A stretch of DNA of 63,920 bases, filler included, from Folioceros fuciformis (lineage: Eukaryota): the NCBI GenBank assembly GCA_049999805.1. It is 8 parts of 8 records of this genome, joined end to end, with 100 filler letters (N's around TTAATTAATTAA, not from the genome) between each part and the next. Parts side by side here need not be neighbours in the genome. Positions count along the whole stretch, not along the records: positions 24,589 to 40,560 come from JBNGIO010001254.1; 7 more parts are not named here. One strand, given 5' to 3'. A model generated the notes under the pieces. The model was not told the origin of the DNA, searched no databases, and saw only the letters and a program-made list of their open reading frames with translations. The position numbers and the translations under genes were made by a program. Positions 1-63,920 of this stretch are shown here, one piece after another (the stretch's first letter is position 1; each line of letters begins with the position of its first letter).

Positions 1-1300
1 GGGTAGGCGAGTGCACGTAGGGTTCTTGGGTGGCGGCATTGAGGTCGTGTTGCTCCACGACGATGGTTTCGGGGACAAATCGGGAGGAGGATCCTCACCG
101 AGTGGAAGGCAACTTCCCTACTATCTCTATTGTTTTCCGTTGTGTGTGGCAGAAGGAGCAAGCGGGGCAGAATCTGCCGACTGCGGAGTGGAAGCTGACA
201 CTTGCTTCCCTTATTCCCTAGTGTTCCAACTGCCTGCCCTTTAATCCCTAAGGAGGAGAAGGAGAAGTGAGTTGAAAGGAGAAGAGAGTTGAGGCGGAGG
301 AGGACTGTGGGTGACCGTCGCAGGAGGAAGACGAATCCGCCGATCGTAGAGTGGAGGGAAAACTTGTCCCACCCTTATTTTCCGACTGTAGGTTGTAACC
401 CCAGTTCTGTTGTTGGTGTGGAGAGATGATCGAGAGCTGAGCGAGTGAAAAAGGAGTTCTGTGAGGAAGTGACTAAAGATGAGAGTGACTGAAGGATGAC
501 GTTGAGAGAGCAAGTGTAAGCTGGAGGAGAGAAGTGAAGGAACGAGATCGCGGGGTTGGCAGGAAGAAAGGTGAATCCGCCGAGTGTGGAGTGGAGGCAG
601 CGTCCATCCCTTCCCTACTTTCTGACCGTCGACCTCGAGCGAGTTGGCTATGAATGTGGTGAGGCTGGGAGAAAGCCGAAGTGGTGACGAAGTCGTGGAG
701 GAGACCCTGAAGGGGTTGGGTGTGTGTGATAATGTCGTTGAGTTCATGAGGAGAGATGTCGTGAGAGATAGTCTGGAGAGTCGCGGTGGCTAAGTGTTGA
801 TGTGAGCGGTGCCATGTTGCGTGGTAACCAAGTGCGCGCGTGTATGGGGATGATCGCGAGTGCATGCGCTAAGAATGTGATGTGACTGAGAGAGCGCTAT
901 GTTAGTGGCGAGGCTGCTCAGAGTACACTGAAGGAACTTTGTGTGAGTGTGGAAGTGGTCGAGAGAGTAAGATGACCAAGGATTTGTCTAAGAGCCGTGG
1001 TTGATGAAGGCTTGTGAGAGGTACTTGTACGCTGGAAATGGACGTGTTCTGAGTGCGCTATGGGGGTGGAACGTGAGAAGAACCGACCAGAGTTGGCGAA
1101 GGGAGAGGGTGTTAAGCAACTGCTGCAGGGTCGCGACGGTCGATGTGGGTGAGGGCGACCGTGAGATTCATCTGCGCGGCTGTATCTGGCTTGTGTTGGA
1201 GTATTGAGTGAGTGTTGGCGTGAGGTGTGACCCTGGAAGTCTGTTGGGTTGTGTATGTCCTTGTGGGGTGTGAGTAACCCCAAATCGCTACTCAGAAACT
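1..1300 (-). other. Decayed repetitive sequence, probably a transposon-derived ORF relic
   Basis: Motif GAATCCGCCGA..GAGTGGAGG at 333 and 573 (240 nt apart), with a weaker copy near 89-106. Minus-strand frames are Ser/Thr/His/Pro-rich and broken by stops. No recognisable domain. Confidence 0.25.
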
Positions 1301-2792
1301 CCGGGTAGAGCCCGCGGAGAAATATTTAAACCACGTGTATTAGCTAGAAGTTGGGGGTGGGACCCACCCTGGTAGTAGAATCAACTACCGATTGTGGAGG
1401 CCCCATCGGTAGTTGAAAGGTTGATACTTGTAGATACACCTACCTTGGTAACTGAGTGAGTCTTGGGGTTTGTAGGCTGGGCTGAGGTAGTTAAGCCGCC
1501 TGAGGGTGGTGGTAGTGGAACCGGTAGGTAGCAGAACAGGAGGTAGGTAAAACCCGACCTAGGTAGAGATTGACTTTAGGAAGAAACCTATGTTATTTGA
1601 CACAAATCATTCCCTTGGAATTGAATCCCAGTGCTATAACGCCATAGAGGATTTTTGTGGACCTTGTGGTACCCTCGGGTACAATATTTTACCTCACAAT
1701 ACCCGAGGTGAAAACCATAAAATAGTGCACCCTTCCCTTTGTCCGATTTGGTATGCCATAGTCCACAATCTTTATGGTGTTAGAAGATAAACAAATTTGT
1801 AGAGTAAGCTATAACCAAGGTGATGTGGAATTGTAGAAAACGTAAATAGGCTAGGAGATGCTACAAAATATTCCTGTACAATATACTATTGAAAAAAAAA
1901 ACACCAAGATATGATACTTATGGCATGTGGAAGTCTAGAAGCCATAAAGAGGTTGGGAGATGCTACAAAATATTCCTGTATAACATACTATTGAAAAAAA
2001 AAAAAAAAGAGGATGTGATACTTATAGCATACCAAATAGGAGAGAGGGGGTTTGGCACAAAATTTGGTCTGAATAGAGAGTTTGTTAGGTTTGGGCTTGA
2101 GTACGAATATTTAGCTCATAAAGAAAAAATATCCATATTGGCTATTTGCACATTCGGTTGAAATATCGTCAGGGTACAATTGGTTGAAATATTGTTAGGG
2201 TCTATTCTACCCGAGGCACCATTCTACCAACTTGAGGGTTTTTGGTTTAGCCTTCGTGGTGGAAGGAGGTGCAGGTTATAACATCCAATTTACGATTTAT
2301 AGTTTGAGGGCTTTTGGTTGGTGTTTCAGGCTATTTGTGGATTCATCCTATTTAGGGTTTAGAATTTGGGTTTTTTTGGTTTGTGTTTCATGCTATTTGT
2401 GGATTCCCATATGTACATCCGTATCCCTGAGCTCCACCCTCGGCCTCATGCACAAACCTCCACCCTCTCCCTACTTACCGTTGTGTACAAACCTCCATGG
2501 CCCTTCACCCCCTCCCTCTTTACTGAAGTCGTTCACCAGGCCAAGCAAAGTTGCTCCACCCTCCTTATCTTGCTCCACCCTCCTTATCTACGCTTCTCCT
2601 TCCCTTGCTGCAGAACTTGGTGACTCTGCGACCTTGAGTATGTGGTGAATGAACCCCGAAATAAACCTTGAATGAGCAAACCCTAACCATTGAAAGCCCA
2701 ATGATAAATGTAAAATGAAATTTATTAAATATCTAAGAATTATTTTTAAAAAAAGATTTTGAGAAATATATGTGTGAGGGTAAGAAAAAAGG

Positions 2793-2813
2793 TTTAGGGT
2801 TTAGGGTTTAGGG
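2793..2813 (+). repeat. Interstitial plant telomere motif (TTTAGGG)3
   Basis: Three perfect TTTAGGG units read directly. Confidence 0.85.
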
Positions 2814-4218
2814 TTTTGGAATGATGCTCAAACGGAAACTCGCAACAACGGCATCTTGGGGTATATACTCTCAGGTACCCAAGGTGAAAAGCATAAAATA
2901 AGTATGCCATTTGTCTGAATTGGTATTCTGTACCCCTCCTCAATACACCAGACGCTGAGGATTTTATGGAAGAACATAGGTTCACAATTTGGAAGACAGC
3001 CCTTCCCAACTCGGACACCTGGGATGCACCTTTTAGAGGGTGTGGCAACCCCGCATTGCAATCTACGCATCAGGTCGAGGAACACAAGAGTACGCATATC
3101 GCTTTGCATTATTCGTTTGCTATATGTATTTGGAAGGCTGTGGCAGCATGGCTCAGGAGAACTCTTGCTTCCCCGTTCCTGGTTACCTCTTCTGAAGCTT
3201 TTTCCCTTGGATCGGTGTTGGATGGAAGCACTGGGCAGGTCTGACTTTTCAGAGGTGTGCAGACTGTTAAACCCGTGCCAATCTTCTGTTCCACATGGGA
3301 GACCACCACCTCATGGGAGCTTCCGATATTGAGGCTTGCTGTCCGCAACTAATCAAGCTGGAAAGCTTGGCGTGGGGCCGGCTTCATAGCCTCCATCGAA
3401 CAACTATTTGCCATCAATTCCTGCTTATAAGGGGCATGCACCCCACCATCCCTTGCACGAGGCGCGCATGTGACCTCGTCGGGACTGTAAGGTTGCACTT
3501 CTTTCAGGCAAGGCACGATGTAGGTCCTGTTACCATCCCCGGAGAGTAGTCTGCCCTCGTTCTTGAAGATTCCCTAAACTCCTCTGGCCAAAACTTTCTC
3601 AGTACGTCTTCGGAGGCCTCGCTTCCCCGCTCTCTGGCCCCCTTGCTCTTACACCTTGTTCTGCACCTGAAAAAGCCAGAAGAGCGAGAGGGCCAGAGAG
3701 TGGGGGCGCGCAACCTCTAACACCTTCGAGCCAGCTCGACATCAATTAGCGAAACCTAGAGTGTTTTTCTCGTGCTGAGCACCATCTTGATTTTCACTGA
3801 ACGGATTTTCATGCACAAAATGCACACACGAAGATGATTCGAATCGGACAAGGTATACACCCAGAAAAAATCGGACAGGGTGTCCAAGAGCATTCACTGT
3901 CCTCATTCTTCTCCCAAACCTAAGGGATCAGCCGACCGTATCTCCCCTACCATCACTACTTTTTTGTTATTAAACCTGCAACCCTCAGTTTTAGCCTCTT
4001 AGTAAAGTGTGTTGGCAACACCGTTTACACTGCAGCTATGAGATTATCGCTTCCTCACAATTACTGTACAGTTGATCGGCGTTGCCTGGGTCGTAGCTGC
4101 TGCGTGCGTGGTTATAAGAGAATCTGTATAGGCTTCCTTGCACAAACCAACACTTTCCAGATATTAGAGGGAGGGCAACCACCCTGCTACTCACAATATG
4201 TAACTACGGTGAACGGAA

Positions 4219-6665
4219 TCATCCGTCGTTATGTGGACTATTTCCGGCACCTGTGACCTTGGCATAATTCACTGGAGCGGATGGAGCTTTTGAGTGAAAT
4301 GAGGGCCCTCTGCATTCGCACACTCCACTCTCCTTGGGTGTGTCCCCGCTCCCAAGCTGCCCACCGGGTGTTCCATGAGGCAGTCCGGTAGAGATGTCTC
4401 CACTTTCTCCGAAGGCCTTGACACCTGCGGTGCGAAACAGAGGAAACCTCTTACACCCGCTAGATGTGGAAAAATCACGAGGCCTACAATCAGCACAAAA
4501 CAACACATTCCAAACCCGCAGACATCTGCTAAGTGGACTTCGAGCAAACGGCAACGATTGAAGAAATTAAGCACGGCGGGCGACACAACAGGATACAAAG
4601 GGGGCACACGATCCGGAATTTCTGTAGTCAAGAGACATTCAATTGCAGGCACCGAGGAGACACAAGACAGCACAGCAACAATACCAATTCCCAGATTCAT
4701 GCGGGAGATTTTGGTATGCTGACACGAGGGGAAAAACGCCAGCGGCAACATGAGAGGGGACAAGACAGCCAAGTTCTGCTGATACCTCTGCTTGGAGTGT
4801 CTTGATGGCCAGGCAAAGCTTTTTGTCGCCCACCAACAACCTCAGACACTTTGCCCAGCCTGCCTTGGACATTTTACCTGCCTGTATTGAGTACATAAAC
4901 AGCTAGTTGAAAATGCCCGCAGAGAGAATGTACACAGAACTGCAGAAACGAACGAACTCGAAACCTATGATTTCCAGGGGGCACAGGGATGCTAACAAAC
5001 CTCTGGAAACTTACCTTGTAACAGATATACTTCTGCCTGAGCAAAATCCAATTGGCCGGTGGTAGCTCCCGTTTTAGGAGCGTGAGCAACTCTGGAAAGT
5101 TCATTTTCAACCCAGGTAATTGTCGCCCTTCCCTTTGAATCGATTTCTGGTAAGCGCAACTATCTCCAAAGAAACAGCCGCCTGACGGTGATCTTCCAAT
5201 CTGTCCATTCACAAGGTCGTGGTACAATTAGGAACCTCTTCAACACACACCGTCGGTGTCTAGGCAGATATGAAAAGATGGTAGCGCTAGGCGTTACACT
5301 AAGGACTATCCTCAGGTGTGACCAAAGAATCCCAAGACACGACCAAGTAGTAGTCAGCGTCCAAACCCAATCACCTGGGGTAAAACATGACAGAACCAAA
5401 CATACCGCTTCATGACGCTGAACTTCATCACCAGGACTGTCTGGTTGACTGGAGAAAGGGTTGCAGCAATTGCCCAACTTATGCCTGACTCTGCTGTCCT
5501 CAACCCTCTCTGCAACGAGCACAAGCATTAAACCCGACCTTGGTGGCAGGAAAGACAATAATAGGGGAAGTAAAACACGTGCCTGCTGGTAGAGCAAGAA
5601 CTCACCGATCCATGCCTTGGAAGCCTTGAAGCTGACAACATAGACAGGTAGAACATGTGAATTCATATGGGTACTCCATATGATGTACCGTCTAGGGTCC
5701 TCGAGGTTGTCGACGCCCGTGTCGAATCCCTCGCTGCTGGGATGGAACTGCTCAGACCCCGGCTGAACGAGCTCTTGCGAGCCCAATATAACTTGGCAGA
5801 GCACCATATGATGCTCGCCCCTTTCGTCGATATCAGAGTAAATGGCACTGCAGGGCAGAAGGAGAAATCATGATTAGGCAGGGACAAAGAGGGAAGCAAA
5901 GCCTTTGGAGAAAGAAGAGTGGGGAAACAGAGAGGAGGAGGAGGAGGGGAGAGGGAGGAAGAGAATAGAATCCATTGAGAAAAAGAACCTCAGGTTGGAG
6001 TAATTCTCCGGAGCGAGATAAACTCCATGCCCGTAACATGCGCCGTTCTTGGGCCTCTTCGGCTGCCCAAAGCCGTACATGATGATACCTTTCACACCCT
6101 TCCTGGACGTTCCATGCCAGCCAAAGGCGACGTTGGCACCACCTCTAAGCTTGGCAGTCATTGCCTGATGCAACAAGAAGTTTTGCAACCGTGCTCGCCC
6201 TGTGTTGCTGCTATGGGAGTTCAGGTAAACACCAGTGATGGTGATGTCCTGAGCGGTCATTCCAGGTCCTGCATGGAGCTTGTCAGCAATAACCTGGAAC
6301 TCTTTATCTCCTGCTGTAAGCGTTATGAGTTTGTCGCCGAATTGATCATACTGTGGTGAGGCGGCCACGTCCACCGGCCGAGAGTCCTTGCACGCCTCCT
6401 CTTGGTTGTGCTGGTGCAGATCCGTGCAAGCAGGCTCCCAGAAGTTGAGAGGTACCTTGTAGGGGTAGACTGACAGCAGGCAGCCGACGGCAGCGAACGC
6501 CACATTGTCGTGCGGACTCATGGTCGTCGCTAAGGATGTGAACACATGCGGGCAGGGCCTCACATGTGACGCATCGACATAGAAGAGACGAGGTAGGAGT
6601 CCATGGACCCGTCGTGCATGACAAAAGGCAAGGGGAGGTGACCGTGCGGCGAGCAAGCAAGCCAC
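4219..6665 (-). CDS. SRO: SRO/RCD1-family protein (PARP-like domain + RST domain), multi-exon; start codon uncertain
   Basis: PARP-like segments ANVAFGWHGTS, YGHGVYLAP, HMVLCQVILG and FDTGVDNLEDPRRYIIWSTHMNSHVLPVYVVSF. RST segments MNFPELLTLLKRELPPANWILLRQKYICYK and GKMSKAGWAKCLRLLVGDKKLCLAIKTLQ. GT-AG phases are compatible with a last exon ending at 4219. First in-frame ATG is at 6521, but the frame is open upstream of 6665. Confidence 0.85.
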
Positions 6666-7004
6666 TCCAGATTTGGCATTGAGCAGAGGCGGAGGAAGCC
6701 GAGCCGAGGAAGGGCAGGCAGGGCAGAGCAGGGCAGGCAGAGCAGGAGTGAGACGAGAAGCGAGGTCAGAAGAGGCTTATGTAGCCCCGCGCAAGGACAT
6801 TGGGCGGCGGCTCCGATTCAGAAGAAGGAGAAGAGCAAGAAGCGCAAGCAAGGAGCAAGAAGTCAGGACCCTCAGCAGCAACAGCAGCCCAGATCAGTGT
6901 CGCCGCGCAGCCATCGCCAACAGGAGGAGGAACTTCGCGCGGAGACGACGACTTCACGGGCAAGGCATCCAGTCAGACTCATCGTTTCCCGTCCGACGCT
7001 GCCC

Positions 7005-7065
7005 CGTCCCGTTACGTTTTCGGATCACCATTCCGTCACGATTTCAGATCACCGTTCCGTCACGG
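7005..7065. promoter_or_regulatory. ~24-nt imperfect tandem repeat in the divergent SRO/BMI1 intergenic region
   Basis: ccgttacgttttcggatcaccatt / ccgtcacgatttcagatcaccgtt / ccgtcacgg. Contains CCGTT (AACGG) cores. Confidence 0.4.
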
Positions 7066-7292
7066 CTACTACTCGCGACCTTGAAGAGGCTTGTCCGTTA
7101 CATATCTTGTGACTTGCAGGAGAAGGGAACGCAAAAACGTTGAAGTTACGGACGTAACTTGCCTGGGCAGCTTCCTTGTTAACTGCCCGCTGCCCGATGC
7201 CCGCTGCCCGGGCCGAGTCCTTCGCTACTTGGCTTGAAGCACACGACAAAGTGGAAGGTCAGCTCATAGCCGCGAGGTGAGCACCGGCAGCG

Positions 7293-9675
7293 ATGCCCCT
7301 CAGCGGCAAGAAAGCCGTGTGTGGGAGCGAGGTGAAGGTTGCCAAGGCCCCGCTTGTCGCCTGCCTCACGTGCCCTCTGTGCGGCCAGCTCTTCCAGGAA
7401 GCCACCACCATCTGCGAGTGTTTGCACACCTGTAAGGATTGGACGTCACTCCTGACTGCTCCTGCTGTTGCGTGTGATTGTGGATTTTCTTTCGTTGGCT
7501 TGCAGTTCATGCATGCATTGTGCTTGTCTCACCACGTCGCCGTCCCCGCTGCTCCTCCTGCTGTTCAGTCTGCCGGGAGTGTATTCACAACAGGCTCAGC
7601 GATGGAGAGACCAATGGCTGTCCTATGTGCAATGTTAACCTTGGCTGTCTTCCCCTGGAGAAGCTAAGGTGTGTTCGGATTCCTACAGCTTTGTTGACGG
7701 ATTTTGCACCTTTCGTAGTTGTCGTGGGCCTGAAACCCTAGGGTTGGGAAAGAATGGCGTGATTGTGAACGAATGTGGCACGGGGTTTGTTGCAGAGCGG
7801 ACCATCAGCTGGATGACGTTAAGGCAAAATTGTTTCCGAACAATGTCAGGAAAAGGAAACTGGGTGCAGCGGTCAGCCCGGTTGTGCACAGCGTAGGGAA
7901 GAGGAAGGAGAGGTCGTTGTACTCGCTTGGGATTGGGTCAGTGCCTTCAGTCTCCAATCCAGGGTTTGCCTCTCGCAAAACGAAGTGGTCACCTAGTAAC
8001 ACGGCAGATGGCAATGAGTCGACCAGCAGTGAGAGGACGAGTGGTGGGCATGACGAAGGAGGAAGGGATAGGGATGATCCGTTCCAGGAGGGGGATGAGG
8101 AGGAGGAGGATGAAGAGGAGGAGAAGGTGAGGGATGAGGGTGATGTTGAGGAGTGTGGGAGTCCCAGGAAGACTAGGGTTGGCGAACAAGCAGAGGTGGG
8201 GGCAAGGGATGTGGCAGGAGGTGGCAAGGGTGAATACGGTGATGGTGCAAGTCCTACGTGGAATGCTCAGCCATCCGATGCGCCGGCTACCGCCTCTCCC
8301 TCCAATTCAACTGCAGCCTATCTTGTCCGGGCCTTGGGTCCAGCAAGGAACGGAAGAAAGGCTGATCCAAGTGGTAGTCTAGCATCGGAACAGGTTCGTG
8401 TGCTCTCAGCTACTGAGCCCTTGCATGCGAGAGGCAATACCTCAACCGAAACGTCCTCCCTTAAGGAGGAGGATGGGGCTGGGGTAGGGGAAGTGCCTGC
8501 TGGGGTTGGGGACAACGCTGTCTCCCCGTCTTGTCCTCTGGCAACTCTTGCGGAAGTGGCAGGTGCAGATGCTGCCAGGTCTACTGCATGTCCAGGCGCT
8601 AAGCTCTCAGCTTCTGTCTCTCCGGTTGGTCCGGCCACGGAAGCGTCCCCGGAAAGTGAATCTGGGGACAGTCCCATGGAACATGAAACAGAAGCAAAGT
8701 TAAAGGGTGTGGGCGGCACTGTTGGTGCCGCCAGCCGGAGTGGCTCGGCTGGGTCAGCTGTGCACAGAAGTGGTGCAAATGTGCCGCGGATATCCACTGC
8801 CAGGACTTGTCAGGATGATTCAGCTTTCAAAAAATCCGAGATTGTGAAGAGTGCGTCTCCAGGCTTGACTGGGCACTGTGCCGTTCCCTGCAGGCGCAGA
8901 ATGGGTGGCGTCTGGTTTGCCCTTGAGGCAGCAGAGAATCAGTTCTGTCCTGAAACAAACTCTGTGTCTGTTTGATGCTCTTGCAGTTTATCCTCGAGTC
9001 AGTGGGCGAGGTGTCTAAAATGGCCAGGTCTTGTGCCTCGGCTTCTCCACAATCTGTGTCCGAGGATGGGTTTGAGGGGACATGTCCGATAAAATGCTTG
9101 TGCCTCATGTCGTCCAGTCCAGTGCACACCAGTTGTCACTCAACCTGGTTCGTTTGCATGTTGTTGCAGGCTGGGGGAGAGTGTCCTGCCACAGATTGCA
9201 AGCCCGTATTTGCGGATCAGGTCAGCCTCTTGCACTTTCAGCAGTCAGGGTTTTTTTCCCTTCTCTCTTCTTAACTCATCGAACGTGCCGTTGTCGTGTA
9301 GGGATGGGCGGCTGCCAGTGTCTCTTGTTAAGAAATACCTGGTGAAGAAGCTGGGACTCAAAAGTGAATCTGAGGTATGCTCTCCATGTGGCCTGGTCAT
9401 TGCAAACATCAGCCTTCCTCTTTGATTTGATCGGAGCATACCTTCTTGTGACAAAATTGGGTTCACAGGTAGAGATCACTTGCCGTGGTCAACCCGTGGT
9501 TCCAAGCCTACCGCTGGAAAGTGTCCGCAATATCTGGTTCGCCACCGCAGGTAGCAGCAGCGACGTCAATGCGAATGCGAAGGATCAGGACGCTCCACTC
9601 GGTAAAGACGTAGGCTCCCCGAACAACTACCTCATGGTGCTCACGTATCAGAAACATCGGAGAAGGGTATGTTGA
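7293..9675 (+). CDS. BMI1: BMI1/DRIP-type PRC1 RING finger E3 ligase (C3HC4 RING + RAWUL), 6 coding exons
   Basis: RING CPLCGQLFQEATTICECLHT|FCRECI...CPMCNVNLGCLPLEKLR|ADHQL. C-terminal GVWFALEAAENQ|LGESVLPQIASPYLRIR|DGRLPVSLVKKYLVKKLGLKSESE|VEITCRGQPV...MVLTY is typical of DRIP1/2 (AtBMI1). Confidence 0.93.
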
Positions 9676-10229
9676 CAAGCGACCTTTCCCAGCGCCCCGA
9701 TCTTCGAGCCCATCTGCTCCGTGCTCGTTTTCATTTCCCGCTTTCCTTGCCGCCAGATGATGATCAAGGTACATACAGGTACTAGGTGAAGAAGGCAGCA
9801 ATATTTTTTTTGACGCAAACTTTGTCCTTGCTAGACTACTTAAAAAGCTTTCCCATGAGTGGTCTTAATTGTTGGTTTGTACGCCCGGTCAAACCGGTAT
9901 CACGGTGCTACACGCATACTTCGCCTACGTCCCTTATAGGTAGCATATGAATCTGCGTCCCATGTGGACCGGGTACGAAGTGGGCGAGGCACTTACAATC
10001 CGCACTGGCTTTGGCACGTACCTGCTCGTGTGCCATCGCCGTCGTCGTTGTCCAGTTGTGAAAGGATGGGACTTGAATTTCTGTGTAAGCACTAGCCAAA
10101 CGTTTAATGCAACTGGGGTTAAATGTTAATGCACGCGAAGGGGTGAAGTGGCACTGTGGCGGGTGCATGGGGACTTCTGCCAGTCCTTTGGCTCTCTTAA
10201 GAATTCTTGGCAAGTAGCTCAGCGCGTGT

Positions 10230-10800
10230 CTATCCCGCTCCAAGCTCTGCGACTTGCTCAACGCCCTGCGAGTCGCTCAACGTATGTCCATCGCACTCCA
10301 GGCTTCGCAAGTCGGTCAATGTGTCTCTATCGCTCTCCAGGAATTCTCCGTCTTCCCGCAGTTTGTAAGGCGGCAACTGGAGTTGACACTGACACTTATC
10401 CGTGCTCCGTAGTTTGCAAGGCGACAACAGAAAGTGACACTGACACTCATCCCACCTTCGTAGCTCTTCTTGCTATAGCAATTCTTCACAAGGCAGCGAC
10501 TAGAGGCGATTTTGATGATTATCCTTCTCTATGCTTTCCAAGGTGGCAAGAGCTGTGAACATTTACACTTCTTCCTTCTCTGGAGCTCACAAGGTAGTAC
10601 TAACCTGGAGTTTAACATCTACACTTCTTCCTTCTCTGGAGTTCACAAGGTGGTATCTGGAGGTAAACACAACCACTTCTTCATCTGTGCGCAGTGTGCG
10701 AGGTGAACATTGATAGTTCTCCCTCCGTAGTATCCAAGGTAGGACTTGGAAGAAGTGACTTTGACGTCTCTCCCTCTTCTAGAGTTTGCAGGCCGTCCTC
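10230..10800. repeat. Degenerate minisatellite array (~51-nt units, plus ~39-nt units at the left)
   Basis: Units starting G(T/C)T(T/C)xxAAGG at ~10361, 10412, 10534, 10585, 10641 and 10730. TACACTTCTTCCTTCTCTGGAG occurs twice exactly. Confidence 0.6.
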
Positions 10801-11332
10801 CTCATTTTTGCTTCCTTTGCCGTTTGTAAGTTGTCCTCTCCTTCCTCGTTTGCTGGTCGTTTGATCTTCCGTCTGAACGGTATCTAAGCCCTAACCATGT
10901 TTGAGGCGAGGCGCAGTAGAGAGATTAAGATACTCCTTTTCGCTCCATTCTCACTAGGGTTGGGTTTCTTCTTCTTAATCAGTTTTTATTTTTTAAAAAA
11001 ACCTTAACAAAAGGACACAAGAAAAGTTAACGCGGAAACCCTAAAGAAAAGGTAGATCTAGAATGGTCAATCCGGATTCGATGTCATTAGTGCGGGGGAA
11101 TGGAAAGAAACAGGGCAATGCGGTTGGAAAGGAAATGTGTTAATGGGTACGTATATGTATACAAAAAAATATGTACAGTGCTTTCACATTGTACTTGGAT
11201 GGCATGTGGGCGGAAATTGGTCGCAGATCCCGTTCCCGTTCCGTCTCCGAAAGCTTTGGCCCCGCCGGGTTTGGTCTGGTTTGCCCTTCCTGTTACTGTT
11301 CCGTGGGCGGTGACAGAGTGGTAGCAGCAGAG

Positions 11333-11432
11333 NNNNNNNNNNNNNNNNNNNNNNNNNNNNNNNNNNNNNNNNNNNNTTAATTAATTAANNNNNNNNNNNN
11401 NNNNNNNNNNNNNNNNNNNNNNNNNNNNNNNN
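11333..11432. other. Artificial contig spacer (N44-TTAATTAATTAA-N44)
   Basis: Identical 100-nt structure at seven places; the 12-mer gives stops in all six frames. Confidence 0.97.
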
Positions 11433-12145
11433 GCGTGGTCAACCTGTGAGCATACGATTGGTCGATCCCTTATTCCTGCCATACTAGTTGTTGGACCAAT
11501 GGCAGGGTCCAACCATTTGTCTTTGTCATTCACAATCTTACACAATGCACTTTTAGAAGCTGCTATTAAGAACTTCTCTGTTGTCCATCTAGTCAACTCC
11601 TTAAGTGTGCAAGAGTGTTAAACATAATATTCCCAAACCTCTTTCTTTTGTTACTTTGTTAGGGTAGCATGCTTGCACAACGACTTGGGCGGCATTGTTC
11701 CTACACCTTAAAGAGAATGGGTAAGGAACACATACAAAATATCTCATAGCAAGACAACAATTTACAACACCATAAGACTACTTGTACAATGAAACAACTT
11801 ATGTACTAAGAACAATACTTCTGATCACAAAGCATAGTGTATAGAACTACTACATATATAAGCCTAATTTCGATGACTGTCTATGTTTTATGATATAATC
11901 TTTATAGCCTTTAACTTGATATAATTTCAATAACTCATGATTTAATTTTGATAAATCAGTTTTCTTATTTTTTTAATTTGTATTTTTCTTTTTACAGAGA
12001 TATACTTACATTAAATATTTGGAAGATATATTCCCATTTACAAATTAGAGGTTTCCATTTAACATGTAACACATTAAGGAAGTAAGCCCAGGCGTTCCAT
12101 TTAAAAGGGGTTCCATTTATAGGGTCTTAGAGGGATTTGACTATA
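11433..12145 (-). mobile_element. pogo/Tigger-like (Tc1/mariner) DNA transposon, 5' end with decayed CENP-B-type HTH transposase start
   Basis: From ATG at 11695: MPPKSLCKHATLTK*QKKEVWEYYV*HSCTLKELTRWTTEKFLIAASKSALCKIVNDKDKWL...RDRPIVCSQVDHA, which resembles pogo/CENP-B N-terminal HTH. Terminus TA|TAGTCAAATCCCTC at ~12143 resembles pogo TIRs (CAGT.AAACCTC), with subterminal AAATGG(A/G)A repeats. Truncated by the spacer. Confidence 0.6.
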
Positions 12146-12669
12146 TCTTAGGGTTTAAGGTTTAGGGTTAGTGGAACTGGGACAAGTTCAGAGCTAATCT
12201 CAACAATACTACCATCCTGGATGTTGACACGTCGTCCGCTGCTGTCATTACCTAAGGCGACACCTCGAATTGCTCCTTGATTGGCACATCAATTTGGCTG
12301 CGCCATCGGCAAGCAAATTTGTGTGCCTCATACAGGTGTTGCGAATTCGCAGGTGCTGCAGCAGCCCTGGATGGGATGGATCAATCCAAATGCAACAACG
12401 TCTCCATGGAGCAGCCACGTGCACGGCTATAACTCCGTTGGGCGCGCTGTCGTCTTGCTCCCTGTCTCGCAGCCAGAAAGCAGTCACGGCTATTGCCTGA
12501 TGGGTGCGAGAAAACAAACACACACGATTCGAACTCATCCTGAACATAAACGACCGCGCGGTACAATGAATGTCTGTTCGCGTATCCGAGTCCTTCTCGA
12601 CCTTCTTCGGCGTGCTCACTTCTCTCACAGCTGGTCCTTACTTCTTTGAGCTTGTAACAACATCAGATC

Positions 12670-14339
12670 ATGGACAGAGTGTCGAGTCCTAGACCTTGGC
12701 CATCCTCGTCTGCACCAGGTACTGCTTCTTCCAGGACCAGGCTTGTTACAACACTTTGGGGCAGGGGAGGCAGGATTTCCTTCTCCCGAGAACCTAGAAT
12801 TGTTCAGGCACAAAACTCATCTGAAGGCTGCTCCGAGAAGGAAAATGCGCGGATCCATGAAAATAGGTAGTCCACACAAAGTTTGTTAATGCACCTTGCG
12901 ACAAGAAAATTGCAGAGTCTGGACGGGCCAGAAGTGCGCATTGCTGATTACTTTGACATCGTCGCGGGAACTAGTACTAGGGGCCTGGTTGCTGGCCTTC
13001 TCAACGTTGTCGACCCTGCTACTAATCGACCTCGCCACTCAGCTAAGGATGTAACCTCATTCTACTTGAACGAGGCCAAAGTAATCTTTCCGACAGCAAA
13101 ATTCTCGTGAGTGTTACGACTCCCCATGGTTCTTCCCTCACTCGTCCTGAACCATGCACCGCCATGACAGATGGTCAAATGGCTACCCCTGAAGGTTAAG
13201 GGCAAACCGGACGCATGACAGCTGTCGAACTTTGTTGTGCACTGGTGCACTGGTGCAGTGGCTGGTTGGGACGAGTCTGGAGCAATGTGTCGCTTCTCCT
13301 TGGCCCCAGGTATTCTGCCAAGGCCATTGAACAGCTCTTAACTCAGCATTTTGGTGACATCCGATTGCATGAAACATTTTGGTGACATCCGATTGCATGA
13401 AACATTTTCGGATGGACTGCTTCCTGTCTTCGATGTGAAGATGGAACAGCCAAGGTTCCTTTCCAAGATAGAGGTAAATCGCTGTGCAGTACTCCGTGTG
13501 TCACCAAGATTGCTCGTCAGCATGTGCAACATCCAAATCACATATTGAGTCCAACTTCCAGACAATTTTTACTTTGCAATTCAACAGGCAGGGAGGAATC
13601 CGCTTCTCGATCCGCTCCTGCGACAGGCTTGCCGGGCCACAACTGCTGCCCCCACCTACTTCCCAACAGCGTATTTCAAAACCTCGGATCCCTCGGGCAG
13701 AGAAGAGGAATTTAACTGTGTGGATGGAGCCATCTCAAACGGCAACCCGGTGAGCGCCGAGATCCTCAGGCGTGTTCGGCCTTGAGTTTTGCGCATCCAG
13801 GGCTTGATCATCAAGATGATCCCAGAACATGCGCATAGTAATTGCCCGTACTCTGATCCGCAGACATTCGCCGCAATCTTGCATGGCGTACAACACATGC
13901 ACCGGGCCCGGCCTGGGCACCAGTTTAACGAAATTCGCATGTTCCAGGTCAGTAGCTGCCAGGTAGCATGCTTGTCATGTCATGTCGGCAACTCACGCAG
14001 ATGTACGTCCTATGCTGTCTGCATGCATCTTGACAATGAAAGGTGGTCTGCATGTGTGTCATCTAGGTGGTACAGTGAGACATAAGTGAGGGACGACTGG
14101 TGATGAGACCCGAGAAGGATACCAACGCTGAAGCTCTGAGAAGGTTTTTATGCTCCTGTAAGTTTCACCGCCATGTGCGCGCTGGGGCAGACATTCGGCA
14201 CGGTCGCTTACATTGGGCAGACCCTCACTCGAGCATGTTCTCTTCCTGTGGTAGATTCGCTGGCGTGTTGTCTGGCGAAAGAAGAGCTCGGTTGTTTCCA
14301 ATGCAAACCCAACAAGCGGCCAGCGAAGAGAACAATTGA
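12670..14339 (+). pseudogene. Patatin-like phospholipase A pseudogene
   Basis: LDGPEVRIADYFDIVAGTSTRGL, ACRATTAAPTYFP, FNCVDGAISNGNP and TNAEALR|RFAGVLSGERRAR. Gly-rich DGGGxRG loop is degenerate. A 28-nt tandem duplication (13347-13402) frameshifts to a stop; there is a further in-frame TGA near 14078 and apparent loss of the central C-terminal segment. Confidence 0.8.
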
Positions 14340-15176
14340 CGGGACTGGACAGAGGACACCGGCTGTGTCCCTAGTTCACTGTACGTGATAACTCTTGTGC
14401 CTAGCATCTACTTCACTTCATTCTGAAGTAGCGTTCCGAGTAAAAGTTTCTCTTTCCCGTTGTTGTCACCTACGTTGGCTCCGTATTAGTTGAATGTGTT
14501 ACTCCCAGTCCAGATATTTTAAGCTCCATTGTACCAATTCCGCCTTACGATCTCAACAGTTATGGCACTCCAGGAACCACTCGCGGTGCAAAGCTGCATC
14601 AAGTCCACACCTACAAAAGGGGGTGGCGGGCATTCCAATTCCAAGAGTCGGATTCTCCAGTCAGACGAAGCTGAAATTGCGCACCTTCTTCCCTAAACGA
14701 TCACCGCTTCAGAAACTTGACAAATGTTGAACTCTATCAAACATTTCTGAACACGCAGGATCGTGGAGACCGACCGAGTAGAGTCCTTCAGGACCGTGAA
14801 TATTTTTCCACCAGATAGAAGCCAGCGGGCCTTTACATTCTCCCGCCTAAATACTTGGACGTGGCTCATGGCTTTCCGGGCCAATAAATGTGTCCAACAA
14901 GCCTGTAGAAAAGAAGCATATGAGAGGCTAAAACACAGCGTACGGCAGATCAAATAGCAACACTAACCTGTACTAAAATGCAGAATACTAACCGCAAGCA
15001 TTAACGGATGGAATTATTGCAGAGCAAACTTCTGTGCTAGAACAGAAGAGTTTGCGTACGAAAGAGAAGGACAGGATGCTTCCCCACATTTTCATTTCAT
15101 TTTCATGGCTTATCGTTTGACTTCAAAAAGCCGTAGTGGCCTTCTGTTGCAACTTACTGTACAACGGGATGTGGCG

Positions 15177-16467
15177 TCACGAGTGACCTTTGAAGGATAT
15201 AAAGATTGTCCAAACCATGCCAAGAAGTCCTGCAGCAGCCACCTGCAAAAGGCAACAAACTGAGATGCATGAAACAACAAAACCCACATTCCGTTGGTAG
15301 GTATTGACAACACCATATTCACATATTGCACTAGCAAGAGACGAGATGAAGTAAAAAAAAAGGAACAACCACTTTCCCAGGGTTGAGAGTTTGCCAAGAC
15401 TCAGCCCAAGCACCTGTAACTGTGGAGGTACAAGCCCGAAGTTGACGATCTGAAATGGTATCCAGACCTTCCAGTTGGCAATAACAGTTGGCAGCCAATC
15501 CTGCCAGTCAGCCAGGGCAGGATCAGACATCGCTGCTGCATCATCCATTTCTGTGCAGCCATTTGCAGTGATGGCAAAGTAGGAGAAAACAGGGGAGAGT
15601 AACGAATTACCTTCTCCAATTTTGCAGAGATTTGATGCTGACGGCCTTCGAGCGTTAGAAGTACGATAAAAAAGTTGAGCATCCCAATGGGCGTGAACAC
15701 AAGCTGCACGTTAGCAGGCATGTGAGGAGGTGGCCTCCAAACAGTGGTTGCTATCCATTTAGAATTCCGGACATACTAAATGACATAAGAATAGGTTGGC
15801 CAGGAGACAGCATGAGAGTTGCTGATGTGTACTTGATCAGCGGCAATGCGTAGAGCCAACCCCCTCAGTCCAGGTGCCGGGATCACCCTGGGCAGAAGCC
15901 CGTACCTGCAGCCAAGGACTCGTGAGAAATTAAGTTGTAGGAAAAACTTCTCTTGAGTAAACCACACTACAACAATCCGCCTACCAGTAGTGCATGCCTG
16001 GTCCACTTATAAACAACCCTATCGCAATGAAGGAAAGCAGGCGTTGAATATCAACCTTCTCCGCATTTTCAATCCCGAACTGCACAAAACCGATGTCTCA
16101 CAGTCAAACCAGAAAAAGCCAGATCAAGCCACCGAAACAGAGAGTTCCCATCTCTGCCACAATCACTCCAAGCAAAAGTAAGCCCACGTGCCATCCCACA
16201 CCAGAATCCTCAAAACCTGTACCTGACAAATCAAGTCGGCCAAGCCATTCATCAATCCGTTCGTCAAGCCCTTCACCACCACGGGATTCCTGTCCAAAGA
16301 CTGGAGATACCTGCACACAGGGAGTATCAGCGCGGGCATGACGAACACCCGCAAAGCCCTGGCCCTAAATCAAAACCTGCACCTGCTCCACAGAATCGCA
16401 CCGAACGAAGGCCCGGAGCCATCACGCTTCCCACCAGCCCCCTCCTCGCCACCCCCGCCTCCGCCGC
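15177..16467 (-). CDS. Mpv17/PMP22 family membrane protein, 5' end cut by spacer
   Basis: Spliced: YLQSLDRNPVVVKGLTNGLMNGLADLICQ ... GPGMHYW|YGLLPRVIP...IAADQ|LVFTP...|DWLPTVIANWKVWIPFQIVNFGLVPPQLQ|VAAAGLLGMVWTIFISFKGHS*. A Gly-rich linker lies at the truncated end. Confidence 0.9.
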
Positions 16468-16567
16468 NNNNNNNNNNNNNNNNNNNNNNNNNNNNNNNNN
16501 NNNNNNNNNNNTTAATTAATTAANNNNNNNNNNNNNNNNNNNNNNNNNNNNNNNNNNNNNNNNNNNN
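16468..16567. other. Artificial contig spacer
   Basis: N44-TTAATTAATTAA-N44. Confidence 0.97.
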
Positions 16568-17589
16568 CCATACTCATCAGCTGTAGGGAGTTTGATGTAT
16601 GCAATGATTGCTACACGTCCTGACATTGCTTTTGCAGTGGGAGTGGTTAGCAGGTTCATGTTAAACCCTGGCAGGAAGCATTGGGAGGCAGTGAAAGGAG
16701 TTATGAGGTATTTGAATGGTACAAAAGCTTTGTGCTTATGTTTTGGTAGTGAAGATGCATCTGTAGTGGGATATACGGATGCTGATTATGCAGGGGATAT
16801 GGACAAAAGGAGGTCCACATCATGTTATATCTTCATGTGCACTGGAGGGGCAGTCTCATGGCGATCTCGTTTGCAATCGTGCATAACGCTATCTACCACA
16901 GAGGCCGAGTATGTTGCAGCGACTGAGGCTTGCAAGGAAGCCATGTGGCTTGCTCGTTTAGTGGGAGATTTGGGGATCAAGGGTGAGCTGCTAGTGTTGC
17001 ATTGTGATAGCCAGAGTGCTATCTAGTTGGCGAAGAATCCAGTGTTTCATGCGAAGACCAAACATGTGAAGTGAAGTATCACTTCATTCGAGAGGTGTTG
17101 GAAGACAAGAGGGTACAGCTTGTCAAAGTTCACATCAGTCAGAACCCTGTAGATGTTCTTACCAAGGGGCTCTCTACGGAGCAATTCGCACAAGCTCGGA
17201 CACTCATGGGCATGAGCTAGACCACTCTCTTATGAAGGTAAATTGGCCTTTAAGTGGGAGGTTGTAGGGTTATTAAAGCCCAATGTGCTTAGGCTAATGT
17301 GTTTAGTCTAAGATTAGTGTCTAGTTAATGTGCTTAGACTAATGTGTTTAGTCTAAGATTAGTGTCTAGTTAAGTATCATTAGTTTAGATTAGCTTACGC
17401 TAATCTGTAGGAAGCTTCTTGCGCAGCTTCCTGTGAGCTTCTTGTGAAGCTTCCTAGGGAGCTCTTCTAGAGGGTATAAATACCCCCTTGAGCTTCCTTG
17501 CCAACTACTCTCAATGTGACCTCTTTTTCTCCTCTCCTCTCTACCTCCTCTTCTCCTCTTCTCCACCATGCTCCTCTAGTGATCCTACA
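16568..17589 (+). mobile_element. Ty1/copia LTR retrotransposon 3' part (RT end, RNase H, PPT, 3' LTR), defective
   Basis: YSSAVGSLMYAMIATRPDIAFAV, GYTDADYAGD, LSTTEAEYVA, CDSQSAI*LAKNPVFHAKTKH (in-frame stop, then frameshift). Purine tract AAGTGGGAGG precedes an LTR at 17263-17589 bounded by TGTAGG...CCTACA, with TATAAATA and an internal 45-nt duplication. Confidence 0.93.
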
Positions 17590-18560
17590 CATGCTAACTC
17601 ATAATTGAATTGTTAATGTTGTTCTTTTGTAATCCTGTAGTCTTGTGCTGTTATTTATTTGAATTTTTTTCTTCGTAAAAAAAATTATCAAGAAATTGTA
17701 TGTTACTCTTCATCATTCAAGTAAGAAGACTACTGCTTTGCGTGAATTGCAAGTGCAATTTAGAAATACAAGTCTTAACTGTATCAGGAATTCATGATGT
17801 TCATTAATTGTTTAGAGATCAAGCTATTAGTAGAATAATTTGTCTATTATCAGCTTTACTTAAATTTGCTTAAATTTCCTCAAGAAGATGAGAGTCTAAA
17901 TTGGCCAAAAGCCAACAAGGCCAAGTAATTCTTCTTCTTTGCAGGGGAAGACTATTTTCCAAGCTTTATTACCTACTAAGGCTTTATTTGCATTTCATTT
18001 TTAATCATATACTTTAAAGGTCTTTAATTCCTTGAATACTAACTTTCAACGTGATTAGCTAGAGCTATTTAGCATAGCTTCCCTCATAGATTCTATTGTT
18101 GAACAGGTCAAAAGTATGTATAAAGTTGATAGGGTAGAGAGTGGGAAGTAAAAAGCTTTTCTCTTTCATTAAAAGCTTGAAAACAAATCATAGAATGTGA
18201 GGATTTTGTAATATTTGACTACTTTGAAAGCGAACTAAGTTCTTGGATTTTGTAATATTTGACTACTTTAAAAGCGAACTAAGTTCTTACATCGCTAGTG
18301 CTAATAAATATGCTTTAGTTGTTGTTAATGCAATTAATAATAAGTTTTCTAATCTTTGTGTATTGCATGCTTGTCGTTTATTCAATCCTAAATTTATCCT
18401 AAAGATGTGGATGAGCGTATACAGTTAGTTAATAGTTTGTTAGAGATATTGTTAAAAAAGTTTGGAACTAACTCTTTGGATGCAAATACTAATGTTGTCG
18501 ACCCTTTTGTAGTTGATGAGTTCTGTTAAGCTGAGTTGTTAACATTTGTGTCAATCTTAA
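17590..18560 (+). mobile_element. Degenerate hAT-type (ZNF862-like) transposase remnant
   Basis: Fragments FHHSSKKTTALRELQ, GIHDVH*LFRDQAISRII (cf. hAT 'RWLSR..AI.R'), TFQRD and AINNKFSNLCVLHACRLFNP. AT-rich with many stops. Possible CAGGG-type terminus (reverse complement CAGGGTGTCATTTTG) ending at 19409. Confidence 0.5.
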
Positions 18561-19884
18561 AGTCTTTGTCGTGCCATCAAGGCAATAGTCATGGATACTT
18601 GTTCCCAAAAAACACACACAGCCTATTCCTCATCCTCGAGGATCCACAAGTTCAATCACTAAACATCAGCTACTAATCAATTCAAGCTCCTTCCAATCAC
18701 TTGGAGAATTAGTGCTTCGTGACAATCTGGCTATTAGTTTACTTAGCAGACATCAGACATCAGACAATCCGCCTTCTTCTCCGAATGCCCCCTTATTTAT
18801 CATATGGGCCATCCTTCTCAATGATTGCTAACGGGCCCGCAACTCCCATTATTCTTAACAATGCCTTTATTGTTACCATTATTCTACATATTCTTCCTGC
18901 CCGGTCATAAGTGTAAGTATTAACTATAGCGTTCACTATTATTCCATGACATCTTCTTGTGTTGGATTAAGTATATTAGCAGCTTACAAAATATACTCAA
19001 CAACTCGCGTGTGAGTAATACTAACATCCTTTATGTTACGTAATTGTGAATTATGTTTGGTCATACCTTGTAGTACTGCGAGGGGGGATTTTCTAAACAA
19101 AACTTTGTGATGAATAACATGATAACTAATCATAATATTCTGACCCTTAATGCATTGACGAGTATATCTATCAATGGTCTCCCTATTAGGGACATAGGTA
19201 TTTTTAAAGCTTGGGAAAACCAGCCCCAATGATAGAATATACTAAAAATTTATATTTTAATCTTATTTATAAATTATTTATTTAATATATATTATATTTA
19301 ATGACCAAGGGTCGAAAAAAGGCAGGGTCCCTGCTCAGTCCAGGTCCGAGCGTAGCCGGGCTAGGCGGTCCCGGGGACTGAGCCAGTACTCGGTCAAAAT
19401 GACACCCTGCGGATGAGCAGACTCATATCCTACTTGTGCAATGATGTATGGAGTTTAAAGTGCAGACGAGTTCCTAAACACCTATGCGTTTCCGGAAGGT
19501 TGATCCTGGGCTTTCATGTCCGAACCGTGCCAGTAGTCAGAGCCTACGCTCGTTGTTCGTTGGCCCCGTGAACCTGAGTTGGGCCAGCGAAGAGCGAGTC
19601 GTGCTTCCAAGCGCGTCATTCTTGGTCTAACCTAACAAGGAGGTTAGCACAGTTTTCTAATTTGAAATAAAATTAACTATGAATTCCTAGATGCACCACG
19701 GATGATTTCGCCTTCACCACCAACGTGGGCCAGTGTTCCACTCGACTCTGGCTACCTTTGAGAGTCACAGGCCTGCTAAAAGTCCTTCTCATCTTCTAAT
19801 CCAAGATTACTGTCTTTATCTCTTGCCGTGTATAGCTAGCTCTACACCATATCTCTTTATGGCAATCTATCACACCCATATACA

Positions 19885-21079
19885 CTACCTTCCATCTTGC
19901 ACACTACTATCTTGCGTACCTGATCTTTTAACAGATTGGGACTCTGAATCAGAGCGATGTGACTCAGGCAGCCACCTCCGTACCTCCACTGGCTTCACTT
20001 CCAAGCTTTCCAAGTCCTGAATTAGGAGGCCTGAGAAAGATGTAACTCTGGGAACAACGTAAAGCAACAGAAGAGTCTGCACAACCACACTTTACGTCAG
20101 ACCACCCACCCGACCATAGCAAGCCACCCATTGCCGAAAGAACAGTAGCATTGCTGTGCTTACCTTGGAGACACTGCCACAAAGGCGGTTCATGGCATGA
20201 ACATCCGCCCAGTTAGCAACTCTTTGCCTCTGCTCACCTTCTGGCACAATGATGACAGCATATCTGCAGATGAAGCAGGCCTGAAGGACCATACGCACAA
20301 TAAAACGGAGACCATGAATGAAAGAGTTGCCTGGCATGAGGGATGAAACGCACTGCGAGTGAACCAGCTCAGGATGATGACGATAAGCAAGAAAGTCGGC
20401 TCCATACTGATGGCCTGACCTCACCACCCAGTGTCGTTCACGCAAATACAGAAACCCCTTGTACCGCTGACGAAAGAAGGCCCGACCCCGCACCATACAG
20501 GTCCAAAGCTCCGCGCAAGTCAGCAGTTTCTGCCCCTGCAAAACATGAAGTCAGCGAGTGACCTGGTGTCGAAGGGCTGAAGATTCTACTAAGCTAGGAA
20601 TCGGACCTCGGGTCCAAAACTGTAGATGTGGAGACAACCCATGTGATGACAAAGGAAAAAGGCCTCCTCCAAGCCTAGATGCATCATCAGGCCATCACTC
20701 TTCTCCTGCACATCCAGTATCCGAGCTGGGCCTGTCAAACATAAGCATACCACGTTAGTAATGACATGGACCACGCCATCCGCTCGACTCCAACCTCCTC
20801 AGCATGTCACTACATACGTGCCGGCAAGTGAGCATCCCGCAGAGCAACCTTTGAAGGTGCAGCGGCTGGGAGGACCAAGGTTCCGAAGCATGCTCGGCTC
20901 AAAATAGCTGCTTGTGTAGAGGTTGCCATAACAAGAACTGCACTCTGCGCCACATGCCCTTCCATCGGGGCCCATCTCCGCATCTCATCATACAAAACAG
21001 ACAAAGGATCCATCTGAGCCGCAGATTTTCCCCCGCTCTTCCATGTCCCTCTGTCACAAGGATAATCCTGCTCTACCAT
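19885..21079 (-). CDS. SEN2: tRNA-splicing endonuclease catalytic subunit Sen2, 5 exons
   Basis: LSRACFG, LGLEEAFFL, YLRERHWVVRSGHQYGADFLAYRHHPELVHSQ|YAV, NRLCGSVSK|TLLLLYV, VRRWLPE. Catalytic Tyr/His/Lys are all present. Confidence 0.92.
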
Positions 21080-21231
21080 CGTATCCAGTCCCCGTTCCGA
21101 AGAGGGAAAGCAGCCACCATTAAAGAGGCAAGCCGCCAACATTAGGGTTTCCATATAAACGGCCTCGTTGCACAACGCATAACCCTTTCAGTCGGACTGC
21201 CGAGGACGAGAGGAGCTTCTGAACTGCAGTC
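21080..21231. promoter_or_regulatory. Very short bidirectional promoter/5'UTR region between SEN2 and RPL12, with telo-box
   Basis: Start codons at 21079(-) and 21232(+). TTAGGGTTT at ~21142 and AAACCCT at ~21180. Confidence 0.6.
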
Positions 21232-21809
21232 ATGCCGCCTAAACTAGACCCCTCGCAGGTGGTGGAGGTGTTCGTGCGGGTGACTGGTGGTGAGGTAGGA
21301 ATTGATCATGCCATCATTGTGTGCCTGTGTGTTTGTCTGTTGTGGGGAAGTGCTGACAAGGATTTGCTTCGAAGGTGGGAGCGGCCTCGTCGTTGGCCCC
21401 GAAGATCGGGCCTCTAGGTTTGTCACCTAAAAAGGTGGGAGAAGACATCGCCAAGGAGACTGCAAAGGATTGGAAGGGTCTGCGGGTGACTGTGAAGTTG
21501 ACGGTGCAGAACAGGCAAGCCAAGGTATCCGTGGTCCCAAGTGCGGCCGCTCTGGTCATCAAGGCTCTAAAGGAGCCCGACAGGGATAGGAAGAAGGTGA
21601 AAAATATCAAGCACAACGGGAACATCAGCCTCGATGACGTGATTGAGATCGCGAAAATCATGGCCCATAGGTCCATGGCCAAGCAGCTGGCGGGAACGGT
21701 GAAGGAGATTTTGGGGACCTGTGTGTCTGTAGGATGCACTGTGGACGGCAAGGACCCCAAGGTCCTACAAAGCGAGATTGACGATGGCACGGTGGAGATT
21801 CCAGAGTAG
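21232..21809 (+). CDS. RPL12: 60S ribosomal protein L12 (uL11), one intron 21295-21374
   Basis: [50 protein letters not shown]...[19 protein letters not shown]. Confidence 0.98.
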
Positions 21810-22099
21810 GGTAGGAAGTACACAAGTAGCTCTGCGGCTGCAGCACCTGTGACGGGTGTGTTGTTTCTTTTGCGATGCAATAATTTTTTTTGAGACCAAA
21901 ATATATTTCTTGCCCGGTGCGAAGCAATTTGTACTGGTTTACCTGTGCCTCTTTGCTCTTTGTTTGCTTCTCTTCGGATCTCGTCGTCCGCGGTCTCGCA
22001 TGTATGTAAGTGACACCGCCAGGAATACTGTGATGGGTGGAAGAGCTCCGTACGAGGGCGACACCAGACAGGCCTTCCCTAAAATGAAGTTTCTCTTCC

Positions 22100-23930
22100 A
22101 TGTTGGCTGAAGCTCGTTTCTCAGTGTCTGAAGGGTCTGGCGACAGGTTGAGCTCACTCTTCATGCAAGATGACAGACGGCAGCTTGTTGGTCTTTCTCA
22201 GGGTCTGAAGGCTCTGGTAGCAGGTTGAGCTGTTCATGTCATATGACAGGCGGTAGCTCGTCGGACACTCGGTGCCTGAAGGCTCCTCTAAGGATGTTGA
22301 GCTTTCATCTGGTTGCTTGGCACCATGTACTCAGGTTGCAGTATCATACAACATTGTTTACTTCGTTTCCAATGGCAGTATTGGTTTCCCTGAGAACCGC
22401 AACCACTGAGCGGCAAATCGTTTTCACAGCACGGGACTTCGAGGCATTGACGTTGAACCTGCTTGCTTGGACAATTGGTAGGTGGCGGTATCATTTTGAT
22501 CCTTCTCAGCTATCTGCCGTCCCTGAGCAGTTTGGTCAGGAGGCTAATGGTCATCACTGGGACAAAGCTCTGCATGTCTCTTGCTCGCCTTAGCATTCAT
22601 GTATATGGTGTACATGCTAGGTTCCGTACCAAGATAATATACAGAGGCCACTGGCCGGTCCAATGAGCTATCTATTCTCTCACTGGCCTCGTGCCATCTT
22701 GCGTAGTAATGGATGACGAGCTCAACATGTTCCTTTGTCCTCGACAGAAGGGGTTTATGAACCTCTTCCCACGCTGAAGGTGTGTTTATTTAATAGTTGG
22801 TGGTGATTCCGGACTACAATGATCTTGGGTGCTAGCTTCTGTCCCTCTATTATTTGATGGCTCGAGAACATGCAGGGACAGCAGGGTCGTACGTAGGCAA
22901 AGGAGGAGTCGGTGAGAGACACATCCATTAGGACCTCTAATCAGCACGTACCGGACACAGATCGGGTTAAACTTGTTGGGTGTTGCTCTTCGTGTCTGCT
23001 GATTTTAGTGTGAACTCTGATCAATGTTCCCTCAAAAGCAAGCACCTGTAAATTCCAAGACTGCTGTATGTACGAAGACTCACACGAGGTGCCCAATTGT
23101 GTGTGACAGGCAACCGAAGTTGTGCTATTTCTTGATGCCATTTCGGAGATCTGACTTGCAGAAGGACACTTGGAAAGTCTCCTGCACTGGGGATTTCCAT
23201 GGCAGGAGCAGCTGCTCTCGGGTTAATTGGCTCTATTCTGTCATGTTAGCTGGTGGGCAATTGCACGTATGAGATATCAAGCTACTGTGTCTTTCCACTG
23301 GTACTCAAACTTTATTTGTCGAAGCTCCTAGCCCAGAGATTTTTGAAGCAAAGCCGTGATGCCCTTGATTGTTGTGAGGTAAGGGATTATTGGTATTCAA
23401 AGAACCCCAGCTAGTGATCCTTGTTGTGGTCGTATATTATTCAGAGGATCCACCGGATTTGTCGTTCTGCGTGGAGCACTTTGACTACAAGATGGCGTAG
23501 TTACAATATGAGTGTCTGTTTTCTGTCAACACTTCCAAACAGTTAAGCATGAATGAGCTACAAGTACCCTCCCCCAGGTTTTGGCACTCTACTCACAAGC
23601 GAGACTGCTGAGCCATGGGCCTCGATCCAGAGATCCCTGTGTACTGCCCATCCAGCCTTAGGAATACGACAAGTTATGTCAGTCAGACTTGTAAGGAGAT
23701 GAAACTCCAGCTCAGGTTGCTGCCTCTGGTTCCCATGAAGATGAGTGAGCTTTACTGTGTAAGCAGAAGATGTGAAAGGGGCCCGACCTGTAACCCACGT
23801 ATCTAGCTACCCTCCATCTTCACTTCGCAGGTTTGTCCTACAATGCGCGGGGGGTCGTTTCCATTCAAAGTGCACCACCACCATCTTCAGAGGCTCAAGT
23901 ATTCTTCTTCCGACCCAGAGAGCACCATTC
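22100..23930 (-). pseudogene. Possible highly decayed NB-ARC-LRR (NLR) gene
   Basis: Across shifting frames, in NLR order: LKMVVVH/ETTPRAL*D (P-loop-like), GGSSE*YTTTTR (RNBS-B-like), QEIAQLRLPVT/HTIG (GLPL-like), IHE/MLR (MHD-like), then 71-77-nt tandem units reading SLQTLRKTNKLPSVI (LRR-like). All matches are weak. Confidence 0.25.
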
Positions 23931-24488
23931 CCCTCCCCTATATACACACACACAAGTTGCAGTCCCGGGGACTGTCTCATCTGGGAATGATGGATTCCTA
24001 TGTCTCCATGACGAGGCTGCCGTGGTCCTGGATGCAATTAGATACATCTGCGGATTCCGGAGTACAGGGCCCTGCATGAATGCGATCACACGCTGCATGC
24101 GGACCGTGACAAGTCAAGAGGCAGTAGACTCCAGTGAATGAGGAGGCCCCGTCCAGCCTGCTGGCTGCCTCGTGGGAGGCATTACAGTTGGCCTCGGCGG
24201 GACCCGGCCGCCCGGTACCCGGAGCCTCACATTGAATGGAACAAAGGACGCTGAATTATGGCTACTTTGTCGCTCATCACGCGTCGTAAAGGAGCCACAT
24301 GCTCCGGCCACATACACCGGATTCTCCCGTCACTCGCCCTCCCCGTTCCCGTGCACATCTCAGTTTAGCCGGCAAGAATTTGAGACGTCTCTTTACTTTA
24401 ATACATACACACAAGACTTTGAGACGTTTCGGAAGCTGGATCGTGGCGTGGAGGCGCTGAGAGTCCCCCACCCCTCGGTTCATACGCC

Positions 24489-24588
24489 NNNNNNNNNNNN
24501 NNNNNNNNNNNNNNNNNNNNNNNNNNNNNNNNTTAATTAATTAANNNNNNNNNNNNNNNNNNNNNNNNNNNNNNNNNNNNNNNNNNNN
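24489..24588. other. Artificial contig spacer
   Basis: N44-TTAATTAATTAA-N44. Confidence 0.97.
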
Positions 24589-26985
24589 ACTGTATTGGGT
24601 ACCCCGGCTCAAAAACCAATATACATACATATTTTTATATTAACTTTTGGAGACCGTGTTTCAAGAAGCCCCGTGGCTGGCCTCCTGCCTCCAAGCATGG
24701 ATATTATCACATGAATCCCATTGCTGATGTAAATACCTGAATTTATTGTAATATCCGGTTTTTATTTCTGTATAATAAATAACAAAATAAATTATACAAA
24801 TATTTTTGATACATTGTGGATGCAATTTTTTTTAATTTTTTCTTTTAAGATTAGATCCACTAAAATTAAAGTATATAGTTAAAGTTTTATTCATGAATAT
24901 AAAATTTGACAAGTTAATACTAGCTAATTATCAACTAAGGTAGTTTATATGTTAGCAACCGAAGCATGTTTAATAGCTTTATAGACTATCTCACATAATG
25001 TTGTAAACTTTTCTTTTTGGAGCTCAACCTGGATTAAGGTTGGATTGAGATTAAAGCTTTTGAAGTGCAATCAACTATCCCTTTTCATAGTAGTGCATTT
25101 CTTATATTCAACTTTTTGAGCAAGATATTACTTTTCTATATGGTTTTTGGGTTATACGGATCTTAGTGGGGCTCCTAGCTATTACATAGGAATTCATAAA
25201 GTCATCTTTATTAGAGGACTTACCACATACTAACGATCTTTCCCAATTAGGGGACCCACTAGTAGCATTTGGTATTTTATCATTTGGCCTTTGCCCATCA
25301 GCTGAACTAGCTCTTATTTATTGTTTCATTCTCTTCAAGAAGGTTAGGGTTGTCTTGTCCTCTTTTGTTTTGTTCTCTAAGAATGGATTCCACGAATGTC
25401 ATGCTTCCTCCTTAAGAAGTCTTCTTCCTAGGGTTTTTCTTTGAAAGAAAGAAAGAAAGATCATATTTTTATGTTGTATATGTAGTGCTTAGGAAGTCAT
25501 GATCTTTAAGATTTTGTTAGTTAGAGTGTCATCCCCAATTCTTCAGGTTGAGCATGGCATGAATGCACCCTGAGAAAAGTTTGTAAGTACTCTTCTATGT
25601 AGCACGTGCATGCATCACCCTTGGCATTGAAACCCATTGAGCTATGGACAAGGTTTTTTTATTTAAGTTTTAAGGTTTTTTCTTTAAGCCTGTGCTTAGG
25701 AGTATCATAGTGCATGAAAGAGTGAGGTCAATCCCAGTGCATGAAAGAGTGAGGTCAATCCCACTCCAAGGCTGTGACTTTGTACTAACAGGGAATCTAG
25801 CAAGCATTATCCAATGCGGAGTATAGGATGACAACAAGTGCATTGAGATACATATTGTAGGGTAGTCCTATCCTATTCTTGACTTTGGCATCTCTACATG
25901 GTGGGTCATTAGAAGATATCGGTAACCAATGGGTTAGTGTGTGCCCTCCCAAAAGTTTTTCCTTTAATTTGTCTTGTAGTAGATGAATTTGTCCCATATT
26001 TCTCTATGTAATAAAATCTTTATTTTCCCCCCTACATATTAGAAGTCTTTGTGTATGTCCTTCTATGTGCCCTAACTCCATCAACAACTTTGATATTCCT
26101 ATGTATGAAGATAAGGTTCTTATTCCCTTTCCTCTTGACTTTTGAAGACCATGAGGTATTGAACAAGAACTTTTCAAGAGTAATTATGGATTATACAAAA
26201 GATTATTATAATCACAGAAATAATTTTTATTATAGTTGCTTTCTTTGAAACAAGGCATCTTCATTGCTCTGTAAAACAAACACCTAGCAAACAAAACAAT
26301 CAGCTTAACAAGTAATGCAGACCCAGAGTTTAGTGGGCTCCAATAAGCCCTTAATTAGTGGGGCATTAGGTGACTACGGTATACACGCAGCTAGGCTGGC
26401 CCATTTTTGCTGTTGTTACATGGGTTTTCCATGTGATCCTTGAATAAAAAAACCTCTCAACGTACGGTCGATTTCTATAATATACTTCGTAGCTATATCC
26501 TACATACGCATTTGAATATGCCGTCCCCGCTCGCTTTGCTCTTCTTTGAAGGTAAAGTGTCGAACGTCGGCCGCGCCGGCATTTCTGAATAGAGGCTTTC
26601 TCCACGACGGTATGCTCGTTCTGGGAGTCGGCCAAACCGTCGGAGGCGGAGTGCAGGTGGCAACCACTTGTCCAGCCGGTGGTTTCTGAACTGATGCCCA
26701 CAGGTGGAGCAGCAGCTTAAGAGACTTTAGCTTCATGCTGTTTCTTGAGCTGGTATTCGACCTGAATGCTGGCTGGTTGCTGGGGCTACGATTGAGCAGA
26801 GCCTGCCAGGACCTCAATCCCTTACATGCTATCGGCGAATGGCGGGTATGTGGGTCTCTCGTACACGGAGTGGCGTCCCACGGTTACTGAGACTCAGTGA
26901 CTTCCCTCGAGAGAGATCCACCATGATTGGAGGAGGTGTCTGACGTGGTTGGTCACTTCTTGGTTTTGCTTCTCCGCTGCTCTTG

Positions 26986-29109
26986 ATGGGGTCAAGTGCC
27001 AAGTTCAATGTGTATGAAAACGCCGCTGTGGCTGAAGTCCTCCGTGAGAGGGCGATTCGGCCATCTGCCACCGCTTTGTTGTCGGTTTTAGGTGTTTTCT
27101 TTGCGGCCACATCAACTTTCGCGTTCCTCTTGCTCAATTGGGAGGCAGTTGTATTGTTTTTCGTCTCCCTGGGTGTCAGCCACGGTGTTGCCAGCACAGC
27201 ATTGGGCGTAGGGAAATGGGTTGGTGGTATCATTTGTCTGGCTGCAGTTTCTGCAGTCTGTAAGGTGATGTATCTCATGTTTGCTTCGAATGGCGGGCTA
27301 CAGATTTCGGAGGGCAGGGGGGCCAGGTATAAGCGGTCTATGTCTCTGACAGAGCACCAGCAGTCTCTCTTGGGCATGGTCTCAGTGAATCAGCAGAAGT
27401 TGGCACATGAGAAGGAGGAGGAGTCGGATACCACTGCTGCTATGAGGCAGCGACCTCCAAGATCGAAGGCGAGGGTGTCTGCATCACCGTCAGCGTCTCC
27501 TGTCTTGGTACCCGTCCACACTCCAGTAGTATCCAAAGGACTGCGGAGCACGGGTACAGTCGTTTCCTCGCCATGGGGGGAAGTTTTCTCTCATCCTATC
27601 GCCAGTGCAGGTCAGGCACCGTCATTGTCTCCAGGTAGAGTTACCACTCCAGTATCTCAGTACCGGGGACAGATCCCCCCCTATGGATCATCACCATTTA
27701 AATCTGCCTCACCATCCTCTGTGCAGAAATCACCTGCAAGTCCCTGGGGCAGAGATCACCAGTTTGGTCTCATGAAGGACGAGGTGAACAACGAAGAAAA
27801 ACTGGAAGAGTTTTTGGCGGACGTGCAAACTAAGATGGTTGAATCCTCTGCTACGAGGACACCAGGAACAGGAGGTCAAGGGTATCTTACCCCTCAACCG
27901 ACTATATCAGGTGTAGGGACAGGCTTAAGCCCTGCCGCTAATTTCACTCCCCGTTCAAGCTCAAGCACTCCCAGAAGCGGCCCTAAGCGACTCCCGAGGA
28001 TGTCTCCCAGCACTCACAAGACTGTGACTTCTCCAAAGAAAGGGGAATGGGAATTTCCTCTTCCAATGTCCATGGAGCAGGTTGCCGAAGCTTTGCAGAA
28101 ACTAGGCTTTGTCGCACAGCTGGAACAAGGGAGAGATAGACTGCGGCAGTGGTTTTCTGGTGTCCTGCTTGATCCTCTGGCTTGTAAATTAGACACAAGT
28201 CACTTGCAGGTTGTGAGTGCTGCAGCCAAGCTTGGTGTTTCTATCACTGTAGCACAGGTTGGCTCTAGCGGCCAGAACGGGCGCAGAGTCTTTGCTGGAG
28301 AGGGAGCCTCACGGGAATGGCTCTCCACATTAACCCCAGATGATGATGTTGCCTTGCATGAACTTCGTACACGTCTTTTGCAGGCTTTGAGTCCACCACG
28401 TCCTACATCGACTTTCGGGCTTCAGCAAGCACAGCATGTGGTTGATCCTGCGATTCGTGAGTGTTTTGATGCCGTGACAGAGCATCAGCGATTAAAAGCT
28501 CTCATGGAAGGTGATTGGGTAAAGGGGTTGCTTCCACAGAGTACTTGGAAAGCAGAGGTTGCAGTACAGCGCGTTAGAGAGTTGGCTGAGGGAACCTGTG
28601 TTAAACGGTATGACTTCATGGGTCGTGGGGAGAGTTACGACAGAAACTCCAAACGGTTGCCCTTGGAGCTGCCATCGGATTCCCATCTCCTGGTTTACCT
28701 GTTCTGTGCACTTTTGGAGCACCCTCAGTGGATGTTGCATGTGGATCCAACATCCCATCCCAGCACGCAATGTGGGAACAATCCTTTGTATGTTGCTAGT
28801 ATGCCACACAAGGACGTGTTCCCTGAGAAGTATGTTGCTGTCTTGTCTCACCCGCCACCAGTTTTGCACATGGGAGCCTGTGTTTTGGCTGTAAGTAAGC
28901 ATACACCTCCAGTGTTTGCCTTATACTGGGACAAGAAGCTGCAATTTTCTCTGCAGGGGCGAACTGCATTATGGGACGCCATTCTTCTTCTGTGCTATCG
29001 GGTGAAGGTTGCGCATGCAGGTGTCATTAGAGGCATCAACCTTGGGTCTTCTGCCTTGAACCTTCTCTCTTTGTTAGAGTCATCTGGACAGAATGATACC
29101 GGTAGATGA
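26986..29109 (+). CDS. TMEM209: TMEM209/PNET1-like nuclear-envelope transmembrane protein (CytochromB561_N family), single exon
   Basis: 707-aa ORF: KFNVYENAAVA, two to three N-terminal TM helices, Ser/Pro-rich middle, RDRLRQWFSGVLLDPL, QRVRELAEGTC, ELPSDSHLLVYLFCALLEHPQW, GRTALWDAILLL, IRGINLGSSALNLL. Confidence 0.88.
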   Translation: MGSSAKFNVYENAAVAEVLRERAIRPSATALLSVLGVFFAATSTFAFLLLNWEAVVLFFVSLGVSHGVASTALGVGKWVGGIICLAAVSAVCKVMYLMFASNGGLQISEGRGARYKRSMSLTEHQQSLLGMVSVNQQKLAHEKEEESDTTAAMRQRPPRSKARVSASPSASPVLVPVHTPVVSKGLRSTGTVVSSPWGEVFSHPIASAGQAPSLSPGRVTTPVSQYRGQIPPYGSSPFKSASPSSVQKSPASPWGRDHQFGLMKDEVNNEEKLEEFLADVQTKMVESSATRTPGTGGQGYLTPQPTISGVGTGLSPAANFTPRSSSSTPRSGPKRLPRMSPSTHKTVTSPKKGEWEFPLPMSMEQVAEALQKLGFVAQLEQGRDRLRQWFSGVLLDPLACKLDTSHLQVVSAAAKLGVSITVAQVGSSGQNGRRVFAGEGASREWLSTLTPDDDVALHELRTRLLQALSPPRPTSTFGLQQAQHVVDPAIRECFDAVTEHQRLKALMEGDWVKGLLPQSTWKAEVAVQRVRELAEGTCVKRYDFMGRGESYDRNSKRLPLELPSDSHLLVYLFCALLEHPQWMLHVDPTSHPSTQCGNNPLYVASMPHKDVFPEKYVAVLSHPPPVLHMGACVLAVSKHTPPVFALYWDKKLQFSLQGRTALWDAILLLCYRVKVAHAGVIRGINLGSSALNLLSLLESSGQNDTGR

Positions 29110-29262
29110 CGTCAGGGTCACGGCGGTGAGACTGGACTTAGAATGCCAACGCCTGTAGTTTAGACGGTTATCTTTCGGATATTCCCAAAAGTTTTGGTGC
29201 GCAAGACACAGCTCGTCTTTTTTGCTGTACACTACGGGCTGTACCCACTTACAGAACAAAGC

Positions 29263-32069
29263 CTAGCGTGTTTTCAAAGTGGGCGACCACGACAGATTTA
29301 AACCGTGCGGCTTATACAACTCGCTATTGGGCCATGTTTTTTCTACGATGAATCCTCGACTGACTTCAACCCACTGTCCAACACACTCCCAGCGAACTTC
29401 GGCTATCATGACTCTATTTTTCCTAGGCATATTTTGAGCTTTTGCTTCTGAAGCAAGGTTCTTAGCAGCTTCATGCAATCCTGGCACATCCAGCACCCTC
29501 CTGCAGCGTTCATCATCTATCCCTTCTATAACAACAGGTGAGAGCCATTCTAGCTTGGGTACAATGTACCACCTACTGTCATTTCTGAAGGGAACATGGA
29601 TGAAGTCATTGATGTGGCACCACCATCCCATCCAGTGCATCCCGTTCAGGGTTGCAACTTCGCAGCTGTGTTCGCTCTGGTCACCCTCCTGAGCATCTTC
29701 GAGAGCACATGCTCCGTTCATGCGACGCGTCGGACTCAGAGATTGACGTTTCTGGAGTATATTCCAAAGCCCGTATTCGTAAAACAGATAGCCTTTCAGA
29801 AGAGCTTGCGGGACAACCTCCAATCTGTTGCCTAACTTAGATGGAACATCAGCTTCCGTAAGGCCCCTCGCAACAGGTGTATCTTCTACCTTTTCCTGAG
29901 GAAAAAGCTCGTTGAGAAGTATAACAGCTTCGGCATGTGCAGAAAGAGCTAACTGATGTCGCAACCTTCTCTTTTTCTGAACTAGAGATTCACCAACATG
30001 AGGCCCAAGGAAGCAGCCGAAAAAATTATCCGTGTCTCCCAAATCCATCCAATTGTCACGTAGAATTTTGCCGTAGTCTATTGAAGCATTTACCTCATCA
30101 ACTAAATTGGCATCTTGAGAAGTGGAAAAAACGCCTGCACCCTCGTCACCTTCATTTCGGCAGTCATCTTGGTCCTCACTATCTGCAGAGGATTCAACAA
30201 ATTGTATGTCTTCCTCGTTCATTCCATCCACTTGTTTGATTTTGGTCCAAGATGCAGACGCCGGCGTTTTGAGACCAAATGCCTCCCAGGGACCCGTGTA
30301 AAGCAAAAATTTTACAGAAACTTCCCAATGCTGAACTGCTTGCTCTCCGCTCCTTGATACCTTCTGGATATCCTTGGACCGTGGTCTTCCAGTAGAAGAA
30401 GGATCACACAAACGACTTTCTTCAACTAGTTGGGCAGAGCCCACGTGTTCACTATCCCTGTTCACCTCTTTTCTTCCTTTCACCTCAAATAAAAAATCAA
30501 ATTCTCCAATTGTACGAGGAATTCCAGCTCCATGGGCAGCAACTCTCTGCAGTCTCCGAAGCATTTGTTTCTTCCGCTTTCCAGCATTCTCAAAACCTTG
30601 TCCCCATGCCACTCCAAGATTGGAAGAAGTACACTCAGTCTGCAGCTCATCGCGAGAACCTGAAACCGAATTACTTGAAGGTAGACCACTTGCACGATAA
30701 AAGTCAGCGGTGCTCTCGGACAACTGCTCACCATCTGCTGGCAAAACCTCTGAGACCTGTTGTGAGACAACCAGGCGGTGGGTCTGTATTGTTGGCAAAA
30801 ACCTCAACACGTATTCGACGCACAGCGCAAAATGGTCCCCTGAACCCCATAGAGACGTTAGCAGACAGCGTGTGCAATACAATGAAACTGACTACGGGAC
30901 ATGCATGGTTCCTACCAAGGCGGTTTTTGACAGGGTGCGACTTGAACCATGACTCAACCGTATCCCCATCAAGGCTTTCCAGCCAGTGAGAAACTTCCGG
31001 CCAGTGCTCATCGCCTCCTCCAAGCATACCAGCACACACTGTTGGCAGCTGTGTTCACAGAACAACAAGTGGAAGCCTAGTTGCCTCAGGATTCGGAAGT
31101 TCATTGCATCTATTGTCATCACGCTGATTTCATCTACTCCATACCAAATGACTCTTGCTCACCTCGTCAGAGTCCAGCAGCAGTGGCGGACTTGCAATGA
31201 GAAAGCCAAGATCCCTGACAAGCCTGCCAATGTCGTGCTATCGGAGTTAAACGTACAAAGGAAGAGATATCAAGTCTGCCAGGGAAGTGAAATATGTGTC
31301 GATAACACGACAGATCAAAGAGTACCTGTGCTGCAACCCTTTCAGAAACTCCCAACGATTCCGCGCGGTTCTATCCACTTTTAAATCATACTCGCTCACC
31401 TCGGACTTCGACAAACGGTCAGCCAAGGTGTCCAAAGGTTCATCTTTATCATTGATGATGCTCCTAGAAAAATGTGTCAAAGTCGCAGCAGACCTCACTT
31501 GAACTTGCGGAACAGCTTCCATAGCCCACTCACCTCCTTCGTGAGGGACTCTCCTGGATATCACAGAAATATGTACCTTCTTCCCCCCAGACTTAACCCT
31601 CCATTCTGCATAAAACTCAACGGAGCTAGAGACCCATGTGGTGCCAAACAGAACATGGTTGTAAGCTTTCTTCCTGCTATCCACTCCAAGCACCTGGTCC
31701 CTAGTGGATAGCAAATGAAATAACTGGTGCTTTCCCTCCTGCCCTGCTTTTGGCAGCCGATTACATGCCCCTAGGCACAGAGGAACCATTTGACCTCTCC
31801 TTCAAAAGCCGGAAATTTATAGAGTGCTCTAAAAATTCTGACATCGAGAGATCTGGATGGGTTCAAGCAACCATACCGATGAATCTCCTCCAAAAGACCA
31901 AACCCACAAGTCAGACGACAGGCAGGCAGCAGGTACAACCGTGGAATGATTTGACCTACAACGAAAAGGGACTCGGTTGTAGATATTATCACAGCAGAAG
32001 CTTAACTACAGCGTCACCGCGCCCAGGTACCAGTTTTGAAAAGCTTCCTTCCCTCATTCGTACAGGCAT
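29263..32069 (-). CDS. DUF1853-family protein (predicted PD-(D/E)XK-like nuclease) with long N-terminal extension, ~6 exons; start uncertain
   Basis: Spliced motifs in DUF1853 order: RLVRDLGFLIASPPLL; KNRL|GDHFALCVEYVLRF; RTIGEFDFLF; VQHWEVSVKFLLY; FLGPHVGESLVQKKRRLRHQLALS; LLKGYLFY; MGWWCH; WYIVPKLEWLSP; EVSRGFIVEKTWP. Introns are GT-AG with compatible phases. Confidence 0.75.
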
Positions 32070-32980
32070 GGTGCAGTCACCTCCACGCCCCAGAACATGA
32101 TTCGTACAACCAACGGAATAGAACACCAAAACTCAGTTAAGCTACCGCTACTCGCGTTCGAGGCTTGTGGTCATGCCTTCAGACTTTGCAACTGGTTTCG
32201 CAAGATTGTAGGGGTCTGAGCTCCACCAGTTCTGAGCGGAAAATTAGTAAGCTCTTGAAATGTTAGGAATTCTCTCACAAAGAGCCTCGTTCACAGCCGA
32301 CGACTGGCTCATGGCGAACTAGAGATGTTCACGATCCTGGGTGCTTTGTCATACTTGGTGCACCTGCACAGATGCAGCCTCCGACTCACAGGTTTTGCTG
32401 TAGTGACAACGTCGCGGTTATAAGCGTACACGCTACGGACCGCCATGAGCGTAATAAATGACACCCATTGCCTTCCCCTGGAGTTTACTCTGGTGAGGAC
32501 GCACTGCCGGCTTTGACATGAGGACTCGCACACGAAATCTGACGCTAAACATTGCGGCAACATATCTTCAATCACCGATGGATGAGTTGAGGCGCGTGCT
32601 CGGATATCCCGGCCACGGGCGGTACGGTACACAGGTTTACAACCACTAGCTTCAACTGCTGCATCTTAACCAACAGCCGAACAGGATATCTTCAACCAGC
32701 TACATCCCTCACCGAGGAGCGACGGCTCAAAATTGGTTAATTTTATTACCAAGCCCAGATGGCAGGTACCGCAGGGAAGGACACGCAACGAACGCCAGCG
32801 CGATCACCGTTCAACTTCTTGACAGCCGAGAATTGAAAAAGGCAAACCTTGTCCGTTTAGCCGGACAGACCTCAACTTGAGCGAGAAAAATGTACAAGAT
32901 GGGACTCTTCTTTCATAGGCCACGAGACTAGCACGAGGTAAACGGCGGTGTTCTCTCAAGTTGGTTCCACTGTGACGCCC

Positions 32981-34689
32981 TTACGCCTCTGCAAACCTGC
33001 GCACGGACAAAAACGAATGTTGGAAGGCCCGCAGGGAGTAGACTGAGACAACTGGGTGTTCGAGAGGTAAGATACTAACCCGAGCTCGGACAGCGCAAGG
33101 TGGGATTCCGAGTAGTCGTTGAAGAACGCATCCTCGTCCTGCTCAAGGAGTTGGAACAGAGTTTGGAAAAGGAACAGAAAATGGCTACACTAGATTTCTA
33201 GCACACTCACCTGTGCATACAGCTCCACGTAAGGCCGAAACTTGTCATCGGTAACGAGAGCCTGATCAGAAGGCAGCTGGAGGAGACCTTCAGATTCGCC
33301 CTTCAAGAGCTCCCTAAAGATGCAGCCAAATATTTTAGCGCCAGAAAGTCGCCTCGGGTACGGGAGAGATTGTAACCAGCCACAGAATATGTTCATAAGT
33401 TCACATCTTGCCTATCACAGTGCAACCCATCATGGCAGAACCAAGTAGTATGGCTGTGCATAGCTACTCACACGAAGTAGGAGTTGTCAAACAACAGGGG
33501 CTTCGGAGTCCAGGCTCCCTCGAAGCCAGACCGCTCCTTGTGTGCTCTTCCCTGCAGACGACATTATCAGTGCAGCTCTTCCGTGACAGAACCAAGTGTC
33601 CCAAATGCTACCATCACTGCATTACCAGAGTGTGTGCACCGGAGAGCGCGACAATGTCCTTGTCACTCAAGCCCATGTGCCCAAAGACATCCCTCAGGTG
33701 GCTAGGTCCTGTACGCATCCCGCAGATTAGGAATCCATAACCAAAGAGGTCAACTGCAAGGTCCTCAACGTGTCTAGGGTAGGGTATCAACCTTTAGTGG
33801 CATCAGGAAGACGACCTTCCTCGGGCCCTTCCGGCAAGTCCTGCAGACCGACAACCCCACGCGAAAGGAAACAAACAAGATTCGTGACAAACTTGCTCGT
33901 CGCAGTGAAAAGAGAAAGAAATACCTCCACCACTAGGGCGTTCTCCCCAAAGTAGACTGACCTGGCGGCCTGGATGGAAAGGAATGGTCGGCCCACCAGT
34001 GACCTCAACTGCAACGACTCCAGCGAGCTTCAAGAGAGACAGGATGCTATGTTAGCAGATGCCCTCACCTCGAGGAGAAAACAAAAGAAGATTCAGAAGA
34101 CTATATACAACCTGATAGAAGTCGGCATAAGTCAAGATAGGGAACTGCTCCTTCACGGGTTCAAGGAGCTTGATAGCGATGTCCAGGCCGGCATTGGCTC
34201 CATGGGCAAGCTCGCTTGCGTAACGAATAGTACCAAAAGGGCCTCCAGTCTTCGTCGCCACATCGTATGTTCCAGCTGCATGCCACCTGTCCAAGCACAA
34301 AACATAACAGCTTACTGGTTTACTACTTGCTGAATCAAACAACGGAGTCCTAAAGGCCAACCAAACCATTCAAGCTCTTGACCAGAGTGGAATCCGGACT
34401 AGGACAAACGAGACCATCACGGATGGGAAAAGACTTACGCAAGGCGGACGATGATGGGGGCACAGTTCTTCTCTGCATCCAGGAAACATATACATCCGAT
34501 CAAACCATGAGATCACTTACGCCTGATGACAGCGCGACTTTGCAAACACTGTGAAAAAGATCCTTTTCAACACGCGGGAACCACATCGTCACACCACATA
34601 CCTGCGATAAGACCCCGCAACTTTCTGCGAGCCTTCTCCACTGCCTTGAGGTACTCGTCACTGACAACAGGGTAAACCTTTCCGGCCAT
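32981..34689 (-). CDS. APX: Cytosolic L-ascorbate peroxidase, 10 coding exons plus a likely 5'UTR intron
   Basis: [49 protein letters not shown]...|[13 protein letters not shown]...|[10 protein letters not shown]|...[26 protein letters not shown]...|LSELG|FAEA*. No transit peptide or TM tail. Confidence 0.97.
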
Positions 34690-35798
34690 GACGCCTCAAC
34701 TCTGATGAGGTAAAGAAGAAAATACGGTGCAAAAATTAAAAAAAAAACCAATCTCAGGAAGAAAAAGCTAAGAACAATATGGAAGCGCATCGTCTACGAG
34801 TTCCCTTTGATACGTCCTACAGCCTTAACCAAGACTGTGAATGCAGCGACCTCGAACAAGTCGAAGCGACCTTACCACCAAACATCAACATCCAGCTATG
34901 CGAGCTGCTCAGGTCAGAACTACCACGCGATCATGCCATAGAAGCGTGAATGCGAGGAGCGAAGACTCTACGGGCAGAATACCCAAAAGACAGACGCAAT
35001 GCGCCGACTCACGGCGGAAACGCTCCAACGTAGTCAGGCGATACAAGGCAGTAGGCAAAGAGCAGCTACCGAGCGCTTACCAAGAGCACCGCGCGCAAGG
35101 CTAGCGATGAGAAGGCGGTCGGATGCGGAAGCGGACGACGGAGCGTGGCGGCCACACGAAGTTGTGATGAATGAGAGGAGAGGTATGGACAGGGTATAAG
35201 GGCGAAACCGCGTGGTCGACTTCGTCGCCAGTTATTTCGCTCACGGGAGTGGCGAAATGTGGGCACAACTTCATAGTTGCGTAGCGTGGGTCGTGAGGCT
35301 CCTCTGACCAAGCGCTGTTCCGCCGATTTTTGCCTGGTTCACGCATCTATCGGGGGACCGTTGTGTGGCGTTTGATGCCTTCGAGATCCTTCGCGAGTAA
35401 CAGCAAGATGCTTAAAAAATACCAAGTACTGTTGTCTGTTGTAGACCCGGAAGCCTTACCCGAACCCATTCCGGCTTCCAGTAACTTGTACCACCTAGAC
35501 TTCTCACCGAGACAAGCCAACGAACACAAGCTCCCCAACTGACTGTCCACAGAGTTCAGTTATCCCACAATGCTGAAGTTGCTTGTCAGTATGTATACAA
35601 GACCAAAGGATTCGCCATTGATGGGAGCTGTTAAGACCTAGCATGGTGAACTATCATCACTTTGATTAGATGCGCTACATATTATCAAATAATTAGCACG
35701 AATTGATCAGAGAATAATTTTTAAAGTATTATCTTATTTAAAATATTTTTTTCCTGACTGCGTGGTATCGGAGTATGTTCAAAATAATAACATTGAAC

Positions 35799-35872
35799 TT
35801 AGGGTTTAGGGGGTTTAGGGTTAGGGTTTAGGGGGTTTAGGGTTAGGGTTCAGGGTTTTTTAGGGTTCAGGG
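35799..35872 (+). repeat. Interstitial telomere-like array (mixed TTTAGGG/TTAGGG/TTTAGGGGG/TTCAGGG)
   Basis: About ten consecutive variant units read directly. Confidence 0.85.
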
Positions 35873-36666
35873 TAATGCTTTATACCAAATTATATGTACC
35901 ACCACTGTACATGCACTGCGGTGTCACATCTGGATGAAGTTACCTATTGTGATTCTCAAAAACTACCTATTACTCTAAAAATGTCATGACGACGTGAAAT
36001 AACAAAAACCTACCCACCATGTTCTTACAGCTTAAATCCAAATCCCAGGGAGTCGGCAAGGCCAAAGAGCTGCTCCAGACTACGAGGTGTCGTAGTGCGA
36101 GGCTCTCTCGGGGATATTTTACGATATCAATATACAAAAGTTTTGAAAGCAAAAAGAAGACAGGAGCAGGAGGTGCGGCAAAGAAGACGGGAGCAGGAGC
36201 AGGAGGTGTGGCAGCGTCTGCGACGGCCTGTAGGCCCAACTTCGGGCGGGTCGAAACTCGCCTTTCGCACGCTGACACATTTGTCGCACTCTGTGCGCCA
36301 TTAGCGTGCTACCACTGGTTCCTCCCCACGTTCATCTTCAAATCAAAACTCCGGCCTGGACCCTCTGCTGCTGTGTACGAGAAAGCCAAGGTCGTCAGTG
36401 CCGACAGGTTTCAGAGCCCGTACGCACGGGTGCGCTGGGTCAAGTCTGCTCCTCCGGCACTCGAAGGTGGGTTGGGTTCCACAGCACAGCAGCAGCCAGG
36501 TAACAGGAGTGTTGCGTGAAGATGCCGTGTATCTTAATTTAAGTCAGACGTGCCTAAACATTACTACTTCTCCTACCTCAGCTGCAAATGTCATGTAGAA
36601 GACTATCAATCCCTTCCTGCCTTCGGATCGGGATAGGATAGTTGTGTACATGGGCGAAGCAGCGTC

Positions 36667-39600
36667 CTACAAAGACATCGAGGTCATGAGCCCCTCCAGA
36701 GCGGACTTCAAGTTCTTGTTCTCTCCATCTTCCTTGTTCTGGTGGTGAAAGCAACGCGTGAGTGAGGAGGTCACACAGATGTTCAAACGCTCATGGAGAT
36801 GCTGGAGAGAAAAGCAAAACAAAAGAAAAACAAAAAAAGAGAGGATGACGGACCATGCAAGGAATAGAGTGTACGAGGGACGGGACGGGGTGGGAAGATC
36901 CGGACCTTGACGTGAATGGAATGGTAGGCCATTCGCTCGTTGGTGCTTTTCTGCGCCGTGACAACCTTGAATCTGAGCTGATCCAGCAAAAGCAACGTCT
37001 TCCAGAAAAAGTCGGGCCTGGCTCTCGGGCTGGAGAGGGTGATGAAGGCTTCCATCCCGAATATGTCAAGAGTGACAACCGGAGATGTTGAGTGCGGCTT
37101 GATGCCGTCGCAGGAGCTGCCCGCATTGTTGGCCTCACCGCTGCTCAGCTGCACGGAGATGGGGTCCTGCGGAGAGGTGGAGGTTGCCACCAAGCTATTG
37201 CTCTTGGTGCCGAAAGAAAGTTTCTTGGAAACCTTGTGCACGCCGGAAGCTGCCAGAACATGGCGGGTGCTGTACAGAAGACTCTGAGCCACTGTCAGCT
37301 CCGCCTTCTTGTGCGTCAGAGTCTTCATGGATTGCTGCATTTCCTGGATGTAGGTGATGGTTTGAGCTACGACCTTGAGCCTGTCCGTCGGCTGCAAACA
37401 ATGTTACACACGTGAGTACACTTGGCAATGCCTGGAGCGGCAGTGTGGAAGGAAATTGCAACATGCGAGTAAGGAAGAGGTTCCGTGCTTACCCTTGGAT
37501 TGTTGCCATCGGGAGGTAGCAGGGAGCCTAAGGTGGAGAGCATACAATTCATGCTCCTCCGACGCCTCCGCTCGGCTATCACGTGGCTCTCCCGCTCGGA
37601 ACTCGGAGGGAGTTTGTCAGACTCTTCCAGGCCATCAACGTTCTCCTCGTTGCTGGCACGAGCAGCGGCGTCCTTTTTGGACTCCTTCCTCGGCTTCTTG
37701 CTCGGTTTGGACGGGGTGGTGAGCGTATCGGACTTGGCTGCACTCCGCTTCCGGCTTCCCGTTGGTGTCTTGGGCTGGACAAGTCCCGATTGAGCCGCCC
37801 TGGTGGTAGGCTTCTTGGCGGCTGCTGCGTCCAGCTCCGATCCGTGTGCACTGTCAGGGGAGCTGTGTTCTTCATTCTGTCTGGTCCTCTTCAAATTTCT
37901 GGAGGCAGCCTGAGGCGATGTTCTGGCAGGCTGGCGTCTGAGGGAAGGCTGCTTCGAATTCCCAGTGCCTGGTGTCGGGGGAGCTGCTCCAGGAGTGTCG
38001 CAGGCTGCAGCAAACTTCTTGCTTCTCTTCTGCTGCGTGCCAGTGGCAACTGCAGAGCTTTTCCTCTTGCTTCCATCAACGGCAGGCAGGGCAGAAGCGG
38101 GAGAGCGCACCGCGGGCGCAGGGGATTGACCAGAAACCGTTTCCCGACTGCAGCTGGTTGCACTCCCTCTGGCACAGCGACGACTCCTGGCAGCAGCAGG
38201 CGGCGTTGCAAGCACACAAGTGGTGGCGGCGTTGTCACCCGTCTTGCGGCCAGGAGACGCGAGAGCCTCCCCAGCTAGCTTGGCTTCCCCAGCAGCAGCG
38301 GCTGGTTTGTGTGCGTCATCCGAGACAGGTGGAGTTGTCGACGAGGAATCCGGAGGCCCCGCGGTGGCGATGCTGATTTCCAAATTGGAGGCGGACTTGT
38401 TGAGCTTCAAGGAGGAGGACGTTCTGCTCAGGGAAGCAGCTGCAGGCAGGTTGAAGTCTGTGACGGTGGCGGATGCCAAGTCTGCCAACACGGTTGGCAG
38501 TGCGTCGAGATGGCACATGGAAGCTGAGAGCTCCTCCGGATCCAGATCCTGGGAGGTACTCCTGCGGGAGGGAGCCGTGTCCACGTTGGCATCCGAGTTG
38601 CAGCACGTGGAGCCCTTATCCATGACGCCTGGCCTGACATCGTGATGGCTGCAGTCCAGGTCGGGGAGGTAGTCCTGTATCCCTATCAGCTTGCAGTCGT
38701 GATCCTGGCCATCGATAGCGAAGTTGTCGTCCCTCCGCAGGCTTGGGGCCGAGGAGTGGAGGAAGTCGAGCAGCATGTCGGGGTCGGAGTTGGGGTCGGA
38801 GCCGGGGCCGGGGCCGGGATCCAGCTCGGGCTCCTTGAGCCAGTGCTGGACACAGAAGTCGTCCAGCTGGAAGGGAATGTCAGGCAATCCATCCACAGCC
38901 AGCGGCGCGGGCGGCGCATCTGACTCCGCTTCCACTTCCTCCGAGCCCCTGCTGCCGCTTCTGGCGCGCAGGTCCTTGACGTGGATGTGATCCGCCCAAT
39001 GCATGACGGTAGACGCGTTGCTCCCGGGTGTAGTCGGAGCCGGAAGCACGGCGACGGAGCCGTTCTCCTGGCCGGCGGAGTGCGTCGCAAAGGTGGGAGT
39101 GGTAGCAGCAGGAGGTGCGGCGGATCCGGCGTTGTTGAACATTGCCGAAGAAGCGCCGGTTGCCATGGCTCCGCTGCAGGAGGGAAATTGCAGCAGTTGC
39201 GCAAGGTCATGGTCACCGAGATGCTGCCCCGCCGCGGGCCCTGCTGCGGCCTCCATCTGCAGCTGCAATTGCAATTGCATTTGCAATTGCGAGAAGGCAG
39301 GAGCTGGAATCAAGTCAATCCCGGGGTCCCGGAAGGCATCCGGCTGGACGGGCAGCAGGTTTGCCAACATCCAGTTGCTGATCCTGAGCTCCCCCAAACC
39401 CGCATTCGGATTTACATTGCAATGCGACGAGTCGTCCAAGAGCTTGGAGTGGCCCCAGCGTCGCAGCGCTGCCGTCATGAACGCATTGGCGCTGGTGTTA
39501 CCATTGGACTGCAACCCTGCCTCGGCCTGCAGTTGCTGGTGAGCGACGTCGCCGTAGCAGCCGACCTGCAACTGAGGGTGCTGCTGCTGCTGTTGCGGTT

Positions 39601-39739
39601 GCGGCTGTTGCTGAGGCTTGTTGTAAGAGCCGCAGGCGGTCCAGCGAGGGGCAGCTGGAGGGGGATGCGGCAGGGTGAGAGGCAGGCGGAGGGGTGGCGT
39701 CGGTGGCGTCACCCAGGAATCTGCCGACAGAACTCCCAT
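36667..39739 (-). CDS. bHLH transcription factor with C-terminal ACT-like domain (ZHOUPI/bHLH95-like) and very long low-complexity N-terminus, 3 coding exons
   Basis: SERESHVIAERRRRRSMNCMLSTLGSLLP...|PTDRLKVVAQTITYIQEMQ. ACT-like VVTLDIFGMEAFITLSSPRARPDFF...KVVTAQKSTNERMAYHSIHVK|NKEDGENKNLKSALEGLMTSMSL*. First in-frame ATG is 39739; an acceptor near 39838 suggests an upstream exon. Confidence 0.85.
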
Positions 39740-40431
39740 TGCAGACGCGGCAGTGGTAAGTGTCTGCAGCTGTGGAATTGTGGATCCCTTTCCAGCTGTT
39801 GCTACCCGAGACTGGAGAAGTGACGGTGGCTGACCCACTGTGAAAGGAGACAAGCAACGCGCGAGGGCAGGCGGGCAGGCTACATGCAGACGGGAGGGGA
39901 AGGGAGGGAGCTCCAGACCCAGACAGGAATGGAATGTGCCGTGTTTGGCAATGTCGCGTAAGCAGAGGGGATCAAATGGCAGAGGGAAGACGCGGAGATG
40001 CTACAAGAAAGATCCGGCGAGGCAGCACTGACGGGAAGAGACGAAGACGCATACTCGCGTGGGCGCCGCTGTTGCGCCGTGTTTGTGGCTGCGCCGAGTG
40101 CGGGCTTGCGCTGCATGTCAAGTTCCCCACAACTTCTCGCCTCGCGGGTACCGTACTGTGCCGTAAAGTCAAACAACTAGGTTAAATTTTGAATGATGCT
40201 TCACACATATCCTACACATGATAAAAAACTATTATAAAAATGTACGTATAGAGTGGAGGGACGCAGGTACGCCCACGTAATCACAAAAATGGTAAATTAA
40301 AGCAGTGCAGTTGTTACGCGGAACGCACCCGACGTCACACGACACAGGGCGCAGTCTATCATTTGTTTAAGACGCAAACCGTTAGAATGATAGCTGGCAA
40401 TAGCTGGTTTCACATCGTCACGACCAAGACC

Positions 40432-40500
40432 AGGACCGGGTCCGGGTCCGGGTCCGGGTTCGGGTCCGGGTCCGGGTCCGGGTCCCCGTCCAGGTCCAGG
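40432..40500. repeat. (GGGTCC)n hexanucleotide microsatellite
   Basis: About eight near-perfect units. Confidence 0.9.
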
Positions 40501-40560
40501 ATATCCTGTAGTGAGTAGTGTAGTGTTTTGGGAGTGGCTATGTACAGTACAGTCCTATAT

Positions 40561-40660
40561 NNNNNNNNNNNNNNNNNNNNNNNNNNNNNNNNNNNNNNNN
40601 NNNNTTAATTAATTAANNNNNNNNNNNNNNNNNNNNNNNNNNNNNNNNNNNNNNNNNNNN
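40561..40660. other. Artificial contig spacer
   Basis: N44-TTAATTAATTAA-N44. Confidence 0.97.
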
Positions 40661-40677
40661 CTCCACGCTCCACCCAC

Positions 40678-41290
40678 CCTGCCTTGCCCTGCCCTGCCCT
40701 GCCCTGCCCTGCCCTGCAATACACAAAATTTGCAATGAATGAATGAAATTTGTCATTTGCTTAAAAATATCATGACGCGCTACCCTGCCCTTACTTGGAC
40801 TGAGCTGGACTGCCGCGGACTGGCCCGGCCCGGGCCGGACCGGACCACATCACACCCGGACTACACCCCAACACCACCACCACGCATGACACGGCTACAC
40901 GCTTCTACATACATACATACATGCTGGCCGGGCGCCACCGACACTGGTCACTCGCACTCCCACTCGCACTACCACTCCGTCCCGTCCCCCGCCAAATCTA
41001 AACACGGTTTACTACATAACACGCCACCTGCTTCTTCCTTCACTTGCCACTTCTAGCCGCGGCATCTCCAACCAAAGCCAAGCCCCTCTTCTTATGTGAC
41101 ACCACCACCTCGCTTACCCGCTTAGGCGCCTGCCATCATCCCTGCCTTGCCTTGCCTGGTGCGAGCGTCTCGTCTCGTCTCGTCTCCACTAGCCACAACG
41201 CAGGTCCCGGGGGTGTGGCCTCCTGCCTTGCCTTGCATTCTTCCCTTACACTGCCTTGCCTTGCCTTGCCTTGCCTTGCCTTGCCTTGCA
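40678..41290. repeat. Cluster of pentanucleotide microsatellites (GCCCT)n, (GCCTT)n, (GTCTC)n
   Basis: Runs at ~40680-40716, ~41143-41185 and ~41252-41289. Confidence 0.85.
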
Positions 41291-41570
41291 CTCGGACTGT
41301 TGTGCCTCCACCCACTTCCCCTTCGCCTTCTCTCCCGGGAGGAGGAGGGACGGACTCGGGGACCCAGAGAAGAGACCTGGGCCCCTTCCTTCCCGCGCTC
41401 TGCCCCCCTGTCGTTTTTTTTGCATTCCGCTCACTTCTTGTCCACCTGCCTCGCCTCGCCCCGCCCCGGACCCCAGCCCCGATCATGTCTGCCTTTCTTC
41501 TGCTGCGCCTGCGCCTGCTCCCGCCCGATTGACGACGCCACGCACTACCGCCCTACGTCTGCCCTCTCAA

Positions 41571-43077
41571 ATGGCCGTGCACGACCATCGCGCTCCCGCG
41601 CCTTCTACCTTTCTGCTTCCCGATTTGCGCAACAGGTGAGGTGCTATATGCCTGCCGTCTGCCTGCCTGCCTTCCTGCCTGCCTGCCTGAAGCCGCTGTG
41701 CTGTCTTCTCGAGCCGCCGCGCCCTCCTTCCTTCCTTGCTCACAAGCTTGCTTCTCTGTGTCTCTTGGTTGGTGGCAGCAGGATGCGGATGAGGTACAAT
41801 CAGGCACAGGACGCCGCCGCCAACCCCTGCGCCTCCTCCTTCGTGCACCAATTTTATCACTACACTGACGTTGGTACGACTACTGCTCTCTCCCCTCCCC
41901 ATGCATGCCTCTGCCTGCGCTGCCTGCGCAGTAATTTGTGGCGCTGTTGCAGCACGCATTGCCTCACAAATTGCCATTCTGTTCTGTGCTCTTGCAGTGC
42001 CGTCGCCGCTACTGCCTCCCCCCGCATCCTGCACTTCGCTCTTCTCCAACACCACTGACAACAATATGCAGCCACAGGCAGCAGCAGCAGCACCCGCGGG
42101 GGCCGTGTCCCGGAAAAGAAGTCGTCAATCTGCACAGCTGCAATCTGATTTTGGCGGCCTACACGCCTCATGCTCCGCTACACTTGCCGCCCCGGTCTCC
42201 ACTGGCTTGAGGCTTGCCTTCCACGACGACGCTTTCGCCTCGCCGCTCCCTCCTTTCGCCACCGCCTCCACCCCCCCTGCGCCTGCGCCTTCTCTCTCGC
42301 TGCTTCACCACGACTTCACCTCCACCCTCTGTCAGCAGCGCCAAGACACCAACCTCTACCTCACGCTCCAGGTAATGCCCGGCACACACGCCTTCACGCC
42401 CAGTCACACTGCTCCCTCTTGTTCGACCCCCTTTAAAGGTCTCTCTCGCCTTGCTCTTCTGTGTGTCGCAGGGAGAGCACATGCGCCACACTCTGCAGCA
42501 CAAGAGGGAGAAACTTGTCGCGGCTTTACTGGAGGCCGTGGACCAGCGCGTTTCCAAGCGTCTCAGCGAAAGAGATTTGGAATTGGACAAGCTCAGGTCT
42601 AGGAATCTGCAACTGGAGGAGCTCGTCAAGCACCTCAATCTGGAGGCTCATATTTGGCAGAACAAGGTCAAGACCACCGAGAACATGCTCATCGCCTTGC
42701 ACACCAATTTCCAGCAGGCTGTCAACCTCAGCCGCGACCGCGAGCATTACAGCAGGGAGGGGTGTGGAGACAGCGAGGCGGATGATGCATGCTCCTCGCA
42801 AGCTGATGGTAACAATGTGGATGCCCAGGCCCAGGCCCAGGCCCAGGCCCAGGCCCAGGCCCAGGCCCAGGCCCAAGCCCAAGCTCGGGCCTTCAGCAAG
42901 GAAAATCGAGAGCTCAGGGAACAGAGGATCTGCAGGATCTGCAAGTCGAATGAAGTTTCCATTCTCCTCTTACCCTGCAGGCACCTTTGCCTTTGCAAGG
43001 ATTGCGAGACTCGGTTGGACAAGTGTCCCATCTGTCGCGCACTCAAGAACGCTAGCGTGCAAGTCTACATGTCATGA
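41571..43077 (+). CDS. BRG: BOI/BRG (SBP1-like) RING-HC E3 ubiquitin ligase, 4 exons
   Basis: MAVHDH...FLLPDLRNR|, VSTGLRLAF, coiled coil RNLQLEELVKHLNLEAHIWQ, EGCGDSEADDACSS, C-terminal RING CRICKSNEVSILLLPCRHLCLCKDC...CPIC...SVQVYMS*. Confidence 0.93.
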
Positions 43078-43661
43078 TTCTTGCACCACCTCCTGCCTTG
43101 CCTACCTTCCTGAGAGCCATGTCCGGGTTTGTCGTCACTTACCTTCGAAGGTTTTTCCCCTTCACGTCTTTTTAACCTACCTCCCTTATCATGATGGATG
43201 TGGTCATTGGTCATATCGAAATGTCCTCCCATCCTCTTTATAGGTCAGGTAGATCCCACAATTCAAACAACACTTTCGCTATGCTACAGGAGGAGGAGGA
43301 GGACGAGGAGGTTTCAAAGGGCTGTCACATCCCTTACTTCTTTCTTTCAGTTGCCTGCAAGCAACATTTCACTATGACCACGGTGATCCCTGTACAGAGA
43401 TCCTTGATGAGAGAGGTGGACTGTTTCGCAACATCTCCACCCCCCACATGCTTGTAAAGATTTTTTTTTTTTTTTCAAGTCTTCTGTAAATCACTGGATG
43501 AACTTGATGGAGCCAGTCCTCGGGTAGAGTGGTCACATTCCCTTCCACATCCATCTTATCGAAACGAAACTTGAGGTTCTCATGAGCCTAGCTAGCTAGT
43601 CGAAGGGCTCTGCGATTGCCTGTTTGTGCCGGCTCCCGCCAATTATGCCACCGCGAAAATC

Positions 43662-46516
43662 ATGACTCTTCCCCTGCTCTCCTTGACGCCTGTCGTGCCT
43701 CCGCCCCGGACATGCTGCACCAACCTCAATCGCCTCGTTTCTGCACCGTCTCGCGCTGCTGTCGTTTCTCGCTTCTGTTTATCATCCCTGCGGCGATGGC
43801 CACTGGCATCAAACGGCGTTGGCTGCAAGCCTTCTGTCAGGTCCGGCAGGCACCTCTTGTCTCACTAGCCAAACGCGTTCTTGTCGCGTCTTGCTTGTTG
43901 AAGTACGTCGCAAATTTCTCAGCCTCCTCGTATCTTTTGCTAGCAGACAGTGGAGAACATGCAGAGCAGTCTCGCCGCAAGGTGATAAGGAGGATCAACC
44001 GCCTGGCGTCAATGCCGACAGGAAACAGGTTGCTGGTTCGCTCAGTCTCCTCCTTCCTGTGCCTTTGGCTTTACTCTTGTACCGACGTATGGCATCGCCA
44101 GCAGGATGGCAACAAGGATGCGGGGGAGTCCAACTCTGAGCTCAGGTCCGATACTGGAATAGAATCGAGCAAGGTAAGACACTGACATCCACCCCTTGTC
44201 GGCTGGCTTCTGCAATTGTAGGACCATTGCGGAGTCTCCACACTGCAGTGACGTGACTCGCTGGGACATGCGATGCTCAGGACACTTCCCAGGCTTCCAA
44301 GCTGTCCGCTGGGTCACCTCTGCCGGGGGTGAAGGTTTGCTCCACCACACTCCATTCATGAGTCCTACGATGCACATTCTCCAACGACTTTTTGCCTGTA
44401 GGTGCTCATGCTGGTGCCCTGTTGGTAACACATGTAACAGCCCCCTATTGCAGCTGCCAGGCTCCCGAAGGGGGTTACCGAAGTGCTTCGTGACCAAGTG
44501 TTCGGCTTTGACACCTTCTTTGTCACCAGTCAGGAGCCCTACGAGGTAAAGTAGTAGCGGGCAGGCTACTTGGTGGGTTCGTCCCTCGCTTTTCCGAGGG
44601 CCTCACCCCCATTTCTCACCGCAGTTGAGTTTTTGGGGTTCCCTTGTAGGGAGGAGTCCTGTTTCAAGGGAATCTGCGGGGAGAGCCAGCAAAGAGCTAT
44701 AGCAAGCTGACCAGTCGACTGCAGGTATGGGGAGGGACTCACCACATGACCAAATTATCGTACACATGTGGTGCGGCTACGAATTTCATCCACGGGAAAC
44801 TTTGCTCTGCATGCTCCTTACCATACCCATGCAGTTCTTTTGATGTGCAGGATAAGTTTGGCGACTTGTACAAGCTCTTTCTTTTGGTAAGTCCGAACGA
44901 TGATAAGCCGGTGGCCGTAGTGGTTTCCAAGGAGTCATTGCAACCTGACGCCACGCGTGAGTATCCCAAACTAGCCCCCTCACTGGAATTGGCATTCCCA
45001 GCAATTGCACTAGGTTAGCAAAGGTGGTCTCTTTTAGCTTTCTTAGAGTCTGCTGCCTCTTGTCAGGCAGGCAAGTTCGGTCGCCAGAGTTGGCGTTTCA
45101 TCATGTGGTTCGTCATCGTGAACCTAATGCCTTGGGTGTTACCTGCACCTCTCTACAGCTGTACCTGAGTGGTTTACGGCAATTGCGTTTGGGCTCGTGT
45201 CCATCGTCACGATTCTGCTCCGCGTCTCCCCATCTTCTACCTTCGATTTCTCGTAACTACTGAAACCCTCTACATTTTGATTTTCTCCTCAACTTTGCAT
45301 CAACCTTTTTTTTAGTGTCGAGTGATTTACATTGCAAGTGAGACCACCAAGTTCTAGCAAACCTCTGGATATTAAGGAAACCCTACCCTTAATCCAGCCA
45401 AGATTTCATGCAGGCCCTCCTCTGAAAGCTTGGAAGTCCTTTTGGAAGGGCTGCCCTTGGCCCTGGTAACCTTGGCAGTACTGGGTGCTCACGAAGCTGG
45501 TCACTACTATGTGGCGAAGAAACGAGGAGCTGAGCTGGGTTTGCCCTTCCTCATCCCGAGTTGGCAGGTATTTTTGTGCAGACAGACCTCTGTTGAACTT
45601 GGGCTGAAGACCCTGGGCAATACTGAACACGCTCTCTACAGCTACTGAATCCTGTTCGCTTCATTCATCCAGCTTGGATGCTTCGGAGTCATCACAAGGA
45701 TTTCAAACATCCTTCCAAGCCGACAGGAGTTGGTGGAGGTTGCAGCTGCTGGACCTTTGGCGGGGAGTCTAATTGCTTTGTCGTTGATCGTATTCGGGTT
45801 TCTTGTGCCCCCTGGCGACGGGCAAGCAATTCTTGTTGACTCTTCAGCTTTCCACGAATCCCTTCTTGTGGGTGGGATAGGTGAGGGTGAAGGCCAATTG
45901 ATTCTCAGCTTGGATTGTTCATAGAGTTTACCTGTGACGTCTGAATGCTACTTTGTGACGAATATCTCATGACATGCTCAGAGACATTGCCCTTGTGTAT
46001 GTTTGAGTCGCGTCTAACGAAGTCACGTCTGCAGCGAAAGCTTTGCTGGGAGATGCGTTGAAGGACGGTGTAGCAGTTGCAGTGAATCCCATTGTGCTAG
46101 CAGCGTGGTCAGGCCTTCTTATCAATGCCATCAATAGTATTCCAATCGGAGAGCTTGACGGAGGCCGCATCTCACAAGCTCTTTGGGGAAGAAAGGTTTA
46201 TCTTTTACCTTCAGTGCCTATTCTTGTGCATCTGGTAATGCTTGCTGGATTTGTATAGGTACGTGATTTCTTGGATCGTCTTGTTCAGGTCTGGTCACGC
46301 GTTAATGGAGTGTCGGTAGCACTTCTGGGCCTTGCAGGCATATTCAATGACCTAGCTCTTTACTGGGTGGTGCTGGTTATATTTCTGCAAAGAGGTCCTA
46401 TAGCCCCTCAAGGACAAGAGATAACACCCCCGAATGAAAAAGGCGTTGCTATTGGTCTGGCTGTACTCATCCTGGGTCTGCTGGTGTATTTCCCGTATCC
46501 TTCGCCTTTCGCCTAA
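43662..46516 (+). CDS. EGY2: Chloroplast M50/S2P zinc metalloprotease EGY2, multi-exon
   Basis: Transit-peptide-like N-terminus; AGSPLPGVK; LRDQVFGFDTFFVTSQEPYE|GGVLFQGNLRG; DDKPVAVVV; HEAGH (HExxH); AAAGPLAG; NSIPIGELDGGRI; LQRGPIAP. Confidence 0.94.
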
Positions 46517-47781
46517 AATAGGACCCTGCGCAAGGCAGCTGTTATCATCTTGTATATTGCCCTCAAGTAACCCTCCTGTTTCCGGATCAATGTGGATAGA
46601 GCATTATTTCCAAATCTTGTTGCTTAAAAATCAATGCGGTTGCCTCTTGCGCATTTTCAACTGCTGAGGAATGGTTATGAGGATCCAGGTTCACCTCTTC
46701 CATAGTTACTACGAACTTACTATGGCCATGTACGGCATGAAACTACAGTATGCTAACGGCGAGCGTCGGCTGCTCGACTCCTCCTTCTCTTCACTGTTGG
46801 TTTGAATAGCATAAATCTGAGTTAATGACAACTGGTGACGGGTTTGTACATTCTTGAGCTGGAAGCTCGGGACATCTGGCAAGTGCCAAAGCGCGTACCT
46901 GACATCTCGTTTTGTCTTGGGGTCACTGTTAATGGCTCTTCTACCATCTTCAACTCTCTTTTTTTTTTTTTTGCAAGTAAGTGTTGAAGCTTTCGGACCT
47001 TGAAAGATAAAGTACGCTGTTCTCCAACACGCGATGTGCTAGACACTGTAGGCGTGGTCAACGAGGGTACCCTACCCATAGTCTAGAAAGCTTGATGTTC
47101 CCTTGTGCAAACTGCGTACTAGCTTCCACCAAGCTTTGCGTAGTCTACACTCTTCAGTAGCCATAGCCATAGTTCTCTATTGTCTTCTCTTTCCATTCCG
47201 CTGTGGCCTAAGTTTGAACTAGTTCCGTTCCCTCATGTCTCTAAGCTTGTATGATTGCCGTGCAGGAGTCTTGACCAGGCCTTCCAAAGCTTTCCATAAC
47301 CACTCATATTGAGCAGTTGGTCGAGGAGGTTTCCAATACCTTGTTTTCGATTGAGATAAGGATGACCTTGCAGTTGCCCTCCAGCATTGATACTTGTGTA
47401 CGAATCCTGGCAACCACCTGTATCTCCTAGCATATACCTATGTTCGTCACTGTGGAGAGCTGTCCGCTGCGGGGCCTTCCCCGAAGAGGTCCGTGCACCA
47501 CAGCGGCCATGCTTTCAGAATTGTGCGTGTTTCATCTATGAGAAGCTAAAAAGGGTTCTAGAGCAGCGTGTTTGGTACACTTCACGGTTTCTCCATGGTC
47601 TCAGCCCCCGCAGCTCACGCTCTCATTTCCTCTGAATTAGACCACGAGCCTGCTCTCATTTCCTCTGAATTAGACTACGAGCCTGACACCGGCATGCACC
47701 CTAACGCCCCTTTGTCTGACTACATTATCGCAGGGCTTGAGGCCCGTGTCTCGGGACCCTGGAATAAACAACGAGACATTT

Positions 47782-47881
47782 NNNNNNNNNNNNNNNNNNN
47801 NNNNNNNNNNNNNNNNNNNNNNNNNTTAATTAATTAANNNNNNNNNNNNNNNNNNNNNNNNNNNNNNNNNNNNNNNNNNNN
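47782..47881. other. Artificial contig spacer
   Basis: N44-TTAATTAATTAA-N44. Confidence 0.97.
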
Positions 47882-48840
47882 CTGGACTTGCCACTGGACT
47901 TGCCACGATACAATGCTGGACTTGCCACGATGCAATGCTGGACTTGCCACGATGCACCAAGCACATGTAAGAAACAAGCTCAGACACAACAATGTTGGAC
48001 TTGCCACGATGCGCCAAGCACATGTAAGAAACAAGCTCAGATACAACACAGCCTAGGCGACGCATAGGATGCACACAGTTAGCAGACACAAGCAGAGGCA
48101 ATGGATGGCACACGCAACAGCAAAGGCAATGGATGGCACACGCAACAGCAGAGGCAATGGATGGCACACGCAACAGCAGAGGCAATGGATGGCACACGCA
48201 ACAGCAAAGGCAATGGATGGCACACGCAACAGCACCACTGGCTTAGATAGGCTCAACAGTACAAAGCAATATGGTGCACAGGGTGCTACATATATAGCCC
48301 TTAGGCTAGGCAACTATCGAAATATATAGCCCTTAGGCTAGGCAACTATCGAAGAGTCTAAGCCCTAAACTCGAGGGTGCGATATCCTAATATATCCTAA
48401 TATACTTAGAGTAAGTAGCAAAGGATTGAATTTCTAATAGCACGGAGTCTATTTTAGAAATGCACGGACGAGTGAGACGTTCTCGCTCGGGTGGCTGGCT
48501 TACTATGAGGGATAGAGGACGATGCGCTAAGCACAATCTCTTCTGCGAACCCCTGCAAGGACAAGTGAGTGAGAAGGTACCGCTCGACTGGCTCGCAAGT
48601 AGGGATGCGGGACTTGGGAGGGGACGATGTGCCAAGCACAAACTCTTCTGCAAACCGCTGCAAGGACAAGTGAGACGTGACCGCTCGGCCCGCTCGCACC
48701 AAGATACGGGACTTGGAAGTGGACGGTTCCGAGATGCGCAACGCGCAGAGTCTTCAGCGACTGCAAGGACAAGTGAACTGGTGCACGATCGCTCCCTCAC
48801 CTGCCCGCTGCCTTGAAGATGGTCTTGCACAACACGCATC
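47882..48840. repeat. Compound tandem-repeat block, probably a transposon terminal/UTR region
   Basis: TGGACTTGCCAC units with a 59-nt duplication (47882-48050); five 28-nt units AGGCAATGGATGGCACACGCAACAGCA(A/G) at 48096-48233; 32-nt duplication at 48290-48352; ~105-nt units with CTGCAAGGACAAGTGA at ~48553, 48658 and 48761. Confidence 0.85.
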
Positions 48841-49871
48841 TCCTGAGAGCCGCACGGTACGCCGTGCTATGAATTCTCAGGCGGGACGGAGCGAATGCGG
48901 GAAGCCAAGAAGCCTGCTGGAAATGGCGGATGAATCTGTGATACGTACTCTGTTTTCACAGAAATTCTGGAGAACTCAGATGCGTACATCCCTACAAGTA
49001 CCAATAAATATATATTTTTTGCACTTTAAAAAACTTAGCTTAGAGACAAACTAGAGAAGAGCACACTTCCCTAGATAGATCTGGAGTTTCTACGTCCATC
49101 AAACTTGGTACTGTACTACAGTACCTCTTTCTCCCACTCCACAGGCCCACCACCAATCCCAGATCATGCCCTGAAACACAACTACATACTTCGGTCTGAG
49201 GAGATTCCTCATCCTCAGGTCTCAGCAGAAAGATAACGTCACCAACAAACGCTCATTCTGAACCTGCAGCCCGGAAACGCACCCCCTCTTCCCTCCCTCC
49301 TATCTCCACTATTCCCCACGCTTACCTCTCAAGCTGTGACAAAACAAGGACACTACATACATAGATATGGGAGATGTCTCATCCTACAGGTCTCACAGCA
49401 CAGCAACAATATTCTCAACACAGTGACCCATGAAAACAGCCTGCCCCTCGATACAGCGCCCCATTCCCCTTCCCATCTCCTACTATCCTACTAGCTGTTC
49501 TATATTATGCCGCTCAGTTTCACGCTGGAGCCACAAAACAAAAAAGAAGCCGCCGCTCCTGCCGTCCCTCGATGTTCCTCCTATCCTGTCCCTGCCCAAA
49601 GTTGCACCACCCGAGGCTGTTGGAACCCACAACCCTTCTTCGCCCTCCTCTTCCTGTAAAGTTCGTCCTCCCTTGCTCACTTCTCCACCACTCTGCCTGG
49701 GAACCCTCTTTTTTCTCTCGTTCCGTCTTCAACGCAAAGCCAAAATGTGAGGCGATTAACCTTCCGCTCCGCGACCGCAGCAGATTACTCCAACTGACGG
49801 CCGACCCGGACGTGTTTTCAAAAAGTCGTTTCTTCAACAGACTGCAGAGAGCCCGGGTGAGCACGTAGTCC

Positions 49872-52115
49872 TCAAACCACGCCCGATGAGCCTCTAAGGG
49901 CCCTTTTGCCCCCACCATTCTCGCTGCTCCTGGCCCTCTGGCGCAAACCTCCGACGTCACGCTCAGTCTCCTGAGGCTTCCTGCGGAAATCCCGATCTGT
50001 GTCCGAGTACTTCCTCTTGCTATTCCCCGCACAAGGCTCCGAGTCCCGCTCTTGGGCAGCGAGCAGGAGAGCTTCAATTTCGATGGTGTCCACGTCCAGC
50101 ACGTCAGGGATATCATTTTCCGGCATGAGCTTGGATCGGAGGAGCTTCATCCGCGCATGCTGCTCCTGCAATTGCACCACCAGCTTGCTCTTCTCTTCTT
50201 CCAGCACGACCTTGGCCCCCTCCGCCTTGGCCAAACTCGCCTCCAACTGCGCCTCCTCAAGCTTCTGTTGCTCTATTCTGACGTTATGCTGCTGCCATTG
50301 CTCTTGCACCGCCTCCATGCCGTAGCCCTGGTCCACAACTGCCTTCTCCAGCTCCCAGATGTGAGAAGCGTGGCTCTTGTTCATCTCTTCGTACGACGCA
50401 TTCACCTCCTCCAGCTTGCGCCTCTTGACGTGCATCTGAGCCAGCTTGACCAGTCTGGCCATTTGCGTGGACCTCATGTCTCTCATGGCCTCTCCCAGTA
50501 GGTTCTCCCGCTCTGAAATGAGCTTCCAGCGTGCGCCGCTGCATTCCATAATCTGCCTGATGAGTCCTCGTTTCTCCTGCTCAGCGACTGCTTCCTTTGC
50601 CCCTACCTCGATGAAGCGCCTCAGGAGACCGTTCTTTTCCTCATTGGCCTTTGCCAATTTCTCCACCTCAGCCTGCAATAGAGCGTTAAAACCTTCAGCC
50701 TCGACTTCTGCCTTGGCCTCAGCCTCAGCCTCAGCCTCCGCCCTGGCCGCAGCCTCTGCATTGGCCAGCGCATCGGCCTTAGCTTTCGCTTCAGCCTCCG
50801 CCCTGGCCGCAGCCTCTGCATTGGCCAGCGCATCGGCCTTAGCTTTCGCGTCAGCCTCCTCCTGCCCTTTTCCCGCTTTCCCCACCTGCCTCTCGCCGGC
50901 GTCCCCTTCCAACTGCTTGCATCGCTCCTCGTTCTTCCCGCACAGGGCATCCACCTCCGCAAACTCCTTCGCCAGCACCTGGGCAGCAGCCTTGGCTACA
51001 CTCCTGGTGATGAGAGGCTTCTCCACCACGGTTGTCTTGACCTCCCGAGACCTCAACTGTCTTCCTTCTACTACCACTCCCACCTGCACGGGAGCGGAAG
51101 CCGGCCCACAATCCAATTCCACCACGACATCCGTTAGGTCACGTCGATTGAGCTCGAACTGGTCTTCAACACAGACATCCTCCCATACAGCCCCGCCTTC
51201 CTCACTTCCAGCAACTACCAGTTCCCCTCCCGTTCCTTCCGCCTCGCCCGACAACAGCATTGCGTCCCCAGTGAGAGCAGCATCCTCGACCACTTCACCG
51301 CCAATTCCCAATCCGCCCACCAGCGCATTCCCCTCCCCGGAAGCACTCCCAGCAACACCAACCGCCACTCCCAATCGCGTCTCTCCCACAACACCGACTT
51401 CGCTCGTCAACACCAACTCCTCCTTGCACTTCTCCAAGCCTTCCGCGAGCTCCAGCTCTCCACCCACGGTACCCGCCTCGCCGAGCCCAGCCATACCATG
51501 CGCGGGAACGCCTCCCTCGGACAGCTGGAGCTGCTCCACCTCCGACAGCACCCGCGCGGCTTCCGCGCGGGCCTCCTCTTCCTCCGTTTTCACGTTCACC
51601 ATCTTGAAAATTTCCAACTCGAATTTGCGCTTCCTCACACCGTCCTTCATACCGGCCAAGGCTTCCATCATGCGAACAGCAACTTCGTCTGCCCAATTCA
51701 CTGCCATCCCGGAATACTCGACCAAGGTAGCACTCACAACATACCAGGGCATATAGCAGTCTCGTTTTGTCCCTCTGAGCATAGAGTTCCGTCTGCACAG
51801 CAAAGACCGGAACTCGCCGTCCGGAATGCTCGCTTCTGAGCATCGAGCCCCACATCCCGGCGGCAGCCCCAGGGCCTTCACCAGTCCCTCCTTTCTGTAA
51901 ACCGAGCTAGCGTCAGAGAAAGGGATCCCAAAAGCCGGACAGTCAGGGATAAATTTCGCCACATCCTTCCCGTTCAGCGTAATCGTAAGCCCGTGTTTGA
52001 GCACCAAAGTCCTCGACTTCACATCCACAGAAACGATGTCGTCCCTCGTCAACGACACCAACCGCCCCTGCCCCGGCCCGCGGCCCAGCCAAGTCGAAAT
52101 TCCCGGGGAACCCAT
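49872..52115 (-). CDS. Uncharacterised 747-aa single-exon protein: transposon-associated-like N-terminal domain, acidic Gly/Val/Glu linker, Ala/Glu repeats, long coiled coil
   Basis: Uninterrupted 2244-nt ORF. N-terminal ITLNGKDVAKFIPDCPAFG...YSGMAVNWADEV resembles plant retrotransposon extra-ORF domains. 20-aa repeat AKAKADALANAEAAARAEAE x2. Glu/Gln/Lys-rich coiled-coil-like C-terminal third. Confidence 0.6.
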   Translation of the reverse strand: MGSPGISTWLGRGPGQGRLVSLTRDDIVSVDVKSRTLVLKHGLTITLNGKDVAKFIPDCPAFGIPFSDASSVYRKEGLVKALGLPPGCGARCSEASIPDGEFRSLLCRRNSMLRGTKRDCYMPWYVVSATLVEYSGMAVNWADEVAVRMMEALAGMKDGVRKRKFELEIFKMVNVKTEEEEARAEAARVLSEVEQLQLSEGGVPAHGMAGLGEAGTVGGELELAEGLEKCKEELVLTSEVGVVGETRLGVAVGVAGSASGEGNALVGGLGIGGEVVEDAALTGDAMLLSGEAEGTGGELVVAGSEEGGAVWEDVCVEDQFELNRRDLTDVVVELDCGPASAPVQVGVVVEGRQLRSREVKTTVVEKPLITRSVAKAAAQVLAKEFAEVDALCGKNEERCKQLEGDAGERQVGKAGKGQEEADAKAKADALANAEAAARAEAEAKAKADALANAEAAARAEAEAEAEAKAEVEAEGFNALLQAEVEKLAKANEEKNGLLRRFIEVGAKEAVAEQEKRGLIRQIMECSGARWKLISERENLLGEAMRDMRSTQMARLVKLAQMHVKRRKLEEVNASYEEMNKSHASHIWELEKAVVDQGYGMEAVQEQWQQHNVRIEQQKLEEAQLEASLAKAEGAKVVLEEEKSKLVVQLQEQHARMKLLRSKLMPENDIPDVLDVDTIEIEALLLAAQERDSEPCAGNSKRKYSDTDRDFRRKPQETERDVGGLRQRARSSENGGGKRALRGSSGVV

Positions 52116-52771
52116 TCGAACAGAAGCTTCTCCCTCCCGCCCTGCACCTTCCTTTCCCTCTCCCCCCTACCGATACCCTACCGTCACCTGGCGTACCCTC
52201 TCCTCCCTTCTCCTCACTCAACCAAGCCTCACACAGCACCGCATACAAACTCCATTCCTCAGCACCCAGCTCGCAACGCACAAGGATGGCCGAAGTGCCA
52301 GCAACAGCAGGGGGACAGCAACAGCGCCTGGAAGCGTCTCCGGGCGCGTCTCGAACACCTCGCTCCGTCGGCGTGCCTCACTGTCTCTCGGAAAACCGAG
52401 GGAAGGAGCAGTTTAATACGCATGTTCGACTCCGGCCGCCCACCGTCACCGCATTAGGGCAAACAGCTGGCTTAGCACGCCGTCGTCGCGATCGACACGG
52501 TTCCGAAACGGTTTCGAAGCGGAATCGCGGGAGGGCCGTTACCAACGTTAAAATTTTCATGAGCGGGCGGCTGCTGGCTGAGGCTGCTGAAGCATTTCAT
52601 GGGTTCAGCCTTTTTCTTCCCTTCCTTTCCTGAACACTGCACATCCTTGCCTGTTTCGTCAGCACATCTCCTTCTGCCTCCGCCTTGGCCCACGGTGGCG
52701 AGGCAACACAGGTGCATGTTATGCGGACCCAATCCTCCTCCCTGAGCAGTGAAGCAGACGTTGGAGTTACC

Positions 52772-54931
52772 TCATCGTTGCGTTGATTCAGTTGTTGGAG
52801 GTGCTTCAGCCCTGATGGAAGAGGTCCTCCTGGAGTCCGCACGACTCATTTGCAATCCAGAAAGCTCCACCGCCACTTCCGTGAGAGGAGGCAAGTTGGT
52901 AAGGTCTATGGAGGAGTTGTGTCGCCGCCTGCCGAGCTTGGAAAGCACCTGAGCTACCGTGCGCATCCTGGGTCGTGCTTTAGGAAGCCCCTGCACGCAC
53001 TTGTAGGCTACTGAGGCCATTGTGCCCAAGGCGTCCATGTTGCATTTTCCGTTCAATCTTGGATCCAGCAGTTCTGCCCACCCGTTCTTCCCCTCCACAC
53101 TCAAGGCTGCCTGCACAACCGGGCGCATCTTCAATGCCTACTAGCGAACGGCTTGTCAAGCACACCGTACGCGTGTGAGAAGGAGGGAGATGGTTCCCTT
53201 ACCAGATGCACATATTCCATTAAGCCTTGTTGCGGGCTCCTGGCTGTTATGAGTTCGAATAGCAGAACACCAAAGCTGTACACATCGCTTTTCTCGGTGA
53301 ACCTGTTCGTTAAGATGTATTCGGGGTCGACATAGCCATACGTCCCTTTAACACCGGAGATGATCTGTTCTGTCGTAGTCGTCGAGTTCTCCTTGGACAG
53401 GCCGAAATCTGCCACCTGAATCCACAACGTGCCCTGTCAACTACACTGGAAGCATGCTCCACCTGTTCCAAAGCAACGGCATTTGAAGCAACAGCACTAA
53501 GGCGCGTACTCTGGCAGTCATAGAACCATCCAGCAAGATGTTCGCTGACTTGATGTCGCGATGAACAACAGAGGGTATGGCCTGCCAAAACCAGCCAAAG
53601 CGTTGCTCCAAGTTGTAGCAAACCCAATCGGAGGATCTACCAGTCAAAGACTCTGGGCAAAGAGCCATCTGTCCAGAAAGCACCAGCTATGTACCCCATC
53701 GTGAAGATACTCAATGCCCCTTGAGATATCTTGAGCTATGTGCACTCTTTGCTCCCAACCCAGGGGCTCAATTGCAGTATCTGCAAAGGAAGGAAGCACA
53801 CAGCGCATAAGATCTACGACACACACACCATCACTAGCATCAAAGACTCCATACTGGAAGATCACGGAGGCAACTCCAAGCCGAGAAGAGGTAAGCCTTC
53901 TACGATTACTCACTGTACAGGAAATCGGCAAGACTTCCATTGCTCATGTATTCGTAGACTAACATCCGTTCACCTCTATCCGCACAATATCCCACCAGAT
54001 TGACAAGATTCCTGTGATGCAGTCTTCCCAGAAGCTTGACCTGCGATGATGACAGGAAACATGGGCATGCAGCCCTAAAACCTTCTGCCCCATGCCTAGG
54101 AGCACGTTTAGCACTACCCCATGAACAAATCCATCAGAGACTGGTCACCTCAGTGTCAAATTCCCTCTCGCCTTGTCTAGACTCCGCGGACAGTATTTTC
54201 ACAGCCCAAATTTCTCCCGAATGCTGAATAGCTTTGTACACAGGACCGAAGGATCCTTCCCCTATCAAGGCTGTGAAGTTGTTGGTTGCCTTCTGCAATT
54301 CTCTGCCACAGCAAAGGCAGAATGAGAAAAACAACGGAGTTGATGTGAGAAGAAGACAAACCCGATACCCGGCATACAAAAGCAACCTAACTTACTTGTA
54401 GCCAAATTTCGTAACACCCAAGTGTTCAGGTACATGAGCTTCCCTTCGACGTCCCAACCATTGAGCAAACCAACCGTGCCTTTTGCGCGGAACTGGAACC
54501 TCTGAACTGTCTATATGTGACATGACATTACTAGAATCCACACCATTTACTCTCATAGGTAAAGTCGAAACTCCATTATCAGTATTACCTAGGCTCCTGC
54601 TCCCCGTTAAACCTCTGCTGCCACCCACAACCGGAGCCCGCTTCCTGTACCTAACCAAAATGAATGCACAGCTTGCGACTACCAAGCTGAGAACTACGCC
54701 AATTGTTATACCTATAATCACGCCCGCTGTCAATCGACTGCTGGACTTCATTGGAGGAGGGGGAGCAAGGAGTCCCGGAAGTCCTGGAACATCTGAAAAC
54801 CCCGGGACCAAAGGAGGAGGAGAGGGGCCGCCGCCCAACGTCGGTGCGGGAGCCTGAGGCAGAGCCGAAGCAATAGGCCCCCCAACAGAACCTGATGCAT
54901 TGAATCTCACTACAGGTGGAGAGTTTGCCAT
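52772..54931 (-). CDS. CRLK1: Calcium/calmodulin-regulated receptor-like kinase (CRLK1/2-like), 7 coding exons
   Basis: [118 protein letters not shown]. Confidence 0.92.
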
Positions 54932-56190
54932 TGTTCCCCTTCGTCAGCTCACCAACCTAGAAAGAGATCGATTAGCAAACCAGCAGGTAATTTCTCAACA
55001 CTGGTACAACAAACGATATCACCCTTGCTCACACAACTACTCACTTCCGACTCGCAGCTGAGCCTCCAACAGCTGACCCATCCGTCACATTTTCCTGATA
55101 TCCAGAGCCTTCACACCACGCATCCAACAGACCACGTCGATGATTAAAAAATCAAACTTCGCATCACAGCCATCCATCAGCAACATCACCATGACGACAC
55201 CTTCCAATCAACCAGCATGGACAGCCACGTCCTCACCAAACAACGCATGCAGGCCGATTCGCGCTGCTATCTCATCCCGCATAAGACCGCACGAACTCCC
55301 ACACCTGCATAACTCCCGGCAGCGGAGACACTTGCACCTCTCCAGCCTCACGGCGTTCAAGAATGAGGCAGCTACCAGAGATCCTAGAAAAAGTACACAC
55401 CCAGGCCACCCGACCTCCGAAACTCAGATCTCCAGCTCACACGAGCGTTCAACCTCTGCAGTTGCCTCCAGCAGCCATGTGACCAGACCGTTCCAACCCA
55501 CAACCGCCCTCTCTACTACTCAACCGCCAACGCAAGACCCACCACCCTGAGTCCCGCTCTCCTCCCAACCCACCAGCGTACGTCGCCAACACCTTCCAGC
55601 CCAACCCAGCCCAGCTTCTCAAACTCTCCCCACAGGTTCCCTCTCATCCCACACACAGCCCTCGGCCAGCGGTCTGCTTCCCAGCAAGCATGACTCAGGA
55701 AGTTAAGCCTCCAAGACGTCCTGCAGGCTCAATCGCCGAAAAGCAAGACCTGCTGCCTTTCTACCTACAGCCGCGGCTGGAGGGTTGACGGCGTGCACTT
55801 GCCGTCCGATCTACTTTGTCCCCAAGCCTCCGGAAGGGCAACGGAAGCCCGCGTCCGTGCCCCCGGTCTGAGTTCACGATTTTGCTCTGCAGTCGACCCC
55901 CGTTTCGCCAAAATACTCCGTTACGCCCGGGGCCCAGTGCAGTCCGGCACTGGCGCCGTATGACTATCCAACATACAGGGCGTCCTCCCATCGTCTACGT
56001 CACCTTAGCCTCAAGTCCATCTATCGGATCTTCCTCATGCACTTGCTTCATCTAAGCGTTCTTTACATTCATTCAGTGCAAACCATTGATTTCAAGCCTC
56101 AAGTAAATGCTACCAGATAGCGCTCCTACAGGTGCACAGTGGGCACAAGTCGACAGGTGCAGTCCCCTATCTGCAGTTGCAGATTCAATC

Positions 56191-56298
56191 CTGGAGATTC
56201 ACTAGACGAGGAGACAGTAGCCAGCAGGAGTGGAAGAGACAAGTTGGAGATTCACTAGACAAGGAGACAGTAGCCAGCAGGAGTGGAAGAGACAAGTT
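56191..56298. repeat. ~53-nt direct tandem duplication
   Basis: TGGAGATTCACTAGAC(G/A)AGGAGACAGTAGCCAGCAGGAGTGGAAGAGACAAGT twice. Confidence 0.85.
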
Positions 56299-56346
56299 GT
56301 GGCAGTAGAAGTTAAAAAGACGAGTCTACACAACAGGTAGAGTCGC

Positions 56347-56446
56347 NNNNNNNNNNNNNNNNNNNNNNNNNNNNNNNNNNNNNNNNNNNNTTAATTAATT
56401 AANNNNNNNNNNNNNNNNNNNNNNNNNNNNNNNNNNNNNNNNNNNN
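56347..56446. other. Artificial contig spacer
   Basis: N44-TTAATTAATTAA-N44. Confidence 0.97.
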
Positions 56447-57719
56447 GGGAAGTGTAGAAGGTAGTGGTGTCATTGTTAGTTGCTGGTGTTGGTGCTCGAG
56501 TGAGAGAGTGAGTGAAGTGAGTGAGGGAAGTCGCAGATCTAAGAGGTTAGGGTCGTTGTAGTGACTAGAGTGAGTTTGTGGGCACCGAAAGAGGTGCAGC
56601 TGACCGCTGGACAGCGAGGCCTGTCCTACGCCTGATCAGAGCTGGCGGGGAGCCCTCGAATCCATCATCGAGTCGATCAAGTCCGACCCTCTATCCACAG
56701 CAGCAAGGAACCCCATCGCTCCTTCGTGGGAACGAAACCCAATGTCTCGACGACAGTGGGATAAGTGTGGCCACTAAAGGTGGAACCCGTTGGCAATCAG
56801 TGCCTGGGGTTTTGCCTCCACAACGCTTCTCTTTAAGGTTTTCAATTTCCCCACTGTGGCAGGTGGCTTTAGGGTTGGGGCCTTCCCCAATAGGTTTAAG
56901 GTTTCACGGCGGCCATGCTTTCATGGCTGCTCCCGTTTCATTTCATGGGTTTTGGGTTTAGGGTTCCTTGCCACACTTCATGGCTTCTTCTTCCATGCCT
57001 TAGCCCCGCGTAGGCTAATTTGTGAGCTGGTCAAGCCACAAGCCCTAAGCCCTAAAACCCGATGAGCACCCTAAACCCGAAATGCTGTGCCACAAACTTA
57101 ACACACTATGTCTGGGGACGATTCTTTAAAGACTGTGTTTCTTTCGGTCTACAAAGATATAAATTTTTTTATAAAAACTTTGCTATACGGTGTATACGTA
57201 GGGTAGGATATGTGGCAAGTAGGCTATAGGAATATTCCATAGATTCTACAGAATATTCGCATATAAATATGTATTAAAAAAAAGTCTTTGGTCCCTATCG
57301 CATCGGTATTCCATAGTTGAAGCCCAAACCACACACGGCCCGAAACTTTCAAATTGGTCTGACACAATGTCATTTTTTAAGACCGCATGCAAACGCCGAA
57401 TGAATTCCATCCAGGTGGGTGTGCATGCAAACCCACCCGAAGCCCTAATTCGATCCACAAACAAAAATTAGATCCGTTTGCACTCGAAACGAAACGGGTG
57501 AAATACATACATATTTTGGGTACCGCCGTTTGAATGCCCAACTAATGTTTGAGCCCCTATTGAGGCAAGTCATTTCATTTCAATTCTTCGGACAGGTGTC
57601 GTGTTTTCCGTTCCATTCCATTCCATTCCATTCCGTAGCCTCGCGTTTGACTGCTGAACTAATGTGTGAGCCCCTATTTACTTTGAGAGGTGTGGTGCTT
57701 TACTTTCTATTCCGTAGCC

Positions 57720-60700
57720 ATGGCGTCGCGCCGGGCGGCGGGCCTGGCTGTGCGATCTGCAGCAGCCTTGATCTCGCGGAAGGCTGGCTGCCAAGCTGCG
57801 TCCAGCACTGCGTTACAGTATCGAGGAATTGCTGCTGCCGCTTGCAGATCAGCTCTCCGCGGCACTCAAGGTGGCTTCATCAGGTCAGTTTTGTTGTCGC
57901 TGCCTGGGCAATGCAGGTCTTATGTTCGCTTGTTCCGGGCCCTCTGCGATGCGTCTGATTTTTCGACAAGGGATCGCTTTGTCGTCAGACATGGGATAGG
58001 TCTGAATGCAAGTGTTTCCCCAGCTGCCTATGACGTAGCCCCTCGGCTGTGCAGGCCCAATTCGCAGCACGATTCACTGTCATTTCGCAAGCTATGTCCC
58101 TCCAGGTCATTCGCTTCAGGAGACGGTAAAGCCATCCATCCATATCCTGCGCTGCTCTCCGGTGGCCATCTGCTCCGGCGCTCTGACCTAGGGTTTTGCA
58201 TGATTTGGGAGGTTGTGCGCTGGCTAACGAGGTTTGGTTTGCTGTCCCCAGTGCCTCCGCATCAGGAAATCGGGATGCCATCTCTTTCGCCTACTATGAC
58301 CCAGGTGTGTTTCCTGCATCACTCTTTGTGTTTGTCGTGTGACCTCCCTAACTTTGCTGTCACGGGAATTCAGCTGAGGCTTCAACCTTGCTGATTTTGT
58401 TGCGGTGGAAATATGCGTCAGGGGAACATTGCAAAGTGGCGGAAGAAAGAAGGCGATAAAGTCGTAGCGGGTGATGTTCTCTGTGAGATTGAAACGGTAA
58501 TTCTTAACGTATTATATCCTGGCATGAAGATGCAGGTATCCAATGTCTGCACTCGTGACACAATCTCAAGAGCTCATGGCTGTCTTCCTTTTTAGGATAA
58601 GGCAACCCTGGAGATGGAGGCAATGGAGGAAGGTTATCTCGCTAAGATCCTTGTGGGAGATGGTGCCAAGGACGTCAAAGTTGGACAGGTTGCTGGTGCT
58701 GTTTGCTGTTGCTGAAGGTTACATTGCCAGGTGTTTCGCTTGTTATTCTCAGCATTGAAGGTGCAATGCAAATAGCTCAGCTCATTCATGGTACATAATC
58801 CTTTGCACTTTTTATTTGCAGCCTATTTGCATAGTGGTGGAGGACGAAGGTGATGTAAGCAAGTTCAGCAACTACCAAGGGGGAAGTGGTGGTGATGCTG
58901 GCAGCAGAAGTGGAGGTTCTGCACCTCCTAAGAGTGATTCGCCCAAACCTCAGTCAAGGCCAGAATCACGTCCACCACCTGCATCTCCGCCTCCTCCCAG
59001 CAGATCAGAGGCCCCAAGGTCCCCCCCATCTACACCATCAGGTGGCAGAGTATTTGCAAGTCCTGCTGCACGGAAGCTGGCTGAAGACAAGAGCGTAAGC
59101 CTCTATCGCATGCACTGTAGTTGAGTTTAGGGTTCACAGTACGATGCAGAAGCTTAGTTTGAGAATTTGGTGCCTTTTTGTTTTCCTTTCTGCAAGGTAT
59201 TCATTGTTACCGTAGTATTTAGTTTAACATTTGGCACATTCAATGAGGCCTAAACCCTTGTGAAATTGGCTGTCCTCAGGTGTCTCTGGCAAGTATAAGA
59301 GGTACTGGTCCTGCTGGAAGCATTGTAAGGGCAGATGTTGAGGATCTTTTAGGTATGACTTCTGGTCCACGTAATGCAGCGCAAGAGGCTAGGCTTATTT
59401 GTCCTGTTGCCTTTGGTTTATGTATGCTTAGAATTTGTTGTATGCAGCTTCAGGGCCTTCTCATTCCCGTGGAATACCTTCCCACAGTGCAGCCCCTGCA
59501 TCAGCCGGGGACTTGGACTTTACAGACCTTCCAAATACCCAGATCAGAAGGGTGCAATCTCCTGCTCCTTTTTGTGGCTCTGCACTAGCCCAAATTTCAC
59601 TCTGGAGATGAAATGGTTGTGCTGAAACCACTGTGTAAATCACTTTTGCTTATGCTGCAGGTCGTTGCTCAACGCCTTTTGCTTTCGAAACAGACCATTC
59701 CACATTATTATTTGTCAGTGGATACTCGTGTTGATCGGCTGAATGCGTAAGAGCTGTTGTAGCAGTTTTGTTTTGTTTTGTCGGGTTTAAGCTGATTGGA
59801 TCTAATTTGTTCAAGATGAAAAGTGTGACTGCGTGCGTCAGTAGCAGTGGAACAAGTCACATATTGGGATTGCTTTCTATCAGGGTGCGCAACAAATTGA
59901 ATGCTGCACTGGAAGCTACTAAGGGAAAGAAGCTTTCAATCAATGATTTTGTGATAAAGGTGCTGCAGTGCTGTACTCTTAGTGGCCTTGTTTTGTTTCA
60001 TTCTTGGGACCTATTCAGTATTTCTTTCTGGCAATGTTTTTTCATGTCTGAATTCATTCAATTGATGGGTTTTCAGGCAGCAGCATTGGCACTGCGAAAG
60101 GTTCCAGAGTGTAACAGCTCTTGGACAGATGAATACATCCGTCAGTAAGAATTCTATAATTTGAACCCTATTCCATATTACTCCGATCCGCTTCTTGGGG
60201 TGCTTTCAAATCGAATCCTTCATGTGGTGTGGTGGACTCATACTGCCCGTTGTTGTTGTTTCCTTAGGTATCGAAATGTCAACATCAGTGTTGCTGTACA
60301 GACCGACTTTGGCCTCATGGTTCCTGTGATCAAGGTATGCTTCATCTGGTGTGTGGTTGAATATGCTCACCTTGTTGTTTACCATTGCCATTACTTGTGT
60401 TGCAGTTTTATCATTTCTAACGAAGCACGGTTGTTGTCCCAGGATGCCGATAAAAGAGGCTTACTTTCAATTTCGGAGGACGTTAAGGCTTTGGCTGAAA
60501 AGGCTAAGAAGAACGGACTCAAACCAGCTGACTATGAGGTTAGTGTCGTTGTAGTCCAGTTCCTTGGAGTTTACTGAATTGATACTTGTTGTTGGTAGAA
60601 CACTTTTTATGCTTACGTGTCCTACATATTTCGTACCAGGGCGGCACGTTCACCGTATCAAACTTGGGGGGGCCATTCGGCATCAAGCATTTCTGTGCCA

Positions 60701-61135
60701 TCATCAATCCACCGCAATCGTGCATTCTTGCTGTTGGATCAGGTGAGCGCATTATTCGATTGCTTTACGTGGATGTTGATCTATCACTTCATCGCCTGCT
60801 GGTGTCCCTGATTTTTTTTTTTCTTTGCGTGCTTCTGTGGTTTGCAGCTGAAAAGCGAGTTATTCCCGGCAAGGAGGAAGGAGAATTTGCAGCCGGCTCG
60901 TTTATGACTGTTACACTCAGCTGTGACCACCGCGTTGTTGATGGTGCGAGGCTCTGCTTGATTCTAAACAAAGTCTAATATTCTGTTGAATGTGGGGGGC
61001 CTCTAAGTGATTTCCTTGCAATGGTGGCTGACGGATTCGAATTGTTGGTCTGCTGTTTCATTAGGTGCTATTGGAGCTCAATGGCTAGGAGCATTCAAGG
61101 GGTTCATTGAGGATCCGGACACTCTGCTCCTTTAG
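57720..61135 (+). CDS. DLAT: Mitochondrial pyruvate dehydrogenase E2 (dihydrolipoamide acetyltransferase), single lipoyl domain, many short exons
   Basis: Arg/Ala/Ser-rich presequence; lipoyl domain [22 protein letters not shown]...[25 protein letters not shown]...[33 protein letters not shown]; catalytic SCDHRVVDG; ends [10 protein letters not shown]. Confidence 0.96.
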
Positions 61136-61666
61136 GAAATGGTCGCTCATTTTCTTTTCCCTCGGTAGAGATACTCTACTCCACCTTTTTTTTGGGCGGT
61201 AGACTGCGAGGTATGCAAAGTCTATACCGCGATTGAGTTCAATCTACCCATAAGCCCCTTTTTGGTTTGGGTAGACCGTCATCTGGAGTCTGCCCCTGGT
61301 TTAGGTAGACTCGGTTAACCCGTGGCCTTTGTCCACCACTGCTGCCCGTTAGCGGTTGTGGGAATAAGTGAGTATCTCGCTCAACTGCGATCTTGGACTC
61401 GTAGAATTCGGTTGGGGGAATCAGTGAGCAGCTCGCTCAATTGCGATCTTGGATTTGTAGAACCATAACCGCAGCGGTCAGGCACATTACAAAGGTACGT
61501 ATTGGTTTGGGAAGGTGGTGAGGGTGGGTCAGGCTTTACAGTCATAAATAGTGAGCAGAATTCTCATTTTATGAGTTCTGATTCATGTCTCGTGCCAAGC
61601 ACAAGACAATAAAGGGTGTTTTTCTGGAGGGGAACGATGTGAAGTTCATATCATTCGAACCTGAAC

Positions 61667-61766
61667 NNNNNNNNNNNNNNNNNNNNNNNNNNNNNNNNNN
61701 NNNNNNNNNNTTAATTAATTAANNNNNNNNNNNNNNNNNNNNNNNNNNNNNNNNNNNNNNNNNNNN
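61667..61766. other. Artificial contig spacer
   Basis: N44-TTAATTAATTAA-N44. Confidence 0.97.
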
Positions 61767-63487
61767 GAAGGGAGGGGGGCGGGGCCTGGGCCTGGACCTG
61801 GGCCCAGGACCGGCACGGGCCGCGGTACGTGAGCGGGGCGGGCGGACGAGGTGTTGTATGGAGACCAGCTCTGCTACGTCGCGGGTCGGGTACGGGGTGG
61901 GCCACACGCCTGTGCGTCGCCTCGATAAGCGGGCCAAAGGAAGCGCGAGACGAGGGGAAGGTGGAGTGGGGTTGGAAATTATTATTAGTGAGGGCTATCC
62001 AGCGCCAGCGGGGAGCAGCAGCTTTCTTAGGGTCTGGTGGGGCCTGGGCTGGACTGGCCTGGACTGGCCGGGACTGGCCGGGTCTGCCGCATTCATCCCA
62101 GCACAGCACGTGATTACTCATTAGCTGTAGAGGCTGTAGACTGTTGCTGTTTGCTATTTCCAGAGGCAGCGCTGCTTCTACCTGCGGGTGCGGGTGCGGA
62201 TGCGGATGCGTAGCAGCGGCGGCAGGGCGGGGGCAGAGGCAGGTGCAGGTGCAGAGCAGCGGGTAGGGTTGGGTAGGGTTGGGTAGGGTAGGGGTCCAAT
62301 CTGAATTAAGGCGCTTTTACTGTGGGGGGCTTGGGGAGGGGTAGACCTCAAGACGCCGCATACACACTACTTCCTTCCCTTGCTGTTTGCAAGATGGTGG
62401 TGTCATGGGCTTGTACCAGTGTAGACACGTAGCGAAAGTGGTGGATGGGCAGAGTTCCGATTGGAATGGGAATTGGAATTGCACCGTCGTCGTCGTGCGC
62501 AGAGTACGAAAGAGGCTCGGAGGTGGCAGGCAGGATAGGGAAGGTGGAAAGGGGAGTCCATAGTTGTAGCCATAGTTACAGGGCTTACAGGCACAGCCAT
62601 TAGCCATTAGCCATGTACACCCACACACGTGGGCGGGCGCTCCCTCCACTTTTAGCGCGTCGCGTGGTGTGGCGTCGCAATGGCAGAGGATAAGATGCAG
62701 CTGAGCAGAGCAGTGCACTGCACTGGACACTGCACTGCAAGGAACGATTCCCCTTCTTGTCATTACACAAGAAAAAGGGAAAGGGCAGGCCTTGACACGC
62801 ATCCAGGACGGACAAGAAGCGAGTTGATGGGGAGATGCATACACACAACGTACGTACAAGTGTACGGTGTACGTACGTACATAATGGTGTGTTGGTTGTG
62901 GTGGTGGGGTTTGTGTTGAGGGGAGAGCCTGTGCGAGGGTTTTGGTGGATTTGGGCCAGGAAATCACGATACTGTGAGCAGGCAGAAAGCAGGAGGAGGG
63001 TGGAGAGGAGGCGTGAGAAGGAGATGAAGAAGGAAGGCCTAGGGGCAAAAGGCCCCTAGGGAGGGCTCGAGGGCCAGGGGCAAAAGGCCCCTAGGGAGGG
63101 CTCCTGAGGGCCAGGGAGCAGGGAGCAGGGAGCAGCAGGGAAGGGAGTGGAGTGGAAGCACGGCCCTGTTTGATGACTGGAGGAGCGGCATCCAGTGGGC
63201 ACAGCCACACCCACGGGCCACGGGACACGGGACAGGGAGAAGGAGCCAGGACAGGGCAGGGCAGGGCCCAGGGGTCCATGGGCCATGGACCACGTGCCAG
63301 CGCAGCGTGTGATAGAATCATGTCACCTACCCGCTTCCTACCCGCGACACGGAAGTGACGGGACGGGACGGGACCGGGATGGGAGGCGGGAAGGCGGGAA
63401 GGCGGGCGTAGTGCGCAGCTTGTAGTGCGTAGTGCGTATTGCGTTATGTACATACATCTTGCGTAGCGATGGTGTGACGGTGACGGG

Positions 63488-63617
63488 TGGAGAGGAGTGG
63501 AGTGGAGTGGAGTGGAGTGCAGTAGAGTCGAGTCGAGTCGAGTCGAGTCTGGTGGAGTCTGGTGCGGTGCAGCGCAGTGCAGTCTAGTCTAGTCTAGTCT
63601 AAGTCTAGTCCAGTCTA
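63488..63617. repeat. Compound pentanucleotide microsatellite (GGAGT, CGAGT, GCAGT, CTAGT)
   Basis: 5-nt period with stepwise motif change. Confidence 0.85.
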
Positions 63618-63920
63618 ATGTGGACAGTGTCCGCAGTCCGGCTCACGTGGTGGACGTGGGAGCACCGGGCACGTGAAGGTGCCACCCCATCACGTGCACC
63701 ACCTCTCTAGGCCTACCGGCCGGGCTACCCCTAGTCCCGTGTGGGCGGGGCGGGGCCCGGCCCGGCTCGGCTCGGCCCTGCAGGGCACTACTTCCCTTCC
63801 CCTTCCCTTCCCTTTGTAAAGTTGTAGATAAAAAGGGCAAAGGGAGAGAGGAGTGCGAGAGCGGGGTGGGGGAAGGCGGGGCCCACCCCACGCCTTCCAT
63901 GCCCTGGCCGCGCCAAGGCT

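Follow-up and report, generated by a model that had tools for sequence, protein, structure and literature searches.

Does a hornwort carry a working nuclease gene of the mainly bacterial DUF1853 family and, if so, where did it come from? The question is raised by a minus-strand locus of Folioceros fuciformis (GenBank assembly GCA_049999805.1, record JBNGIO010001254.1), which lies within a window of 63,920 nucleotides, i.e. the whole stretch of DNA analysed here, filler included. The locus is a genuine spliced gene: one contig of run X1, treated as RNA because 13 joints fall at canonical introns, skips three introns, all with GT..AG ends (Table 1). The spliced transcript (31789 to 29263, minus strand) contains an open frame of 744 aa, or 655 aa if the second ATG is used, which closes with a TAG stop codon (29265-29263), and the gene is present as one copy. 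The initial annotation, which had described the gene as intact and spliced, is therefore borne out on both counts. DUF1853 being mostly bacterial, contamination or an annotation artefact could be suspected, but this reading is practically out of the question: it is refuted by the three canonical introns spliced out in RNA and, as had been argued from the outset, plant genes adjoin on the same contig; orthologues are moreover found across land plants.

Table 1. Coordinates of gene and protein features at the hornwort DUF1853 locus, counted along the window.
Feature	Position	Strand	Basis or content
Upstream RNA-covered region without joints	31790..32514	-	short upstream ATGs, including 32069
Coding exon 1	31326..31789	-	longest frame of RNA-supported spliced transcript
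Intron 1, 102 nt, GT..AG, phase 2	31224..31325	-	run X1 joint
Coding exon 2, 61 nt	31163..31223	-	conserved RD..SP.LL block, R158 and D159
Intron 2, 114 nt, GT..AG, phase 0	31049..31162	-	run X1 joint
Coding exon 3, 133 nt	30916..31048	-	3' end is R-L of motif I
Intron 3, 76 nt, GT..AG, phase 1	30840..30915	-	run X1 joint
Coding exon 4, 1,577 nt including stop	29263..30839	-	Pfam match and structure model
Motif-I helix, D221 / A224 (Glu in bacteria) / E228	30814..30837	-	residue census; model helix 2-15
Basic helix, residues 306-320, inserted before motif II	30538..30582	-	predicted helix 89-103
Motif II T-I-G-E-F-D, E332 and D334	30496..30513	-	row census
Motif III H-W-E-x-x-x-K, E392 and K396	30310..30330	-	row census; variant in PMC3045609 (accessible part)
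Acidic low-confidence insertion, residues 420-490	30028..30240	-	30% D+E; pLDDT <50 at model 213-244
G-P-H..E loop and second core helix, K508 and Q515	29953..30006	-	model helix 287-302

The 5' end of the gene had been placed too far upstream. A start at 32069 was rejected, as that ATG opens 26 codons only, the obvious splice from 32069 runs into a stop and no RNA joint was found for it. No splice joint was detected upstream of 31326, with contigs continuous over 31325-31894 and 31868-32514; the RNA-covered region upstream of exon 1 either belongs to the 5' UTR or reflects read-through of the gene lying upstream. Candidate introns inside exon 1, with strong-looking donors at 31576 and 31533, were also discarded, since the RNA contig reads through them. 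As the longest frame begins at 31789, the N-terminal extension, previously estimated at ~200 aa, is at most ~141 aa long, or 52 aa if translation starts from the alternative in-frame ATG at 31522. This part of exon 1, after which the conserved region begins, is not conserved, and BLAST returned no match between it and the extensions of other homologues. A minor longer isoform may exist, since contigs drop rare forms.

Exon 4 alone matches the Pfam profile PF08907 (DUF1853) with an E-value of 5.2e-21 and 75.9 bits, against a gathering cut-off of 25, which confirms the proposed family membership, and the spliced protein can be aligned with plant and bacterial DUF1853 members from residue ~146 to ~725. 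The conserved blocks indeed follow one another in order, as first described, but they are hardly distributed across the exons: exons 1-3 contribute the first ~75 conserved residues, whereas ~85% of the conserved region and both motifs originally quoted (TIGEFDFL, residues 329-336; HWEVSVKF, residues 390-397) are found in exon 4, which also holds the entire predicted PD-(D/E)XK core, the insertions and a Trp-rich C-terminal part. Seven homologous ORFs are alignable exactly from the intron 3 junction on, so that mosses probably have this intron as well. The long acidic insertions of the initial annotation come down to a single strongly acidic one (residues 420-490) among the six measured; four others contain 16-21% D+E, and the sixth, with 47% K+R, is a basic helix. 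In all 21 main-clade streptophyte rows scored, 7-13 K/R occur within the 26 residues that precede motif II, and the basic helix is a candidate nucleic-acid-binding arm or nuclear signal.

The hornwort gene is in itself an unremarkable orthologue, belonging to a family whose occurrence in plants was on record. PMC3045609 (2011), in its accessible part, records DUF1853 in plants, algae and Phytophthora, describes the ExxxK variant, terms motif I (E/Q) canonical, gives eukaryotic members as longer than bacterial ones and states that no characterised enzyme with an ExxxK site is known. The hornwort protein shares with DUF1853/PF08907/COG3782 the motif-II Asp, the ExxxK motif III (E392, K396), the additional basic residue in helix 2 (K508) and the greater eukaryotic length, but plant copies depart from that description: motif I has Ala (A224 here), a G-P-H..E loop is present, helix 2 is shortened by one residue, a basic helix precedes motif II, and there are disordered insertions as well as three introns. 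The motif-I Ala is a variant within DUF1853, and profile membership stands. Full-length land-plant orthologues are 32-37% identical to the hornwort protein over the conserved region and show the same motif order and signature, whereas neither the lengths of the inserts nor the N-terminal extensions are conserved, and ferns possess a second paralogue in which the motif-III Lys is missing. In the literature on DUF1853 we found neither a functional study nor a measured activity, so that the initial statement that no plant member has been characterised holds, although plant members had been reported. DUF1853/PF08907 is absent from the searchable supplement of PMC3045609, and DUF1853/PF08907/IPR015003 from those of PMC11906373, PMC7027989 and PMC8075897.

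A structure model of exon 4, which leaves the first ~75 conserved residues outside, displays a core in the order helix-strand-strand-strand-helix-strand (H2-15, E21-34, E108-121, E169-182, H287-302, E342-356), the motifs having block pLDDT values of about 87-97; D334 is located on strand 108-121, and E392 and K396 on strand 169-182. In a VIA comparison, restriction-endonuclease-like chains accounted for nearly all of the best 50 of 550 matches (Z>=2), headed by the R2 endonuclease (Z 7.6, rmsd 3.1, 101 aligned) and followed by Card1, NucS and 3fov (Z 7.0), the last being the match already given in PMC3045609 (accessible part). The cores of UPF0102/YraN (3fov), NucS (2vld), Hjc (1gef), R2 (9dou) and Card1/Can2 align to model residues 1-351 with Z of 5.3-7.6 and 7-17% identity to the hornwort protein, values of Z <8 that may mean no more than a common arrangement. 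These proteins carry ExK rather than ExxxK. The Foldseek check suggested with the initial annotation gave no match at E<=0.001 against PDB and BFVD, the best Z in a VIA run on Foldseek's own matches being 2.6, and a profile search of PDB sequences gave 0 matches. The core order of the model and its best VIA matches nevertheless support a PD-(D/E)XK-like fold for plant DUF1853, in line with the original assignment. For the Trp-rich C-terminal part, no clear structural match was found. ESM Atlas returned DUF1853 as the sole result for the Amborella protein; fungal clusters retrieved with the C-terminal 120 aa (0.90-0.91) were dismissed as chance, given their low recognition and few shared features.

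The putative active site is unevenly conserved. E332, D334, E392 and K396 are retained in 17/17 main land-plant rows, and D, E and K in 189/189 bacterial rows; the D...E-x-x-x-K set highlighted by the initial annotation is thus retained, but the change at motif I had been overlooked. There, Glu is replaced by Ala in all 14 land-plant rows having the region, while the corresponding bacterial position is Glu in 248 of 254 rows, Gln in 2 and Ala in 4 (chlamydial-type only). The same 14/14 land-plant rows retain D or E at position -3 and E at position +4 relative to the lost Glu. The motif-III Lys is lost from the fern paralogue (3/3 rows) and the motif-II Asp from oomycetes (2/2), indicating that catalytic sites of this family are able to decay, yet they are intact in the main clade. 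As read from the alignments, what is new here includes the retention of D334, E392 and K396 in land plants combined with the replacement of the motif-I Glu by Ala.

We lean, by a modest margin over even chances, towards an expressed, single-copy nuclear gene that derives from one bacterial acquisition and encodes a stand-alone metal-dependent PD-(D/E)XK phosphodiesterase, whose activity we infer. D334 and E392, probably with E332, would hold Mg2+/Mn2+, and the cut phosphate would be steadied by K396, by the basic residue K508 of helix 2, or by both; acids one helical turn either side of A224 (D221 and E228) may replace the lost motif-I Glu. The eukaryote-added basic helix beside motif II could grip the nucleic-acid backbone or serve nuclear import, and the other insertions are predicted to be disordered. 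Rather than acting in restriction or defence, the enzyme would most likely cut at particular structures or ends as part of housekeeping DNA repair or RNA processing.

The Ala found at motif I in 14/14 land-plant rows may also be taken to mean that the two-metal site is crippled and that the plant protein, with little or no catalytic activity left, binds nucleic acids or serves as a scaffold, as would suit the added basic helix and the persistence of oomycete and fern-paralogue copies despite more catalytic losses. We regard this as unlikely, at perhaps one chance in five, and give the same low weight to its corollary that the remaining catalytic residues are retained for binding or folding: D334, E392 and K396 do not vary within the main clade (17/17), the acids at -3 and +4 are kept throughout, and many PD-(D/E)XK enzymes are active without a motif-I acid. 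A more specific version of the active enzyme, namely an undescribed green-plant nuclease with a rewired PD-(D/E)XK site, in which the flanking acids together with the ExxxK Lys take over from the replaced Glu, acquired from a chlamydial endosymbiont at an early stage of eukaryote history, acting in organelle or nucleus and lost in flowering plants after the Amborella split, seems to us rather improbable as a whole. Organellar targeting is weakly hinted at by composition: the first 60 residues contain 7% D+E, 13% S+T and 12% R+K. Mosses and ferns show a comparable N-terminal composition, but three conifer-like rows have an acidic N-terminus and other rows a very short one.

Several observations hint at a housekeeping role. 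PADLOC assigned 0 families to 4/4 DUF1853 proteins, NCBIfam gave 0 matches, and no recurrent methyltransferase partner or defence neighbour appeared among the neighbours examined at 80 and 65 loci; DUF1853 thus presents neither the methyltransferase nor the defence profile expected of restriction-modification or defence. The family is rare on mobile elements (15 records among 72,556 from plasmids and 2 among 50,697 from phages, each 0.25-4 Mb long), uracil-DNA glycosylase adjoins it in 6/65 loci and also in Mycetohabitans, and in Aphanomyces it is fused to a 3'-5' exonuclease domain, the fused copy being devoid of the motif-II Asp. On the other side, most bacterial neighbours are without relation to nucleic acids: NAD kinase and metallophosphoesterase occur at 11 of the 65 loci, SpoU methylase with inositol monophosphatase at 8 and flavodoxin-like proteins at 8. 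We found no operon conserved across bacterial families, an absence likewise stated in the accessible part of PMC3424549.

With NAD kinase as the commonest neighbour, a DXO/Rai1-like activity comes into view, in which the protein would be an RNA 5'-end/cap hydrolase (acting e.g. on NAD caps or pyrophosphate) or a small nucleotide-cofactor hydrolase, not a DNA nuclease. DXO motifs comprise Arg, G-h-x-h-E, E-h-D, E-h-K, K-x4-h-h-Q and G-h-R (PMC4513879, accessible part). Bacterial DUF1853 has G-Y-Y-F-E and E-F-D, the E-h-D and K...Q patterns recur in the same order, and a K/R stands seven residues ahead of an invariant Gln in 29/29 scorable eukaryote-type rows. Such motif patterns are, however, common across the PD-(D/E)XK superfamily; plants lack the Glu of G-h-x-h-E, motif III is ExxxK instead of EhK, G-h-R is missing, and no sequence match to DXO/Rai1 was found. 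No DXO/Rai1 chain occurs among the best 50 of 550 VIA matches to the model, which is without the N-terminal part. We hold this reading to be a long shot.

Orthologues were found across land plants, with mosses, ferns and conifers among them; they include a compact one of 465 aa in Selaginella and are represented by Physcomitrium (XP_024379016), Selaginella (SELMODRAFT_402996), Ginkgo (Gb_40100), Adiantum, Ceratopteris, Diphasiastrum, Sphagnum and Cryptomeria, labelled 'uncharacterized', 'hypothetical' or by number only; Amborella (LOC18440672) is the sole angiosperm found, and the gene has apparently been lost in other flowering plants. Plant, algal and oomycete copies, among them Chara, Closterium, an MMETSP protein and two oomycetes, form one eukaryote-type clade in three trees (SH 94, 99 and 99; SH-aLRT 99), which makes the acquisition older than land plants. 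The AU test does not reject a tree separating oomycetes from the green clade (p 0.19); an earlier rejection of the split-eukaryote tree (p 0.014) was discarded as a product of unequal tree search, the rerun giving the former value. Bacterial ancestry of the family is supported, as initially proposed, but as judged from these trees the acquisition is not restricted to land plants, algae and oomycetes belonging to the same clade. The favoured scenario would be a single bacterial acquisition before land plants, probably before streptophytes, followed by vertical descent with introns and an apparent later loss in flowering plants except Amborella.

All six candidate sister groups are allowed by AU tests (p 0.21-0.62). 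The donor may conceivably have been a chlamydial endosymbiont, a source that has been suggested for other plant genes; we would give this about one chance in four. The bacterial motif-I Ala is limited to four chlamydial-type rows (Protochlamydia, a Chlamydiales MAG, another Chlamydiota genome and a protein 74% identical to the MAG), each with the plant-like D at -3 and E at +4; chlamydial-type rows adjoin the eukaryote clade in a FastTree phylogeny (SH 84), and when DNA was scanned with a degenerate pattern of the Ala motif, all matches were chlamydial-type or stramenopile-like loci. That scan missed 2/3 loci known to match and is therefore not exhaustive; a narrower chlamydial pattern search yielded a single weak match besides the MAG already known, and a locus search with one bacterial protein gave no match. 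Of the chlamydial pairs, just one lies near the eukaryote clade in the 70-row tree, alongside three other bacteria, and neither is its sister in the 101-row tree. AU tests allow a chlamydial sister group (p 0.57 and 0.43) along with other donors, and a chlamydial-type copy is present in just 3/401 Chlamydiota genomes, a fourth match being a short contig of a different type. In its accessible part, PMC2376095 makes no mention of DUF1853; it lists two hypothetical proteins, given without names, as chlamydial in origin.

An endosymbiotic source in the sense of a cyanobacterial gene arriving with the plastid, as also envisaged at first, is unlikely, and far more so than a chlamydial one. The gene does occur in green algae and plants, Synechococcus elongatus matches in the control set, N-termini of most seed-free plant rows are low-acid and Ser/Thr/Arg-rich, and AU allows a cyanobacterial sister group (p 0.50). 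Against this, the gene was found in 1/401 cyanobacterial genomes, the copy concerned sits on a long branch amid other bacteria and is not sister in three trees (nested in Proteobacteria according to the accessible part of PMC3424549), and oomycetes fall within the same clade as the green copies.

The family constitutes an entry point in that we found no tested function in the literature for any member, and single-copy orthologues in Physcomitrium and hornworts make knockout and assay straightforward. The apparent absence of the gene from Arabidopsis and crops would account for its having been overlooked, and would mark a nucleic-acid function retained by seed-free plants and gymnosperms but dropped by most flowering plants.

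The minus-strand DUF1853 gene of Folioceros fuciformis is a real gene and a new member of an already known family. Its 542-codon open frame, which includes both motifs quoted in the initial annotation (TIGEFDFL and HWEVSVKF), matches Pfam DUF1853 (E 5.2e-21), confirming the proposed membership, and is the genome's single match (one candidate, one scored). Splicing was likewise borne out: three GT..AG introns are skipped by contigs of the public run X1, which is recorded as RNA only by a guess but shows 13 joints at canonical introns of three genes. The four joined exons encode a protein of 744 aa if translation starts at the ATG at 31789, and of 655 aa if it starts at the one at 31522. The 5' end is shorter than the 29263..32069 originally claimed, because contigs upstream of 31326 continue unbroken as far as 32514, the ATG at 32069 is open for 26 codons only and a trial splice from there runs into a stop; that start was rejected. 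In a second run, from another organism, one contig aligns to two short stretches that encode the motifs, separated by a different spacer, as an expressed orthologue would; both runs belong to a single study. Seven homologous ORFs are alignable from exactly the exon 3/4 junction onward, and wrongly modelled proteins of mosses, ferns and conifers cease to match at or close to junctions 1 and 2, which suggests, indirectly, that the introns are common to land plants.

The gene is flanked by a convergent CytochromB561_N gene and by an upstream gene that we take, from its motifs, to be an ascorbate peroxidase; as argued earlier, the gene is not contamination. Between the end of the CytochromB561_N gene and the stop of DUF1853 exon 4 (29263-30839) lie 153 nt, and a single RNA contig, joints included, passes through both genes, suggesting that their 3' ends overlap. 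A joint of ~92 nt (shorter side 27 nt only) within the 721-codon CytochromB561_N frame could represent an internal intron whose alternative splicing shifts the frame, since 92 cannot be divided by three and the frame is open throughout. The peroxidase-like gene has nine RNA-supported introns and a contig depth about 50 times as high; the sparse contig cover in the interval to the DUF1853 gene may reflect read-through. Elsewhere in the window, the second of two tandem bHLH-like genes has no HLH match at E 0.001. Six ordinary plant loci include a PARP-domain gene, Mpv17/PMP22, a tRNA intron endonuclease and a RING protein, the remainder presumably being a copia-like retroelement fragment and ribosomal protein L12. 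Outside the window, the genome matches the LCIB carbonic anhydrase family in two exons, in order (G000:C1919:3950-4891); as PMC8075897 reports LCIB among land plants from hornworts alone, this points to a hornwort host.

Features of the window (coordinates in nt)
Position	Strand	Feature	Remarks
29263-30891	-	DUF1853 open frame	
30840-30915	-	DUF1853 intron	GT..AG
31049-31162	-	DUF1853 intron	GT..AG
31224-31325	-	DUF1853 intron	GT..AG
26944-29109	+	CytochromB561_N gene	E 1e-118
27632-27723	+	Possible intron	GT..AG
27724-31894		RNA contig	
32540-35110	-	Ascorbate-peroxidase-like gene	
36783-40000	-	Two tandem bHLH-like genes	877-codon frame, HLH match, E 2.5e-6
49872-52166	-	764-codon open frame	Ala/Glu repeat, coiled-coil-like end; no Pfam match
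5160-6776	-	Ordinary plant gene	
15177-15710	-	Ordinary plant gene	
16520-17026	+	Ordinary plant gene	
20092-20550	-	Ordinary plant gene	
21357-21809	+	Ordinary plant gene	
42376-43077	+	Ordinary plant gene	

DUF1853 has been assigned to the PD-(D/E)XK superfamily, with its ExxxK and helix-2 Lys described and longer members noted in plants, algae and Phytophthora (PMC3045609); plant members had thus been reported already. Residues ~146-725 are alignable with bacterial DUF1853 proteins (~310 aa), interrupted by insertions. These had been called long and acidic: one is indeed strongly acidic, but another ends, before motif II, in a basic helix found in 21/21 main-clade streptophyte rows scored. 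The N-terminal extension shows no conservation, its length being 1-173 aa in 23 of the 24 scored rows and 576 aa in Chara; in most seed-free plant rows it has few acids, which hints weakly at a transit peptide. An AlphaFold model of exon 4 only (139-row alignment; mean pLDDT 72.7, pTM 0.71) predicts confident core elements in PD-(D/E)XK order, with disordered inserts. A VIA wide search gave a moderate best Z of 7.6, nearly all of its best 50 rows being, by our assignment, restriction-endonuclease-like chains (rank 49 is unrelated, two rows are without placement); Foldseek searches returned no matches at E<=0.001.

The proposed D...E-x-x-x-K set is kept: E332, D334, E392 and K396 are retained in 17/17 main land-plant rows, and the motif D, E and K in 189/189 bacterial rows. 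At motif I, bacteria have Glu in 185/189 rows picked by similarity and in 63/65 from genome surveys (Gln in 2/65), the two sets sharing 3 rows. Land plants have Ala in all 14 rows with the region (6 further rows lack it), flanked by D/E at -3 and E at +4. Among bacteria Ala stands in four rows, every one chlamydial-type and with both flanking acids. Fifteen other eukaryote-type rows have Ala (8), Glu (3), Gln (2), His (1) or a gap (1). We lean slightly towards the plant protein being an active metal-dependent nuclease; that it would instead be a weakened binding protein appears improbable, and a DXO-like RNA-end or nucleotide hydrolase less probable again. The motif-III Lys is lost in the fern paralogue (3/3 rows); this second copy (proteins P0108, P0109, P0099, P0183), which also lacks the G-P-H loop, is likely an inactive duplicate. 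The motif-II Asp has been lost from both of the oomycete rows, and G-Q-L-K replaces G-E-F-D in oomycete and oomycete-like copies (proteins P0190, P0241; loci L210, L211).

Named homologues occur in Physcomitrium, four Sphagnum species, Selaginella, Diphasiastrum, Adiantum, Ceratopteris, Ginkgo (by Gb_ gene number), Cryptomeria, Amborella, Chara, Closterium, an MMETSP transcript, Aphanomyces and Globisporangium; named liverworts are missing from the list. A search with the Amborella protein, all 6,828 candidates (336-1,070 aa) being scored, gave 29 matches, all but itself at <=41% identity and none from another named angiosperm. Other flowering plants have probably lost the gene, but a word-based search in which most rows carry no species name falls short of proof. 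Bacterial spread is patchy: 33/301 genomes in Pseudomonadota, 31/201 in the order of one Burkholderiales genome, 11/201 in Bacteroidota and 4/401 in Chlamydiota, each count including the centre genome (a known carrier), and 1/401 in Cyanobacteriota, where it does not. The fourth chlamydial match (L085, G173:C204), on a 1.6-kb contig, resembles divergent Bacteroidota-type copies and is probably misbinned.

The bacterial or endosymbiotic acquisition proposed earlier finds partial support. All three trees place the eukaryote-type rows together on one side of a branch (SH 94, FastTree, 224 rows, 5 fragmentary rows omitted; SH 99 with 70 and 99 with 101 rows, both IQ-TREE PMSF). G-P-H..E with a seven-residue K/R-to-Q spacing occurs in 29/29 scorable eukaryote-type rows (6 did not fit the pattern) and G-P-x..D in 221/221 bacterial ones; unnamed rows were classed by G-P-H, so their eukaryotic source is presumed and the H is circular for them. 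Chlamydial rows adjoin the eukaryote-type clade in FastTree (84) and do so in part in the 70-row tree, but are not adjacent to it in the 101-row tree. An AU test (43 rows) rejected none of six candidate sister groups, and a fair rerun did not reject a tree splitting oomycetes from the green clade; no single donor is favoured. The trees being unrooted, transfer from bacteria to eukaryotes is argued from the family's breadth in bacteria and its patchiness in eukaryotes.

PMC3424549 gives DUF1853 function as unknown, and no functional study of DUF1853, COG3782, IPR015003, PA3089, PF08907 or an EXXXK nuclease was found in a search with most subscription journals outside its reach. The family has no entry in PADLOC or NCBIfam, hardly occurs on plasmids or in phages, and shows no recurrent methyltransferase partner among the bacterial neighbours examined. 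These differ by lineage: NAD kinase with metallophosphoesterase (11/65 loci), SpoU with inositol monophosphatase (8/65), flavodoxin-like (8/65) and uracil-DNA glycosylase (6/65, all Burkholderiales-order: L215-L218, L220, L227). In Mycetohabitans (L214:1305-8954), tsaB, uracil-DNA glycosylase and an overlapping DUF1853 gene lie in order, with alr and radA nearby. The Aphanomyces protein joins DUF1853 to a 3'-5' exonuclease domain, and one DUF1853-UPF0102 fusion is listed in a supplement of PMC3424549. P0166, a eukaryote-type protein from marine metagenomes, has an N-terminal BSD domain (E 1.9e-7). Neighbours, fusions and scarcity on mobile elements hint weakly at nucleic-acid housekeeping. The motif-I Ala, single eukaryote clade, chlamydial signature and apparent angiosperm loss were not found in the accessible parts of PMC3045609 and PMC3424549. 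The gene is of modest interest, as a testable orphan nuclease candidate with an odd active site and an odd distribution.
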